Assembly (NCBI GenBank): GCA_903920695.1
Contig: CAIXNB010000231.1
Location: 4,580-68,579 of the forward strand
Reading direction: 5' to 3'
Length of the DNA: 64,000 nucleotides
From: an uncultured beta proteobacterium
GTDB taxonomy: Bacteria > Pseudomonadota > Gammaproteobacteria > Burkholderiales > Burkholderiaceae_C
The notes below the pieces were generated by a model that worked only from the letters and a program-made list of their open reading frames with translations, had not been told where the DNA came from and did not search any database. The position numbers and the translations under genes were made by a program. The number at the start of each line of letters is the position of its first letter. Positions within the stretch are counted from its first letter, which is position 1. Below, one piece after another: positions 1-64,000 of this stretch.

Positions 1-1172
1 TCGACGACTTCCTCGACATCCTGGCACGCCCCGAACGCGTCTCAACCATCATCAGTGAAGAACTCACGGCCATCAAGACCGAGTTTGGCCAGACCAAACT
101 GGGCGCGCGCCGCAGTCAGGTGGAATACAGCTCCTTTGACCTTTCAACGGAGGATCTGATCACGCCGACCGACATGGTGGTCACGCTCTCGCATAGCGGC
201 TACATCAAGAGCCAGCCGCTGAGCGAATACCGGGCCCAGAAGCGTGGCGGCCGCGGCAAACTGGCCACGGCCACCAAGGAAGACGACTGGGTTGATCAGC
301 TCTTCATCGCCAACACGCACGACTACATCCTGTGCTTCAGCAACCGGGGCCGCTTGTACTGGCTCAAGGTCTGGGAGGTGCCGCAAGGCGCGCGCGGTTC
401 GCGCGGACGCCCGATCGTCAACATGTTCCCGCTGACCGAGGGTGAAAAGATCACCGTGGTATTGCCACTGACCGGCGAAAAACGCAGCTTCCCGGGCGAC
501 CAATATGTTTTCATGGCAACCCGCATGGGCACGGTCAAAAAGACCGCACTGGACGAATTCAGCAACCCGCGCAAGGCCGGCATCATCGCAGTAGACCTGG
601 ACGACGGCGACTTCCTGATCGGCGCCTCACTCACCGACGGCCAGCATGACGTCATGTTGTTCAGCGACGGCGGCAAGGCTGTGCGCTTCGACGAAAACGA
701 TGTGCGTCCGATGGGCCGCCAGGCGCGTGGCGTGCGCGGCATGACGCTCGAAGAAGGCCAGGGCGTGATCGCCATGCTGGTGGCCGAGGACGAGCAGCAA
801 AGTGTGCTGACCGCCACCGAAAACGGCTACGGCAAGCGCACCGGCATCACCGAGTACACGCGCCACGGACGCGGTACCAAGGGCATGATTGCCATAACGC
901 AGTCTGAGCGCAACGGCAAGGTTGTGGCGGCCACACTGGTCCACGCCGACGATGAGATCATGCTGATCACGGACCGCGGCGTGCTGGTGCGCACCCGGGT
1001 CAGCGAGATTCGCGAACTCGGTCGCGCCACGCAAGGCGTGACCCTGATCGGGCTCGATGAAGGCGCCAAGCTCAGCGGCCTGCAGCGCATCGTCGAGAAT
1101 GACGCCAATCCGATCATGGATGACACTGCGGCTGACGGCGACGATGAAGGCAGCAGCGACAGCGCAACCTGA
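1..1172 (+). CDS. gyrA: DNA gyrase subunit A, C-terminal part (5' end lies outside the window)
   Basis: Frame 3 is open from the window edge to the stop at 1170-1172 ([29 protein letters not shown] precedes the first Met at 120). The translation shows the repeated GyrA C-terminal beta-pinwheel blades ([42 protein letters not shown]) and an acidic tail. Confidence 0.9.
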
Positions 1173-1245
1173 TCAGCCGTATTGTGTAGCTGGTGTGGCG
1201 CCAGTTGAAGCCAAGCCGTGGTCCTATCAAACAGATGATTTTTTG

Positions 1246-2337
1246 ATGATTCGTCCTTTCAATTTTTCGGCCGGACCGGCCGTCATGCCGCAGGAAGTCC
1301 TGACCGAAGCTGCAGCCGAAATGCTGGACTGGCACGGCAGCGGCATGAGCGTGATGGAGATGAGCCACCGCGGCAAGGAATTCATCTCGATCTACGAACA
1401 GACGCAGGCTGATCTGCGCGAATTGCTGGCAGTACCGGATCACTTCAAGATCCTGTTCATGCAAGGCGGTGGCCTGGCCGAGAATGCCATCGTGCCGCTG
1501 AACCTGGCCCGCGCCGGCACCATCGACTTCGTGCTCACCGGCAGTTGGAGCCAGAAGTCGCACAACGAGGCGCGCAAGTACGCTACAGTCAAGGTCGCCG
1601 CCAGCAGCGAAGCCGATGGCTTCACCACTCTGCCCAACCCGGCCACCTGGCAACTGAGCCAGGACGCCAGCTACCTGCACATCTGCAGCAACGAGACGAT
1701 TCACGGCGTCGAATACCAGGAACTGCCAGACCTCAAGGCGCTCGGATCCGATGCACCATTGGTCGTTGATTTTTCGTCACAGGTCGCATCGCGCCCAGTC
1801 GACTGGTCACGCATCGGCCTGGCGTTTGGCGGCGCGCAGAAGAACCTGGGGCCAGCCGGGCTGACGCTGGTGGTGGTGCGGGAAGACCTGCTCGGGCAGG
1901 CGCTACCGGTCTGTCCGAGCGCGTTCAACTACAAAATGGTGGCCGACAACCAGTCGATGTACAACACGCCACCAACCTATGCCATCTACATCGCCGGACT
2001 GGTGTTTCAGTGGCTCAAGCGCCAGGGTGGTATCGCGGCCATGGAAACGCGCAACAAGGCCAAGGCCGAATTGCTCTACCACGCTATTGACAACTCCCAG
2101 CTCTACCTGAACAAGGTCGCCCGGAGCTGCCGCTCACGCATGAACGTGCCATTCTTTTTGCGCAACGAAAGTCTTAACGATGCCTTTTTGAGCGGCGCAC
2201 GCGAGCATGGTCTGCTGCAGCTCAAGGGCCACAAATCGGTGGGCGGCATGCGCGCCAGCATTTACAACGCATTGCCCCTCGAAGGCGTGCAAGCGCTGGT
2301 GGACTACATGCGCAAATTCGAGCAAACCCGAGCCTGA
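1246..2337 (+). CDS. serC: phosphoserine aminotransferase
   Basis: The ATG at 1246 gives the typical SerC N-terminus [18 protein letters not shown]. The PLP-lysine region [18 protein letters not shown] is present. The track start at 1057 overlaps gyrA and is an upstream extension. Confidence 0.9.
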
Positions 2338-2340
2338 ACG

Positions 2341-3441
2341 ATGACAACACCCGCCACCGCCCTTCCGAGTCTGTCCGAGCTACGCGTCCAGATCGACACC
2401 ATTGATCAACAACTGCTGCTGCTGCTCAACAGCCGCGCACTGGTTGCGGAAAAAGTCGGTGAAGTCAAGAAGCGCGAAGGCACAGCATTTTTCCGGCCGG
2501 ATCGCGTGGCGCAGGTGATTGAAAAAATCCAGTTCGCCAATCCGGGGCCGCTGAAAAACCCGCACGTGGCGGCCATCTGGCGCGAAATCATGTCGGCCTG
2601 CCTGGCGCTGGAAGCGCCGCAACGCGTCGCCGTGCTGGGCCCGGCCGGCACTTTTTGCGAGCAGGCGGCGATCGAATTTTTTGGCGGTGCCGCTGACCTG
2701 ATCTACTGCGCCAACTTCGACGAAGTCTTCCACGCCACGGCCGCTGGCAGCGCGCAGTACGGCGTGGTGGGCGTCGAGAACTCGACCGAAGGCATGGTGG
2801 CCAGAACGCTCGACCTGTTCCTGCATTCGCCAACCCATGTGATCGGCGAAGTCACGCTGCTGGTGCGGCACAACCTACTGCGACTGGAGAATTCGCTCGA
2901 CGGCATCGAGGTGGTGCTGGCCCATCCGCTGGCCTTGGCGCAGTGCCAAGCCTGGTTGTCCAAACACTTGCCGCACGCCGAGCGCCGACCGGTTTCGAGC
3001 AACGCTGAAGGTGCGCGGCTCGCCACCACCAACCCGGCCTGGGCCGGGTTGGCCAGCGAGCGCGCGGCCACCCAGTTCGGCTTGCACATCGCAGCCCATG
3101 CCATTCAGGACGATGCCTACAACCGCACGCGCTTTGCCATCATCTGTCTGCCGCAAACCGTGGACACACCGCCGCCATCCGGCAACGACTGCACCAGCCT
3201 GGTGGTGTCGGTGCCGAACCGCCCCGGCGCCGTGCACGACCTGCTGATTCCGCTGAAGAATCATGGTGTGTCAATGACACGTTTTGAATCGCGCCCGGCG
3301 CGCACCGGTCAGTGGGAATACTATTTTTACATCGACATCCAGGGTCACCCGGCACAGCCACACGTTGCGCTGGCGCTCAACGAACTGCAAGCGCTATGCG
3401 CCTTCTACAAGGTGCTGGGCACCTACCCGGTGACGGAGTAA
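2341..3441 (+). CDS. pheA: bifunctional chorismate mutase / prephenate dehydratase (P-protein)
   Basis: Three regions are visible: an N-terminal type II chorismate mutase helix (LSELRVQIDTIDQQLLLLLNSRALVAEKVGEVK), a prephenate dehydratase core (RVAVLGPAGTFCEQAA) and a C-terminal ACT region (TSLVVSVPNRPGAVHDLL, TRFESRP). Confidence 0.9.
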   Translation: MTTPATALPSLSELRVQIDTIDQQLLLLLNSRALVAEKVGEVKKREGTAFFRPDRVAQVIEKIQFANPGPLKNPHVAAIWREIMSACLALEAPQRVAVLGPAGTFCEQAAIEFFGGAADLIYCANFDEVFHATAAGSAQYGVVGVENSTEGMVARTLDLFLHSPTHVIGEVTLLVRHNLLRLENSLDGIEVVLAHPLALAQCQAWLSKHLPHAERRPVSSNAEGARLATTNPAWAGLASERAATQFGLHIAAHAIQDDAYNRTRFAIICLPQTVDTPPPSGNDCTSLVVSVPNRPGAVHDLLIPLKNHGVSMTRFESRPARTGQWEYYFYIDIQGHPAQPHVALALNELQALCAFYKVLGTYPVTE

Positions 3442-3489
3442 CCATGTGCCGACACGCCCGCATGCATTGGCAGCCTATCGGGAGTCCTG

Positions 3490-4362
3490 ATGTTTGAGCA
3501 ACTCGCCATCATCGGTTGTGGTTTGATGGGCGGCTCGTTCGCGCTGGCACTCAAGCGTGCCGGGCTCGTGAAAAGGGTCGTCGGTTACAGCAAATCACCC
3601 ACCACCACAGCGCGCGCGCATCAGATGGGCGTCATTGATGTTGAGGCCGCCTCGGCTCTAGAAGCAGTTGCAGGGTCCGATATCGTGCTGATCGCGGTAC
3701 CGGTGGCGGCCACCGAGGCCACCTTCAAAACCATCCAGCCCCTGGTAACGCCCGAGATGCTGATCATGGATGTGGGCTCGACCAAACGCGATGTGGTTGA
3801 CGCCGCGCGCCGCGCCTTGCGCGAGAAGGTTGGCTCCTTCGTGCCCGCCCATCCGATTGCCGGCAAAGAGGTTTCCGGCGTTGAGCATTCGGACGTCGAC
3901 CTGTATCAGGGTCGGCAATTGATCCTGACACCGATCGAACGTACCCAGGCACGCCAGTTGCAGCAAGCGGTCGACGTCTGGACCGCGCTCGGCAGTCGCG
4001 TCGTCAAGATGTCGCCCGAGTCGCATGATGCCGCCTTTGCCGCCGTCAGCCACCTGCCGCACCTGATTTCGTTTGCCTTTATGAATGCGATTGCGGGTCA
4101 GCCGCAGGGCCAGGACTATCTGTCGCTGGCCGGCCCGGGCTTTCGCGATTTCTCGCGGATTGCCGCCAGCGACGCCAAGGTCTGGCGCGACATCATGATG
4201 TCGAACCGCGAGGAGTTGCTGGCACAGACAAAAATCTTCCAGCTCAACCTGCAGGCGATCGAACTGATGATCGCCAGCGGCAACAGCGAAGCCCTGGAAG
4301 GCTTGATTGACCAGGCTAGTCTGGCCCGCTCCCACTGGCGCATGGTGCAGCAGCAAAAATAA
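3490..4362 (+). CDS. tyrA: prephenate (arogenate) dehydrogenase
   Basis: Rossmann motif [14 protein letters not shown] and the dehydrogenase core HPIAGKE / [17 protein letters not shown]. It sits in the pheA-tyrA-aroA aromatic amino acid cluster. Confidence 0.85.
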
Positions 4363-6368
4363 TGTTTTCGACCGAATTTCTTGATATCCCCCACCTGACG
4401 CTGGCCGGCGGCACGATTGTCCTGCCGGGCTCCAAGAGCATCTCCAACCGCCTGCTGCTACTCGCAGCGCTGAGCCAGGGCACAACCACGCTACACGACT
4501 TGCTTGACTCGGACGACACGCGCGTCATGCTCGAGGCCCTGCGTGTGCTTGGTTGCAGCGTGAGCCAAAACGGCACCACAACAGAGATCAACGGCCTGGG
4601 CGGTCAGCCGAGCAACCGGACAGCGAAGCTCTTCATGGGCAACGCCGGTACCGCCATCCGTCCACTCACCGCGGCCTTGGCCGTGATGGGGGGCGACTAC
4701 GAACTTAGCGGCGTGCCACGCATGCATGAGCGTCCGATTGGCGATCTGGTGGACGCCTTGCGCCAGCTCGGTTGCCAGATCGACTACCTGGGGCAGGACG
4801 GTTATCCGCCGCTGCGCATCGGACAACCGGCTTTGCGGCTCGACGCGCCGATTCGCGTTCGTGGTGATGTCTCCAGCCAGTTTCTGACCGCGCTGCTTAT
4901 GGCGCTGCCGCTGGTGGCGCAGCAGGATATCGTGATCGAAGTCGTTGGCGAATTGATCTCGCGCCCCTATATCGAAATCACGCTGAACCTGCTGGCACGC
5001 TTTGGCATTTCTGTGCAGCGCGATGGCTGGCAACGCTTCACCATTCCCGCCGGTAGCCAGTTCCAGTCGCCTGGCACACTGCACGTCGAGGCTGATGCCT
5101 CTTCTGCCAGCTACTTCATCGCGCTGGGCGCCATCGCAGCAAGCGCCAAGGGGCAAAGCGGCATTCGGATCGAGGGCGTCGGCGCCAACTCGATCCAGGG
5201 TGACATCCGCTTCATTGAGGCCGCGCAGATGATGGGAGCCCAGGTGCACAGCGGAGCGAACTGGCTTGAAGTGTCACGCGGCAGTTGGCCACTCAAGGCC
5301 ATCGACCTTGATTGCAATCACATCCCCGATGCCGCCATGACGCTGGCCGTAATGGCCTTGTACGCGCAGGGCACGACAACGCTGCGCAACATCGCGAGTT
5401 GGCGCGTCAAGGAAACTGATCGCCTGAGCGCCATGGCCAGCGAGTTGCGCCAGCTCGGCGCCAAGGTGGAAGAAGGCGCAGACTTCATCCGCATCACGCC
5501 ACCTGCGAGCAGCGCCGACTGGGAGGCCGCGCGCATCCATACCTACGACGATCACCGGATGGCCATGTGTTTTTCGCTCGCGGCCTTCAATCCGGCGCGG
5601 CACGCCGTGCGCATTGACGACCCAAAATGTGTTGCCAAGACTTTCCCCGACTACTTCGAGGCGCTTTTTTCACTGGCCTGCGCGCCCATCGAATCGATCC
5701 CGGTGATTTGCGTCGATGGCCCGACCGCCTCCGGCAAAGGCACGCTGGCGGCGGCCCTGGCCAAGGCGCTGGGTTACCACTTTCTGGATTCCGGCTCACT
5801 CTACCGCATCACGGCGCTGGCTGCTACGCAGGCCGGTCTGACCCTGGACGGCGCACATGAGCAAGCCATCGCACAGCTGGTGGGAACGCTGGCCATCGAG
5901 TTTTCCCAGGACCGGGTCTGTCTCAAGGGCATCGATGTCAGCGACGCCATCCGGACCGAAGCGTCCGGCATGAATGCGTCGAAAGTCTCAGCACTGCCGC
6001 TGGTGCGTTTGGCCCTGATCGGCCTGCAGCACAGCTTTCGCAAGCTGCCGGGACTGGTGGCAGACGGGCGCGACATGGGCACCGTGATCTTCCCGAACGC
6101 CCAGCTCAAGGTGTTTTTGACAGCGGATGCCGAACAGCGCGCGCAAAGGCGTCATAAACAATTGATTTCAAAGGGAATTTCAGCTACAATCGACGCTCTT
6201 CGCGCCGACCTGGAAGCACGCGATGCGCGGGATTCGTCCCGCAGCGTTGCACCTCTCAAGCCGGCACAGGACGCCCGGTTACTGGACAACTCGGATTTGT
6301 CGATTGAAGAATCGCTCAATCTGGTGTTGAACTGGTGGCAGGACAAACAAGCTTTCGGCAAGCGCTGA
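4362..6368 (+). CDS. aroA: fused 3-phosphoshikimate 1-carboxyvinyltransferase (EPSP synthase) / cytidylate kinase
   Basis: One uninterrupted 668-codon frame. Residues ~1-435 carry EPSP synthase motifs ([53 protein letters not shown]). Residues ~445-668 are cytidylate kinase (P-loop [25 protein letters not shown]). The ATG overlaps the tyrA stop (TAATG). Confidence 0.9.
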
Positions 6369-6457
6369 AAGCTCCCGGCCCACCTCAGCCTTCTCGCGCA
6401 GCTAGCGCACTGCTGGTGTGGTTCAAAAAACTAACCCGCGGATTTTCCGCAAACAAA

Positions 6458-8143
6458 ATGTCTGAATCTTTTGCCGCCCTTTTTGAAGAATCCCTGAAAC
6501 GCACCGAAATGCGCCCGGGCGAAGTCATCACTGCTGAAGTGATCCGTATCGAGCACAGCTTTGTGGTCGTCAATGCCGGCCTCAAGTCCGAAGCCTATGT
6601 GCCGCTCGAAGAGTTCAAGAGTGACAAGGGCGAAATCGAAGTCCAGGTCGGCGACTTCGTGTCGGTGGCCATTGGCTCCATCGAAAACGGCTATGGCGAC
6701 ACCATCCTGTCGCGCGACACCGCCAAGCGTCTGGCCTCGTGGATGAGCCTGGAAAAGGCCCTGGAAACCGGCGAATTCGTCACCGGCACCACCAGCGGCA
6801 AGGTCAAGGGCGGCCTGACCGTTCTGGTCAATGGCATCCGCGCCTTCCTGCCGGGCTCGCTGGTTGACACGCGTCCGACCAAGGACCTGTCTCCGTACGA
6901 AAACAAGACCCTGGAATTCAAGGTCATCAAGCTCGACCGCAAGCGCAACAACGTCGTGTTGTCACGCCGCGCCGTGGTGGAAGCCAGCATGGGCGAAGAA
7001 CGCGCCAAGCTGATGCAGACCCTCAAGGAAGGTTCTGTGGTGCAAGGCGTTGTGAAGAACATCACTGAATACGGCGCGTTCGTTGATCTGGGCGGCATCG
7101 ACGGCCTGCTGCACATCACCGACATGGCATGGCGCCGCGTGCGTCACCCAAGCGAAGTGGTGACGGCTGGTCAGGAAATCACAGCCAAGATCCTGAAGTT
7201 CGACACCGAAAAGAACCGTGTCTCGCTCGGTCTCAAGCAGATGGGCGACGATCCCTGGATGGGCGTCAACCGTCGCTACCCGCAAGGCACACGCATGTTC
7301 GGCAAGATCACCAACATCGCCGACTACGGCGCGTTTGTGGAACTCGAACCCGGCATCGAAGGCCTGGTGCACGTCAGCGAGATGGACTGGACCAACAAGA
7401 ACGTGGCACCGTCCAAGATCGTGGCGCTCGGCGACGAAGTCGAAGTCATGGTCCTCGAGATCGACGAAGACAAGCGCCGCATCAGCCTGGGCATGAAGCA
7501 GTGCAAGGCCAACCCGTGGCAGGAATTCGCGCAGAACACCAAGCGCGGCGACCGCGTCAAGGGCCCGATCAAATCGATCACCGATTTCGGCGTCTTTGTC
7601 GGCCTGGCTGCCGGCATCGACGGTCTGGTTCACCTGTCTGACCTGTCCTGGAACGAGCCCGGCGAAACCGCCGTGCGCGAATACAAGAAGGGCCAGGAAG
7701 TTGAAGCCCTGGTGCTGGCGGTTGACGTCGACCGCGAACGCATCTCGCTCGGTATCAAGCAGCTCGACTCCGATCCGTTCACTACCTTTGCCACCATCAA
7801 TGACAAGGGCCAGGTTGTGACCGGCAAGGTCAAAACGGTTGACGCCAAGGGCGCTGAAATCGACCTCGGCGATGACATCATCGGCTACCTGCGCGCCTCG
7901 GAAATCTCGCGTGACCGCGTGGAAGACGCACGCAACGTGCTCAAGGAAGGCGACGAAATCACCGCTGTGGTGGTCAACGTGGATCGCAAGACACGTAACA
8001 TCCAGTTGTCGATCAAGGCGAAGGATGCTGCAGACCAGAGCGAGGCCATGGCCACTCTGAGCCAGCAGTCGGCCCGTGAAAATGCTGGCACCACCAGCCT
8101 GGGCGCTTTGCTGCGCGCCAAGCTGGACAACAACGAAAAGTAA
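6458..8143 (+). CDS. rpsA: 30S ribosomal protein S1
   Basis: ATG at 6458 ([15 protein letters not shown]). Six S1 OB-fold repeats with recurring motifs ([53 protein letters not shown]). The track start at 6335 is an extension overlapping aroA/cmk. Confidence 0.95.
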
Positions 8144-8152
8144 TCAACTTGT

Positions 8153-8207
8153 GGGACAGACCACGCGACGCGGCAAGACCGCACGCATGCTCTGTCCCCA
8201 ACTGATT
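8153..8207 (+). repeat. intercistronic hairpin element, copy A (GGGACAGACC-N26-GCTCTGTCCCCAACTGATT)
   Basis: An 8-bp inverted repeat GGGACAGA/TCTGTCCC plus a conserved 3' tail CCAACTGATT, ending ~8 nt before the ihfB ATG. A second copy with near-identical arms and tail lies at 62008-62049. Confidence 0.6.
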
Positions 8208-8214
8208 TGTCAAC

Positions 8215-8508
8215 ATGACTCGCTCTGATCTGGTCGAAGAACTGGCTGCCCGATTCAGCCAGCTCACCCACCGCGATGCCGAGTTCGCCGTCAAGGCCAT
8301 TCTCGACGCGATGAATGACGCCATGGTGCGCGGACATCGCATTGAGATCCGTGGTTTCGGCAGTTTCTCCATCAATCACCGCCCCCCCCGCATTGGACGC
8401 AACCCGCGCAGCGGCGCCAGCGTTGCCGTTCCCGAAAAGCGTGTGCCGCACTTCAAGCCGGGTAAGGCCCTGCGCGAAGCCGTGGATCAGCGCACGGCCG
8501 AACTCTAG
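8215..8508 (+). CDS. ihfB: integration host factor subunit beta
   Basis: A 97-aa HU/IHF fold: [11 protein letters not shown], the beta-arm [21 protein letters not shown], and [13 protein letters not shown]. The position after rpsA is conserved in proteobacteria. Confidence 0.95.
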
Positions 8509-8546
8509 GCTTGGCCGTTAGAATCGACCCGTCACTGGGAAGATCA

Positions 8547-8825
8547 ATGAAAAACCTCTTGTGGCTGCTTAAGTGGGGACTGAAAGCTGCCATATTTTTT
8601 ACCCTGTTTGCCTTCGCACTGAACAACCAGCAGGACACCACGGTGCACTTCTTCTTCGGTACCCAGTGGCGTGCGCCGCAGGTTCTGATCGTGCTGAGCA
8701 CCTTCACCGCCGGCGTCGCTGTCGGCGTACTGGGCATGGTGCCGCGCTGGTGGAAACAGCGTCGCGCTGCAGCCGACAAGCAGCCCGTGCCAAACACGCC
8801 ATCGATGGTCCCGCATGAACTTTGA
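8547..8825 (+). CDS. lapA: lipopolysaccharide assembly protein A (DUF1049 small inner-membrane protein)
   Basis: Two predicted TM helices (AAIFFTLFAFALN; VLIVLSTFTAGVAVGVLG). It lies directly between ihfB and lapB. I chose the ATG at 8547 (MKNLLWLLKW); 8511 is also possible. Confidence 0.7.
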   Translation: MKNLLWLLKWGLKAAIFFTLFAFALNNQQDTTVHFFFGTQWRAPQVLIVLSTFTAGVAVGVLGMVPRWWKQRRAAADKQPVPNTPSMVPHEL

Positions 8826-9972
8826 CCTGAGCTGGATCCTGCTGGGTCTGCCATTGGCCTTTGGCCTGGGCTGGCTGGCCTCGCGTCTCGATCTGCGCCA
8901 GTTGCGGATTGAAAATCGCCAAGCCCCAAAAGCCTATTTCAAAGGCCTGAATTTCCTGCTCAACGAACAGCAGGACCAGGCCATCGACGCCTTCATCGAA
9001 GCCGTGCAGAACGATCCGGACACCTCGGAATTGCACTTTGCCCTGGGCAACCTGTTCCGCCGGCGTGGCGAATATGAACGTGCCGTGCGGGTTCATGAGC
9101 ATCTGCTCTCGCGTGGCGACCTGAGCCTGGCGGACCGGCAGCGCGCCCAACATGCACTGGCACTCGATTTTCTGAAAGCCGGTCTGATTGACCGCTCCGA
9201 AGCGGCCCTGCTGAAACTCGAAGGAACACCGTTTGAAGCACAGGCGCGGCTGGCACTGCTGGCCAACTATGAGCGCAGCCGTGACTGGCCGCAAGCGGCA
9301 CAGATCGCCCAAAAGCTGACCGATGCCAAGCAGGGTGACTTCCATGGCCGCCTGGCGCACTACCTGTGCGAGCAAGCGGCTGCCTGCATCACCAAGCACC
9401 AGCCGGACCAAGCGCAAACTCTGCTGCAGGAGGCGATAAGCACTGCGCCGGCTGCTGCACGGCCACGCATTGACCTGGCCAGACTATTGGCAAATCAAGG
9501 CAAGTCTGGCGATGCCTACACTGTCATCGAGAAAGTGCTGCAGACCTCGCCGTTGGCGACACCACTGGTGGCAGGATTACTGGCCGAATTTGCACTGGCC
9601 AGCGGTCATTCACCGCAGGCACTCGAATTGCTCAAGGCCCATTACGAAAACACCCCCTCACTCGATGTGCTCGACGCCATCGTGGCGCTGGAAGCCAGCC
9701 AGAGCGGTCCGGCGCCAAGCGCGCGCGACTGGTACGTGCGTCATCTGGAACACGAGCCCTCGCTGGTCGCAGCCGCCAAATGGATCGCCGGCGAGAAACT
9801 TGAGCACGAACAATTCCACCCGCAGGTGCAACGGGCGCTCGACCATGCCGTGAAGCCCTTGCTGCGCTACCGCTGCGCCGCTTGCGGTTTTGAGGCCAAA
9901 CAGCATTTCTGGCAGTGCCCTGGCTGCCAGGCCTGGGACAGCTACCCGACGCGACGGGTCGAAGAATTGTGA
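8815..9972 (+). CDS. lapB: lipopolysaccharide assembly protein B (TPR + rubredoxin-like zinc finger)
   Basis: An N-terminal TM helix (LSWILLGLPLAFGLGWLA), TPR repeats and the C-terminal motif CAACGFEAKQHFWQCPGCQAWDSY. It overlaps the lapA 3' end by 11 nt. Confidence 0.85.
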   Translation: MNFDLSWILLGLPLAFGLGWLASRLDLRQLRIENRQAPKAYFKGLNFLLNEQQDQAIDAFIEAVQNDPDTSELHFALGNLFRRRGEYERAVRVHEHLLSRGDLSLADRQRAQHALALDFLKAGLIDRSEAALLKLEGTPFEAQARLALLANYERSRDWPQAAQIAQKLTDAKQGDFHGRLAHYLCEQAAACITKHQPDQAQTLLQEAISTAPAAARPRIDLARLLANQGKSGDAYTVIEKVLQTSPLATPLVAGLLAEFALASGHSPQALELLKAHYENTPSLDVLDAIVALEASQSGPAPSARDWYVRHLEHEPSLVAAAKWIAGEKLEHEQFHPQVQRALDHAVKPLLRYRCAACGFEAKQHFWQCPGCQAWDSYPTRRVEEL

Positions 9973-9989
9973 TCAATCAAAACAACGCC

Positions 9990-10919
9990 ATGATCATCAC
10001 CAGAGAAAGATTATCCCAAGCCCGCGTCCTCGTCGTCGGCGACGTCATGCTGGACCGCTACTGGTATGGCTCGGTCGACCGCATCTCGCCTGAAGCGCCG
10101 GTGCCCATCGTACGCATCACGCGCGAAGAAGAACGCAATGGCGGCGCCGCCAATGTGGCCTACAACGTGGTGACGCTGGGTGCGCAAGCATCGCTGTTGA
10201 CCGTCGTCGGTCAGGACGAGGCCAGCCACAAACTGGAAGCCTTGTTGCTGGGAACCGGTATCCGCGCGCACTTTGGACACGACCCTGATCTGAAGACAAC
10301 GGTCAAATTGCGGGTGATCGGACGCCAGCAGCAATTGCTGCGGCTTGATTTCGAAAACACCCCAAAAACCGAAATACTGGCATCGCAGAGTGCGGCGTTC
10401 GCAGAACTGCTGCCGCAGCACGATTCGGTTCTGTTTTCAGACTACGGCAAGGGCGGCCTGGCCCATGTCAGCGACATGATTGCGCGCGCGCGCAGCGCCG
10501 GCAAACCGATCCTGATCGACCCCAAGGGCTCCGATTACTCACGCTACCGCAATGCCACGGTCATCACCCCGAACCGCGTCGAATTGCAGCAGGTTATCGG
10601 GCCCTGGCAGGACGAGTGCGATCTGCAGACCAAATGCCACAACCTGCGCCAGCAGCTCGGTCTGGACGCCGTCCTGCTGACCCGTAGCGAGGAAGGCATG
10701 ACGCTGTTTGATGACCAGGGGCAATTGCACGTGAGTACCCAAGCGCGCGAAGTGTTCGACGTCACGGGCGCTGGCGATACCGTCATCGCCACCATGGCCA
10801 CCCTGGTGGCAGCCGGCGTGTCCCTGCGTCAGTCGCTGCCGCTGGCGAACCGCGCTGGCGGCCTGGTGGTTGGCAAGTTTGGTACGGCCACAGTTTCTTA
10901 TGAGGAGTTGTTTGCATGA
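9990..10919 (+). CDS. hldA: D-glycero-beta-D-manno-heptose-7-phosphate kinase (RfaE domain I, PfkB family)
   Basis: [22 protein letters not shown] and the C-terminal DVTGAGDT PfkB signature. Only the kinase half of HldE is present. ATG at 9990; the track start at 9915 overlaps lapB. Confidence 0.8.
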
Positions 10920-11935
10920 CCCGCATCGTCGTCACCGGCGCCGCCGGCTTCATTGGCAGCAACCTCGTCAAAGGTCTCAATGCGCGCGGGATCGATGACA
11001 TCATCGCCGTCGATGATCTGACGCACGGCGACAAATTTCGCAACCTGGCCGACCTCGGAATCTCGGACTACGTCGATGCCGACGCTTTCTACGACCTGTT
11101 CACACAGGGCGCCTTTGGCCGCGTCGAAGCAGTATTTCACGAAGGCGCCTGCAGCGACACCATGGAGAGCGACGGCAAGTACATGATGGCCAACAACTAC
11201 AGCACGTCGGTCAAGTTGTTCCAGGCCTGCCGGCAGCACGGCACGCGCTTGTTGTACGCGTCAAGCGCCGCCACCTACGGTGGCTCCGATACCTTTCGCG
11301 AAGAACCGGCGTTTGAGCGGCCGCTCAATGTTTACGGCTACTCCAAGCTACTGTTTGACCAGCGCATGCGACGCGAGTGCGGCAGCGATTTTCAACGCGT
11401 ACTGCCGGGCAAGGCCGGGCAGGTAGTGGGCTTTCGCTACTTCAATGTGTACGGTCCGCGCGAGCAGCACAAGGGCCGCATGGCCAGCGTCGCCTTTCAT
11501 CAATTCAACCAGTTTGCAGCCGATGGCAAGGTCAAGCTGTTTGGAGACTACGGCGGTTATGCTCCGGGCGCGCAATTGCGTGACTTCGTCTTCATTGACG
11601 ACGTGGTGGCTGTCAATCTGTGGTTCCTCGAACACCCGGAAGTCTCAGGCATCTTCAACTTGGGCAGCGGTCGCGCACAGCCCTTTAACGACGTTGCCTG
11701 TTCGCTGGTGAACGCGCTGCGCAGCCAGCGCGGCCAGCCCGAACTGCCGATAGAGGCGATGGTGGCATCGGGACTAATCGAGTACACCGCCTTCCCGGAC
11801 GCACTGCGTGGCAAATACCAGTGCTACACCCAGGCTGACCTGAGCGCCTTGCGTGCGGCTGGCTGTGACCACGCCTTCAACGACGTGCAGACCGGTGTCT
11901 CACGCTACGCGCAGTGGCTGGCCAGCCAAATCTGA
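10916..11935 (+). CDS. hldD: ADP-glyceromanno-heptose 6-epimerase
   Basis: Extended SDR fold: GAAGFIGSN and the catalytic [13 protein letters not shown] overlap with hldA. Heptose pathway context. Confidence 0.9.
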
Positions 11936-12019
11936 ACGACAGTCTTTGTCTCAGGGTATTCCCTGCGCTCGTTGCAGCGGCAAGACGTCAACGTAGAGCA
12001 GACCGTTGTCGTTGTAATA

Positions 12020-12045
12020 CGGCATCGTGAAAGATGCCGGCTTTC
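12020..12045 (+). terminator. possible intrinsic terminator after hldD
   Basis: A 7-bp stem CGGCATC-GTGAAA-GATGCCG followed by GCTTTCC. The T-tract is weak. Confidence 0.3.
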
Positions 12046-12087
12046 CGTCCTGTCCTGTTTCCATTTCCAACCTCAAGGAGTCGCTTC

Positions 12088-12444
12088 ATGCTGAAAAAAA
12101 TACTCGTGCTTATCGCCATGCTATACGCCGCAGCCTGCTTTGCTGCAGTCGATGTGAACAAGGCCAACTCGGCCGAACTGGACAGCATCAAGGGAATCGG
12201 CCCCGCCATGTCGGGCAAGATTCTGGATGAGCGGAAAAAGGGAAATTTCAAGGACTGGAGTGACTTCATTGATCGCGTCAAAGGTGTCGGTCAAGCCAAT
12301 GCAGCCAAGTTCTCGGCACAGGGTCTGACCGTCAGCGACACCAGCTACAAACCGGCTGCAGCAACACCGGCCACCGCGAAGAAAGACGCCAAGGGCGAAG
12401 CAGCGAAACCAGCTGCCAGCGCCACCAGTGCCGCCAAGAAATAA
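12088..12444 (+). CDS. ComEA-like helix-hairpin-helix DNA-binding protein (secreted)
   Basis: ATG at 12088 with AAGGAG 6-7 nt upstream. Signal peptide MLKKILVLIAMLYAAACFA, HhH motif DVNKANSAELDSIKGIGPAMSGKILDER, and a Lys/Ala-rich tail. Confidence 0.7.
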   Translation: MLKKILVLIAMLYAAACFAAVDVNKANSAELDSIKGIGPAMSGKILDERKKGNFKDWSDFIDRVKGVGQANAAKFSAQGLTVSDTSYKPAAATPATAKKDAKGEAAKPAASATSAAKK

Positions 12445-12486
12445 AACGCACAGAAACCCGCTCAGACGGGTCCGCCTGGTCCCCTG

Positions 12487-12909
12487 TCAGGCGCGGCCCA
12501 TGATGCAGGCGGTTGCCATCAACTCTTCGAGCAGCGCCAACGATACGCTCCCTGAAACCGAATAGGGATCGAGCACCGGTTTTTCAGCATATTTGAGCAG
12601 GATGGAGGCGTTGATCTTCGACATATTGACCTGCCCCATGGTCCAGCCGCCGAATCGGCGTTCCGATATTTCTTCATAGTGCAACAGCACCAGATCCTTG
12701 TGGCGCGGGTCGCGTTGAATATGACCATACAGTTCGCTGACTGCCATGCGCCCGCCTTCAATGGCCTGCAGGAAAATGCCGCCGCCGTAGCACAGAATGC
12801 CGGTAACACCGCACTCCGGGTTGTGCCGGCGTGACTGGGTCAGGATCGCCTCGATGGCATCACTGCTGGGATCGACCGCACGGCTGGCGTAGAGAAGACG
12901 CACCAACAT
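12487..12909 (-). CDS. short BLUF-domain blue-light photoreceptor protein
   Basis: A 140-aa protein with the BLUF signature residues: Tyr in LVRLLYASRA, Gln in GIFLQAIEG, and Trp/Met in FGGWTMG. There is no fused output domain. Confidence 0.85.
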   Translation of the reverse strand: MLVRLLYASRAVDPSSDAIEAILTQSRRHNPECGVTGILCYGGGIFLQAIEGGRMAVSELYGHIQRDPRHKDLVLLHYEEISERRFGGWTMGQVNMSKINASILLKYAEKPVLDPYSVSGSVSLALLEELMATACIMGRA

Positions 12910-12911
12910 GA

Positions 12912-13679
12912 TCAGCCTTTCTTCGGAATCAAGGAGAGAAACTCACGGCGCAAATTGGAATCCTTGAGGAAGCTGCCACGCATCACTGAATTGATCATTT
13001 TGCTGTCCATGTCCTTGACGCCGCGCCATCCCATGCAGAAATGGGTGGCCTCCATGACGATGGCCAGACCGTCGGGCTGGGTCTTCTGCTGAATCAGATC
13101 CGCCAATTGCACCACGGCTTCTTCCTGAATCTGTGGTCGTCCCATGACCCACTCCGCCAGGCGGGCGTATTTGGACAAACCGATGACGTTCGTGTGTTCG
13201 TTGGGCAATACGCCGATCCAGATCTGGCCGATGACCGGGCACAAATGATGGCTGCAAGCGCTGCGCACGGTGATGGGGCCGACAATCATCAACTCATTGA
13301 GATGTTCCGCATTGGGAAACTCGGTGATCGTGGGGGCCTGGACGTAGCGGCCCCGGAACACCTCATTAACATACATCTTGGCAACCCGGCGCGCCGTCTT
13401 GTCGGAGTTGTGATCATTGTCGGTATCAATCACCAGGCTGCTCAAGACGCCCTGCATCTTCTCTTCGACTTCGTCAAGCAGACGCTCGAGTTCGCCGGGC
13501 TCGATGAAATCGGCAATATTGTCATTGGCATTGAAGCGTTTGCGCGCTGCCATCAGGCGCTCCCGTATCTTGACGGACACCGGCGTGCCCTCATCGGCAT
13601 CGACTGGATTCATGGTGCTTTGACTTTTCATTAACATAGAACAATGGTAGCAGCGTTTTTCCTTTAGGGTTTCTGCCAT
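12912..13679 (-). CDS. folE: GTP cyclohydrolase I
   Basis: FolE type I core motifs VRSACSHHLCPV and EATHFCMGWRGV. The start is uncertain: internal ATGs at 13628 or 13613 would give a more typical length. Confidence 0.85.
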   Translation of the reverse strand: MAETLKEKRCYHCSMLMKSQSTMNPVDADEGTPVSVKIRERLMAARKRFNANDNIADFIEPGELERLLDEVEEKMQGVLSSLVIDTDNDHNSDKTARRVAKMYVNEVFRGRYVQAPTITEFPNAEHLNELMIVGPITVRSACSHHLCPVIGQIWIGVLPNEHTNVIGLSKYARLAEWVMGRPQIQEEAVVQLADLIQQKTQPDGLAIVMEATHFCMGWRGVKDMDSKMINSVMRGSFLKDSNLRREFLSLIPKKG

Positions 13680-13715
13680 CTTCCATCGTTAGAACAGTGA
13701 GCGGGCGCGCCCGAA

Positions 13716-14936
13716 TCAGTAGCGCGTCCCGTTCAGGAAGATCAGGATCTGCGTCAGCCCCAAGGCCACCCGATCAAGAAAACGTTGACGCCAGGGACGA
13801 TGGGCATAGGCGGCAGGCTCGACTCGCACGCTGCCCTCGCTCACTGCCTGTTCCAGCCGTGCGCGCAAGTCACGGGCAAAGGAGATATCCTCCACCACCA
13901 CATTGGCCTCACGGGCCAGCAGAAGACTCAGGGGATCGAGATTGGAAGAACCCACTGTGGCCCAATGGCCGTCGATCACAGCCACCTTGGCATGGTGGAA
14001 ACTCAGGGTGTATTCGTAAATCTCGACACCGGCCGCCAGCAAAGCGCCGTAAATCGGTCGCGTCGCGTGGTACTGCAGAAAGTATTCATAACGCCCTTGC
14101 AGCAACAAACGCACCCGCACGCCACGCTGCGCCGCATGAATCAGCGCCTCGCGCAACTTGCGTCCAGGAAAGAAATAGGCGTTGGCAATGATGACTTCAT
14201 CGCGTGCCGCGCCGATCGCATGCCGGTAACTGCGCTCAATGCGCGAGCGGTTGCGCACGTTGTCGCGCAGCACCAGCGCCGCCTTCACGCCACGACCGAG
14301 ACCACCCGCCGGGAGCACCGCAGCATCGGCGCCACGAGCCTGCAGCGCCAGCGTCACGGCTTCCTGAAGGGCCCGCCAGGCGGCGGGAAAATCACTTTGA
14401 CGTGCAGTACTGGCGGCCTGAAAACGCCACCAGAACTGGAGCGTCGCCTCATGGACCGATTGCACCAAAGGGCCAGTAACCCGCACGGCGAAGTCGAAAC
14501 GCGGCGCCTCCAAAGACCCATGATTGGGGTCATAAAGGTCATCAAGCACGTTGAGCCCCCCGCAAAATGCCACCCGGCCATCAACGACGCACAGTTTTCG
14601 GTGCAGCCGCCGCCAGCGGCTCGGAATCAACACCCCCAAACGCCCCAGCGGCAAGAAGATTCGCCACTTCACGCCAGCCTGGTTAAAGCGGTTAACCCAT
14701 TGCAGTGGCAACTCTGGCGTGCCGACGCCGTCCATCACCAGGTAAACCGAAACACCGCGCTGCCCGGCCCGCTCCAATGCCTCTGCAACCTGCGCCCCCG
14801 CCGCGACAACATCGAAGATGTAAGTCTCCAGCCGGACTTCATGTGTGCTGCCATCGATGGCCTCGATCAGCGACGGAAAAAAAGCCTGCCCGCCCTGCAA
14901 CAGTTGAACCTGATGACCCGACACAAGTGGCGGCAT
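13716..14936 (-). CDS. clsB: phospholipase D-family cardiolipin synthase (ClsB-like)
   Basis: Two HKD motifs (LHRKLCVVDGRVAFCGGLN and HHAKVAVIDGHWATVGSSNLD). I chose the ATG at 14936 (MPPLVSGHQVQLLQGG). The track start at 15053 would overlap the upstream gene by 79 nt. Confidence 0.8.
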   Translation of the reverse strand: MPPLVSGHQVQLLQGGQAFFPSLIEAIDGSTHEVRLETYIFDVVAAGAQVAEALERAGQRGVSVYLVMDGVGTPELPLQWVNRFNQAGVKWRIFLPLGRLGVLIPSRWRRLHRKLCVVDGRVAFCGGLNVLDDLYDPNHGSLEAPRFDFAVRVTGPLVQSVHEATLQFWWRFQAASTARQSDFPAAWRALQEAVTLALQARGADAAVLPAGGLGRGVKAALVLRDNVRNRSRIERSYRHAIGAARDEVIIANAYFFPGRKLREALIHAAQRGVRVRLLLQGRYEYFLQYHATRPIYGALLAAGVEIYEYTLSFHHAKVAVIDGHWATVGSSNLDPLSLLLAREANVVVEDISFARDLRARLEQAVSEGSVRVEPAAYAHRPWRQRFLDRVALGLTQILIFLNGTRY

Positions 14937-14974
14937 GGCTTTCAAGATGCTGTCCCAGTACTTGCGCCGCGACG

Positions 14975-15733
14975 CTATGACCGATCCGAAGCGAGCGGAG
15001 TCGTCGGCAGATCGAACTCGGCAATCATCGGCAAATGGTCCGACATGCGCCACCAGATGCGGCCATGGGGCACATGAACCGCCTTGGGCGTCAACCCTCT
15101 GGCAAAGACGTAGTCGAGTTGCACCATCGGCAAGCGGGCTGGGAAAGTCGCTTGCCGCGGACCTTTGAAGGTCCTCAAATGCGTCGCAGCCAAAGCACGT
15201 TCGGTTTGAGCACCCCAGTCATTGAAGTCACCCGCCATCAGCAAGGGCGCGTCGGCCGGCACCTCGCGCTCGATAAAGCGCTGCAGCTGCGCCACCTGAC
15301 GGGCGCGGCTGCCCCGAATCAGGCCGAGGTGCACCACCAGCACGTGCACCGCCCGGTCGTGCACCAAAAGCTCGACGTGCAGCAGACCGCGCTGCTCAAA
15401 TCGATGATCGGAAATATCTTCGTGCTGATGTGACAGCACCGGCCAGCGTGACAACAGTGCGTTGCCATGCTCGCCGTATCGGGTGAAGGCATTGGTGCGA
15501 TAAACCACATCATAGCCTTCGGGCGCCAGGAATTCAGCTTGTGGCAGGTCCGGCCAATGCGGGAAATGCTGTTCTTCGCGACGATGCACCTTGCGCACCT
15601 CCTGCAGGCACACGATGTCAGCATCGAGTTGCTCGACCGCATGGCCGAGGTTATGGATTTCCAATCTGCGCTGCGGCCCGACGCCCTGCACGCCCTTGTG
15701 AATGTTGTAGGTGGCGACACGAACGGTATTCAT
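14975..15733 (-). CDS. endonuclease/exonuclease/phosphatase (EEP) family protein (YbhP-like)
   Basis: VATYNIHKG, CLQEV and the C-terminal SDHLPMIAEF motif. Pairing of an EEP gene with a clsB-type gene is also seen in E. coli (ybhP-clsB). ATG at 15733 overlaps the nudB stop (ATGA). Confidence 0.8.
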   Translation of the reverse strand: MNTVRVATYNIHKGVQGVGPQRRLEIHNLGHAVEQLDADIVCLQEVRKVHRREEQHFPHWPDLPQAEFLAPEGYDVVYRTNAFTRYGEHGNALLSRWPVLSHQHEDISDHRFEQRGLLHVELLVHDRAVHVLVVHLGLIRGSRARQVAQLQRFIEREVPADAPLLMAGDFNDWGAQTERALAATHLRTFKGPRQATFPARLPMVQLDYVFARGLTPKAVHVPHGRIWWRMSDHLPMIAEFDLPTTPLASDRS

Positions 15734-16209
15734 GCTGAGCCCTTTGCTGCGCACATTCTTGGCAACAGCAGGCAGGCCTCGGCGTTGGAGGGTGAATAAC
15801 AGGCCTGCGCCGCCGCCTGGTAGGGTAACCACTGGTAAGCCGTGTGTTCGCGCGGGCTCAGGCAGACCCGGGTCCCGGCCGGCACCTGCAGGCCGAACAG
15901 ATGTTCGGTGTTGTGCTTCACATCGGGCGCGTAGCGGTGCCGCCAGCCCGGATAGATTTCGTAGACATTTTCAAGCTGCCAGTCGAGCAAGCCGGCGGCC
16001 AGCGGCGTGCCAGGCCCGCAGTAAATCCCGGTTTCTTCCTGTACCTCGCGCACCGCGGTTTGCGCAAACGACTCGTCGGGCGTGTCCTTGGCTCCGGTAA
16101 CGGATTGCCAGAAATCCACAGCATCGGTTCTCTTGATGAGCAGGACGTCGAGCGACGGGGTAAAAATCACCACCAGAACCGATTGCGGAATCTTGAAAAT
16201 TTGGGTCAT
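15730..16209 (-). CDS. nudB: Nudix hydrolase, dihydroneopterin triphosphate diphosphatase-like
   Basis: The N-terminus SVLVVIFT...LLIKR...FWQSVTG and the Nudix box REVQEETGI closely resemble NudB. It lies downstream of aspS, as in many proteobacteria. Confidence 0.75.
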   Translation of the reverse strand: MTQIFKIPQSVLVVIFTPSLDVLLIKRTDAVDFWQSVTGAKDTPDESFAQTAVREVQEETGIYCGPGTPLAAGLLDWQLENVYEIYPGWRHRYAPDVKHNTEHLFGLQVPAGTRVCLSPREHTAYQWLPYQAAAQACYSPSNAEACLLLPRMCAAKGSA

Positions 16210-16238
16210 AAAAAAAGGACGCTACCTGAGCGTCCTTT
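16210..16238 (-). terminator. rho-independent terminator after aspS
   Basis: On the minus strand there is a perfect 9-bp stem AAAGGACGC-TCAGGTA-GCGTCCTTT followed by a T-run (7 consecutive T counting the stem end). The T-run runs directly into the nudB ATG. Confidence 0.7.
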
Positions 16239-16269
16239 CATTCTGCCTGAAGCGCAGAGCGGAAGTTGA

Positions 16270-18084
16270 TCAAGCCACCTTTGCAGGCTCGACCGTGCGC
16301 AAGCGGATGTGCAGTTCACGCAACTGCTTCTCTTCCACCAGCGACGGTGCCTGCGTCAGCAGACATTGGGCGCGCTGGGTCTTCGGGAAGGCAATCACAT
16401 CGCGGATCGACTCGGCACCGGTCATCAGAGTGATGATGCGGTCCAGGCCGAAGGCCAAGCCGCCATGGGGCGGCGCACCGTACTGCAGGGCGTCGAGCAG
16501 AAAGCCGAATTTGTCCTGCGCTTCAGCCGGCGTGATCTTCAAGGCATCAAACACCTTTTGCTGCACATCGGCGCGATGGATACGCACCGAGCCACCGCCC
16601 ATCTCCCAGCCATTCAAAACCATGTCGTAGCCCTGGGAAATGCATTTTTCCGGTGCTGTGACCATCCAGTCTTCATGACCCTCCTTGGGTGCCGTGAAAG
16701 GATGGTGGGTGGCGGTGTAACGCTGCGACTCGTCGTCATACTCGAACATCGGGAAGTCGACCACCCACATCGGACGCCATCCTTTTTCAAACAAGGCATT
16801 CTTCTTGCCAAACTCGCTGTGACCAATCTTGATGCGCAGGGCACCGATGGCATCATTCACAATTTTGACCTTGTCAGCCCCAAAGAAGATCAGGTCGCCT
16901 TCCTGTGCACCGGTGCGCTTGAGCACCTCGGCCAGTGCCTTGTCATGAAGGTTCTTGACGATCGGGCTTTGCAGGCCGTCACGCCCCTTGGCCAAGTCGT
17001 TGACCTTGATATAGGCCAATCCCTTGGCGCCATAGATCTTCACAAACTCGCCGTAGGCATCGATCTCGCCGCGGCTCAGGCCACCGGACTCGCGCGCGCC
17101 ACCTGGCACGCGAAGACCGACGACCCGGCCGCCGGTCATGGTCGCAGCGGCGGCAAACACCTTGAAATCCACATCGGTCATGACATCGGTCAGTTCGGTG
17201 AATTCAAGCTTGACACGCAAATCGGGTTTATCGGATCCATAACGCTGCGCAGCTTCGCCGTAGGTCATCACCGGAAATTCACCGAGATCGACGTTCATGG
17301 TGGTCTTGAACACGGTCGTGATCAGGCTCTGGAACATGTCACGGATTTCCTGCTCGCTCAGGAACGAGGTCTCGATATCGATCTGCGTGAACTCGGGTTG
17401 ACGGTCGGCGCGCAAGTCTTCATCGCGAAAGCACTTGGTGATCTGGTAGTAACGATCATAGCCGGCAACCATCAGCAACTGCTTGAACAACTGGGGGCTT
17501 TGCGGCAGGGCAAAGAAATGCCCGGCGTGAACGCGGCTGGGTACCAGGTAGTCGCGCGCGCCTTCCGGCGTGGACTTGCCCAGCATCGGGGTTTCAATGT
17601 CGATAAAGCCATTGGCATCCAAAAACTTGCGAACTTCCATGGAAACGCGGTAGCGCAGCATCAGGTTGTTCTGCATGTAAGGACGGCGCAGATCGAGTAC
17701 CCGGTGCGTTAGACGCGTAGTCTCGCTCAGGCCTTCGTCGTCGAGTTGGAACGGCGGTGTGACCGATGGGTTGAGCACCGTCAATTCGTGACACAAGACC
17801 TCAACCTTGCCACTCTTGAGGTTGTCGTTGGTGGTACCCGACGGACGCGCGCGCACCAGGCCCTTGACCTGAATGCAAAACTCGTTGCGAAGTCCTTCAG
17901 CGGTTGCAAACATCTCGGCACGGTCCGGGTCGCAGACGACCTGGACATAACCTTCGCGATCACGAATATCAACAAAAATCACACCGCCGTGATCACGCCG
18001 ACGGTTGACCCAACCGCACAGGCTGACGGTTTGACCCAGGAGGGCTTCGGTCACGAGACCGCAATAATGGGAGCGCATGGCCAT
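16270..18084 (-). CDS. aspS: aspartate--tRNA ligase
   Basis: A 604-aa class IIb aaRS: an N-terminal OB anticodon-binding domain, motif 2 [18 protein letters not shown], and motif 3 [10 protein letters not shown]. Confidence 0.95.
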
Positions 18085-18134
18085 AGAAAACTTTCAACGC
18101 CGCCCCTGAGAGACGGCACAGGTTGGTGAATAAA

Positions 18135-18776
18135 CTATTTTGGAGAATTACTGACGGCAAGCTGTGGTGGCACCGATCCCATGGAAATCACATAGGTTAG
18201 TGCTTCGTCAACGCTCATACGCAATTCAATAACTTCAGAACGCGGCAGCATCAGGAAAAAACCACTGGTCGGATTCGGTGTGGTGGGCACGTACACACTG
18301 ACAAAATCCGAACCGAGATAGCCGGCAACCTCGCCGCTCGGGGATCCGGTCTGAAACGCAATCGTCCAGGACCCCGCACGCGGGTACTGAACCAGCATGG
18401 CTTTACGAAACGCATTGCCATTGCTGGAAAAAAGTGTGTCCGACACTTTTTTCACACTGTTGTAGATCGACTTGAAAACCGGAATATGGGTGAACAGGCG
18501 GTCCCACTGCGCCAGCCACCAGCGGCCTGCAACATTGGAAACCAAGGCACCGGTTACCAGCAAGGCGGAAAAAACCAACACCACACCCAAACCGGGAATG
18601 CCACGCAGTTGTGTCAGGAAATTGCGGGTCGAATCCGGCGTCAGCGCGCCAACGCCCGTCAGAAAGCCACCAAGAATCGCATCGAGCACACCCACCAGCC
18701 ACAACAAAACCCACAGGGTGATGGCAAGTGGCAGCCAGACCAACAGGCCGGTAAGCAGGTACTTCTTTATTGGCAC
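18135..18776 (-). CDS. DUF502 family membrane protein
   Basis: Two N-terminal TM helices (LLTGLLVWLPLAITLWVLLWLV; GLGVVLVFSALLVTGALV) followed by the conserved IPVFKSIYNSVKKV segment. GTG start. Confidence 0.7.
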   Translation of the reverse strand: MPIKKYLLTGLLVWLPLAITLWVLLWLVGVLDAILGGFLTGVGALTPDSTRNFLTQLRGIPGLGVVLVFSALLVTGALVSNVAGRWWLAQWDRLFTHIPVFKSIYNSVKKVSDTLFSSNGNAFRKAMLVQYPRAGSWTIAFQTGSPSGEVAGYLGSDFVSVYVPTTPNPTSGFFLMLPRSEVIELRMSVDEALTYVISMGSVPPQLAVSNSPK

Positions 18777-18806
18777 AAGAATTCCAGGTATTTGCGCGCC
18801 AAAGGG

Positions 18807-19133
18807 TCAGTGGCAGCTGCAGGAGCCGCCGCAACCACCAGCCGCCGGCGCTGCAGATTCGGTCTTGGCCGCCACAGGCTCGCTCGACTTGCCGCCTTCA
18901 GCCGCTGGCGCAGCAGCACCAGTCGTCGAAGTGGAGGCAGCAGACCCTGAGCCACCCTTGAAGTCTGTGGCATACCAGCCGGAACCCTTGAGTTGAAAAC
19001 CAGCTGCGGTCAGTTGCTTCTTGAAAGTCGCCGCCGCACAGGACGGGCAGACTGTCAGGGGAGCATCCGACATTTTCTGCAACACGTCCTTGGCAAAGCC
19101 GCAGGACTCACATTTGTACGCGTAAATTGGCAT
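18807..19133 (-). CDS. FmdB-family zinc-ribbon protein
   Basis: MPIYAYKCESCGF...CPSC zinc-ribbon signature (CxxC-x-CxxC), a low-complexity Gly/Ala/Ser linker and a Cys-rich C-terminus. Confidence 0.75.
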   Translation of the reverse strand: MPIYAYKCESCGFAKDVLQKMSDAPLTVCPSCAAATFKKQLTAAGFQLKGSGWYATDFKGGSGSAASTSTTGAAAPAAEGGKSSEPVAAKTESAAPAAGGCGGSCSCH

Positions 19134-19215
19134 GGCTATGAGGCTTAGTTTTCAAGCTGCAAAGCATTGAATTATAAGGCGTCGGCTCCTGAGGGCCGCC
19201 TAGTGAAGCGCGGGC

Positions 19216-20781
19216 CTAGAAAAGCCGAACCCGGATGATCAATTGCATGACCACCAGTCCGAGTAAGAAACCGATACAGCCGTTGACCAGCATCCTGAGC
19301 AGGCGGTTGGTCCGTTTTTGCTCCACCAGCAACTGTTCCAGCGTGCGATCCGGTCCAGTGCGGTGACCTTGGAGAAAATCAAACAGCAAACGTGGCAACT
19401 CCGGCAGCATCTTGGCGTACAGCGGGGCCTCATTGCGCAACTGATCAATGAGCTTCTTGGGACCGAGCTGGTCGATCATCCATTGCTCCAGAAACGGTTT
19501 GGCAGTGCTCCAGAGGTCGAGATCCGGGTCCAGTTGGCGCCCCAGGCCTTCAATGTTGAGCAGCGTCTTCTGCAACAGAACCAACTGCGGCTGAATCTCG
19601 ACCGAAAAACGCCGCGACGTCTGAAACAGTCGCATCAACACCAGTCCGAGCGAGAAGTCCTTGAGTGGCCGGTCAAAATAAGGCTCGCAAACGGAGCGGA
19701 TCGCCGATTCGAGTTCGTCCACCCGCGTCGCCGCAGGCACCCAGCCCGACTCGATGTGCAGTTCCGCCACCCGTTTGTAATCACGCCGGAAGAATGCGGT
19801 GAAATTCTGCGCCAAGTATTCCTTGTCAGAGCGGGTCAAGGTACCGATGATGCCGAAATCGAGCGAAATGTAACGCCCGAACGTGGCGGGTTCGATACTG
19901 ACCTGAATGTTGCCAGGGTGCATGTCGGCGTGAAAAAATCCGTCCCGAAACACCTGGGTAAAGAAGATCGTGACGCCGTCACGGGCCAGCTTCGGTATAT
20001 CAACCCCGGCCGCACGCAAACGCTCGACCTGGCTCACGGGAACCCCATGCATGCGCTCCATGACGATGACATCGGGCATGCAGTAGTCCCAGAACATCTC
20101 CGGAACCAGCACCAGATCAAGCCCGGCCATGTTGCGTCGCAACTGTGCAGCACTGGCTGCTTCCCGCACCAGATCGAGTTCGTCATGCAGGTATTTGTCG
20201 AACTCCGCCACCACTTCACGTGGCTTGAGACGCCGCCCGACGCTCGAAATGCCATCGACCCAACCGGCCATCAAACGCATCAGGCTCAGGTCTTTTTCAA
20301 TGGCAGCCAGCATGCCCGGACGCAGCACCTTGACGGCGACCTCGCGCGCCTGTCCGTCGCGATCCTTCAGCACGCCAAAATGAACCTGCGCGATTGATGC
20401 GCTGGCGATCGGTTCGCGCTCAAATGAAATGAAGATGTCTTCCAGCTTCTTCCCGAACGAGCGCTCGATGGTGGCGATCGCGACTTCGCTCGGGAACGGC
20501 GGCACCCGGTCCTGCAGCTTTGCCAACTCGTCGGCAATGTCCTTGGGCAAGAGGTCACGGCGGGTTGAGAGCACCTGCCCGAATTTCACAAAGATGGGGC
20601 CCAATCGCTCCAACGCCTGGCGAATGCGTTGACCCGGCGATGCCTCCAGATTCCGCCCCAGCGCCAGAATTCTGGCCAGCACATTCAGGCTGGGTCGTTG
20701 CAGACTGGTCAACAGCAGCTGGTCCAGACCATAACGAAAGAGGACCCAGAGAATAAAGGCACCCCGGTACAGACGCCTCAT
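19216..20781 (-). CDS. ubiB: ubiquinone biosynthesis regulatory protein kinase UbiB (ABC1 family)
   Basis: ABC1 atypical kinase motifs ([23 protein letters not shown]) and C-terminal TM helices. It sits in the ubiE-ubiJ-ubiB cluster. Confidence 0.9.
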
Positions 20782-21329
20782 GTCTGGGCCTTGCCGGGAC
20801 TACCCGTTGACACCGTGCCAATAAACTGCTGCAGAGCCCTGGCCATGGCGCGCGCTGCTTCGCTCAGGGAATGTGCCGGCACATCGCCGATCACGCGCGC
20901 GAGGTCTTCCTCGATGTCCCAGCGGACATGATCCGCCAGCCAGTTGACTTCAGCCGCCAGTTGCACATCACCGGCAATCCGCACCGCGGGTCGGGTGCCG
21001 CGCAGCAAACCTTGCGCCAGGCTCAAGGGAGAGTCTTCGGTCAGTGCCAGCACCAGATCGGCCGCGGCACTGGCTGCAGCCTGGTCGAGCAGACCAGCCG
21101 GCGTGGCCACCAAACGCATGGAAAAAGAGCGCCATTGCAGTTGCACGACGCGGCCTTTCTGCCGCGCCAGTCGGCTTGTCGCCTCGGTCTCCTGATTCAG
21201 AATATGGTTCAGCAGCAAGACAATGCGGCGCTGAACCTCCTCTCGCGCCCATTCTGGCGGCTGTAAATCGGGAAGGGGAAGTGTTTTGAGAAAACCTTCG
21301 AGCAATAAAAAGGGGGACTGTGTTGCCAT
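20778..21329 (-). CDS. ubiJ: SCP2-domain ubiquinone biosynthesis accessory factor UbiJ-like
   Basis: The size (183 aa), the position immediately upstream of ubiB with a 4-nt stop/start overlap, and the hydrophobic SCP2-like N-terminal half support the call. The call rests mainly on context. Confidence 0.6.
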
Positions 21330-21385
21330 AGCCCTCTATTATTCCCTGAATCGCCGCGCGCCTGGGCGCCAAGCTCACAAACTCA

Positions 21386-22354
21386 CTATTGCAGGGCTTG
21401 CACGCCCGCCACCAGCCAGCCGCTCTTCCCACTCTTGGGCTTAATCATGTTCCAGACTTCGCGGAACGGACTCGGGCCGGCCGAAGCTTCTTCACGGATC
21501 ATGCCGGAGAACTCGACGCTGGCCATGTATTCGTCACCCACGTCCTCAATACCCAGCAATTGGGCTTCGATCATCACCACCTCAGTCAGGTTGCCCGACT
21601 TGCCGGGTTGATTTTCGCGTTCCGCCAGTTGGGCCTGGATTTCCTGCAGCATGCTGTCGGTCATCATGACGCGCAGGGCATTGATATCGGACTTGTCCCA
21701 GGCCGCCTGCAAGGACACAAAATTCGCCTTGGCCGACACTAGAAACCCCTGGACATCAAAGCCGGCTGGAATGCCCCAACTTTGCGAACCAGTTAAACCA
21801 GAACCTATCAATGACCCCGAGACCTGCGGCGGTTTGAGCATGTCGAAAGTCGAACTGCTACGTTCCCAAGGCCGGGCCGAAGCGTCATTGCCGACATTTT
21901 CTGGTCGGTAGCTCAGCGGCGCCGGAACGATGCTGCCGGGTGAGGCCCCCTGAAACGAAAACGGCGAACCCCCGGCTTGCCCCTCTTGCACTGCTCTACG
22001 CGAGCGCATGAAGCGCCCGACCAGCGCCATGATCACCAGCGCCAGCAGGGCAAACAACAGGAACTGGGCAATCGCGCCACCGCCCATGCCCAGGGAACTG
22101 GCCAGCCAGGCCAAGCCCAGACCCGCCGCCAGACCGCCAAGCATGGCACCCCATGGCTTCCTGGGCGGAACCACTGCCGGGGCGGCCGGCGCAGGCACTG
22201 CTGGCTTGACCGCGTTTTGCGCTGGTGCTGCCTGACGCTGTGTGACATTGCTGGATTGGCGGCCAACCGACCTGCCACCTCCGAGCCGAGCCGCCTCGGC
22301 GCTGACACCTGCCAGCAGCAGAAAAACCGTCAATACCAAGGTCCAGAATCTCAT
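21386..22354 (-). CDS. Tim44-like domain-containing membrane protein
   Basis: A signal/TM segment, a Pro/Ala-rich linker, a second TM cluster and a C-terminal Tim44/NTF2-like region (FDVQGFLVSAKANFVSLQAAWDKSDINALRVMMTD). Its position between ubiE and ubiJ is conserved in Betaproteobacteria. Confidence 0.7.
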   Translation of the reverse strand: MRFWTLVLTVFLLLAGVSAEAARLGGGRSVGRQSSNVTQRQAAPAQNAVKPAVPAPAAPAVVPPRKPWGAMLGGLAAGLGLAWLASSLGMGGGAIAQFLLFALLALVIMALVGRFMRSRRAVQEGQAGGSPFSFQGASPGSIVPAPLSYRPENVGNDASARPWERSSSTFDMLKPPQVSGSLIGSGLTGSQSWGIPAGFDVQGFLVSAKANFVSLQAAWDKSDINALRVMMTDSMLQEIQAQLAERENQPGKSGNLTEVVMIEAQLLGIEDVGDEYMASVEFSGMIREEASAGPSPFREVWNMIKPKSGKSGWLVAGVQALQ

Positions 22355-22420
22355 TCAATCTCCAGTTGGTTTTTATATCTAAGGGCCGAACTCAAAAGCA
22401 CAAGCGTTAGTGCAGTTGTA

Positions 22421-23152
22421 CTAGCATTTGATTCCAACATGCAAGGCAACCAGGCCACCGGTCAGATTGTGGTAATCGACGTGGCCAAATCCGGCTTGCT
22501 GCATCATGGCCTTGAGTTCTTCCTGTCCCGGATGCATGCGAATCGATTCGGCCAGATAACGGTAGCTCGCATCGTCGCCAGCCACCCATTTGCCCAGCTG
22601 GGGCAATATCTTGAAAGAATACCAGTCGTAGACCTTTTCCAGCGGTGGCGCCACTTTGGAAAACTCAAGCACCAGCAATTTTCCGCCCGGTTTGAGGACG
22701 CGGTTCATCTCGGCGAGCGCCACGTCCTTGTGCGTCATGTTGCGCAAACCAAAGGCGACGCTCACGACATCAAAATGACCGGTTGGAAATGGCAGCTTTT
22801 CTGCGTCGCAGACCAGGGTCGGCAACGCGACACCGGCGTCGAGCAGGCGGTCGCGCCCGGTGCGCAGCATGGCCTCGTTGATATCGGTATGCACGACGCG
22901 CCCGCTTTTGCCGACTTTCTTGGAAAAAGCCAGCGCCAGATCGCCGGTCCCCCCGGCAATATCGAGCACTTGATAGCCTTCGCGGATGTTGGCCACCAGC
23001 ACGGTATACGCCTTCCAGGCCCGGTGCAAGCCCATCGACATCAAGTCGTTCATCACGTCGTACTTGGGTGCAACGGAATCGAACACGCCGCGCACGTGCT
23101 TTGCCTTTTCGGTCTCATCGACCGATTTGTAGCCAAAATGTGTTGTTGTCAT
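22421..23152 (-). CDS. ubiE: demethylmenaquinone / ubiquinone C-methyltransferase
   Basis: HFGYKSV...[25 protein letters not shown] and the SAM-binding motif [10 protein letters not shown]. Confidence 0.95.
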
Positions 23153-23166
23153 ATCACGATGTTAAT

Positions 23167-23580
23167 TCAACGGCTGGCGCAACTCGGAGCAGCTTTGTCG
23201 GGCATGGGCGTATCGCGCGCCACACCTGCGGCGAGCAATCGAGCCTCATAGTCGGCCCACAATTTCCCCTCCTGCTCGCCAAGGAAGTAGAGGTAATCCC
23301 AGGAAAAAAGTCCGCTGTCGTACCCGTCGGAAAATGTCGGCTGCACGGCGTAATTGCCGACCGGCTCAAGTGCGGTCAGGCTCACATGGCGCTTACCCGT
23401 CTGCAGGACTTCCTGCCCCGGCCCGTGGCCTTGCACGTCGGCCGAGGGCGAGTACACGCGCATCAACTCAAACGGAATCCTGAATGTCTTGCCATCCGAA
23501 AAACCAACCTCCAGCACCCTGGACTGGCTGTGCACCGTCATAGCCTGTGGCGTCGGAGCGCCTGCTTGCAAACCTGCCAT
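23167..23580 (-). CDS. DUF971 (gamma-butyrobetaine hydroxylase-like N-terminal domain) protein
   Basis: A 137-aa protein with the motifs FELMRVYSPSADVQGHG and FSDGYDSGLFSWDYLY, which are characteristic of DUF971. Confidence 0.7.
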   Translation of the reverse strand: MAGLQAGAPTPQAMTVHSQSRVLEVGFSDGKTFRIPFELMRVYSPSADVQGHGPGQEVLQTGKRHVSLTALEPVGNYAVQPTFSDGYDSGLFSWDYLYFLGEQEGKLWADYEARLLAAGVARDTPMPDKAAPSCASR

Positions 23581-23604
23581 TTTGTTTTACCTGTACCTAT
23601 CTGT

Positions 23605-23669
23605 TGCGAGAAAACGGGAGAGCGGACCCTCAACCCCGTGAACAACAGGAACAGTATCACGGTTTGAGG
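23605..23669 (-). terminator. putative intrinsic terminator after the CHASE2 cyclase gene
   Basis: On the minus strand: CCTCAAACCGTGA-(15-nt loop)-TCACGGGGTTGAGG, a ~13-bp stem with one bulge, followed ~10 nt later by CCCGTTTTCTC. Confidence 0.45.
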
Positions 23670-23726
23670 CTGCGTATGATCGCACGTTGCCAAAAACCAT
23701 CCCGGGCGCATCCTGTCAGCGCAGCC

Positions 23727-25961
23727 TCACTTGCTCGTGAAAGTGAAGGCCCCATCCCAATCGGAACCCGGTGGGTGCTGCTGAAAATGCGCAATACGCC
23801 CGGCATAGATCTGATAGACGTAGCGTTGCGGATCGTGATCGCGCAAAACCTGGAATCGTTCTTCCGCCGACGACCAGTCCTGCGCACGGTACGAAGCCAA
23901 GGCTGCCTCGTAGCGGATGAGTTCGTCCAGAACAGCGGTGTCGCATTGGCCGACCTCGGCTATCGGCTCGTAAATGCCAACCGGCCTGAGCTTGCCCTTG
24001 ACGCGCACGCAGTCCAGTTCGCGGTAGACGAAGTCCGGCACCGCCGCGCGCGTGTACTCGCTGACAATGATCTGGACACCGTATTCTTTGGTCAAACCTT
24101 CCAGACGCGAACCCAGGTTCACGGCATCGCCCATCACGGTATAGGCCAGGCGGAACTCGGAACCCATGTTGCCCACCGTCATTTCGCCGCTGTTGAGGCC
24201 AACACCGATCCGGATCGGCGGCCAGCCCCTGGCCTGAAACTGGTCCTGCAGGGACGCCAGCCGGCCAATCATGTCCAGCCCGGCCAGCAAAGCGTGGCGG
24301 GCGTGCAGCGGGTCATGCAGCGGCGCACCCCAAAATGCCATGATGGCGTCGCCCATGTATTTGTCGATAGTGCCGCGATGCTGGTGAATCACCTGCGTCA
24401 TCGGCGTCAGAAACTCATTCATCAACTGCGTCAGTTGAACCGGATCGAGTCCCTCGGAAATTGTGGTGAAACCGCGCACATCGGAAAAAAGCACGGTCAG
24501 ATCCCGACTCTCGCCCGCCAGCGAGTAGGCGCCGGGGTCCTTCGCCATTTCGTCGACCAGCTCGGGTGGCACATACTGGCCGAATAAGCCGGTCAGCAGG
24601 CGTTTGCTGCGTTCCTCGACAAACAAACCATAGAGCATGTTGAAGACAAAAAGAACCAGTATCAGGAGCAGCGTCGAAGCCAGCGGCAAAGCCAGATTGG
24701 CGGCACGCCAGAGGTACAGGTTGGCGCCGACCAGGCCTGCCATCAAGCCCACCGTGAGCAGCGTCGCCCACAAGGGCTTGAGCGCCGGCAGTGCCAATGC
24801 CAGCAGCGCCGCAGCCAGCAGTAGCAAACTCACTTCAATGCCAGCAGCGGAGGTCGGGCGCTCCTTCAGATCGCTATCCAGAATGCCGGCAAGCATGTTG
24901 GCGTGAACCTCGACGCCGGCGTAGTTCTCCTGCATCGGTGTATTGCGCAAATCGTTCAAGCCCGGCGCTGTGGTGCCGACCAGCACGATGGCGCCGCGCA
25001 GGATCTCGGGCGAGACCTTGCCCTGCAGCACATTGCTGGCGGAGACATAGGGGAAGCTACCCTGCCGGCCACGGTAGGGGACCAGGACGGCGACGTCGCT
25101 GTCGACCGGGACGCTGCGCTGACCGAGCGTGATCGATTCCAGTGCCAGCACGCTTTTTTCCTGATCCCTATAGTCCAGTCCGATCACCGCCTCGCGCAGC
25201 GCCAATCGTGCCAAGGAAAGCCCGAGTGACTCGTACAAAGTACCGTGGTACAACTGCAGCAAAGGCAGGCGCCGGATCACGCCGTCTGCATCCGACAGGC
25301 TGGCGAGGTCGAAATAGCCGCCCGCCACACTGTTCGCCTGCAACGGCGACAAATTGGCTGCAAACCCGGTGGCCACCGGAGCCCCGATGCGAGCTGGCTC
25401 AAAGGCGCCTTGCGTGCGCAGCACCGGCGCGGGCGGCAGACTACCCAGCGTGGCGTCCGGCTGCCCGTCATGGCGAAAGTAAAAACCCAGAGCGACGCGT
25501 CGCCCTTTCAAACTGTCGGCAAACACCTGGTCGTAATCCAGACTCGGTCGCAGCTTGCCCAGAGCGGCATGAAAGGCCGGGTCAGCACTGAGCTGGCCCT
25601 GGGCCAGTTGCTCCAAAGTCTTGAGCCCGGAACTCTCGTCGCGCTCGGAGAACAGCACGTCAAAGCCGAGCACATCAATCTTGTAGCGATCAAACAGCAG
25701 GTCAACCAGATGCGCCAGCTTGTTGCGTGGCCACGGCCAGTGCCCTTGTTCCTGCAAGCTCTTTTCGTCAATGTCCACAATGACGATCCGCTTGTCCAGC
25801 GTATCGGGCATGGTCCATTGCAAGCGCAGATCGTAGGCGTAATCCTCCAGGCGCCCTATGAACCCAAGGTCAAACAAGCCCAGCGCGTTGAACAGGATCG
25901 GCAGCGCCAGCAGCAGACTCAGCAGAATACGCAGCGCGTGCCGCTTGAAGAACCCGGCCAT
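23727..25961 (-). CDS. CHASE2 sensor domain-containing class III adenylate/guanylate cyclase
   Basis: Layout: N-terminal TM helix (ILLSLLLALPILFNALGL), a ~340-aa periplasmic CHASE2-type region (RIVIVDIDEKSL...WPWPR), a cluster of 3 TM helices, then the cyclase catalytic domain. Catalytic motifs: LTVLFSDVRGFT, IDKYMGDAIMAFWG, YTVMGDAVNLGSRLE. A TPR-like tail follows. The start lies 2 nt after the tpsB stop. Confidence 0.9.
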   Translation of the reverse strand: MAGFFKRHALRILLSLLLALPILFNALGLFDLGFIGRLEDYAYDLRLQWTMPDTLDKRIVIVDIDEKSLQEQGHWPWPRNKLAHLVDLLFDRYKIDVLGFDVLFSERDESSGLKTLEQLAQGQLSADPAFHAALGKLRPSLDYDQVFADSLKGRRVALGFYFRHDGQPDATLGSLPPAPVLRTQGAFEPARIGAPVATGFAANLSPLQANSVAGGYFDLASLSDADGVIRRLPLLQLYHGTLYESLGLSLARLALREAVIGLDYRDQEKSVLALESITLGQRSVPVDSDVAVLVPYRGRQGSFPYVSASNVLQGKVSPEILRGAIVLVGTTAPGLNDLRNTPMQENYAGVEVHANMLAGILDSDLKERPTSAAGIEVSLLLLAAALLALALPALKPLWATLLTVGLMAGLVGANLYLWRAANLALPLASTLLLILVLFVFNMLYGLFVEERSKRLLTGLFGQYVPPELVDEMAKDPGAYSLAGESRDLTVLFSDVRGFTTISEGLDPVQLTQLMNEFLTPMTQVIHQHRGTIDKYMGDAIMAFWGAPLHDPLHARHALLAGLDMIGRLASLQDQFQARGWPPIRIGVGLNSGEMTVGNMGSEFRLAYTVMGDAVNLGSRLEGLTKEYGVQIIVSEYTRAAVPDFVYRELDCVRVKGKLRPVGIYEPIAEVGQCDTAVLDELIRYEAALASYRAQDWSSAEERFQVLRDHDPQRYVYQIYAGRIAHFQQHPPGSDWDGAFTFTSK

Positions 25962-25963
25962 AT

Positions 25964-27589
25964 TCAGAAACGGACCGTGACACTGACATGGATCTTTTGA
26001 TCACCCGCCTGCGGAATCGAAGAGCCGCTCTCCGGCCCCAACACGCTACCGGTCAGCACCCGCCCCCAGTCGGCAACGACAGCATAGGAAGCAGCGGCGT
26101 AGCGCAGCCCGAGCCCGGCGCTGCGCAATTGGTCGGCCGCCGGCTTGTTCGGATTGGCATCGGTGTTACGGTTGCGCAGCCAGCCGGCGTCCATGAAACC
26201 CAGCACGCGCAGGCCCGGTAACACCTCGGCGCTGGTGATTTCGAGCGTGGCCGACAAGCCGCTGTCGCCCGAAAGGGCACGCTCACCGGTGCCGCGCAGG
26301 GACGAGACACCACCCAGGCCGAATTGCTCACCGGAAATCAGCGCGTCCGGGCTCAGTTGGAACTGAGCGCGGACCGCCCACAACCAGCCCGAGCCGAACG
26401 CCGACAGGTAGTTGGCGCCGGCGCGCACGGCGCGCCAACTAGCACGGGTGATGCGCACATCCTCACTCTGGTAGGCGGCCAGGCTATTGGTGTCGCCACC
26501 CGGAATGTTCTGCACCCACTCCGCGTTATAGCCCCACATGACGGTATCAGACTCGACCCGGTTCGCATACCCCAGCGTCAGGGGGCGGCTGCTGCGATCC
26601 GATTTCAGCGGATCGACAAGGCCGTTGATCTGCGCCGCATTGAAGCGCTTTTCATCGAGCCCCACAGTGATGTAGCTGCGCTGTCCGCCCTCCGGTGGCA
26701 GATAGTGGCTGTAACTCACGCCGTAGGTCTGGCCAGCCCCGGAACTGCTGAAGCTGCCGAAGCTGCCCTCGACATCCGAGTTGGTATAACTCAAGCCCAG
26801 CACGCCGCCCTGGCGGTACAGCGGAATGCGGTAACTCAGACCCAGTTGTTTGACATCGTTGTGCCGTTGCAGCGACGTGGTGAAAGCACCTGAGAACTGA
26901 TGATCGAGGTCGAACAGGTTGGCGTAGCCGCCGATCAGGGCCAGCCGATCCTGCCCCGTCGCGTCCGACCCCATGTTGGACAGACTGGCCGAAAAGTTCC
27001 AGGGCTTGCTTTCCTTGACCACCAGCTTGGCGTCAATCTTGTCGGGTTCCTCAGACTCCTTGAGCGACACCTGCACCTGCTTGCCCTGGTTCTCATTGGC
27101 GATAGCAGTCTGCACCGCCAGTGTCCTGAAATTCGGCGCTGCACCGGCGCGCAGTTCCGGCAGGCTGGCGCGGATATTGGCTTCGCTGAACTGGTCCTGT
27201 CCTTGCAGCGTGATCGTGCCAATGACAAACTTGACAATATTCAGGCGCACGCTGGCACCCATGTCCTGCGGCGGCAAAACAACGCGGTGCAGCGCAAAAC
27301 CTTGCGCCTTGAGTTCAGCCTCCAGCGCGGCGCTGGCCTGCTGCAAAGTTGCCAGCGTCGCGCCGGGCCCGACGAATGGCGCCAGCACCCGGGCACTATC
27401 CGCGTTGCTTAGCGGGTTGTCGCCTGTCACGTCAAACCGATTGATGACAAACGTGGCAACCAGACCGCTGCCAGCTGGCGTCGGCGACTGCGCCAACACC
27501 CAAGCGGGCGACAAAGAGACCAGCAATACTGCGCAGGCGACCGATGATTTGTATGGTTTTCGCATAAGGGGTCGCCTCTTTAAGGACAC
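25964..27589 (-). CDS. ShlB/FhaC/HecB-family two-partner secretion outer-membrane transporter (TpsB)
   Basis: Signal peptide (KSSVACAVLLVSLSPAWVLAQ), a POTRA-like region (FVINRFDVTGDNPLS...) and a beta-barrel with alternating hydrophobic pattern ending in the aromatic residue ...HVSVTVRF. The start is either GTG at 27589 (10-nt overlap with the upstream stop) or ATG at 27565. Confidence 0.85.
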   Translation of the reverse strand: MSLKRRPLMRKPYKSSVACAVLLVSLSPAWVLAQSPTPAGSGLVATFVINRFDVTGDNPLSNADSARVLAPFVGPGATLATLQQASAALEAELKAQGFALHRVVLPPQDMGASVRLNIVKFVIGTITLQGQDQFSEANIRASLPELRAGAAPNFRTLAVQTAIANENQGKQVQVSLKESEEPDKIDAKLVVKESKPWNFSASLSNMGSDATGQDRLALIGGYANLFDLDHQFSGAFTTSLQRHNDVKQLGLSYRIPLYRQGGVLGLSYTNSDVEGSFGSFSSSGAGQTYGVSYSHYLPPEGGQRSYITVGLDEKRFNAAQINGLVDPLKSDRSSRPLTLGYANRVESDTVMWGYNAEWVQNIPGGDTNSLAAYQSEDVRITRASWRAVRAGANYLSAFGSGWLWAVRAQFQLSPDALISGEQFGLGGVSSLRGTGERALSGDSGLSATLEITSAEVLPGLRVLGFMDAGWLRNRNTDANPNKPAADQLRSAGLGLRYAAASYAVVADWGRVLTGSVLGPESGSSIPQAGDQKIHVSVTVRF

Positions 27590-28938
27590 AGATTGCGCGT
27601 GTCCTTGCCGATTTCGCTCAGGATATTGAGCACCATCAGATTGGAACTGTTGGGCAGGGCTACGCTGTCAAAGCGGATGAACGCCGGCCATGTGGCAGGC
27701 CGCCCGACACGCCCGTCATTGCCGGCAAAGCCGGTTTCACCCCGACCCAGATGCAGCGTGCCGCCGGCGGCGATGATTTCGATATGCCCGTTGCGCACAA
27801 ATACGAACAAGCCGGCCTCGTCACCGGATACGCCGCCGCCCGAGAAGAGTTGCAGCAAATCAACCGGCACACCATCAGGCCTTGGTAGGTTGTCAAGCGT
27901 CGGCGCTGTCAAAGGCCGCAGCTCCGAACGACTGACATACAAACCCTGCCCGGCCTCCAGTAGCTGCACGGTGGTCTGCCCAAATTGCGTCACTTCGATC
28001 ACGCCTTGCCAGGTGAAGAAACTGCAGCTGTCCACAGCGACACAGTCAAGGTCAAGGCCGGTGCCACGAATGCCGATGGTGGCCGTGGGCGTCGAATAAC
28101 CCACGTTGCGCTTGTTGGTCTTGCCGATCACGCCCGTCAGCGCGCGCATGCTGCCGCGCAACAGGGAAACCATGAATTTGCCTTCGGCCGGATTCTTGTC
28201 ATCAAAGACAAAGCTGTCGACCTTGAAGCGGGTGCTGGCACCGAGCGTCAGACGGCTATCGTCGCGAAACACCAGAACACCCTTGGCGCCAGGACCGGTT
28301 TCGACCGTTTCGCCGGGATAAACGCTGGCGCCATCAACCAATCTGCGCGCCGTACCTGAATCGCCAATTGCCTTGATATCCCCTTGGGCCGTCACCAGTT
28401 TGGCACTCGCCAGCACCGCGTTGGGACGCGGTTTTTCAGTGGAATTGGCCGATTCGGCCTTGCATTCGGCGCCACAGACACGGGCGTCAAAGTCAGTGCC
28501 ACGGACCAGAACCGTGGCATTGGCGGTCTGGATTTGAGCGGCGTCGGGAGCACCTTTAGAGATCAAACCCGTCATCGCACGAAAGCCGCCCCGCAACAAT
28601 TGCATCACCATGCTGTTGCCAGCAGAACCCTCCTGATACTGGTACTTCTGAACCAGCATTTCAGTGTTCGGGCGCAGCGTCATGCGAGTGCCGTCCTGCA
28701 GTTTGACAATGGTCGACGAGCTCTCAGCCGTGATCAAGCGATCACCTTCATGCACCGGCGAACCCTTGCCCAAGGTACGGGGCACCTGTCCGGGCGACTG
28801 CACCAGGCCCACGCCCCGCGAAAACTCGACTTCACCGACCGGTTGCGCCACTGCTGTCAAGGCACCGGCCAGCACGGCCAGACCCAGAACCTGCCTGGCA
28901 AAAGGGAACAGCTTGCGGCGCCAGTTCAGTGTGCGCAT
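27580..28938 (-). CDS. secreted tandem FecR-domain protein
   Basis: Sec signal peptide (LGLAVLAGALTAVAQP). There are at least two FecR-type beta-sandwich segments (VGEVEFSRGVGLVQSPGQVPRTLGKGSPVHEGDRLITAESSSTIVKLQDGTRMTLRPNT and AQGDIKAIGDSGTARRLVDGASVYPGETVETGPGAKGVLVFRDDSRLTLGAST). No TM anchor and no anti-sigma N-terminal domain. The ATG lies 13 nt inside the 3' end of tpsA. Confidence 0.8.
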   Translation of the reverse strand: MRTLNWRRKLFPFARQVLGLAVLAGALTAVAQPVGEVEFSRGVGLVQSPGQVPRTLGKGSPVHEGDRLITAESSSTIVKLQDGTRMTLRPNTEMLVQKYQYQEGSAGNSMVMQLLRGGFRAMTGLISKGAPDAAQIQTANATVLVRGTDFDARVCGAECKAESANSTEKPRPNAVLASAKLVTAQGDIKAIGDSGTARRLVDGASVYPGETVETGPGAKGVLVFRDDSRLTLGASTRFKVDSFVFDDKNPAEGKFMVSLLRGSMRALTGVIGKTNKRNVGYSTPTATIGIRGTGLDLDCVAVDSCSFFTWQGVIEVTQFGQTTVQLLEAGQGLYVSRSELRPLTAPTLDNLPRPDGVPVDLLQLFSGGGVSGDEAGLFVFVRNGHIEIIAAGGTLHLGRGETGFAGNDGRVGRPATWPAFIRFDSVALPNSSNLMVLNILSEIGKDTRNLCP

Positions 28939-31900
28939 ATATCACCCTCCACGACGACCGTGTTCTTGTTATTGTCGTACTGCACCAGCGCAACGCTGCT
29001 GACCAGAATCGGCGACGCCAGGATGGATTGGAACTGAACCAAGAAACTTGTGATCAGATCGCTGGTGCTGGCGGCGACGGCCGAAGCCACCCATGGTGGC
29101 GCCACGGACACGCCATTGATGTAGTAATTCACGGGATGTCCCGTGCTCTTGGCCAAGGGGCCGAAGGTCAGGGTTCCGCCGGCAGAAACATTGATGGCCA
29201 GCGCAGCCGTCAGCGTGCTGTTTTGCACAAAATTGTTGGCCGCATTGAGCGTGATGCCACCGACCGAAGACGCCAGCGCACCGTTCAAGGTCATATTGCC
29301 GGAACTGGTGAGGTTGGTCGCAGTCAACACAATGTCGCCACTGGCGCTAATGCCGCCGCTGCCGATGGTCAGGGGACTATTGGCCGTCATCGTTACGGCA
29401 CCGGCGCTGGCCAGCACCGGACCCGAGGTGCTGATGCCGCCGGTGTTGAACAGTTTGATATCGCCATTGGCAACGCTGATGCCTTGGCCGTCAAGCACCC
29501 CCACGTTGGTCAGCTCGATGCTGCCGCCGCCGCTATTGGTGGCCCTGAAACTGCCGATCCGGTTACCCGCATCATTGAGCCGTGTGCCGGTTGCAGACTG
29601 CGTCGACAGCAAGCCCGTGACCAGTCCTGCGTTTTGGTCAATGCTGCCAGTCGGTGCCGCAAGGCTGATGACCGGCGCTTGGATGGACGCCACCGTCAAA
29701 TTACCGGCAGTGTGGGTGATGTCCACCGGCCCACCGGCCACAATTGTGCCGGCCGTCTGGTTGAAACTGCCGTTCACATTGAACGCCCCGCTAAGGCTGA
29801 GGGCGCCCCCGACCTGCGCGTACTGCGACAGGCTCACACTGTTGGCAATCGACAAACTACCGCCGGCCATCGAAACACTGCCAGCGCCCGTGATCGATTG
29901 GAGATGGGTGTCAGCCACGGCCGCGTCGTAGGCAACCGAAACCCCAGCCGGTATCGATACCGCCAGCACGTTGGACGCGTCTGGCAAAGCGTCCCAGCTG
30001 CCGGCTGAACTCCATTGCCCGCTACCGGCAGCAGTCCAGGTCGAAAGCGCTCGCACCGTGATGTTGCCAGTGAGCGGCGTGATGCCGGTGGCCACGCTGT
30101 AATTGGCGGAGTCCGGTCCGCTCAGGGTCAGATTGCTCAAATTGACGAGCTTGCCGCGCCCCACATTGCGGTCGACGAAGGCCGACTCCACACTGCCGAC
30201 CGTCACCTGATCACCGGAAATCAGACCTGTCAAACTGGCGCCGCTTGTCACCGCGGTAGCCGTCGTGTTGCCGTCGTAAACCTTGTCATTGACGGTAATG
30301 CCACTGACGCCGTTGATCACAGCCTTGCTGATGTCGGCAGTGGTCGATGTCACCGTGCTGCCCAGCGTGTAGTTGAGCGCATCGCTCCCGCTCAGACTCA
30401 AGCCGCTAATGGCAACGGTCTTGCCAAGGCCAACGTTCTTGTCGCTGAAGGCGCCCGTGGGCGTTCCGAGTGCCACGTTGTCGCCGGCAACCGCACCCGA
30501 CAGGACGCCACCACTAACCGTGGCCGCAGCGCTGCCGTCATAAACCTTGTTGGCCACCGTCACTGCACTAACGCTCAGAGGCTTGGGCGTGATATCAGCT
30601 GTGGCGCTGGCACTGAGGCTGCCCACACTGTAGTTGACAGCATCAGAGCCAGTGAGCGCCAAGCCGGTGATGTTGACGGTCTTGCCCAGGCCAACGTTCT
30701 TGTCGCTGAAGGCGCCCGTTGGCGTTCCGAGTGCCACGTTGTCACCGGCAACCGCACCCAACAGAACGCCGCCGCTGACTGTCGCCGCCGTGCTGCCGTC
30801 GTATACCTTGTTCGCCGCCGTCACGGCACTGACCGAGACCGGTTTGGGCGTGATGTCGGCTGTGGCGCTGGCACTGAGGTTGCCCACACTGTAGTTGACA
30901 GCATCAGAGCCAGTGAGCGTCAAGCCGGTGATGTTGACGCTCTTGCCCAGGCCGGCGTTTTTGTCGCTGAAGGCGCCCGTTGGCGTTCCGAGTGCCACGT
31001 TGTCACCGGCAACCGCACCCGACAGGACAGCGCCGCTGAGTGTCGCCGCCGTGCTGCCGTCGTAAACCTTATTCGCCGCCGTCACGGCGCTGACCGACAA
31101 GGGCTTGGGCGTGATGTCGGCACTGGTACTGGCGCTGCTAGTGCTCAGGGTGTAATTGCCGGCGTCGGCCCCGCTCAGTGACAGCCCCGTCACGGTGACC
31201 GACTTGGCCACGCCGACGTTCTTGTTGTTGAAATTTGCGGAGGATGAATTGAGACTCACGACATCACCGCTCAAGACCCCAACAAGCGATCCTCCGGTGA
31301 CCGTCGCGCTTACCGTGCCGTCATAGACCTTGCTGGTTCCGGCATTGCTGATCGTTGCGGTCAGTGATGCCGGCATCACGGTAACGGTCGCTGTTTCGTA
31401 GAGCGTGCTTGCATATCCGATCGGCGCAAGCAAGGTCCCGGAAAATGTCACGGGGTACGGACTGCCGTTGACGCGCGCATTGGCAGCAAGACCGATTGAA
31501 GTCAATGCAAGCGTCGACGCGTAGGATTCTTGCGTGAATACACCCCCATACGCAGCTGCGTTCACCAGGCCGGTCACACTGACTGAGGGCGTGGCTGTGG
31601 TGGTACCGTATGTCTTGACAACACTCCCGCCGACGACATTCGCGGTCAGTGACGGCACGGTGTCAAACAGATAGCGATTACCGGTCTCGGTCACCACGGG
31701 ATAACTGGCATATGTCTTGCCCCAAAGCGGAAGCTGGTCACTGCTCAAACCCCCAAAAGCGTCGCTCCCTGGATCGGTCGAATACACCAGCCAACGGCCG
31801 GCACCCGTGGTCAATGCGCCAGAGCCAGCGTTGTTGATAAACGCACCAACGCCAGCGTCACGGTTGGCGCCAATTGCGCTGGAATCATTGGTAGCCACCG

Positions 31901-34900
31901 TCAGGTCAGCCCCCCCGGTACTGATGCCGGCATTTAATACGACCGAACGCCCAGCCTGCAGCGTCAAGTTCCCTGGCGTCTGACCCGTCACCGCGATAGG
32001 TGCATTGACCGTAATGTCGGTGTTGGCCTGCAACACGACGTTCGTGCCAAGATTGAGTGCATTCGACAAATAGCCAGCACCCACCGTTGCATCGCCCGCA
32101 GGACTTGCTGCGAATGTGGGTGAGCCTCCGCTACCGGTTGCGCCAACCAAATACACGCCACCAGCGCCTGCATTGGCCCCTGAAGATCCGACCAGTACCT
32201 GTCCCGGAATAACTTCTGCAATGGAGTACACCATCACCAAGGCACTGTTGGCCGCCGTCACCGAACCGACGGTACCGCTGACACCATTGCCCCAGGTGAC
32301 CGCACCCGTGGTCGTCAATGTGTTGATCGGATCGATACGGTCGGTGCTGTTGACCACATAGTTGCCGTCCGAGAGGGCCGTGATCCTGCCAGCGCCACAT
32401 CCATCACCACATTGCATTCCACCAATCCTGTCATTATTGGTCGTGCCGACCAGACTGTTCGCTGCCGCCAGCACACCACCGGACTGCCCATCGGCCAAGT
32501 GGCCGGTGGCACTGTTGATCCAGGTCGCGGCGCCCTTGTTGCTCGACCAGCTTGGCGAGGTGATGACCCAGTTACCGTTGCCAGACAAGACGGTGACCCC
32601 GGCGTTGTACTTATCGCCACCACTTCCAACATCATCTCCGAGAGCACTTCCGAGGATGCTGTTGGCGCTCGAAACCATGCCGCCCCTTGTGCCATCGGCC
32701 AGCGCTCCGTTGGAGCCGCTCATCCAGGTCAAGGCGCTGAATTGGCCATTCCAATTCGGGCTGCGGATCAGCAAATTCCCATTGCCAAAGACATTCATCC
32801 CCGTCAAGGACGCGTAGGTATCACTGACTACGCCCACCCGATCCCCGGCAGTTAACCCAAGCAGACTGTTGCTTGCCTCAACGATTCCCCCATACACCGG
32901 CAACGGAGCTGTGCTCGTGGACAACTCCCCGGTACTCCCATTCATCCAGGTCACCGCGCCTTTGCCGGCGGCATAGAGACCGCCACTGCCCCACTCAGGG
33001 CTTGATATCGCCAGATTCCAAAATGTCGAGTTATCAGAAACGGTGAGGACATTTCCGGACCCAACACGGTCACCTGCGGTAGAACCAACCAGACTATTAG
33101 TCGCTGTAACCACACCCACTGATCCGGTGGCACCATGACCGAACGTCACTGCACCGGCACCCAAGGCCGTGCCGTTGATCCAGTCAGGACTGGCCACAAG
33201 ATAGTTGGAAAACGTGGATCCATCCGTGATTTCATAAACACCATACGCTCCGACATGATCGCCCCTGGCACGAGCACCAGCACCAGCACCAGCACCAGCA
33301 CCAGCACCAGCACCAGCACCAGCACCAGCACCAGCACCAGCACCAGCACGAGCACCAGCACCAACGATGATGGCCGCCGACGCATCGTCCATTGCACCCA
33401 CCAGACTATTCGTTGCGGATATGGCGCCACCGGTTGAACCATCGGCCAAATGGCCATTCGAAGCATCCATCCAGGTTACAGCGCCCTTGCCACCCGACCA
33501 GGATTCGTTGGAAAAGACCAGGTTGCCGTTGCTCAATGTAGTGACATAACTGCTGCTGACCTTGTCCCCCGCCACCGAGCCCACCAGGCTGTTGCTTGGG
33601 CCAACAACACCCCCGTACACCTGCGCCCCAAGCGTACTCGTGGTCAACTCGCCGGTACGACCATTCACCCAGGTCAGTGAACCGATGTCATTGCTGTTTC
33701 CGCCAAGCCCTGCAACCAGATAATTGCCGCCACTGATTTCCGTAATCGAAGATCCCACCATCTGGTTCGTGTAGTTACCGACCAGGCTGTTACTGGGACT
33801 GACCTGACCGGCTATGCCTGTTGCGCCATTGCCCCAGGTTACGGCACCCACCGCAGTGGCAAGCGCAGCGTCGTTATTCCAGCCCGGGCTGCGCACCAGG
33901 TAGTTTCCATTGCTCAGCGCAACAATGTCACTGCCGACCGAGTCGCTCTGGTAATAGCCCACAGTGCTGTTGGCACTGGAAATGTAGCCGCCCGTCGCGC
34001 CGCCCATAAGCTGCCCGTTCGAACCATTGATCCAGGTCGCAGCGCCAGCGGTGTTGTTCCAGAGCGGGCTTGAAACAACAATGTTATTTGCATTGGCACC
34101 GCTAAGCTGGAAAACGCCACCACTGCCAACCCGGTCAAAGTAGCCCGTGTTTCCCACGAGACTATTGGGACTGGTGGTAGCCCCGACGCCATCAACGACG
34201 CCCCCAAAGCTACCGTTCGACAAAGCACCGGAGTGGCCATCCATCCAGGTGATCGCGCCTTGCGACATGCCTGTTTGGTTCCCCCAGTTGGGCCGGCTGA
34301 TGAAGAGGTTGCCGTTAGGCAACTCAATGTGACTGCTCGCGCTGAGTTCACCCGCTGCAGAACCGAGCAGGCTGTTGCTTGCGTCAATTGCTCCCCCATA
34401 CACCGGTTGCTGAACTGTGCTCGTCGACAACGCACCGGTGCTGCCATTCATCCAGGTATCGCACCCCAAGCCGCCATTCCATGCGGCATTCGTCAGAAGG
34501 AGATTGCCACTGTTGACGAGCTCTGAAACCACCAGGTTTTGCATATCCCCGGCATGCGAACCGACCAGGCTGTTCGCCGAAGAAATCACCCCCCCGGTTG
34601 CAATGCCGTCTGAAAGCTTGCCGCTCCCACCGTTGATCCAGGTCACTGCGCCAAGGCCCGTCGCTGGTGAGCCACCATTCCATACCGGCGTCAGCGCCAG
34701 GAAGTTACCGTTGGCCAGGGCCCTGGCACTGCCGGCATTGTCGTAACTGAACCCACCGAGCAGGCTGTTACTGACACCGATAATGCCACCGCCAGAACCG
34801 TCGGACAGCTTCCCATTTGAGCCATCGACCCAGGTCGCCGCCCCACTGTCAACAAGCGTGCCTTTGTCATACCACGGACTTTGAATAACGAAATTGCTGC

Positions 34901-37900
34901 CGCCGGGCTGGCGCGACATACCCAAGGCACCGACCCGGTCGCCCACGCCAACACCCACCACACTGGCGGCAAATCCTGCGCTACTGGTCGTCGCAACTTC
35001 ACCCGCGGTACCGCTTGTCCCATTACCCCAGGTCACCGCTCCCTTGCCGCTACCCCAAGCGGAGCTGAAAACAACGTAATTCCCATTGGGCAAGACGACT
35101 ACGCCTGGATCAGAAGTGGTGGCATCTGACTGACCCACTCCAACCCGGTCACCATTGAGCGAACCCACAATACTGTTGGTTGATGAAACTTCACCTGCCA
35201 GACCGACACCGGTATCAAACCAGGTTACAGCACCCTTGGCAGCACTCGCCGTACCACCACTGCCCCACCACGGGCTGCGAATCAGATAACCACTGCCACT
35301 CAACGGGTTAAATGAAAGGTCTTCGCTGGTTCCCCAGCCACTGATCATGCTGACCGTGCCAATTCGATCACCAGCGCTGCTTCCAATCAGACTGTTTGCG
35401 GACGTGATGACGCCACCGGTCGCACCACCAAGCAGTTTGCCCGTGCTGCCGTTAATCCAGGTAATGGCACCGGCCTGTGGCGCATTGCCGCCGTTTGCCC
35501 AGTTGTTGCTGAAGATCAGCCAGTTGCCGTTAGCGCCATTCTTTGCGCCAACGGCGTCGATCGGATAGGGCGTGGTTGGTGCCCAGTAGTAATAGGTATT
35601 CAGCGTCGAGATGCCGACCTTGTCGCCCGCAGCGCTTCCAACAAGGCTGTTGGCAGAACTGACCAGACCACCGGGGTTGCCATCCGACAACTTACCGTTG
35701 CTGCCATTGATCCAGGTCACCGCACCTTGGGTTCCACCCCACTGCGGGCTGAAAAATGCGTCACCCCAAAACGAACCGTTGTATGCCTGCTGAAATCCAC
35801 CGGAGCCAACACTGTCGCCCGCAGCGCGGCCAACCAGACTGTTGGCCGCACTGACCAGGCCACCGGTCGTGCCATCCGACAATTTGCCGTTGCTGCCATT
35901 GATCCACGTGACTGCGCCGGCGCCAGTCGCCGCGGTTTGAGGGTTAGTCCAATTCGTGGCCGTGGAGAAGGCATTGCCGTTGGCCTCAAGTTGGATCACG
36001 GCACCCACACCGTCCCCAAATATGCCGCCAACAGCGCTGTTTGCGGGCCCAACCGTACCGCCTGTGTTGCCATTGGACAAGGCGCCGGTAGTCCCGTTCA
36101 TCCAGGTGACTGCACCCATGTTGCCAGACCACTGGCGGCTCCCCACCAGCACGTGCCCGTTACCCAACTGCGTCAAGGCTCCCGATGCACCATACCCATA
36201 CCCATTCCCGTAGCCGCCGACGTAGTCGTTAGCACTTGAACCCGCCAGGGTCGATAGCAGGGTTCCGGTTGGACTGAACAAGTAGACCGCACCGCTGTTG
36301 CTTGCAAACGTGCTGTCCAGTGGCGAAGCAACGACGATGTTGCTGCTGGGCAAAACAATATTCTGTGCGCCACCAAACCCCTCCCCTGCGCCGGGCGTTG
36401 GGTCCAGAATTTCCGCGTAGTTTGAGCCACCCAAGCCGGTCCAGCCCCCCGAACCCGCGGCGACCGTAATATTGTGCGGGTCCAACAGCAAAGTCCCGGA
36501 TTGACCGTGGGGCGCAGACAGATCGGCCAGCGCGTTAAAGCCAAGAGACGCCACTCCTGAAACCTCGGCATTGCCGCCATTGCCGCTGACGGCGCCGCCC
36601 TTGGCACTGAGCTGGCCATTGGCGCGCATAGCCTGGTCCGCCCACAACACCAATTGGCCGCCATCGCCATCCTGCAAGGCATCAGCCTTCAGGCTGACCT
36701 GGCTGTTGGTGTACACACTGCCGGCATTAGCCAAGCTGACACCCAGTGCTTCAAATCCCGACGCCCCATGCGCCAATCCACCAATGCGAATGTTGCCGCC
36801 ACCGTGCGTGCCACTGGCATCGAGTTGGGTGCCTGCGAGCTTGATCTCGTCGCCGGCCAACGTAATTTCGCCACCGCTTGTGCCGGTCGCCCGGTACGTG
36901 CCGGATGTGTAGTTTGAAACGCCAGCGGATAGCAAAATGGTGCCGCCTTTGCCTGCCAAACCGTCTGCCGTGTACTGGGCGGACGCCGTGGAAATCGCCT
37001 GACGGCTGGCCTGAACATTGATCGCGCCACCCTGGCTAACACCATTGGCATCAATGGAAGCCGTAGACAACAAGGCATCGGTCTCAATACGGACCGATCC
37101 ACCTGCAGCCACGGTGCCATGCACATCAATTGCCCCGGACTGCACGACGGCACCGGGAGTCGCCGCCTTAGGGGCATGGTCCACCAAGATTTCAACCACG
37201 CCGCCCGTCGATCCCGATGCATTGATCAGGCCCGAATCTTCGACGCGCTGTGCCGCCCGCAGCACGACCCTGCCACCTTCCAGGCTCGCAGTCGTCGCCT
37301 GAATAAGACCGCTGTGCTTCAAGGTGCCGGCAAAAATGCCCACTGCATCGCCCTGCAAGGTGCCCAGATTGACGGCTGTGTCAGACGGTGCCTGGACCTG
37401 CAAGCTGATACCTTCGAGGCCGCGTCCCGTGATCTCGATCTGCCGGCCTGCCGCCAGGATCGTGCTGCCGTTCGGGGCCTGGATCAGCGCATCTTTGCCG
37501 GTATCGACTTGCGAACCCATCAACACCACATCGCCGCTGCGCGCCAGAATGGCGCCCTGCACCGAAACACCGCTGCTTGAAGCCGTGCCATCGCCAAAGC
37601 GCAGACGCCCGGTCAGGGCATCAGCGTCGCTCATGCGCAGTGAGGATGCGGTGAAGCCTGCGGTATCGACCACCGCGCCAGCACCCACGGCAATGCCAGA
37701 CTGGTTCACCAGCACCAGATTGCCATTGCTGCCCAAGGTGCCAAAGAGAAGGGATGGGGTGTTGGTCAGCACGCGGTTGATGGACGTGCTGCTTGCATTA
37801 GGTTGCTGAAAATAAGTCGCGCTGCCAGCCGGAATCGAGAAACTTTGCCAGTTGATGGCCGAATAGTTGCCGCCGACCCCGTTTTGCGTCGTCACCGTGA

Positions 37901-38189
37901 GTTGCTTGCCCTGACTGAGCAGATTGACCTGCCCGACGACGGCGACAGCACCAGACGGGTTGGCAAAGGCAGAGACGGGAGCGAGACCCCAGGCGACGGC
38001 AATGCCAAGTGCCAGTGGGGCCAGACCGCTTGCGGGCCAAGGACGCCTTTGCAGACGCTTGCGAGCGGGAGCAGACGAAGCACTGGAACTTGAGCCGCAA
38101 CTGCAGATTTCCGCGACCGCAACCATGACCCCCAGAGTCTGATTCCAGACAGTTCGAAATATGTGATTCAACGAGGCACGACGCAGCAT
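28926..38189 (-). CDS. giant two-partner-secretion exoprotein (TpsA; filamentous haemagglutinin N-terminal domain protein), ~3,087 aa
   Basis: - N-terminus: extended signal peptide region ([21 protein letters not shown] ... SAFA).
- TPS/haemagglutination-activity domain: [53 protein letters not shown].
- Body: a Gly/Ala/Ser-rich beta-helix segment, about 19-20 GAVTW-type repeats, five YDG-containing MBG repeats, and a C-terminal beta-helix-like region.
- Start: I chose the ATG at 38189; the track start at 38201 is a TTG. Confidence 0.9.
30333..31115 (-). repeat. three tandem near-identical 261-bp units encoding MBG (YDG) domains inside tpsA
   Basis: There are three consecutive 87-aa units of the form ITPKP(L/V)SVSAVT(A/V)ANKVYDGS(T/A)AAT...[17 protein letters not shown](A/V)GLGK(S/T)V.I.GL.L.GSDA(V/L)NY. 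Long identical DNA stretches occur, e.g. CTTGTCGCTGAAGGCGCCCGT.GGCGTTCCGAGTGCCACGTTGTC. Two more diverged MBG units flank them (~30070-31380 overall). Confidence 0.85.
33268..33363 (-). repeat. hexanucleotide microsatellite (GCACCA/GCACGA)x16 inside tpsA, encoding (Gly-Ala)n
   Basis: Twelve perfect GCACCA units are flanked by GCACGA variants. On the coding strand this reads GGTGCT repeats, giving [34 protein letters not shown] within one GAVTW-type repeat. Confidence 0.95.
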
Positions 38190-38396
38190 GGCCAACTCCA
38201 AAATACGGCATACCCTGATCAGACCTAGAACTTTTATTTGACTTTAATTACAACACAGACAACGCAACAATGTGTAACCATGCTCTTTATCCGGGGGGCA
38301 GCAGATCTTGGGCGATTTTCCGCATAAAGCCCGCGGCATCCCTTGCGGCGAGGCCATGGCAACACCTGATCTCAGGGCGCGCTTTTCATGCTTCGC

Positions 38397-41300
38397 CTAC
38401 ACCAGCACGCGCTCGATGCCGCCAGCGTTGGCGCGCTTGACGTAGTCGGGCAACCACTGGTCGCCCAGAATCTGGTTCGCCATCTCGACCACGATGTAGT
38501 CAGCTTCGAGCAAGCCGTTCTGCAAGTCCTCGCCAAAGCGGCTCAGGCCTTGCAGGCAAGCCGGGCAGGAGGTCAGCATCTTGATGTTCGCCTTGGCACC
38601 CAAGCGACCCATTGCGCGCAATTGAACTTCGCCCTTGCGGATCTCTTCTTCCTTGCGAAAGCGCACCTGGGTCGAGACGTCGGGGCGGTTCATCGCCAGC
38701 GTGCCCGACTCGCCACAACAACGTTCAGACTGGATCACCTTGTCGCCCAGCAGGGCGCGCACGGTCTTGATCGGCTCCTGCAATTTCATCGGACTGTGGC
38801 AAGGATCGTGGAACAGGAAGGAGCCCGCGTTGGGCAGGGTGATAGCTTTCTCCAGCAGGTATTCATGGATGTCGATGATGCGGCTGCCGGGGAAGATCTG
38901 GTCGAACTCATAGCCCTGCAACTGGTCGTAGCAGGTGCCACAACTCACCACCACGGTCTTGATGTCGAGGTAGTTCAAGGTGTTGGCGACACGGTGAAAC
39001 AGCACACGGTTGTCGGTGATGATCTTCTCGGCCTTGTCGAATTGACCCGAACCGCGCTGCGGGTAGCCGCAGCACAAATAGCCCGGCGGAAGCACGGTCT
39101 GGACGCCGGCGTGCCACAGCATCGCCTGTGTCGCCAGCCCGACCTGGCTGAACAATCGCTCTGAGCCGCAGCCGGGGAAGTAGAACACCGCCTCGGTCTC
39201 GGCCGTCGTGCTCTGCGGGTCGCGGATGATCGGGACGTAATCCTTGTCTTCGATGTCCAGCAGCGCGCGAGCCGTCTTTTTGGGCAGGCCACCGGGCATC
39301 TTCTTGTTGACAAAGTGAATGATCTGTTCCTTGATCGGCGCTGTGCCGACCGTGGCCGGCGGCGCCTTGGTCTGCCGGCGCGAGATCACCTTGAACAGAT
39401 CGGCTGCAAGACGTTGCGCCCGGATCGCCACGTTGACCATCACCGAGCGCACCAGGCGAATGGTCTCAGGATTGGTGGCGTTGAGCATGACCATGGCAGC
39501 AGCAGCGGCCGGGCGGAAAGTCTTCTTGCCCATCTTGCGCAACAGGTTGCGCATGTTCATCGTGACATCGCCGAAGTCGATATTCACCGGGCACGGTGAC
39601 AGGCACTTGTGGCAGACCGTGCAATGGTCAGCCACGTCCTCGAATTCCTGCCAGTGCCGGATCGAAATGCCGCGGCGCGTCTGCTCTTCGTACAGGAAAG
39701 CCTCGACCAGCAGCGAGGTTGCCAGAATCTTGTCACGCGGACTGTAGAGCAGATTGGCGCGCGGCACATGGGTGGAACAAACCGGTTTGCACTTGCCGCA
39801 GCGCAGGCAGTCCTTGACGCTGTCGGCAATGGCGCCGATATCGCTTTGCTGCATGATCAGCGACTCGTGGCCCATCAGGCCAAAGCTCGGCGTGTAGGCA
39901 TTGGTCAGATCGGCGCGCAGGTCCGGCGTCGACGGCGACAGCGTGCCGACGTGGCGCAGTAGTTTGCCCGTGTTGAAACACCCCTGCGGATCGACGCGGG
40001 CCTTGTATTCGGTGAAGGGGCGCAACTCTTCATCAGACAAAAATTCAAGCTTGGTTATGCCGATGCCGTGTTCGCCCGAGATCACGCCGTCGAGCGAACG
40101 TGCCAGCGCCATGATGCGTTTGACGGCACCGTGCGCCGCCTGCAGCATCTCGTAATCGTCGCTGTTGACAGGCAGGTTGGTGTGCACATTGCCGTCGCCG
40201 GCGTGCATGTGCAGCGCCGCCCAGACCCGTCCCTTGAGCACGCGCTGGTGCAGCGCGTCGCACTCGCGCAGGATGGCCTCGAACGCGCCGCCGCTGAAGA
40301 TGTTGGCCAGTGGCGCGCGGATCTGCGTCTTCCAGCTGGCGCGCAACCGGTGGTCCTGCAATTCGGAAAACAGCGTGTCCACGTCACGCAGCCAGCCAGA
40401 CCACAGGGCACGCACCTCGCGGATCCGCGTCAGCGCCTGTGCCACGCGGTCTTCGAGCAGCTCGGCTGAGGGGATCTGACTGGCGTCGTCGTGTTTGCCC
40501 AAGGGCAGATTGCCAGCAGCGAAAAAGTCTTCCAGTTCGTCGCACAGCGCAATCTTGTTGCGCAGGCTCAACTCGATGTTGATGCGCTCGATGCCATCAG
40601 TGTATTCGGCCATGCGCGGCAGCGGGATCACCACGTCTTCGTTGATCTTGAAGGCGTTGGTGTGGCGCGAGATCGCCGCCGTGCGCTTGCGGTCAGCCCA
40701 GAATTTCTTGCGCGCCTCGGCACTGATGGCGATGAAGCCCTCACCGCTGCGCGAGTTGGCGATGCGCACCACTTCCGAGGTGGCACGCGCCACCGCATCG
40801 GCGTCGTCGCCGGCGATGTCGCCGAACAGCACCATCTTGGGCAGACCGCCGCGTTTGGATTTGGTGGCGTAGCCGACCGCCTTCAGGTAGCGGTCATCGA
40901 GGTGTTCCAGGCCCGCGAGCAGAACGCCTGTGCGCGCGGCTTCGGCGAACATGAAATCCTTGATCTCGACAATGCTGGGCACAGCGTCACGCGCGTTGCC
41001 AAAAAACTCCAGACAGACCGTGCGCGTGTGACTCGGCATGCGGTGCACAACCCAGCGCGCGCTGGTGATCAGACCATCGCAGCCTTCTTTCTGGATGCCC
41101 GGCAGGCCGCTGAGGAACTTGTCGGTCACATCCTTGCCCAGGCCCTCCTTGCGAAAGGCCTTGCCGGGAATGTCGAGCCGCTCGGTGCGCAGCAGCGTCT
41201 TGCCATCGGCCTTGAAGTATTTCAGCTCAAAGCTGGCCAGCGCCGCGTCGTGAATCTTGCCCAGGTTGTGCCCGATACGCGTCACTTCCAACCACTCGGC

Positions 41301-42287
41301 CTGCGGTGTCACCATGCGCCAGCTGGCGAGATTGTCCAGCGCCGTGCCCCACAGCACGGCCTTTTTGCCGCCAGCGTTCATCGCGATGTTACCGCCGATA
41401 CACGAGGCCTCAGCCGAAGTCGGGTCCACGGCAAAAACAAAGCCGCCGCGCTCGGCGGCGTCCGACACGCGCTGAGTCACAACGCCGGCTTCGGTCCAGA
41501 CCGTCGCCACGGGACGATCCAGGCCGGGCAGTGTGACGAGTTCGACTTCCGTCATGGCCTCCAACTTTTCGGTGTTGATGACCACGCTGTTCCAGGTCAG
41601 CGGAATCGCGCCACCGGTGTAGCCGGTGCCGCCGCCACGCGGGATGATGGTCAGCCCGAGTTCGATGCAGCCCCTGACCAGTTCTGCCATTTCCGCCTCG
41701 CTGTCGGGCGTCAGCACGACAAACGGGTATTCGACGCGCCAATCGGTGGCGTCCGTGACATGGCTGACGCGTGACAGGCCGTCGAACTTGATGTTGTCTT
41801 TCGCCGTCAAACGGCTCAGCAGGCGCTGCGCCTTGCGCCGCAAAGCCGCCACTTCGACAAAGGCCGCATCGAAGGCCAGCACGGCGCGGTCGGCTGCGTC
41901 CAGCAGTTCGCCCACCATGGCGTCGCGTTCCGGGTCGGTCTCGGGCGTACGGCGCTTTTGCACTTCAGACAACCGGTGCTGCAAGGCCTCGACCAACAGC
42001 ACGCGGCGCTTCGGGTTGTCCAGCAGGTCGTCCTGCAGGTAGGGGTTGCGCTGCACCACCCAGATGTCACCCAGCACCTCGTACAGCATGCGCGCCGAGC
42101 GCCCGGTGCGGCGCTCATCGCGCAGACGGTTGAGCAAATCCCAGGCGCCAGAACCAAGCAGGCGGATGACGATCTCGCGGTCCGAGAACGAGGTGTAGTT
42201 GTACGGAATTTCGCGAATCCGGGCGTGTTCGTGCTGCGGGTGCACTGGCGCGCCAGGCGTTGGAATGGGCTGGATTGGTACGTTCAT
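38397..42287 (-). CDS. DUF3683 / FAD-linked oxidase (GlcD-like) / 4Fe-4S / CCG-domain (GlcF-like) fusion oxidoreductase, ~1,296 aa
   Basis: - N-terminal region: conserved [16 protein letters not shown].
- FAD-binding PCMH domain: [16 protein letters not shown].
- Two ferredoxin-type clusters: [16 protein letters not shown] and [17 protein letters not shown].
- Two CCG motifs: YLCCGYPQ and ERCCGESG.
- Start: ATG at 42287 (MNVPIQPI...). Confidence 0.85.
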
Positions 42288-42389
42288 CGGGTTAGGGATA
42301 TTACCGCAGTGCAACATTCACCTGCGGTTCACGTGGAAACTTGTGGCCAGCGGACCTCTGTCCGCAGCCCGGATGGCTTCAACGCGGGG

Positions 42390-43658
42390 TCAAACCAGCC
42401 ACAGCAAAGGCAATAAGCCCAGAACTGACAGCCCGATCAACAGCCATGCGCTTTGAATACCCGCCACACCAGAAGACAGGAAGTAGGCATAAGCACCTTT
42501 GGCCAGGTTGTTGCTGGTGACTGCAATCAGTATCCCTATCGCTGCAACCGAAGGTGGCGTGACAGTCCCTGAGGCTTGCGTCATACCCATGATGAAGGGG
42601 TCGATATCCGCAACGCCCATCATGGCTGAGAGCGTATAGATACCAGCGCGCCCGAGGTAGACTGCGGTGAGATGGGTCGCGATCAACATGGCAAGAAATA
42701 GCAGGGTAAAGAGAAGCGCCGCGCGCAGCTCAAGCGGATTGGGGGGTGCTGCCGGGTCCTGGATCGCATGACTGCTGGCATCGCGCCGCTGCGCCCAGAA
42801 CCAGCCGGCACCAATTGCCAAAACACCTAATGCCAGAAATGAAGGGCCCAACGCGCGCATCAGTTCCCGATTGAACAAAGCCAGCAGCACGGCCAAGCGC
42901 AGGTACATCACGCCCGATGCAATCAAGATGCCACCGGAAAACAAATGCGGCAGGCTCTCCTTGGCCGAACGCTTGGCGAGAACCACGGTAGTCACCGTCG
43001 ACGAATAGGCGCCGCCCAGGATCGAGGCCAGGATCACGCCACCCTGACCTTTGGACAGCTTCTGAATCACATAGCTGCCATAGGAAACCGCACTCACCGC
43101 AACGACCACCAGCCAGGTCTTGAACGGATTGATCTGGAACTGGCTGAAAGCCTCGTTGGGCAAGATCGGCAGGATCACCGCCGTCAGCAGCAAGAATTTG
43201 GTGAAGGTGACAACGTCTTGTGATGTGATGCGCTGGGCCAGTCCTTCCAGCCCCCCTTTGAGTTCAAGCAGCAGCATGCTGACCACACCCAGCGTAGTGG
43301 CCATCCACAAATGCTGCTGGGAGACCAATGCGCCAATCAAGTAGGTGATGAGGCCGGCCAACTCGGTCGTCAGACCGACCAATTCGCCCGTGACCAGTTT
43401 GTGCCAGTACGACAGCAAGAGAAACCCGGAAACCGCGATGAAACCCAGTGCCAGCGGCAGGATCTGGTTCCCCGATACCGATGCCATCGCGTAGCCGATC
43501 AGGCCAATCAGCGGGAAGGTGCGAACGCCACCAAACACATATATCTCAGCGACCGCCTTTTTCCCTTCTCGCTCAAGTCCGATCAGAAAAGAGAGGAACA
43601 GTACCAAAAGAATGTTCTGCGCCTGCGGCGGCAGCCACTCGCTAAGTGCAATGGACAT
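42390..43658 (-). CDS. MgtC/SapB-family plus DUF4010 integral membrane protein
   Basis: A 422-aa polytopic membrane protein. The N-terminal segment LVLFLSFLIGLEREGKK is typical of MgtC-family proteins, and about 10 further TM helices follow. Confidence 0.65.
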   Translation of the reverse strand: MSIALSEWLPPQAQNILLVLFLSFLIGLEREGKKAVAEIYVFGGVRTFPLIGLIGYAMASVSGNQILPLALGFIAVSGFLLLSYWHKLVTGELVGLTTELAGLITYLIGALVSQQHLWMATTLGVVSMLLLELKGGLEGLAQRITSQDVVTFTKFLLLTAVILPILPNEAFSQFQINPFKTWLVVVAVSAVSYGSYVIQKLSKGQGGVILASILGGAYSSTVTTVVLAKRSAKESLPHLFSGGILIASGVMYLRLAVLLALFNRELMRALGPSFLALGVLAIGAGWFWAQRRDASSHAIQDPAAPPNPLELRAALLFTLLFLAMLIATHLTAVYLGRAGIYTLSAMMGVADIDPFIMGMTQASGTVTPPSVAAIGILIAVTSNNLAKGAYAYFLSSGVAGIQSAWLLIGLSVLGLLPLLWLV

Positions 43659-43702
43659 GCTGAATTATCTCTCGCATTTCGCAGCCAAAGCCGCGGCCTG
43701 GC

Positions 43703-45154
43703 CTAAATACCAGTGGCCTGTGCCATCAGCGCGCGCCAGCGCCGGTAGCGCGCCTGCAGCGCTGCATCGCTCTGCACCGCGAAGACATCCTCGTGCGCAC
43801 CCTGGTTCCAATCCGTTGGACGTCCGCATGCCAGATAGGCGATGCCGCGCGCGCTCGCTTCCGGGTCGTCGCGCCGATGCACCGGCAGGCCGCTGATACA
43901 AGCCAGGCGCTGGCACAGACCGTCGAGCAGCGAGACGCCACCGCTGATGCGGATGCGCTGCGCGGCAGGTACATGCGCGTTCATGTGATCGATGTTGGCC
44001 TGCAGCAGGAAGGCAATGCTCTCGACCACGGCCACAACCTTGAGCCAGGGCTCAGCCTCGCCGACGAAGCGTGACTCGAACTCAGGCTGCCAGAAGGGCC
44101 CGCCCAGTCCGGCGATGCCGTTGAGAAACAGCGGCGGCTCCTCGGGCCGTGCCAGCCATTGCGCCAGTTTGTCGGTGAGTTGATCGATGCCAAATTCCTT
44201 GCGGACCCATTCCAACGCCGTACCGGCACCGTTCACATTTCCTTCCACCATGTAGACGCGTGTACTGCCGTCGTCCAGAATGATGCCCGTCAGTTGGCGC
44301 GGCACCTGGCCAGGAAAGTCGGTGAGTGCGCGTTGCACGAAGGCGCTGGTGCCGATATTGATGTAGGCCGAATCCGCCTCCGGCCAACCAAAGGCGAAGA
44401 CAGCCGCCGACTGGTCACCGTTGACCGCCGTGAGGGGAATGGCAGTGTCCGGCAAGTCCAGCGTTCCCCAAGCATGGCAGGTCGGCACGCTGCGTGGCAG
44501 AAAACCTGCTGGCAGACCGAACAGCGCCAGCAGTTCCGGGTCCCAATCATGCGTGCGCAGGTTCCACAACTGGGTGCGCGCGGCGCATTGCGGGTCAGCC
44601 AAAAAAGACCGTTCTACGCACATACGAAACACGACAAAGCTCGTCATCGGGCCCCAGCACAGGGTCTTGTTCTCAAGCGCGGCACGCACGGCGGGCAGAT
44701 GGTCCAGCGCCCAGCGCAATTTAGTGGCGCCGTAGTGCGGCGAAAGAAAGAGGCCGGTCTTGCGATGCACGGCATCAGCGTGCGGCTGCAATTGGTCGAT
44801 CCAGGCGTGGGCGCGCCGGTCCTGCCAACTAAAAATTGGCGACAGGGGCCGACCGGTGACCCGGTCCCAGCAGATCGCACTGGAGCGCTGGCTCGACAAC
44901 CCGGCGACCACGACGTCTTGTCGTCGCGGCCCCAATGCCTGCAAGGCCTGCGTCGCGCCCACGCGCACCGAGTCCACAATCTCGTCGCCATCCTGCTCGG
45001 CCCAGTCGGTCTGCGGGTATTTGATGCTGATGTTGGCCACGCCGCTGGAGAGCGTGCGACCCAAGCTATCAAACACTAACGCCCGACTCGCGTGCGTTCC
45101 CTGGTCAATGGCCAGAACCAGCGGGTTGGTTACGGCACCGATTCGTTCGTCCAT
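43703..45154 (-). CDS. FGGY-family carbohydrate kinase (glycerol kinase-like)
   Basis: N-terminal ATPase motif LVLAIDQGTHASRALVFD and FGGY C-terminal domain motifs (GGVSLLDGLCQRLA). I chose the ATG at 45154; the track start at 45208 is possible. Confidence 0.8.
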   Translation of the reverse strand: MDERIGAVTNPLVLAIDQGTHASRALVFDSLGRTLSSGVANISIKYPQTDWAEQDGDEIVDSVRVGATQALQALGPRRQDVVVAGLSSQRSSAICWDRVTGRPLSPIFSWQDRRAHAWIDQLQPHADAVHRKTGLFLSPHYGATKLRWALDHLPAVRAALENKTLCWGPMTSFVVFRMCVERSFLADPQCAARTQLWNLRTHDWDPELLALFGLPAGFLPRSVPTCHAWGTLDLPDTAIPLTAVNGDQSAAVFAFGWPEADSAYINIGTSAFVQRALTDFPGQVPRQLTGIILDDGSTRVYMVEGNVNGAGTALEWVRKEFGIDQLTDKLAQWLARPEEPPLFLNGIAGLGGPFWQPEFESRFVGEAEPWLKVVAVVESIAFLLQANIDHMNAHVPAAQRIRISGGVSLLDGLCQRLACISGLPVHRRDDPEASARGIAYLACGRPTDWNQGAHEDVFAVQSDAALQARYRRWRALMAQATGI

Positions 45155-45369
45155 GGCTTGTGCAATCCTATGACTGGTGTTGCTCCTGACAATGCGTCGA
45201 TCTGGCAATAGGTCTTATCGTGCGCCGCATTTTGGGTGTAGCGCGTTGACATTTGATGCGCAAATTCTAGGCCTGAATCGCAGTTTTTGGATGGCCGTTT
45301 GTTCGGCAACGTACCGACCAGTCAAAGACGAATGCGTACGATCTGCTGATAAGCAACCAAGGTATTACC

Positions 45370-45600
45370 ATGACCGGCACAGGCGCATCAATTTCGCAGG
45401 ATTCCATAGTCACTGCGCAACTGCTTCATCGTGAAGCGGCTACCTATCTGGAAAAAGCTGTCAAGCACCATCGGCAGGCCGCGTTGCTGCACGATGCGGG
45501 CGACGCAAGGCAAGCCGAGACCCATGGCAGCATCGCATACAACCATACTGCGCAAGCACTCGAAGTTAGTGGCCAGGCATTGAACGTCCTGCCTTGGTAG
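45370..45600 (+). CDS. small hypothetical protein (His/Ala-rich helical hairpin)
   Basis: A 76-codon ORF in an otherwise empty 400-nt gap. It shows a helical heptad-like pattern with HH/AA motifs (EKAVKHHRQAALLHDAGDARQAETHGSIAYNHTAQALE). No recognisable domain. Confidence 0.35.
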   Translation: MTGTGASISQDSIVTAQLLHREAATYLEKAVKHHRQAALLHDAGDARQAETHGSIAYNHTAQALEVSGQALNVLPW

Positions 45601-45679
45601 CCCGTTTGTGCCCGTGTGCGCGTTGAGGACGACCGTGACCGACCCCAGCTTGCCCCGAAGACGGCGCTTCGCCAAAGCG

Positions 45680-46372
45680 ATGGGCCGCCACGCCGAGCAC
45701 CACAACAGCGACCGCATCGGTTGGTTGCGCGCGGCCGTGCTCGGTGCCAACGACGGCATCGTCTCGACCGCCAGCCTGGTGCTCGGCGTGGCCGCAGCGG
45801 GCACCGAGCACCGCTTGATTTTGCTGACCAGTGTCTCGGGCCTGATCGCTGGCGCCATGTCGATGGCGGCGGGCGAGTTCGTCTCCGTTCACTCGCAGGA
45901 AGACACTGAGAAAGCCGACTTGGCGTTTGAGCGCGCTGAGATCAAGCAAGACCCCGTGGGCGAGCAGCGCGAGCTAGCAGGGATCTACGCCGGGCGCGGC
46001 CTGGACCAGCCCCTAGCCGAGCAGGTTGCGGCTAAGTTGATGGCCCATGACGCGCTCGGTGCACACGCCCGCGACGAGTTGGGACTCTCCGACACGACCG
46101 CTGCGCGCCCAACCCAGGCGGCACTGGTCTCGGCCGCGAGCTTCTTGGTCGGCGCGGTGTTGCCGATTGCCGTTGTTGCACTGGCAGCACCGGCGCATTT
46201 GATTCTCTGGGTGTCTGTGGCGTCGCTGGTTTTTCTGGCCGGCTTGGGCGCGCTCTCGGCGCGGGCTGGCGCAGCCCCGGTGTGGCGCGGCACCTGGCGC
46301 GTCGCCTTCTGGGGTGCTGTGGCGATGGCAGTCACTGCAGGCGCTGGCGCCCTATTCGGTGCCGTGGCCTGA
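45680..46372 (+). CDS. VIT1/CCC1-family iron/manganese transporter
   Basis: HSDRIGWLRAAVLGANDGIVSTASLVLGV and AGAMSMAAGEFVSV are VIT-family signatures, and C-terminal TM helices are present. I chose the ATG at 45680. Confidence 0.8.
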   Translation: MGRHAEHHNSDRIGWLRAAVLGANDGIVSTASLVLGVAAAGTEHRLILLTSVSGLIAGAMSMAAGEFVSVHSQEDTEKADLAFERAEIKQDPVGEQRELAGIYAGRGLDQPLAEQVAAKLMAHDALGAHARDELGLSDTTAARPTQAALVSAASFLVGAVLPIAVVALAAPAHLILWVSVASLVFLAGLGALSARAGAAPVWRGTWRVAFWGAVAMAVTAGAGALFGAVA

Positions 46373-46380
46373 TTGCGTAT

Positions 46381-46933
46381 TCAGCGTGCCAAGTAGCCGC
46401 CGTCGATCGGATAGAACGACCCGGTGGCAAACGATGCGCGGTCGGACGCAAGTCAGGTAATCAGCTCTGCCACTTCCTCGGCTCGCCCCAGGCAACCCAG
46501 GGCATGGGGGTGTGAATGAAGCCTGGGCCAACCGCGTTGATCCGAATGCCTTGGCCGTCGTACTCCCATGCCGCCGTTTGGGTCAGGCCAATCACGCCTT
46601 GCTTGGCCGCTGAATAGGCCGGTGAGCGGGGACCGCCGACCGAACCCAATAACGATGCCAAATTGATGATGGAGCCGCCGCCGATCGTCAACATGGCTTT
46701 GATCTGTGCCTGCACGCCAAAAAACACGCCGCTCAGGTTGATGTTGAGCACTTGCGCCCAGCCATCCCCTGGGTAGTCTGCGGTCAGCGCCACAGGGCCG
46801 CTGTCTCTTCGCCTTGTTCTGCCTAAACGTCAGAGACGACGACTTTTGCACCTTCGCGGGCGAATACCAACGCCGTAGCGCGGCCAATACCAGAAGCCGC
46901 ACCGGTTACCAAAGCAATCTTGCTTTTGCGCAT
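46381..46933 (-). pseudogene. decayed short-chain dehydrogenase/reductase (SDR) gene
   Basis: The gene begins with an intact SDR N-terminus [36 protein letters not shown], followed by these lesions:
- An in-frame TAG at ~46823-46825.
- About 60 aa of the expected core missing, with a frame change before ALTADYPGDGWAQVLNINLSGVFFG...YSAAKQGVIGLT.
- A further frame change.
- A TGA replacing the expected Trp in [31 protein letters not shown]. Confidence 0.85.
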
Positions 46934-47160
46934 GAGGGTTCCTTGAAGTAAAACATTTGACGGCCCGATTCACTCGTCAATGACATGGTTTTCAAATGAA
47001 ACGTTCCTGACGCCGCACATCATGGGTTGGTCTGAGCGTTTGTGTGTTGGCTGCCACACCGACACCTCGTGGCGGTTTCATGACATCGACGGGCTCATCG
47101 GTTCGGCAATGTGCGGTAGGCAACAGACCACGGCGCAGCCAGTTTCTAGAGTGGATCATC

Positions 47161-48642
47161 ATGAAAACATCTCAGAACACCCCATCACTGGCTCCCAAAC
47201 CCGCATCCACGTCAAACCGGTCGCCAGGCAATTTGAAGCTGGGTTTGCTAGTGGCCTTGGTTGTCGGATCCATCATCGGCAGTGGCATCTTTGGCCTGCC
47301 ACAAAACATGGCGTCCGGGGCTGGCGCGGGGGCCATTGTGATTGGCTGGCTCATCACGGGCGTCGGCATGCTGATGCTGGCGTTTACCTACCAGATGCTG
47401 GCAATCAAGAAACCGGATTTGGACAACGGCGTTTACGCCTATGCACGCGCGCTATCTGGCGAGTACGTGGGCTTCAATGCCGCCTGGGGCTATTGGGTCA
47501 GCGCATGGATTGGCAACGTGGGCTACCTAGTCGCGGCGTTTGGTGCGCTCGGTTACTTTTACCCGGCCTTTGGTGAAGGCAACACGCGCACTGCCATCAT
47601 CGGGGCATCGGTGGTGGTGTGGGTAGTGCACTTCATGGTGCTGCGCGGCATTCAAGGCGCCGTGGTGCTCAACGCGGTGGTGACGCTGGCCAAACTCGTG
47701 CCACTGTTGCTGTTCATCGTTTTGGTGGCGATGGCGTTCCAGGTGCAGACCTTCGAGCTCAACTTCTGGGGCGATGCCAAGCTGGGCTCGGTGCTTGATC
47801 AGGTCCGCAGCACGATGCTGGTCACCGTCTGGGTGTTCATTGGCATCGAAGGGGCCAGTGTCTACTCGGCGCGGGCCGCCAAGCGCGAAGACGTTGGGCA
47901 GGCCACCATTATCGGCTTTCTGGTCTGCCTGGTGTTGCTGATGGGCGTCTCCTTGCTGTCAACAGGCATCTTCACCCAACCTGAACTGGCCGCCTTGAAG
48001 AACCCTTCGATGGCGCCGGTGCTTGAGAAGGTCGTCGGGACCTGGGGTGCCGTCGTGGTCTATGTCGGTCTTATCGTTTCGGTGGGCGGTGGATTCCTGG
48101 CTTGGACGCTGCTGGCGGCCGAGTCGCTCTTCACACCGGCGGGCGGCGGCGTCATGCCGAGCTGGCTCGCCAAACAAAATGACAAGGGTGTACCAGCCCA
48201 TGCGATGTGGCTGACAAACGGCATGGTGCAACTGTTCCTGCTACTCACGCTGCTGTCCAAGGCCTCGTACCTGGCCTTGATCTCGCTGTCCACCGCGATG
48301 ATTCTGATCCCCTATCTGTTCAGTGCGGTCTATGGCTTGAAACTGGCATGGCAGGGAACGGGTCCGCCGGCAGTTCAAGTGGAGAATCGCCACCCGCGCC
48401 GATACATTGCGATCACCGCGTTGGCGAGTATCTATTGTCTGTGGTTGCTGTATGCCGCGGGCCTGAAGTACCTGCTGCTCAGCGCTCTGCTGTATGCCCC
48501 CGGCGCTGTTGTGTACTTGATTGCCAAGAAGCAAAGCAACGAGCGCGCGTTTACCTTGCGTGAATGGGTGCTTCTGGGGGCGCTGTGTCTGCTGGCTGTT
48601 GTATCAGCCTCCATGCTGGCGACCGGCCGTCTCAGCCTGTGA
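47161..48642 (+). CDS. arcD: arginine/ornithine antiporter (APC superfamily)
   Basis: ATG at 47161 (MKTSQNTP...). The APC signature LVVGSIIGSGIFGLPQNMA and ~13 TM helices are present. It is the first gene of an arcDABC arrangement. Confidence 0.85.
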   Translation: MKTSQNTPSLAPKPASTSNRSPGNLKLGLLVALVVGSIIGSGIFGLPQNMASGAGAGAIVIGWLITGVGMLMLAFTYQMLAIKKPDLDNGVYAYARALSGEYVGFNAAWGYWVSAWIGNVGYLVAAFGALGYFYPAFGEGNTRTAIIGASVVVWVVHFMVLRGIQGAVVLNAVVTLAKLVPLLLFIVLVAMAFQVQTFELNFWGDAKLGSVLDQVRSTMLVTVWVFIGIEGASVYSARAAKREDVGQATIIGFLVCLVLLMGVSLLSTGIFTQPELAALKNPSMAPVLEKVVGTWGAVVVYVGLIVSVGGGFLAWTLLAAESLFTPAGGGVMPSWLAKQNDKGVPAHAMWLTNGMVQLFLLLTLLSKASYLALISLSTAMILIPYLFSAVYGLKLAWQGTGPPAVQVENRHPRRYIAITALASIYCLWLLYAAGLKYLLLSALLYAPGAVVYLIAKKQSNERAFTLREWVLLGALCLLAVVSASMLATGRLSL

Positions 48643-48712
48643 TTGAGTCCTGTTCTGCTTGAACAGCGACCCACTCGTCCCGCGAATCATCGCATCACAA
48701 AAAGGTTTCCCT

Positions 48713-49930
48713 ATGTCAAAAGGTTTGCATTCCGAAGTTGGTCGTTTGCGCACTGTGATGGTGTGCCGCCCTGGCTTGGCGCAGAAGCGCCTGACGCCGG
48801 CCAATTGCCACGATTTGCTGTTCGATGACGTGCTGTGGGTCAAGCAAGCGCGCAATGATCACGACGCGTTCACGACCGCGCTGCTAGAGCGCGATGTGGT
48901 GGTGCTGGAAATGCACGACCTGCTGGCCGATACCGTGGCGCTACCGGCCGCCCGCAAGTGGCTGCTGGATCGCAAACTCTCGCCTGACTATGTCGACGTC
49001 GAGACGACGCAACAGTTGCGCCCATGGCTTGAAGCGCTGGCACCCGCCAAACTGGCAGAGCATTTGATCGGCGGTGTGGCGCGCGCCGAGCTGCCCTTTG
49101 ATTCGGACGGCTTGCTGGGCCAGACTTCGGCGCCAGCGGACCTGCTGCTGCCAGCCCTGCCCAACACCCTGTTTACCCGCGACAACAGTTGCTGGATCGG
49201 CGACGGCGTGGTGTTGTGCCCGATGTTCTGGCCGGCCCGCCGACAGGAAACGCTGCTGATGACGGCCATTTACCGCTTTCACCCAAGGTTTGGCAGCAGC
49301 ACCAAGGTATGGTGGGGCGACCCCGATCAAGACCACGGTATCGCTTCGCTCGAAGGCGGCGACGTCATGCCGCTGGGCAAAGGTGTGGTGCTGATCGGCA
49401 TGGGTGAGCGCAGTTCACCCCAGGGCGTGAGCCAGCTTGCACGCAGGCTTTTTGCCAGCGGCGGTGCCACGCATGTGCTGGCCGCGCAGATACCCAAGTC
49501 GCGCGGTGCCATGCACATGGACACGGTATTCAGCTTCTGTGATCGTGACCTGGCCACCGTCTTCCCCGAGATGGTTGACGCTGTGCGGGTGCACAGCCTG
49601 CGCCCCGGCAAGCATGAGGGCAGCCTGGATGTGCGCACCGAAAGCAAACCCTTCATTGCGGTGTTGGCGACCGCTATGGGCCTGCCCACGATACGCACGG
49701 TGGCGACCGGTGGTGATGCCTATGAGTCCGAGCGCGAGCAATGGGACGACGGTAACAACTTGCTGTGCGTGGCGCCGGGCGTGGTCATGGCCTATGACCG
49801 CAATGTCTACACCAACACGCTGCTGCGCAAGGCCGGTGTCGAGGTCATCACCATGCCCAGCAGCGAACTCGGCCGTGGCCGCGGCGGCAGCCACTGCATG
49901 AGCTGCCCCGTCGAGCGCGATGCGCTGTGA
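48713..49930 (+). CDS. arcA: arginine deiminase
   Basis: [21 protein letters not shown], the FTRD motif ([13 protein letters not shown]), and the catalytic Cys in the C-terminal [13 protein letters not shown]. Confidence 0.9.
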
Positions 49931-49949
49931 ACGTCAAAAGGACAACACC

Positions 49950-50948
49950 ATGAGTTTCAACCTGCGCAACCGCAGCCTGCTGAATTTGCAGGACTTTGCA
50001 CCGCGTGACATTCGTTACCTGCTGGATTTGGCGGCCGATCTCAAACGCGCCAAGGCCTCGGGCAACGAACAGCAGCGGCTCCAGGGCAAGAACATTGCGC
50101 TGATTTTCGAGAAGGCCTCAACCCGCACGCGTTGCGCGTTTGAGGTGGCCGTGCACGACCAGGGTGGCCACGTGACCTACCTCGACTCGGCGGGCTCCCA
50201 GCTTGGGCACAAAGAGTCATTGAAAGACACGGCGCGCGTGCTGGGGCGCATGTTCGACGGCATTGAGTACCGGGGTTTTCACCAGAGCGTGGTCGAGGAC
50301 ATTGCGCGCTTTTCGCACGTTCCCGTGTGGAACGGCCTGACCGACGAAGCCCATCCGACGCAGGTGCTGGCGGACCTGCTGACGATGCAGGAGTTTGGCG
50401 AGAAGCCCTTGCACGAGCTGTCGTTCTGTTACCTGGGCGATGCGCGCTTCAACATGGGTTGCTCGCTGCTCATTGGCGGCACCCAGATGGGAATGGACGT
50501 GCGCATTGCCGCGCCCACCGAACTACAACCACCGTCCGACTTGGTGGCGCAGATGCGCCTGCTGGCGCAGACCACAGGCGCACACATCACGCTGGAGACC
50601 GATCCGCGCCGCGCAGTGGCCGGCGCTGACTTCTTGTACACCGACGTCTGGGTGTCGATGGGCGAAGCGGCCGATGTATGGAAGCAGCGCATTGCCCAGC
50701 TCCTGCCGTACCAGATCAACACGGCGTTGATGCAGGCGACTGGCAAAGCGCGCACGCGCTTCATGCACTGTCTGCCGGCCTTTCACAACCTGGATACCGA
50801 AGTGGGCCGCGAGGTTCACGAGAAATACGGATTGACCGAGATTGAAGTCACTGACGCGGTGTTCGAATCCGACGCCTCGGTCGTGTTCAGCCAGGCCGAG
50901 AATCGGCTGCACACGATCAAGGCCGTGCTGGTTGCGACCTTGGCGTGA
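49950..50948 (+). CDS. arcB: ornithine carbamoyltransferase (catabolic by context)
   Basis: Carbamoyl-phosphate site STRTRCAFE, ornithine-binding motifs DVWVSMGE and HCLPAFH. It lies between arcA and arcC. Confidence 0.9.
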
Positions 50949-50955
50949 GTCACTG

Positions 50956-51873
50956 ATGAAGCTGGTCATTGCCCTCGGTGGAAATGCACTGCTGCGGCGC
51001 GCTGAACTACCCAGTGCTGGCAACCAGTTGGAAAACATCCGCCGTGCGGCGGCGCAGTTGGTGCGCGTGGCCGCTGGCAACGACATGCTACTGACCCATG
51101 GCAACGGGCCACAAGTGGGCTTGCTTGCCTTGCAATCCGCTGCCTATACCGCTGTGGAGAGCTACCCGCTCGATGTGCTGGACGCCGAATCCGAAGGCAT
51201 GCTGGGCTACCTGCTGGAGCAGGAACTTGCCAACCTGCTGCCAGCCACGCGCTGCGTGGTCTCATTGCTGACGCGCGTCGAGGTGGACCGCAACGATCCC
51301 GCCTTTTCCAAGCCGAGCAAGCCCATTGGCCCGATGTACACCAAGGATCAGGCCGATGCCGTTGCCGCACAGCGGCATTGGACAACCGGACCCGACGGCA
51401 AGGGCTTTCGCCGCCTGGTGGCTTCACCGAAGCCGATGCGTATCCCGGCGCTGGACGCGATACGCTGCTTGCTGAACCATGGCGCACTGATCATTGCAGC
51501 GGGTGGTGGCGGCATTCCGGTGACGCGCAAACCAGGCGCTGTTGGCATGCAGGGCGTTGAAGCGGTTATTGACAAGGATTTGTGCAGTTCCATGTTGGCG
51601 ATTGAATTGCAGGCCGACTGCCTGATCATCGCCACCGATGTCCCGGCCATTTACCTGAACTGGGGAGAGCCCAACGAACGGGCCCTGGTCCGCACCACGC
51701 CCGAAGAACTGGCGCAGTATTCGTTCGCCATGGGCTCCATGGCGCCCAAGGTGGAGGCGGCCTGCGCCTTTGTTCGTGCCACAGGCAAGCGCGCCGTGAT
51801 CGGCTCACTCGATCAAATCGAAGACATGCTCGCTGGCGTCGCCGGCACCCAGATTTCACCGTTCGTCCATTGA
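50956..51873 (+). CDS. arcC: carbamate kinase
   Basis: MKLVIALGGNALL, THGNGPQVG and IAAGGGGIPV are amino-acid kinase family motifs typical of ArcC. Confidence 0.9.
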   Translation: MKLVIALGGNALLRRAELPSAGNQLENIRRAAAQLVRVAAGNDMLLTHGNGPQVGLLALQSAAYTAVESYPLDVLDAESEGMLGYLLEQELANLLPATRCVVSLLTRVEVDRNDPAFSKPSKPIGPMYTKDQADAVAAQRHWTTGPDGKGFRRLVASPKPMRIPALDAIRCLLNHGALIIAAGGGGIPVTRKPGAVGMQGVEAVIDKDLCSSMLAIELQADCLIIATDVPAIYLNWGEPNERALVRTTPEELAQYSFAMGSMAPKVEAACAFVRATGKRAVIGSLDQIEDMLAGVAGTQISPFVH

Positions 51874-52029
51874 GGGTGCTCGGCATAACTATCATAAACG
51901 CGTACGTGGTCAGGTTCCGGTCGGCCAAACCGATGTCCCAGCCAAGCCCACGCGTAACGGCTTCTCGATCATGACGCCTACATTGTTCAACACGATCGGC
52001 ACCACGGCTGACGTCCGTGTCACAAAAAA

Positions 52030-52845
52030 CTAAAGCCCGAGGGACTTCTCCGGCAGTCCGAACGCCAGTCCCAAAAGCTGGGTGTAGAGCAGGGTGCGAA
52101 TTGACGCATCGGCGGAGTCCGTCGCCAGCGCCTGCACCCCGTCAAAGCGCAGATGGCAGTGCGGGCAGGCGGTGCACATCACTTCGGCACCACTGGCCAG
52201 GGCATCGGCAATTTTGGCGAGCGTCATTTGCTCCGATAGGGGCGTGTTGGCGCCATGCAGCGGATCGCCGCAGCAGTCCAGTTTGCGCGGCCAGTCGATC
52301 GGTGTTGCGCCGGTCAGGCTGATCAGGTCTTCGAAGATCGTCGGCGCCAACGGGTTGTCGAAGCGCGCCACGTTGCTCGGGCGCAGCGTGTGGCAACCAT
52401 ACTGGGCGGCGACGCGAAGACCGGTGCGCGGCGCACGCACCGCTTCAGTCAACGCGTCAACGCCGATCACGCGGGCCAGCAGCGGCAGCACGTGCTCGAC
52501 CTGGGACGTCCCCGACCAGACCATACCCTCAGCGGCCAGCGCCTGTGTGATGCGCGAGCGCAGCGCCGCGTCCTCATCCAAGAAAGTGATCGCATGGCGC
52601 AGCGTGCCGAAGCAGCAGGCACAAGGCGTCAGCAGGTTGAGGCCAGCGCGCTCGGCCAGGGCCAGGTTACGCGCGGCAGCCAGCACGAAGGCGTCGCGGC
52701 TGACATCGCGGGCCGGGTAGCCGCAGCAGTTGAACTCCAGATCAACCAGCGTGACGCCCAGGTGCTGCAAGACGGCGCGGGTTGAGGCGGCGTAGGCCGG
52801 CAGTCGGGACGGAATCTTGCAGCCCAGGAACAGCGCGTATTTCAT
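52030..52845 (-). CDS. HdrB/GlpC-C-terminal-like protein with two CCG domains
   Basis: ATG at 52845 (MKYALFLGCKIPSR...). It has two cysteine-rich CCG motifs (EFNCCGYP and KLDCCGDP). ATGA overlap with the upstream gene. The track start at 53115 is an Arg/Pro-rich extension overlapping that gene. Confidence 0.75.
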   Translation of the reverse strand: MKYALFLGCKIPSRLPAYAASTRAVLQHLGVTLVDLEFNCCGYPARDVSRDAFVLAAARNLALAERAGLNLLTPCACCFGTLRHAITFLDEDAALRSRITQALAAEGMVWSGTSQVEHVLPLLARVIGVDALTEAVRAPRTGLRVAAQYGCHTLRPSNVARFDNPLAPTIFEDLISLTGATPIDWPRKLDCCGDPLHGANTPLSEQMTLAKIADALASGAEVMCTACPHCHLRFDGVQALATDSADASIRTLLYTQLLGLAFGLPEKSLGL

Positions 52846-54566
52846 GACAAGATCCTCCGGCCGCGCACGCTGCCCAGGCGCTGCACCGCCAGCGCACGCA
52901 GCTCGACCATGATGTCGGCCACGCGTATGCCTTGCGGACAGTGCTCCTGACACTGGTAGCACGTGGCGCAATCCCGTACCATGCGCGAGCCCAGGGTGAG
53001 GTCGCGCAGACCGAGGCGCAGCAGGTTCATCACCTTCTGCGGCGTCAGATCGACGCCGTAGGCGGCCTCTGTGCTGTGGGCCACCACCGGGCAGACGTTG
53101 GTGCAGGTCTGGCACTGCACACAGCGTGAGAAGCTGCTGCGGTCGGCCGAGAGCGGCGCATTCAGCGCATCCGGGTCAAAGAAACTGCGCGGCCAGGGAT
53201 CGCTCTGCAAGGACTCGGCCCAGGCCAGCGCCGGACGCGCCTGCACCCACTGCGCCGGCGCCGGCAGGCCTGCCGTGGCCAGATCGCCGCGCCCGGCCTG
53301 CCACAGGTCTTCCAGGTCCAGTCCCACCGGGCAGACATTGGTGCAGCGGCCGCAGTCGGTGCAGAGGAAAGCGCCTTCGGCGGCTCGCAATGCCTCGTCC
53401 TCTGCATCGTCGGTCAGGCGGCCAAGCCGCAGCAAGCGACCCCGCGCCAGCGCGCTGGTGGCGAGGAGCTTGTGCGAGGGCAGCAGATACCGGTTGTCCA
53501 GATGCCGTGCCAGCGGGGCCACGGCGCAGTGCGCATCGCAGAGACCGCAACGCACGCAAGTGTCCAGTGCCAGTGCGCGCCGTGCGGCACGCCCGGCGCT
53601 GGAGAAAGCGCTAGCCGGCGCCACGCCATTGACCAGCAGGTTGATCGGTGCCGTCAGCGCGTGGAAGAAGCGGGTGAACGGCAGCGTCGCAAGACCGATG
53701 AAGCAGGCGAAGACGTGAAGATAGAGCAGCCAGGTTGGCAGCGACGCCGCGTCCAGCACGCGCGCCAGCGGCGCCAGCAAGCGCGAGAGCGGATAAGACA
53801 CAAAGGCCGATGCCGCGCTGGCGTGGCAGGTTTCGCAGTCGGCCTCATGCATGGCGCGCCCCTGTCGCATCAGCTCCGGCGTAGTCGGCTCGCTCAGATC
53901 ATCAAACGCCACACCGAACCCGCTGGCCCAGAAGGCGCGCAGCGGCTTGAGTTCGGTCGCATCGGCGCTGCCGTTGAACTCTTTGGCCATACGGTAGAAA
54001 GCCTGCGGCGAGACGATCTTGTTCGCTTCCAGCAGGAAGCCTGTCGCCAGAACAAAGCCCAGCAGCACAACGAAGGCCGAGTCCCTGGGCCGGCGTTTCG
54101 GCGCATGGCGCGAGCGCCGGCGCCGCAAGCCAAACAAAAAGAGCGCCAACCCGACCAGCGTCATAGCCCCAAACAGATTGCGCAGAAAGAGGTAGGGGTT
54201 TCGGGTCGCCTCGTAGCCCGGGAACAGCTTGACGGTCACGATGGCCGCGAGCGCGTGCATCAACAGCAAGGCCGTGAATCCGAGAAACATCAGCAGGTGG
54301 GCCAGCCAACGCGACTTGTCGCTGCGGTACAGGCGGCGCTGCAGCAACACGTCGAGAAACAAAGCACCGAGGACATGAAGCACACGTGGACTCAGCAGTG
54401 CCGCAGCAAGGCCGCGCAACAGTGCGTGCAAACGGTGCACCAGCGTCACCGCCTGCACGTCGGGCCCGATGCGCAAGCGGTACCAGGCCGACATGCGCCA
54501 GAGCAGGCCCAGGGCGCACAACAGCAGCGAGACATACAGAGCGACGTGAAAGAGTGCGCGCGACAT
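52842..54566 (-). CDS. membrane-bound NarI/DsrM-like cytochrome b domain fused to a 4x[CxxCxxCxxxC] ferredoxin domain
   Basis: ATG at 54566 (MSRALFHVALYVSLLLCALGLL...). About 6 TM helices carry conserved His residues (WLAHLLMFLGFTALLLMHALA; LLYLHVFACF...FFHALT). Four Fe-S cluster motifs follow (CVRCGLCDAHC, CTDCGRCTNVCP, CVQCQTCTNVCP, CATCYQCQEHCP). The gene begins 4 nt after the glpB stop. The track start at 54998 overlaps glpB. Confidence 0.75.
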   Translation of the reverse strand: MSRALFHVALYVSLLLCALGLLWRMSAWYRLRIGPDVQAVTLVHRLHALLRGLAAALLSPRVLHVLGALFLDVLLQRRLYRSDKSRWLAHLLMFLGFTALLLMHALAAIVTVKLFPGYEATRNPYLFLRNLFGAMTLVGLALFLFGLRRRRSRHAPKRRPRDSAFVVLLGFVLATGFLLEANKIVSPQAFYRMAKEFNGSADATELKPLRAFWASGFGVAFDDLSEPTTPELMRQGRAMHEADCETCHASAASAFVSYPLSRLLAPLARVLDAASLPTWLLYLHVFACFIGLATLPFTRFFHALTAPINLLVNGVAPASAFSSAGRAARRALALDTCVRCGLCDAHCAVAPLARHLDNRYLLPSHKLLATSALARGRLLRLGRLTDDAEDEALRAAEGAFLCTDCGRCTNVCPVGLDLEDLWQAGRGDLATAGLPAPAQWVQARPALAWAESLQSDPWPRSFFDPDALNAPLSADRSSFSRCVQCQTCTNVCPVVAHSTEAAYGVDLTPQKVMNLLRLGLRDLTLGSRMVRDCATCYQCQEHCPQGIRVADIMVELRALAVQRLGSVRGRRILS

Positions 54567-54570
54567 GATG

Positions 54571-55884
54571 CTAGAGCGCCTGCGTCTCGCGCAGTTGCTG
54601 AGAAACCTGTTCGATTGCCGCCCAGGCCGTCGCAATGGCCAGCCCCGAGCCACACTTGGCGCGCATCCAGTCCTGATCGGCCAGAATGGAGCCAATGGCA
54701 AACAGCTTGGTCCAGGCTGACTTACCATGCACATTGAGCGGCCGCCAGGCCTCGTCCGCCACCAGGCCGGCGCGGTTGATGGAGTGACCCACCGGGTCCA
54801 GAAAATCGCTCTGGTGCCAGCCCTCGCGCGTGGCCGGTTGCTGCACCGGCAGGCCGAGAATGCTCTCGCGCACCGATTGCCGATCGGCCGTGAGTCCGCG
54901 CCCGCTGAAGCGCCCTGTTGCCAGCACCACCGCGCCAGCCTGGATGCGCTCACCACCAGGAACACCTTCGAGCGCCAGCGTCGCCGTGCTGCCATCAAAG
55001 CTCAGGCAACGCACGCTGGAGAGCTGGCGTCGCATCACGCCGCGCGCCGACATGACGGCTTCAAGCGCGCCCAGCAGGCGCAGCCCGGGCACCGACGTCG
55101 GCATGGTTGGGATCTCGAACACTGGAACCCCCAGGCCGGCCTCGAATGCCGAGTGCACCGCGCTCGATTGCCCGAGGCCCAACAGCGCCGGGAGCCCGAC
55201 CGCGCGCGCATCGCCGAGCAGGGGTTTGATCAGCGCAATCGTCCGCTCGCGCGTTTCCCGATTTTCCAGGGCACGCGCAAGATGGGCTGCGTACAGCTCG
55301 GGCATGGCTTCAAAACCGGGAAAATCGACGCGCTGATGGCGCAAGGCCGGCCAAGTATCGGAGAGGGTCTGTGCAATTTGTCGCGCACTGAACTCACGCA
55401 GACCGCGAAAATCAACCAGCAGGCACGGCAGGCGCTGCGCCAGTGCATCAACGCCCGCAACCATGGTCAGCGGCACGGCGTAGCTGGTCTTGACGGTACC
55501 GATCGATGTGATCACGTTGCTGTTGCGCTCGCCCAGCGGCGCGTAAGCGAGACCCGCAGAAGTCAAGGCCGCCACAAAGGACACGAACGCCGTGCGGACC
55601 GAGGCGGGATCGACCCGCGCCAACGGATGCCCGGGCTGCTCGCGAGCGAGTGCCGCTAGGGCGTCGTAAGGTGACAGCCACAACCGATGTTCCGCAACCG
55701 GCTGCACCGCCAGCAGGTCCAGCAAGCCGCTGGCAAACAGAATGCCGCCGCCGCTGCCGACCTGTATGCACGAAAGCCCCCGCTCGGCAGCAAACAACGC
55801 TGCCGCCATGCCCGCCATGCCAGCGCCGATGACGGCGACGTCGTAGCACTTGGCGGCCGTGTCGCTCACGGCCTCACCTCGCAC
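54571..55884 (-). CDS. glpB: anaerobic glycerol-3-phosphate dehydrogenase subunit B
   Basis: FAD-binding motif YDVAVIGAGMAGMAAAL. The size and the position immediately after glpA fit GlpB. A GTG start overlaps the glpA 3' end. Confidence 0.8.
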   Translation of the reverse strand: MRGEAVSDTAAKCYDVAVIGAGMAGMAAALFAAERGLSCIQVGSGGGILFASGLLDLLAVQPVAEHRLWLSPYDALAALAREQPGHPLARVDPASVRTAFVSFVAALTSAGLAYAPLGERNSNVITSIGTVKTSYAVPLTMVAGVDALAQRLPCLLVDFRGLREFSARQIAQTLSDTWPALRHQRVDFPGFEAMPELYAAHLARALENRETRERTIALIKPLLGDARAVGLPALLGLGQSSAVHSAFEAGLGVPVFEIPTMPTSVPGLRLLGALEAVMSARGVMRRQLSSVRCLSFDGSTATLALEGVPGGERIQAGAVVLATGRFSGRGLTADRQSVRESILGLPVQQPATREGWHQSDFLDPVGHSINRAGLVADEAWRPLNVHGKSAWTKLFAIGSILADQDWMRAKCGSGLAIATAWAAIEQVSQQLRETQAL

Positions 55885-57473
55885 GCCGGATCAGTGAGCA
55901 GCGTCGCCTGGCGCAGCTCTTCGCCAAACAGGCCGCAATGCAGCGCTTCGGCCAACTCGGCCTGGGCTAGCTGCTCGCCCCACAAAATCGGGCGCTGGCC
56001 GCGCCAGCGCTCGCTGAAGAAATCGACAATCTCGGCGAGGCCCCGCTGAGCTTCGAAATCGCCAGTTTGATACAGGTGCGCCACCGTGCGCAGGCCGCAG
56101 AATGCGCCCTGACAAGCGCCCTTGCCAACGCGACTGCGCAGGCCGATGTCGGTCAATGTCGGGGTATCACCGGCCGCACGCAGCGCCGCGTAGATCGCAT
56201 CGACGGCACTGCCCTGCACCATTTCGCATTCGCACAGCAGCGTGTCATCGGGCTTATGCGAGCGCAGCCACTCGCGCGCCGAATGGCCGGGCGCGGTCCA
56301 CGCACTTTCAGCTGCCTGCGGCAAAAGCGTTGTGGCGGTGAGGCAGGGCCTTGTGACGCCCAGGCGCTTGCAGACCAGGTCAGCGGCGCGCTCAGCCATC
56401 AGCCGGCAGGTGGTGAGCTTGCCACCAGTGAGGGTGGCGAAGTTGTCCAGGCCGTGTTCTTCGTGGTCGATCAAGGCGAAGCCGCGCGAGACCGTACGGC
56501 TGTCCGCACCCGCTGAGCCGAGCAACGGACGCACGCCGGCGTAGGCGCGGATGAAGCGCACGCTCGCCAGTGCCGGCAGCATCGGCGCAGATTCCAAAAT
56601 GATCAGATCGGCCTCGGCTGTCGTCGGGCGAATGTCTTCCAGCGTGTCAACCCGCATTGACGTCGTGCCGACGATGGAGACCGTGCCGCCCGGCATCATG
56701 ATGTCGCCGTTGCCGGGCCGGCGCAGGCGGTTGATGACGCGACTCGCCAGCCGTGTGTGCGTGACCAGCAGCGTGCCTTTGGAATATGTCATCGCAATCG
56801 ACGCGCCGGCCAGCAGTGCCACCTCGCGTGCCCAGGCGCCCGCTGCATTGACCACTTGCTCAGCTTCGATCCGCATCTCAGCCCCGCCGACCAGAGACTG
56901 CACACGCACGGCGCGAATGCAGCGCCCCTCGCACTCGAACCCGACTACGCGCGTACGCCGCAGCAGCCGCGAGCCCAGGCTGCACGCTTGCGCCATGCTT
57001 TCGAGCGAGAGGCGAAACGGGTCAATGGCCGCATCGGGCACCTCGAACACCGCGATGGTGCGATCCGACAGCGCCGGCTCCTGCGCGCGTGCGGCGGCCA
57101 CATCGACCGCGCGCGCCGTGATACCGGAGCGCGCGCAGTGCGACACAAAATCGGCAATGTAGCGTTCATCGTCGCCTTGCACGGCGACGAAATAGCCGCC
57201 CGTTTCCTGGATCGTCTGCGCCGCTACGCGCTTGAGAATATCGCCCTCGGAGCGGCACTCCATCGCAGCATCGGCATCACCCGCGACGTAACGCGCGCCG
57301 CTGTGCAACAGCCCATGGTTGCGCCCGGATGCGCCGGCGTTGATGTCGCCCTTCTCTACCAGAATGCAGTCAACGCCGCGCAAGGCCAGGTCGCGCGCCA
57401 GCGCCGTACCGGTGACGCCGCCGCCGATGATCAAAACCTGGGTCTGGATGACAGATGGGAAATTCAACTCCAT
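55866..57473 (-). CDS. glpA: anaerobic glycerol-3-phosphate dehydrogenase subunit A
   Basis: VLIIGGGVTGTALARDLALRG, ASGRNHGLLHSGARY and the C-terminal BFD-like [2Fe-2S] Cys motif (LLCECEMV ... GKGACQGAFCG). Confidence 0.9.
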   Translation of the reverse strand: MELNFPSVIQTQVLIIGGGVTGTALARDLALRGVDCILVEKGDINAGASGRNHGLLHSGARYVAGDADAAMECRSEGDILKRVAAQTIQETGGYFVAVQGDDERYIADFVSHCARSGITARAVDVAAARAQEPALSDRTIAVFEVPDAAIDPFRLSLESMAQACSLGSRLLRRTRVVGFECEGRCIRAVRVQSLVGGAEMRIEAEQVVNAAGAWAREVALLAGASIAMTYSKGTLLVTHTRLASRVINRLRRPGNGDIMMPGGTVSIVGTTSMRVDTLEDIRPTTAEADLIILESAPMLPALASVRFIRAYAGVRPLLGSAGADSRTVSRGFALIDHEEHGLDNFATLTGGKLTTCRLMAERAADLVCKRLGVTRPCLTATTLLPQAAESAWTAPGHSAREWLRSHKPDDTLLCECEMVQGSAVDAIYAALRAAGDTPTLTDIGLRSRVGKGACQGAFCGLRTVAHLYQTGDFEAQRGLAEIVDFFSERWRGQRPILWGEQLAQAELAEALHCGLFGEELRQATLLTDPACEVRP

Positions 57474-57573
57474 TGACGTGAGCCCGTGGGTGTCGCAGTA
57501 CTGCGACGGCGCAAGCAGTTTCTCGCTGAAACACTCGCATGGTTAGAGCATAGACTTGAATGATCTGGCGGCA

Positions 57574-57587
57574 TTGATGCACGTCAA
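57574..57587. promoter_or_regulatory. FNR/ANR-type box TTGAT-GCAC-GTCAA upstream of glpA
   Basis: 9/10 match to the TTGAT-N4-ATCAA consensus. It lies ~100-115 nt upstream of the glpA ATG in the 137-nt intergenic region. Confidence 0.4.
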
Positions 57588-57610
57588 TCGGGGATGATTG
57601 GCTGCCTTCT

Positions 57611-58198
57611 TCACTTGGCAGCTTGGTCGAGCATAAGTGTGGCACTCCAGGCCGCGTTCATGTCCTGGTCGAGTGTCTTGACTCCCTTGAACACGAACGA
57701 CCCTCCGTTGCGCCACATGGTTTGCGTAGTGGCCAATGATGCGGATGTGCTCGCATCGATGACGCGCACCTCAACGATTACCTGCGTGTCGCCACCCACG
57801 ATGACGGGTATTCCCACGTGGATATTTGGACCCAACTCACGCACAATGACGAGCAAAAGCCGATCAAGCTTGACATTTGCGCTTGACGCCAACCACATGA
57901 GTTCTTCGTTAGACGCCAGCACCTGTTCAGTGCCAAGGCGATTGACAGCCACTACCGACAGGCAGCCCGAATGATCAGGAAAGTCCTGAATTCCGCGCAG
58001 CGCTGCGGCTTCGCGCAACGGTGGCTCCTTTTGATCAGCACGCCACTTGGTGCCCCAGTAGACGAGCGTTGAAACCGATGGTTTGCCTGCTTGGCATAGC
58101 GGCTCCTTGAACTGCACGCCAGTTATTTGAATCGTGGTAAATGCGCAGCCTGCCAAGAGAACAGCAGCGATAACTGACACGAGGACGAGGGTGCACAT
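57611..58198 (-). CDS. hypothetical lipoprotein
   Basis: Lipoprotein signal peptide with a lipobox (MCTLVLVSVIAAVLLAGCAF). No recognisable domain. No obvious Shine-Dalgarno sequence. Confidence 0.55.
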   Translation of the reverse strand: MCTLVLVSVIAAVLLAGCAFTTIQITGVQFKEPLCQAGKPSVSTLVYWGTKWRADQKEPPLREAAALRGIQDFPDHSGCLSVVAVNRLGTEQVLASNEELMWLASSANVKLDRLLLVIVRELGPNIHVGIPVIVGGDTQVIVEVRVIDASTSASLATTQTMWRNGGSFVFKGVKTLDQDMNAAWSATLMLDQAAK

Positions 58199-58462
58199 GG
58201 GGTCGGGAAAATTGAAAGGCGACTTGCGCTAGCGAACAGCGTCTATCTTGCGCGCTGCGGCGATGAAAAAAACCATGATTGCCTCCCCTGCAAGATCAAC
58301 CGCCTTGTATTGAGTTGCTGGCGTTGGCCAGCTCGCCAGAGGGTCAACGCTTGCTCCTTTTATTTCAAAATTTTGCCCTCACGGGATACGGGCTGGGTGC
58401 TAAATTTCTTATGTCCAAGCAAGCCAACACCATTCAATTTTGGGACGCCGGGTTCTGGCCGC

Positions 58463-58593
58463 CGCAATCCAGGAAGTTCGGGGTCATGGATTGCGGGTCC
58501 GGGCCCGCAATGAAAAATCGTGGTTGTCATCCTGCGCATGACGCGGGATCCCGTACCATGCGGAAACTGGATTGCGGGTTAGGCCCGATGACG
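58463..58593. repeat. REP-like palindromic elements in the lipoprotein/ugpB intergenic region
   Basis: Two direct copies of GGATTGCGGGT-N-GGCCCG-(C)AATGA (58488-58513 and 58569-58593). An inverted partial copy CCGCAATCC (58463-58471) can pair with the first. Copy 1 is itself a hairpin (ATTGCGGG/CCCGCAAT). Confidence 0.5.
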
Positions 58594-58738
58594 ACCCTCG
58601 GTTCATGGCCGGTATGCAGTTTCAGCGCACAGCACAGCGTCAGCCGGCGGGCACGACCACTGCGCTCGGTCGGACGCCCTGATGAAAACCCCGATGCGCG
58701 AGCGTGCAGAATGTGCGCTTAATCAAGCTTTACGCTTA

Positions 58739-58767
58739 TTGTCATTTTTTCGACTTCTTGTCGTCAC
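58739..58767 (+). promoter_or_regulatory. possible Pho-box-like direct repeats upstream of ugpB
   Basis: TTGTCAT (58739), TCGACTT and TCGTCAC (58761) are phased at 11-nt intervals. TATGCT follows ~10 nt downstream, and the site lies ~45-70 nt upstream of the ugpB ATG. The middle repeat is a weak match. Confidence 0.3.
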
Positions 58768-58808
58768 AATCTGGCGCTATGCTTGAATTTTTCCATAAAG
58801 GAGATGAT

Positions 58809-60110
58809 ATGAACTTCAAGATTGCTGCCGTTGCCCTCGCAGCGGCTTTTTCTGTATCAGCCCAGGCCCAGACGGAAATTCAGTGGTGGCACTCGATGAC
58901 CGCTGTCAACGGCGAATGGGTCAATGACTTGGCCAAGAACTTCAACGCCAGCCAGAAAGAATACAAGGTAGTCCCCACGTACAAGGGTAGCTATGCCGAA
59001 TCCATGACGGCGGCGGTCGCGGCGTTTCGCGCCGGCAATGCACCCAACATCCTGCAGGTGTTCGAGGTCGGCACTGCCACCATGATGGCCAGCAAGGGTG
59101 CCATCGTACCTGTCGGCAAGGTGATGACGGACGCCGGCTACAAGTTTGACCCCACGGTCTATGTTTCTGCCGTGGCCGGCTATTACACGGCGCCCAACGG
59201 CCAGATGCTGAGCTTCCCGTTCAACAGTTCGACCACAATTTTCTACTTCAACAAGGATGCCTTCAAAGCCGCTGGCATCGACACCGCCAAGCCACCGACG
59301 ACTTGGCCCGAGGTAGCGCTGGCAGCCGCCAAACTCAAGGCCAGCGGCCACAAATGCCCGCTGACGATCGCCTGGCAGAGCTGGACCCAGTTGGAGAGCT
59401 TCTCGGCCTGGCACAACGTCGAATTTGCGAGTAAGTCCAACGGCCTGGCCGGCATGGATGCGCGCCTGAAGGTGGACTCGCCGCTGCATGTGCGCCATAT
59501 TGAAAACCTCGCCAACATGGCCAAGCAGGGCCTGTTTATTTACAAGGGCCGTGAAAATGTACCTGAGGCGACTTTCATTTCCGGCGAATGCGCCATGATC
59601 ACGACCTCGGCCGGCTTCTACGGCAATGTCGCCAAGAACGCCAAGTTTGATTACGCCCTGGCCACGCTGCCCTATTATCCCGATGTTCCCGGCGCACCGC
59701 AAAACACGGTCATCGGCGGCGCCAGCCTGTGGGTGATGGCCGGCAAGAAGCCAGCCGAATACAAAGGTGTAGCAGACTTCTTCAGCTACATCTCCAGCCC
59801 TGAGGTGCAGTCAGCCAGCCACAAGCGCACCGGCTATCTACCGATCACCACGGCCGCCTACCAGTTGACTGAAAAATCCGGTTTCTACAAGGAAAAACCC
59901 GGAACCGACATCGCGGTCCAGCAGATGATCCGCAAGGTGACCGACAAGAGCCGTGGCATCCGCCTGGGCAACTATGTGCAGATTCGCCAGATCGAGGATG
60001 AAGAACTGGAACAGGTCTGGAGCGGCAAGAAGTCGGCCAAGGAAGCACTGCAAGCGATTGTGAAACGCGGCAACGAACAGTTGGAACGTTTCGAAAAAGC
60101 CAACAAGTAG
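58809..60110 (+). CDS. ugpB: sn-glycerol-3-phosphate ABC transporter substrate-binding protein
   Basis: ATG at 58809 preceded by AAAGGAGA. Signal peptide MNFKIAAVALAAAFSVSAQA. UgpB-like motifs (EIQWWHSMT, NILQVFEVGTATMM). It is the first gene of ugpBAECQ. Confidence 0.9.
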   Translation: MNFKIAAVALAAAFSVSAQAQTEIQWWHSMTAVNGEWVNDLAKNFNASQKEYKVVPTYKGSYAESMTAAVAAFRAGNAPNILQVFEVGTATMMASKGAIVPVGKVMTDAGYKFDPTVYVSAVAGYYTAPNGQMLSFPFNSSTTIFYFNKDAFKAAGIDTAKPPTTWPEVALAAAKLKASGHKCPLTIAWQSWTQLESFSAWHNVEFASKSNGLAGMDARLKVDSPLHVRHIENLANMAKQGLFIYKGRENVPEATFISGECAMITTSAGFYGNVAKNAKFDYALATLPYYPDVPGAPQNTVIGGASLWVMAGKKPAEYKGVADFFSYISSPEVQSASHKRTGYLPITTAAYQLTEKSGFYKEKPGTDIAVQQMIRKVTDKSRGIRLGNYVQIRQIEDEELEQVWSGKKSAKEALQAIVKRGNEQLERFEKANK

Positions 60111-60159
60111 ATCCTGAACGCGTCTAGAAAGGTAGTCGGCTGGCTATGCCAGCCCCGTT

Positions 60160-61041
60160 ATGGAAAAACGTGTTCAGTTTCGAGCGCCACTGCTGCCCTG
60201 GCTGCTGATCGCGCCACAGGTGCTGGTGATCAGCGTGTTTTTTTTCTGGCCGGCCGCGCAGGCGCTGCTGCAGTCATTCCAGATTGAGGATGCGTTCGGC
60301 ATTTCAACGCAGTGGGTTGGAATGGAAAATTTCAACCGACTATGGAATGATTCCAGCTATCTGGCGTCTTTCAAAACCACGGCCATGTTTTCCCTGCTCG
60401 TCGCGGTGTTGGGTATTGGCCTGTCCCTGATGCTCGCGATTTTTGCTGATCGCGTCATCAAGGGCGCCATGTTCTACAAGACCATGCTGATCGTGCCTTA
60501 TGCCGTGGCACCGGCGGTAGCCGGCGTACTCTGGATCTTCATGTTCTCCCCCTCCCTGGGCGTGGTGTCCTATGCTTTGGGAAAATTGGGCATCAACTGG
60601 AACCACCTGCTTAACGGGAGCCACGCCATGACGCTGATCGTGATGGCGGCGGTCTGGAAGCAGATTTCCTACAATTTTCTGTTTTTTCTGGCCGGCCTAC
60701 AGTCGATTCCAAAATCGCTGATTGAAGCCGCCGCCATCGATGGCGCCAAACCCTGGCGCCGTTTCTGGAGCATCCAGTTCCCGCTGTTGTCGCCGACCAC
60801 TTTCTTCCTGCTGGTCATCAACATGGTGTACGCCTTCTTTGACACCTTTGCCATTGTCGATGCCACCACCCACGGTGGCCCTGGACAAGCGACCTCAATC
60901 CTGGTCTACAAGGTTTACTACGACGGCTTCAAGGCGATGGACTTGGGCGGCTCGGCGGCGCAGTCAGTGGTGCTGATGACGATCGTGATCGCGCTGACGG
61001 TCGTGCAGTTCCGTTTTGTCGAGAAGAAAGTGAACTATTGA
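60160..61041 (+). CDS. ugpA: sn-glycerol-3-phosphate ABC transporter permease
   Basis: MalF/UgpA-type permease with six TM helices and the EAA loop [24 protein letters not shown]. Confidence 0.9.
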
Positions 61042-61146
61042 TGATGCCCCCACGCTCGTCGCTACGCGTACTTCGCTGCCCCCCCGGGGAGCCGTACCTT
61101 GCTTGGGGCGGCCCGGCGCTGCGGCATCACCGCGAGGACTCGCGCC

Positions 61147-61998
61147 ATGGTTGAACGCAGTCCGTTTCTGACTTTCCTGGCCCATGCCGTGATGATTTTG
61201 GGCGTCATCGTCGTCGCTTTTCCGATCTACCTGGCTTTTGTTGCATCAACACATACGGCGCAGGAAATCGTGCAGGCACCGATGCCCTTGCTGCCAGGCA
61301 GCAATTTTTGGGCAACCTACGAAAAGGCATTGTTCGGTGGTGGCTACGGCGCCGGGTCCAGAGCACCGGTTTTGCACATGATGCAGGTCAGTCTGATTAC
61401 AGCCTTGGTCATCACCTTTGGCAAGATTGCCATCTCGCTGCTGTCGGCTTTTGCGATTGTCTATTTCCGCTTTCCATTCAAGAACTTCTTCTTCTGGGCG
61501 ATTTTTGTGACGCTCATGTTGCCGGTTGAGGTGCGCATCGGGCCGACCTACAAAGTGGTCTCGGATCTCGGCATGCTCAACACCTATGCCGGACTCACCG
61601 TTCCGCTGATCGCCTCGGCAACGGCGACCTTTCTGTTTCGCCAATTTTTCATGTCGGTGCCCGACGAATTGGCGGAAGCCGCGCGCATGGACGGCGCCAG
61701 TCCAATGCGTTTCTTCATTGACATCCTGCTGCCGCTGTCCAAGACCTCGATTGCCGCGCTGTTTGTGATTCAGTTCATCTATGGCTGGAACCAGTACCTT
61801 TGGCCACTGCTGGCCACGACATCAGAGAGCATGTACCCGGTAGTGGTGGGTATCAAAATGATGGTCGCTGGCGGCGATTCGCAAAACGAGTGGAACGTGG
61901 TCATGGCCACCGCGTTACTCGCCATGCTGCCCCCGGCTATGGTCGTCATCCTGATGCAAAAATGGTTTGTCAAAGGACTGGTGGACACTGAAAAGTAA
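61147..61998 (+). CDS. ugpE: sn-glycerol-3-phosphate ABC transporter permease
   Basis: ATG at 61147 (MVERSPFLTFLAHAVMILG). EAA loop LAEAARMDGASPMRFFIDILLPL. The track start at 61099 is an extension. Confidence 0.9.
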   Translation: MVERSPFLTFLAHAVMILGVIVVAFPIYLAFVASTHTAQEIVQAPMPLLPGSNFWATYEKALFGGGYGAGSRAPVLHMMQVSLITALVITFGKIAISLLSAFAIVYFRFPFKNFFFWAIFVTLMLPVEVRIGPTYKVVSDLGMLNTYAGLTVPLIASATATFLFRQFFMSVPDELAEAARMDGASPMRFFIDILLPLSKTSIAALFVIQFIYGWNQYLWPLLATTSESMYPVVVGIKMMVAGGDSQNEWNVVMATALLAMLPPAMVVILMQKWFVKGLVDTEK

Positions 61999-62007
61999 TA
62001 TGTTTGC

Positions 62008-62049
62008 GGGACAGACCGAAGCGAAGCGGAGCTCTGTCGCCAACTGATT
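62008..62049 (+). repeat. intercistronic hairpin element, copy B (GGGACAGACC-N13-GCTCTGTCGCCAACTGATT)
   Basis: Same arms and 3' tail as the element at 8153-8207 (10/10 and 18/19 identical). It ends ~6 nt before the ugpC ATG. Confidence 0.6.
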
Positions 62050-62055
62050 AATACT

Positions 62056-63096
62056 ATGGCCTCAATAACACTTAAAAACGTCGTCAAACGCTATGGAACT
62101 GGCAAGACCGCCAATCAGGTAATCAACGGCGTCACCGCCGACATCCTGACCGGCGAGTTCGTCGTCATCGTCGGTCCATCTGGCTGCGGCAAATCCACGT
62201 TGCTGCGCATGGTTGCCGGTCTGGAGGAGATCAGTAGCGGCGAAATTTCAATTGGCGGGCGCGTCGTCAATAACCTCGAACCCTCCGAGCGCGACATCGC
62301 CATGGTGTTCCAGAACTACGCCCTGTACCCGCACATGAGCGTGTTTGAGAACATGGCCTACGGACTCAAGATCGCCAAGGTGCCACTGGAAGAGATCAAG
62401 GCCCGTGTCGATAAGGCGGCAAAGATACTCGAACTCGGTCCTTTCCTGAATCGCAAGCCGCGCGAACTCTCGGGTGGCCAGCGCCAGCGCGTCGCCATGG
62501 GCCGCGCCATCGTGCGCCATCCAAAAGTGTTCCTGTTCGACGAGCCCCTCTCCAACCTCGACGCCAAGCTGCGCGCGCAGACCCGCATCGAGATTCAGAA
62601 ACTGCACCGCGAGTTGGGCATCACCTCACTTTTTGTGACGCACGATCAGGTCGAGGCCATGACGCTGGCGCAGCGCATGATCGTCATCAACTTGGGCGCA
62701 ATGGAGCAATTTGGCACGCCCGAGGAGGTGTACAACCGGCCCGCTACCACCTTCGTTGCCAGCTTTATTGGCTCCCCACCGATGAACCTGCTGAAGAACG
62801 CACCGGGTGCCAAACCTGGCATCATCACTGGCGTGCGCCCGGAGCACCTGGACATCACAGAGAGCGGCTGGGCGCTGCGCGTCGAAACGGTCGAAATGCT
62901 GGGTGCCGAGCGCCTGGTCTATGGCCGTTGGACACACGGCAGTGGCGACGAACTGGTGATTCTGCGCACCGAAGAAGGCCATTTTGTACCGGCTATTGGC
63001 AGCACCATCCACGTCACACCGCGCGCCGACAAAATTCATTACTTTGACGCTGGCACCGGAAAACGCCTGGAAGCCAATCCGCTTGAGAAGCAATGA
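62056..63096 (+). CDS. ugpC: sn-glycerol-3-phosphate ABC transporter ATP-binding protein
   Basis: Walker [13 protein letters not shown] signature LSGGQRQR, Walker [13 protein letters not shown], and a MalK-like C-terminal regulatory domain. Confidence 0.9.
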
Positions 63097-63857
63097 CACC
63101 ACCCCCCTGGCCCTACCCACGCTGGATCGCGCACCGCGGCGCGGGCAATCTGGCCCCTGAAAACACACTGGCAGCGTTTCGCCTCGGTGCCAGCCATGGT
63201 TACCGCATGTTCGAATGCGACGTCAAGCTCAGTGCCGATGGTGTCCCGTTCCTGATGCATGACGCCACGCTGCAACGCACCACCGATGGTCCGGCGCGTC
63301 TGGGTATCAAGGCCAGCCCAGTCGGCGGCGATCATCCCTGGGGCGTGCTGTCGCAACTCGATGCCGGTAGCTGGCACTCTCGCAGCTACGCCGGGGAACC
63401 ATTGCCAAGTTTTGAGGCCATCGCGCACTACTGCCTTCACAACGGCTACTTCCTGAACATCGAAATCAAACCCACACCGGGGCTGGAACGCCAGACTGGC
63501 GAGGTCGTGGCGCGCCACGCGGCCCGGCTCTGGCAGGGCGCTGCTGTGCCGCCCCTGCTCACATCGTTCAAGCCCGAAGCCCTGGCAGCAGCGCGCGACG
63601 CCCAGCCCGAATTGCCGCGCGGCCTGCTGTTGAAATCGCTGCCAAAGGGCTGGCTGGAAACTGCCGTCGAACTAGAATGTGTCGCCATTGTCTGCAACCA
63701 AGCCCTGTGGGATCCAGCCAGCGTTGCGCAAGCCAAAAACGCCAGGCTGCGCACCCTGAGCTACACCGTCAACGACGAATGGGCGGCCCAGCGTCTGCTC
63801 GACCTCGGCACTGACGCCATCATCACCGACAGAGTGGACCTGTTCGCCCCAACCTGA
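63093..63857 (+). CDS. ugpQ: glycerophosphodiester phosphodiesterase
   Basis: GDPD motifs ([38 protein letters not shown]). ATGA overlap with ugpC. Confidence 0.85.
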
Positions 63858-63905
63858 GCTTTGCTTTTGCTATGATTTTGGTCCCATCGTGAAGGACTGA
63901 TCAAC

Positions 63906-64000
63906 ATGGCGCTGAAGCTGAAACACATTGGCCTGGCATGGGCCGTCTGCACCTTTTTCTTTGTTGGCACGGCCCAATCGGCTGAGCCCAAGGTGCTCAA
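63906..64000 (+). CDS. 5' fragment of a secreted protein gene (continues beyond the window)
   Basis: The ATG at 63906 opens MALKLKHIGLAWAVCTFFFVGTAQSAEPKVL, a plausible Sec signal peptide with an AQS-A cleavage site. Only 31 codons are visible. Confidence 0.3.
   Translation, partial: MALKLKHIGLAWAVCTFFFVGTAQSAEPKVL

Follow-up and report, generated by a model that had tools for sequence, protein, structure and literature searches.

The tpsA, fecR-like and tpsB genes of this locus form a widely conserved core, to which a CHASE2 cyclase has been added in one small lineage. The fecR-like gene is followed by tpsB in all 81 Comamonadaceae species-representative loci, 65 of which have tpsA ahead of it on the upstream side, and it adjoins tpsB in 45 of 45 distant loci with adequate flanks, where a TPS-domain protein is also adjacent in 41 and the order is mostly TpsB-FecR-TpsA. 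The cyclase is found at 15 of the 67 judgeable Comamonadaceae loci, all in one sub-clade. Since the trio is the conserved unit, the role of the FecR-like protein should lie inside the secretion and anchoring system and not primarily in a relay to the cyclase. We tentatively propose, at slightly less than even confidence, that the locus encodes a three-component variant of type Vb secretion for a giant repeat adhesin, with a disulfide anchor supplied in trans and a CHASE2 adenylate cyclase added here.

The operon and its products

A sequence-only reading of the window (the whole stretch of 64,000 nucleotides that was analysed) had placed four genes on the minus strand, and all four are present and tightly packed, with the assigned domains borne out by profile search in every one of the proteins. 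The first gene, tpsA (28926..38189), encodes an exoprotein of 3087 aa with an ESPR signal (residues 8-42, read from the sequence together with the ATG), a TPS secretion domain (residues 77-322, 37224..37961), 17 DUF5650 repeats and 5 YDG repeats; the profile search assigned no domain to the C-terminal ~400 aa. The TPS domain scores 78 bits with PF05860 (cutoff 33.5, N-terminal 400 aa scanned alone) and 59.8 bits with TIGR01901. The next gene but one of the cluster, tpsB (25964..27565, minus strand), encodes the cognate ShlB/FhaC-type transporter of 533 aa, with POTRA_2 (38.8 bits) and a ShlB barrel (97.5 bits), ending in …VTVRF. An N-terminal TPS domain after an ESPR signal and a POTRA/ShlB-type partner are the hallmarks of type Vb secretion, and TpsA is predicted from its sequence to be exported through TpsB.

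Between them lies the fecR-like gene (27580..28938, minus strand), encoding a secreted protein of 452 aa with a cleavable signal peptide (…LTAVA/QP), two FecR beta-domains and five invariant cysteines. PF04773 covers two stretches of it (71.4 bits), and even at E≤1 the only other domain found was a weak DUF7354. The last gene (23727..25961, minus strand) encodes a class III nucleotide cyclase of 744 aa. Its CHASE2 periplasmic sensor domain (residues 27-384, 24810..25883; PF05226, 196 bits) is flanked by hydrophobic segments at residues about 8-36 and 369-450, and is followed by the catalytic domain (residues 486-658, 23988..24506; PF00211, 73 bits). When aligned with Cya2 (2w01), with the E→K adenylate variant of that enzyme (6fht) and with CyaB (3r5g), it shows the metal-binding aspartates D494 and D538, the substrate pair K534/T608, and N615/R619. 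Class III cyclases with a Lys/Thr substrate pair use ATP, and the K534/T608 pair therefore predicts an adenylate cyclase making cAMP.

The junctions are largely as had been read. The fecR-like ATG (28938) lies 13 nt within the 3' end of tpsA, whose stop codon is at 28926-28928, and is preceded by GGAGGG. The fecR-like stop is at 27580-27582, and the GTG at 27589, originally suggested as an overlapping tpsB start, does exist, but the ATG at 27565, with AAGAGG before it, is the better start and agrees with external gene calls on identical contigs, which give a TpsB of 533 aa. A spacer of 2 nt lies between the end of tpsB and the ATG of the cyclase gene (25961), as described.

The limits of the transcription unit are less sharp than had been supposed. 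The intergenic region upstream of tpsA (38190..38396, minus strand), a candidate promoter region, does contain the AT-rich stretch (38200-38290, 32-33% GC against about 61%), but a scan of it found no sigma-70 site. A modest hairpin region (z = -1.87) is present in the 146-nt spacer after the cyclase (23581..23726, minus strand), but the terminator-like match of 5 bp is weak and the T-run is short. With a weak terminator and no sigma-70 site, the single 14.5-kb transcript predicted from the layout is only plausible, and there may be read-through from the cyclase into the DUF971-ubiE genes on the same strand. We rejected a CRP-type site (TGTGA-N6-TCACA, matched with 2 mismatches at 38237-38252) as a sign of cAMP feedback, because such matches are fewer across the window than in shuffled sequence (15 observed, 26 expected). 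The neighbours of the locus are a DUF3683 oxidoreductase gene and DUF971-ubiE-Tim44-like-SCP2-ABC1 genes. The domain search confirmed that sigma factors, TonB-dependent receptors and toxin/immunity genes are absent from the neighbourhood, and an ECF sigma factor with a TonB-dependent transducer adjoins neither the window locus nor any of 81 related loci.

Conservation of the trio and linkage to CHASE2

The distant sample consists of 80 metagenome loci, whose FecR-like proteins are 34-38% identical to that of the window in the four loci compared directly. The trio holds down to about 33% identity despite its permuted order: the fecR-like gene is always between or beside tpsA and tpsB, and coding ends often overlap or nearly abut. 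Further genomic contexts of the FecR-like family, which comprises 333 clusters at E≤1e-30, agree with this linkage, and a LysM+FecR variant also occurs in the same operon slot. Six Comamonadaceae loci and two others (L173 and L176) carry a FecR-TpsB pair with no tpsA nearby and still retain the terminal cysteine discussed below, so that either the TpsA partner is encoded elsewhere or the cysteine has another purpose.

The four-gene order, which the sequence-only reading had wished to see surveyed across distant taxa, is confined to one Comamonadaceae sub-clade of 17 leaves. On the tree the cyclase was gained a single time in this clade and kept in 16 of the 17 leaves, with one loss in the sister lineage of the window (L006). 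Other genes follow tpsB at 16 loci, and those tested are mostly unrelated (MFS, ADH, GshB, CorA, YhcG, or without a Pfam domain), but one encodes an HDOD protein and another a Guanylate_cyc+FHA protein. Unlinked homologs of the cyclase, equally similar at 62-64% identity, occur near a phosphodiesterase, near GAF-HD or behind a locus for type I secretion. Given that most trios are without CHASE2 and that cyclase homologs sit in unrelated contexts, coupling of CHASE2 to the trio, though plausible, is facultative, and it could be non-functional.

CHASE2 genes nevertheless lie near the trio, in other positions, in 4 of the 80 distant loci, and CHASE2 sensors with differing outputs (cyclase or Ser/Thr kinase) are found near it in at least four architectures. 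In L141 a cyclase 54% identical to that of the window is upstream of tpsB, with FecR-like protein and TpsB at 38 and 34% identity, in L130 and L151 a CHASE2-TPR-Ser/Thr kinase is linked to the trio, and L166 represents another independent linkage. These 4 loci come from 255 kb of distant flanks; the 726 kb of Comamonadaceae flanks contain no CHASE2 gene beyond the linked one. FecR-CHASE2 neighbours have also been published. Burkholderia BiofilmReg combines LysM-FecR with a CHASE2 histidine kinase (PMC5192318), S. meliloti has the FecR-CHASE2 gene pair cyaD1-smc02177 (PMC5498481), and clusters in Campylobacterota contain a CHASE2 cyclase, a phosphodiesterase, a protein of the outer membrane with a FecR domain, and a TPR protein (PMC9239204); unlike the window locus, all three lack a TpsA/TpsB pair. 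Recurrence in independent architectures and in published pairs makes it credible that FecR-domain proteins are functionally linked to CHASE2 sensors. The original statement that no characterised example of such signalling is known needs qualifying, as the S. meliloti outer-membrane beta-barrel NsrA is genetically required for signalling to CHASE2 adenylate cyclases and their activation (PMC7529298, PMC13001267), although that case involves no TPS system.

Terminal cysteines and proposed adhesin retention

What would the FecR-like protein do in a secretion system? Close to its C-terminus, at the third residue from the end, TpsA carries a lone conserved cysteine (Cys3085, codon 28935..28937, minus strand; motif VEGDICAH). 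A terminal cysteine of this type closes 59 of 59 Comamonadaceae TpsA tails and falls within the last 3 residues in 42 of 43 complete proteins. Among these 43 the cysteine count is odd in 39, the terminal one is the only cysteine in 19, and the remaining cysteines come as close pairs. In the FecR-like protein, too, a lone cysteine is conserved, here as the penultimate residue (Cys451, codon 27586..27588, minus strand). A C-terminal cysteine is found in 143 of 144 FecR-like proteins and in 118 of 120 full-length family representatives (50% clustering), and the modal count of five consists of two close pairs plus the terminal residue; about a quarter of the proteins have an even count, with a crude boundary for the mature region. 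The last 480 residues of TpsB are free of cysteine in 113 of 116 proteins.

Fold searches with a structure model of moderate confidence (mean pLDDT 64, C-terminal 90 residues unmodelled) matched the FecR domains, at E about 1e-5, to the domains that regulators of FecR type have in the periplasm (4m0h and 6ovk_R). In the same model one FecR domain superimposes on the cell-surface anchoring domain 5ix9 with a TM score of 0.76 and an rmsd of 1.2 Å at 26% identity over 62 columns, and the NCBIfam model retention_LapA (NF033682) scores 48.9 bits on the protein, just under its cutoff of 50 bits. This domain thus appears to resemble the retention module of LapA-type adhesins. A sequence-profile search with the FecR-like alignment against the PDB returned nothing at E≤1, so only the fold search was informative here.

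Taken together with the operon layout, these features suggest the following scheme. TpsA would leave through TpsB but keep its extreme C-terminus on the periplasmic side, like HMW1, HxuA and CdrA. Its lone terminal cysteine would form an intermolecular disulfide with the one that is left unpaired at the end of the FecR-like protein, and the FecR-like beta-sandwich domains, too bulky for the TpsB pore, would act as a trans-encoded stopper holding the adhesin at the cell surface; in some relatives an added LysM domain could bind peptidoglycan. Judging from the sequences, the FecR-like protein probably tethers the adhesin in this way, as a periplasmic anchor acting in trans. Where CHASE2 is co-encoded, the same protein would be a likely partner of the sensor domain, so that cAMP synthesis could be modulated by whether the adhesin is present, under load or released.

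Known systems share parts of this arrangement. In HMW1 and HxuA a small C-terminal domain, closed by a disulfide and lying in the periplasm, locks the adhesin in its transporter (Buscher et al. 2006, reviewed in PMC5422565). HMW1/HMW1B and HxuA/HxuB resemble our locus in having a TpsA adhesin and a ShlB/FhaC-type TpsB, and, as proposed here, their retention is attributed to a cysteine-containing periplasmic C-terminus. Their anchor, however, is a small domain in cis with an intramolecular disulfide, whereas TpsA here lacks the two-cysteine loop and has a single cysteine at -3, matched by the lone cysteine of a separate 45-kDa FecR-domain protein, from which we infer that the stopper would come in trans. 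In Pseudomonas aeruginosa, too, a periplasmic C-terminal tail sets retention of the TPS adhesin CdrA and is cleaved under control of a nucleotide second messenger (PMC4694147, PMC5422565). CdrA/CdrB is controlled inside-out, by c-di-GMP acting via LapD on the protease LapG, with lapG and lapD outside the cdrAB operon; our locus has no protease, its messenger would be cAMP, and its CHASE2 sensor faces the periplasm. The LapA/MpIBP-type retention module (5ix9; NF033682) appears to share the fold of one FecR-like domain, and shares the proposed role of a periplasmic plug, but it is part of the adhesin itself and works at a TolC-like pore instead of a TpsB barrel. Finally, the FecR/PupR anti-sigma regulators of the FecA-FecR-FecI type have in common with our protein the PF04773 domain, its fold and a periplasmic position beside an outer-membrane beta-barrel. 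They differ in possessing a cytoplasmic anti-sigma domain, a transmembrane helix and FecR_C, all absent from the FecR-like protein, and in working with the ECF sigma factor and TonB-dependent transducer missing from the locus.

Alternative roles and significance

The sequence-only reading saw in the operon a Fec-like device for signalling across the envelope: the CHASE2 cyclase would learn the state of TpsB or TpsA through the FecR-like protein and answer with cAMP. The part of this reading that stands is the credible FecR-CHASE2 link. Tight packing of all four genes, the fold shared with periplasmic signalling domains of PupR/FecR type, the recurrence of CHASE2 with different output domains, and the published clusters together with established NsrA-dependent CHASE2 signalling (PMC9239204, PMC5498481, PMC7529298) all speak for such a device. 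As the primary role of the FecR-like protein we consider the relay unlikely. The cyclase is missing from 52 of 67 judgeable related and 76 of 80 distant loci while the FecR-like gene always stays with tpsB, so signalling through a CHASE2 protein encoded in cis is not its core function; moreover, the matched terminal cysteines would be left unexplained, and cyclase homologs without FecR or TpsB neighbours exist. The opposite extreme, that the cyclase is a functionally unrelated passenger, which a single insertion placed behind the trio, at the operon's 3' end, in a Rhodoferax-like sub-clade, and which is co-transcribed by accident of position, would fit the single gain and single loss, the unlinked homologs, and a MAG with a name matching L048 that appears to carry the cyclase elsewhere and a trio without one. 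We hold this to be rather doubtful, since CHASE2 genes are independently linked to distant trios in other positions and orientations, L141 having a member of the same cyclase family, the spacer of only 2 nt suggests that translation is coupled, and papers on three other lineages report FecR and CHASE2 together.

The FecR-like protein might instead be a non-covalent periplasmic chaperone or targeting cofactor that holds TpsA competent for secretion or docks it to the POTRA domains of TpsB, the terminal cysteines being used otherwise. Its conserved position beside both partners is compatible with such a role, as are the binding of FecR-type domains to partner domains of outer-membrane proteins (the 6ovk match is a complex) and the FecR-TpsB pairs that persist without tpsA in cis. 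A chaperone, however, does not explain why both proteins, from 33 to 100% identity, carry a lone terminal cysteine next to a cysteine-free TpsB, and leaves the LysM-bearing and retention-module-like features unaccounted for, which makes it very improbable. An extension of the trans disulfide anchor, with the FecR-like protein serving at once as covalent anchor and physiological CHASE2 ligand, so that mechanical load on the adhesin or its loss is read out as cAMP, or as Ser/Thr phosphorylation in other lineages, is in our view decidedly unlikely, but if true it would amount to a dedicated pathway for sensing the state of adhesion and would make secreted FecR-domain proteins general partners of ligand-orphan CHASE2 domains.

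Among secretion pathways the two-partner type is considered the simplest. A 2017 review of the field names no FecR-type accessory protein (PMC5422565), and our literature search on FecR with TpsB, FhaC, ShlB, POTRA or hemagglutinin found no account of the TpsA-FecR-TpsB trio. A third component present across the family would add a mode of adhesin retention, by a disulfide-linked stopper in trans. As for CHASE2, secreted FecR-domain proteins are now placed next to these sensors by four independent lines, drawn from literature and genomes. To our knowledge the domain has no defined ligand, and the operon in the window offers a compact and genetically tractable case for studying a possible activation of CHASE2 cyclases by FecR-domain proteins.

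The four-gene cluster of the window

The four-gene observation made from the sequence alone is confirmed as a whole. Four consecutive reading frames lie on the minus strand, tpsA at 28926-38189, a fecR-like gene at 27580-28938, tpsB at 25964-27565 and a CHASE2 cyclase gene at 23727-25961, and Pfam and NCBIfam profile searches support all four assignments. TpsA carries an ESPR signal, 17 DUF5650 repeats, 5 YDG repeats and a genuine TPS domain (TIGR01901, 59.8 bits; PF05860, 78 bits with the N-terminal 400 residues scanned alone). The second protein contains FecR (PF04773) in two stretches, the third POTRA_2 and ShlB, and the fourth CHASE2 and Guanylate_cyc. The 13-nt overlap between tpsA and the fecR-like gene, whose ATG is preceded by GGAGGG, is as described, and so is the 2-nt spacer between tpsB and the cyclase gene. 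For tpsB, the ATG at 27565 that the sequence-only reading had offered as an alternative is the better start, with AAGAGG before it, and is also the start in external gene calls; it leaves a 14-nt gap after the fecR-like stop in place of the proposed overlap from the GTG at 27589. The stretch upstream of tpsA that had been called promoter-like is indeed AT-rich (38200-38290, 32–33% GC) but contains no detected sigma-70 consensus, and the hairpin 3' of the cyclase gene is present but modest (z = -1.87). A CRP-like half-palindrome in the AT-rich stretch before tpsA (TTTGACTTTAATTACA, 38237-38252, 2 mismatches) is not evidence of cAMP-CRP control, since matches of equal quality are rarer in the window than in shuffles. 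Within tpsA, the DUF5650 repeat region (32000-36000) has a strongly negative GC skew, of -0.14 to -0.17. Housekeeping genes lie on both sides: upstream, a DUF3683 FAD/Fe-S oxidoreductase (38397-42317), and downstream, in the same orientation as the cluster, DUF971-ubiE-Tim44-like-SCP2-ABC1 (19216-23580). Homologs identify the source organism as one of the Comamonadaceae, similar to Rhodoferax.

TpsA, the FecR-like protein and TpsB as the conserved unit

Scanning one genome per GTDB species gave 80 loci, which with Rhodoferax saidenbachensis make 81 species-level loci, all Comamonadaceae-like. The FecR-like gene is followed by tpsB in 81 of 81. Immediately upstream, 59 have a TpsA with the conserved C-terminus and 6 more a TPS domain with a diverged C-terminus, while in 6 loci tpsA is absent and DUF3683 is directly followed by FecR-TpsB. 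The cyclase gene is present at 15 loci and absent from 52 (14 could not be judged), and in 36 of the 52 DUF971 lies directly 3' of TpsB. When the FecR-like proteins are placed in a neighbour-joining tree, the window and the cyclase-bearing loci form one 17-leaf clade, in which the only leaf lacking the cyclase is L006, the sister of the window; the simplest history would be a single gain and a single later loss or relocation. The four-gene order is thus restricted to a lineage and not conserved across distant taxa, a finding that the sequence-only reading had itself set as counting against the strong form of its hypothesis, Fec-like signalling from the secretion proteins to the cyclase.

Cyclase homologs with 62–64% identity are also found with neither FecR nor TpsB nearby, in three kinds of context: adjoining a class II phosphodiesterase-like protein and a cNMP-binding protein, adjoining a GAF-HD protein, or 3' of a type I secretion adhesin locus. 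One of them bears a (truncated) MAG name matching that of a MAG with a TpsA-FecR-TpsB locus lacking the cyclase. The first context is seen at L086:8001-12076, where the next genes encode a metallo-beta-lactamase / class II phosphodiesterase-like protein and then a cNMP-binding and rhodanese protein, a set that we read as a compact make-break-read cNMP module. At L089:1-10235 the homolog (64% identical) is the gene immediately 3' of a type I secretion locus (two ABC proteins, HlyD-like, OEP), which itself follows a giant Cadherin/Big_9 adhesin. Here a CHASE2 cyclase adjoins an adhesin-secretion locus of a second kind. One Rhodoferax MAG encodes a soluble Guanylate_cyc and FHA-domain protein without CHASE2 about 140 nt 3' of tpsB (L031:13067-13981).

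An exhaustive search found FecR-like relatives in 333 clusters (50% identity) at E≤1e-30 and 15,483 at E≤1e-3. A scan of metagenome contigs, with a query alignment headed by a relative sharing only 33% identity with the protein of the window, yielded 80 diverse loci, annotated by iterated HMMs seeded from the window proteins. Among the 45 whose flanks exceed 600 nt on each side, 38 have the order TpsB-FecR-TpsA, 3 TpsA-FecR-TpsB and 4 only FecR-TpsB, and in these diverse loci the coding ends often overlap or almost abut. The trio recurs on a 465-kb contig and, in the order TpsA-FecR-TpsB, in a complete 4.4-Mb genome (TpsA of >4660 aa, FecR of 704 aa), Parvibium lacunae has two consecutive FecR-like genes in TpsA-FecR-FecR-TpsB (L174:4281-13898), L170 has a LysM and FecR variant in the FecR slot of TpsA-FecR-TpsB (L170:7001-8734), and two further lineages keep FecR-TpsB without tpsA in the DUF3683/DUF971 slot. 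From the gene orders of all these loci, the conserved unit is therefore the trio, with the FecR-like gene always adjoining tpsB and, at loci that have a tpsA, placed between them.

Across Burkholderiales (the window, L004, L173, L174 and L176) FecR-TpsB occupies the same slot between DUF3683 and DUF971-ubiE-Tim44-like-SCP2-ABC1 even without tpsA, a pattern suggesting that the pair is old and vertically inherited while tpsA and the cyclase vary. TpsA length among relatives ranges from 888 to >4660 aa around a constant N-terminal TPS domain and C-terminal Cys motif. In Parvibium lacunae, a PhoR-like histidine kinase and an OmpR-type response regulator border the cluster. Closely 5' of tpsA, some relatives have putative genes for glycosyltransferases or polysaccharide modification (L004:5741-6928 and L170:487-2855; faint EryCIII-like_C and faint PS_pyruv_trans matches), which recall the third partner of HMW1C type. 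A comprehensive review of TPS add-ons lists CdiI/O/C, HMW1C, HxuC, SphB1 and LapG and no FecR-type partner (PMC5422565), and we found no description of one in the literature searched.

Terminal cysteines and a possible stopper in trans

What could the FecR-like protein do in such a system? It has a cleavable signal peptide, and domain searches found no anti-sigma domain, transmembrane helix or FecR_C domain, for which reasons we reject a role as a FecR anti-sigma factor. Its AlphaFold model is moderate (mean pLDDT 64, last 90 residues unmodelled), with two fairly confident beta-rich domains, and Foldseek groups it with periplasmic domains of FecR-type regulators (4m0h; PupR CCSSD, 6ovk_R; E about 1e-5). 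In this pLDDT-64 model one domain also matches a 'cell surface anchoring domain' (5ix9; TM 0.76, rmsd 1.2 Å, 26% identity), echoing the NCBIfam retention_LapA match just below cutoff (48.9 bits against 50). The LysM of the operon-slot variant is an added peptidoglycan-binding domain. One family representative (P0324, 715 aa), a fusion with an OmpA-like beta-barrel at its C-terminus, has no terminal Cys.

The window protein has five invariant cysteines, the close pairs C155/C159 and C299/C305 and C451, two residues from its end. Window TpsA ends in VEGDICAH, with Cys3085 three residues from the end. Among the complete TpsA proteins of the two locus sets together, 42 of 43 have a Cys within the last three residues, the Cys count after the signal region is odd in 39/43, the terminal Cys is the sole one in 19/43, and extra cysteines occur as close pairs. 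The FecR-like terminal Cys is found in 143/144 proteins (modal Cys count five) and in 118/120 full-length family representatives; TpsB has zero Cys in its last 480 residues in 113/116. A lone unpaired Cys thus sits at the extreme C-terminus of both neighbour-encoded proteins across 33–100% identity, and this match would be explained most economically by pairing of the two cysteines in the oxidising periplasm.

HMW1 and HxuA remain attached through a small disulfide-closed C-terminal domain that is unable to pass TpsB and is kept in the periplasm; for CdrA the hold is a periplasmic tail, cleaved by LapG at low c-di-GMP (PMC5422565). Window TpsA, in contrast to HMW1 and HxuA, has one terminal Cys only and so could not form such a loop alone. 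We propose that the FecR-like protein would act as a bulky periplasmic stopper supplied in trans and linked to TpsA by a C451-C3085 disulfide, with tight translational coupling helping to match the amounts of the two proteins.

Linkage to CHASE2 sensors

The best alignments for the catalytic domain of the window cyclase are to class III enzymes of the Cya2 and CyaB types. The two aspartates that bind metal (D494, D538) are conserved, as is the Asn/Arg pair (N615, R619), and the domain has Lys534 at the position of a Glu in guanylate-specific Cya2 and Thr608 at the second specificity position; read with established knowledge of class III cyclases, these residues predict an active adenylate cyclase. 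Hydrophobic segments on both sides of CHASE2 would fit a sensor facing the periplasm and a catalytic domain in the cytoplasm.

The link of CHASE2 to the trio is facultative, yet recurrent. In the window clade the cyclase gene lies 3' of tpsB; at L141, a same-family cyclase (54% identical) lies 5' of tpsB, beside FecR and TpsB only 38% and 34% identical to those of the window. L166 has a CHASE2 gene directly 3' of the FecR-like gene, and L130 and L151 a divergent CHASE2-TPR-Ser/Thr kinase about 3 kb off. CHASE2 genes occur near distant trios at 4 loci in 255 kb of flanks, and 726 kb of Comamonadaceae flanks hold none besides the linked cyclase; these counts hint only roughly at enrichment near trios and are no formal test. 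Since output domains differ among loci, we read the association as concerning the CHASE2 sensor and not cAMP as such. Published work has independently linked FecR-domain proteins that are secreted or in the outer membrane to CHASE2 sensors (PMC5192318, PMC5498481): a LysM-FecR protein with a CHASE2 histidine kinase in Burkholderia (PMC5192318) and cyaD1 with smc02177 in S. meliloti (PMC5498481), where the outer-membrane barrel NsrA is needed for CHASE2 cyclase activation (PMC7529298, PMC13001267). The LysM and FecR variant of L170 shares the domain architecture of the Burkholderia protein. Recurrent linkage, the published pairs and the NsrA dependence together make a functional contact between the FecR-like protein and CHASE2 plausible.

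The signalling proposed by the sequence-only reading is thus supported in part: its central idea, FecR-like to CHASE2 coupling, survives as a facultative add-on, while the conserved biology of the locus is, in our assessment, a three-component TPS system. Its interest rests mainly on an undescribed, family-wide third TPS partner with a testable Cys prediction, and the same partner also gives a handle on CHASE2 activation.
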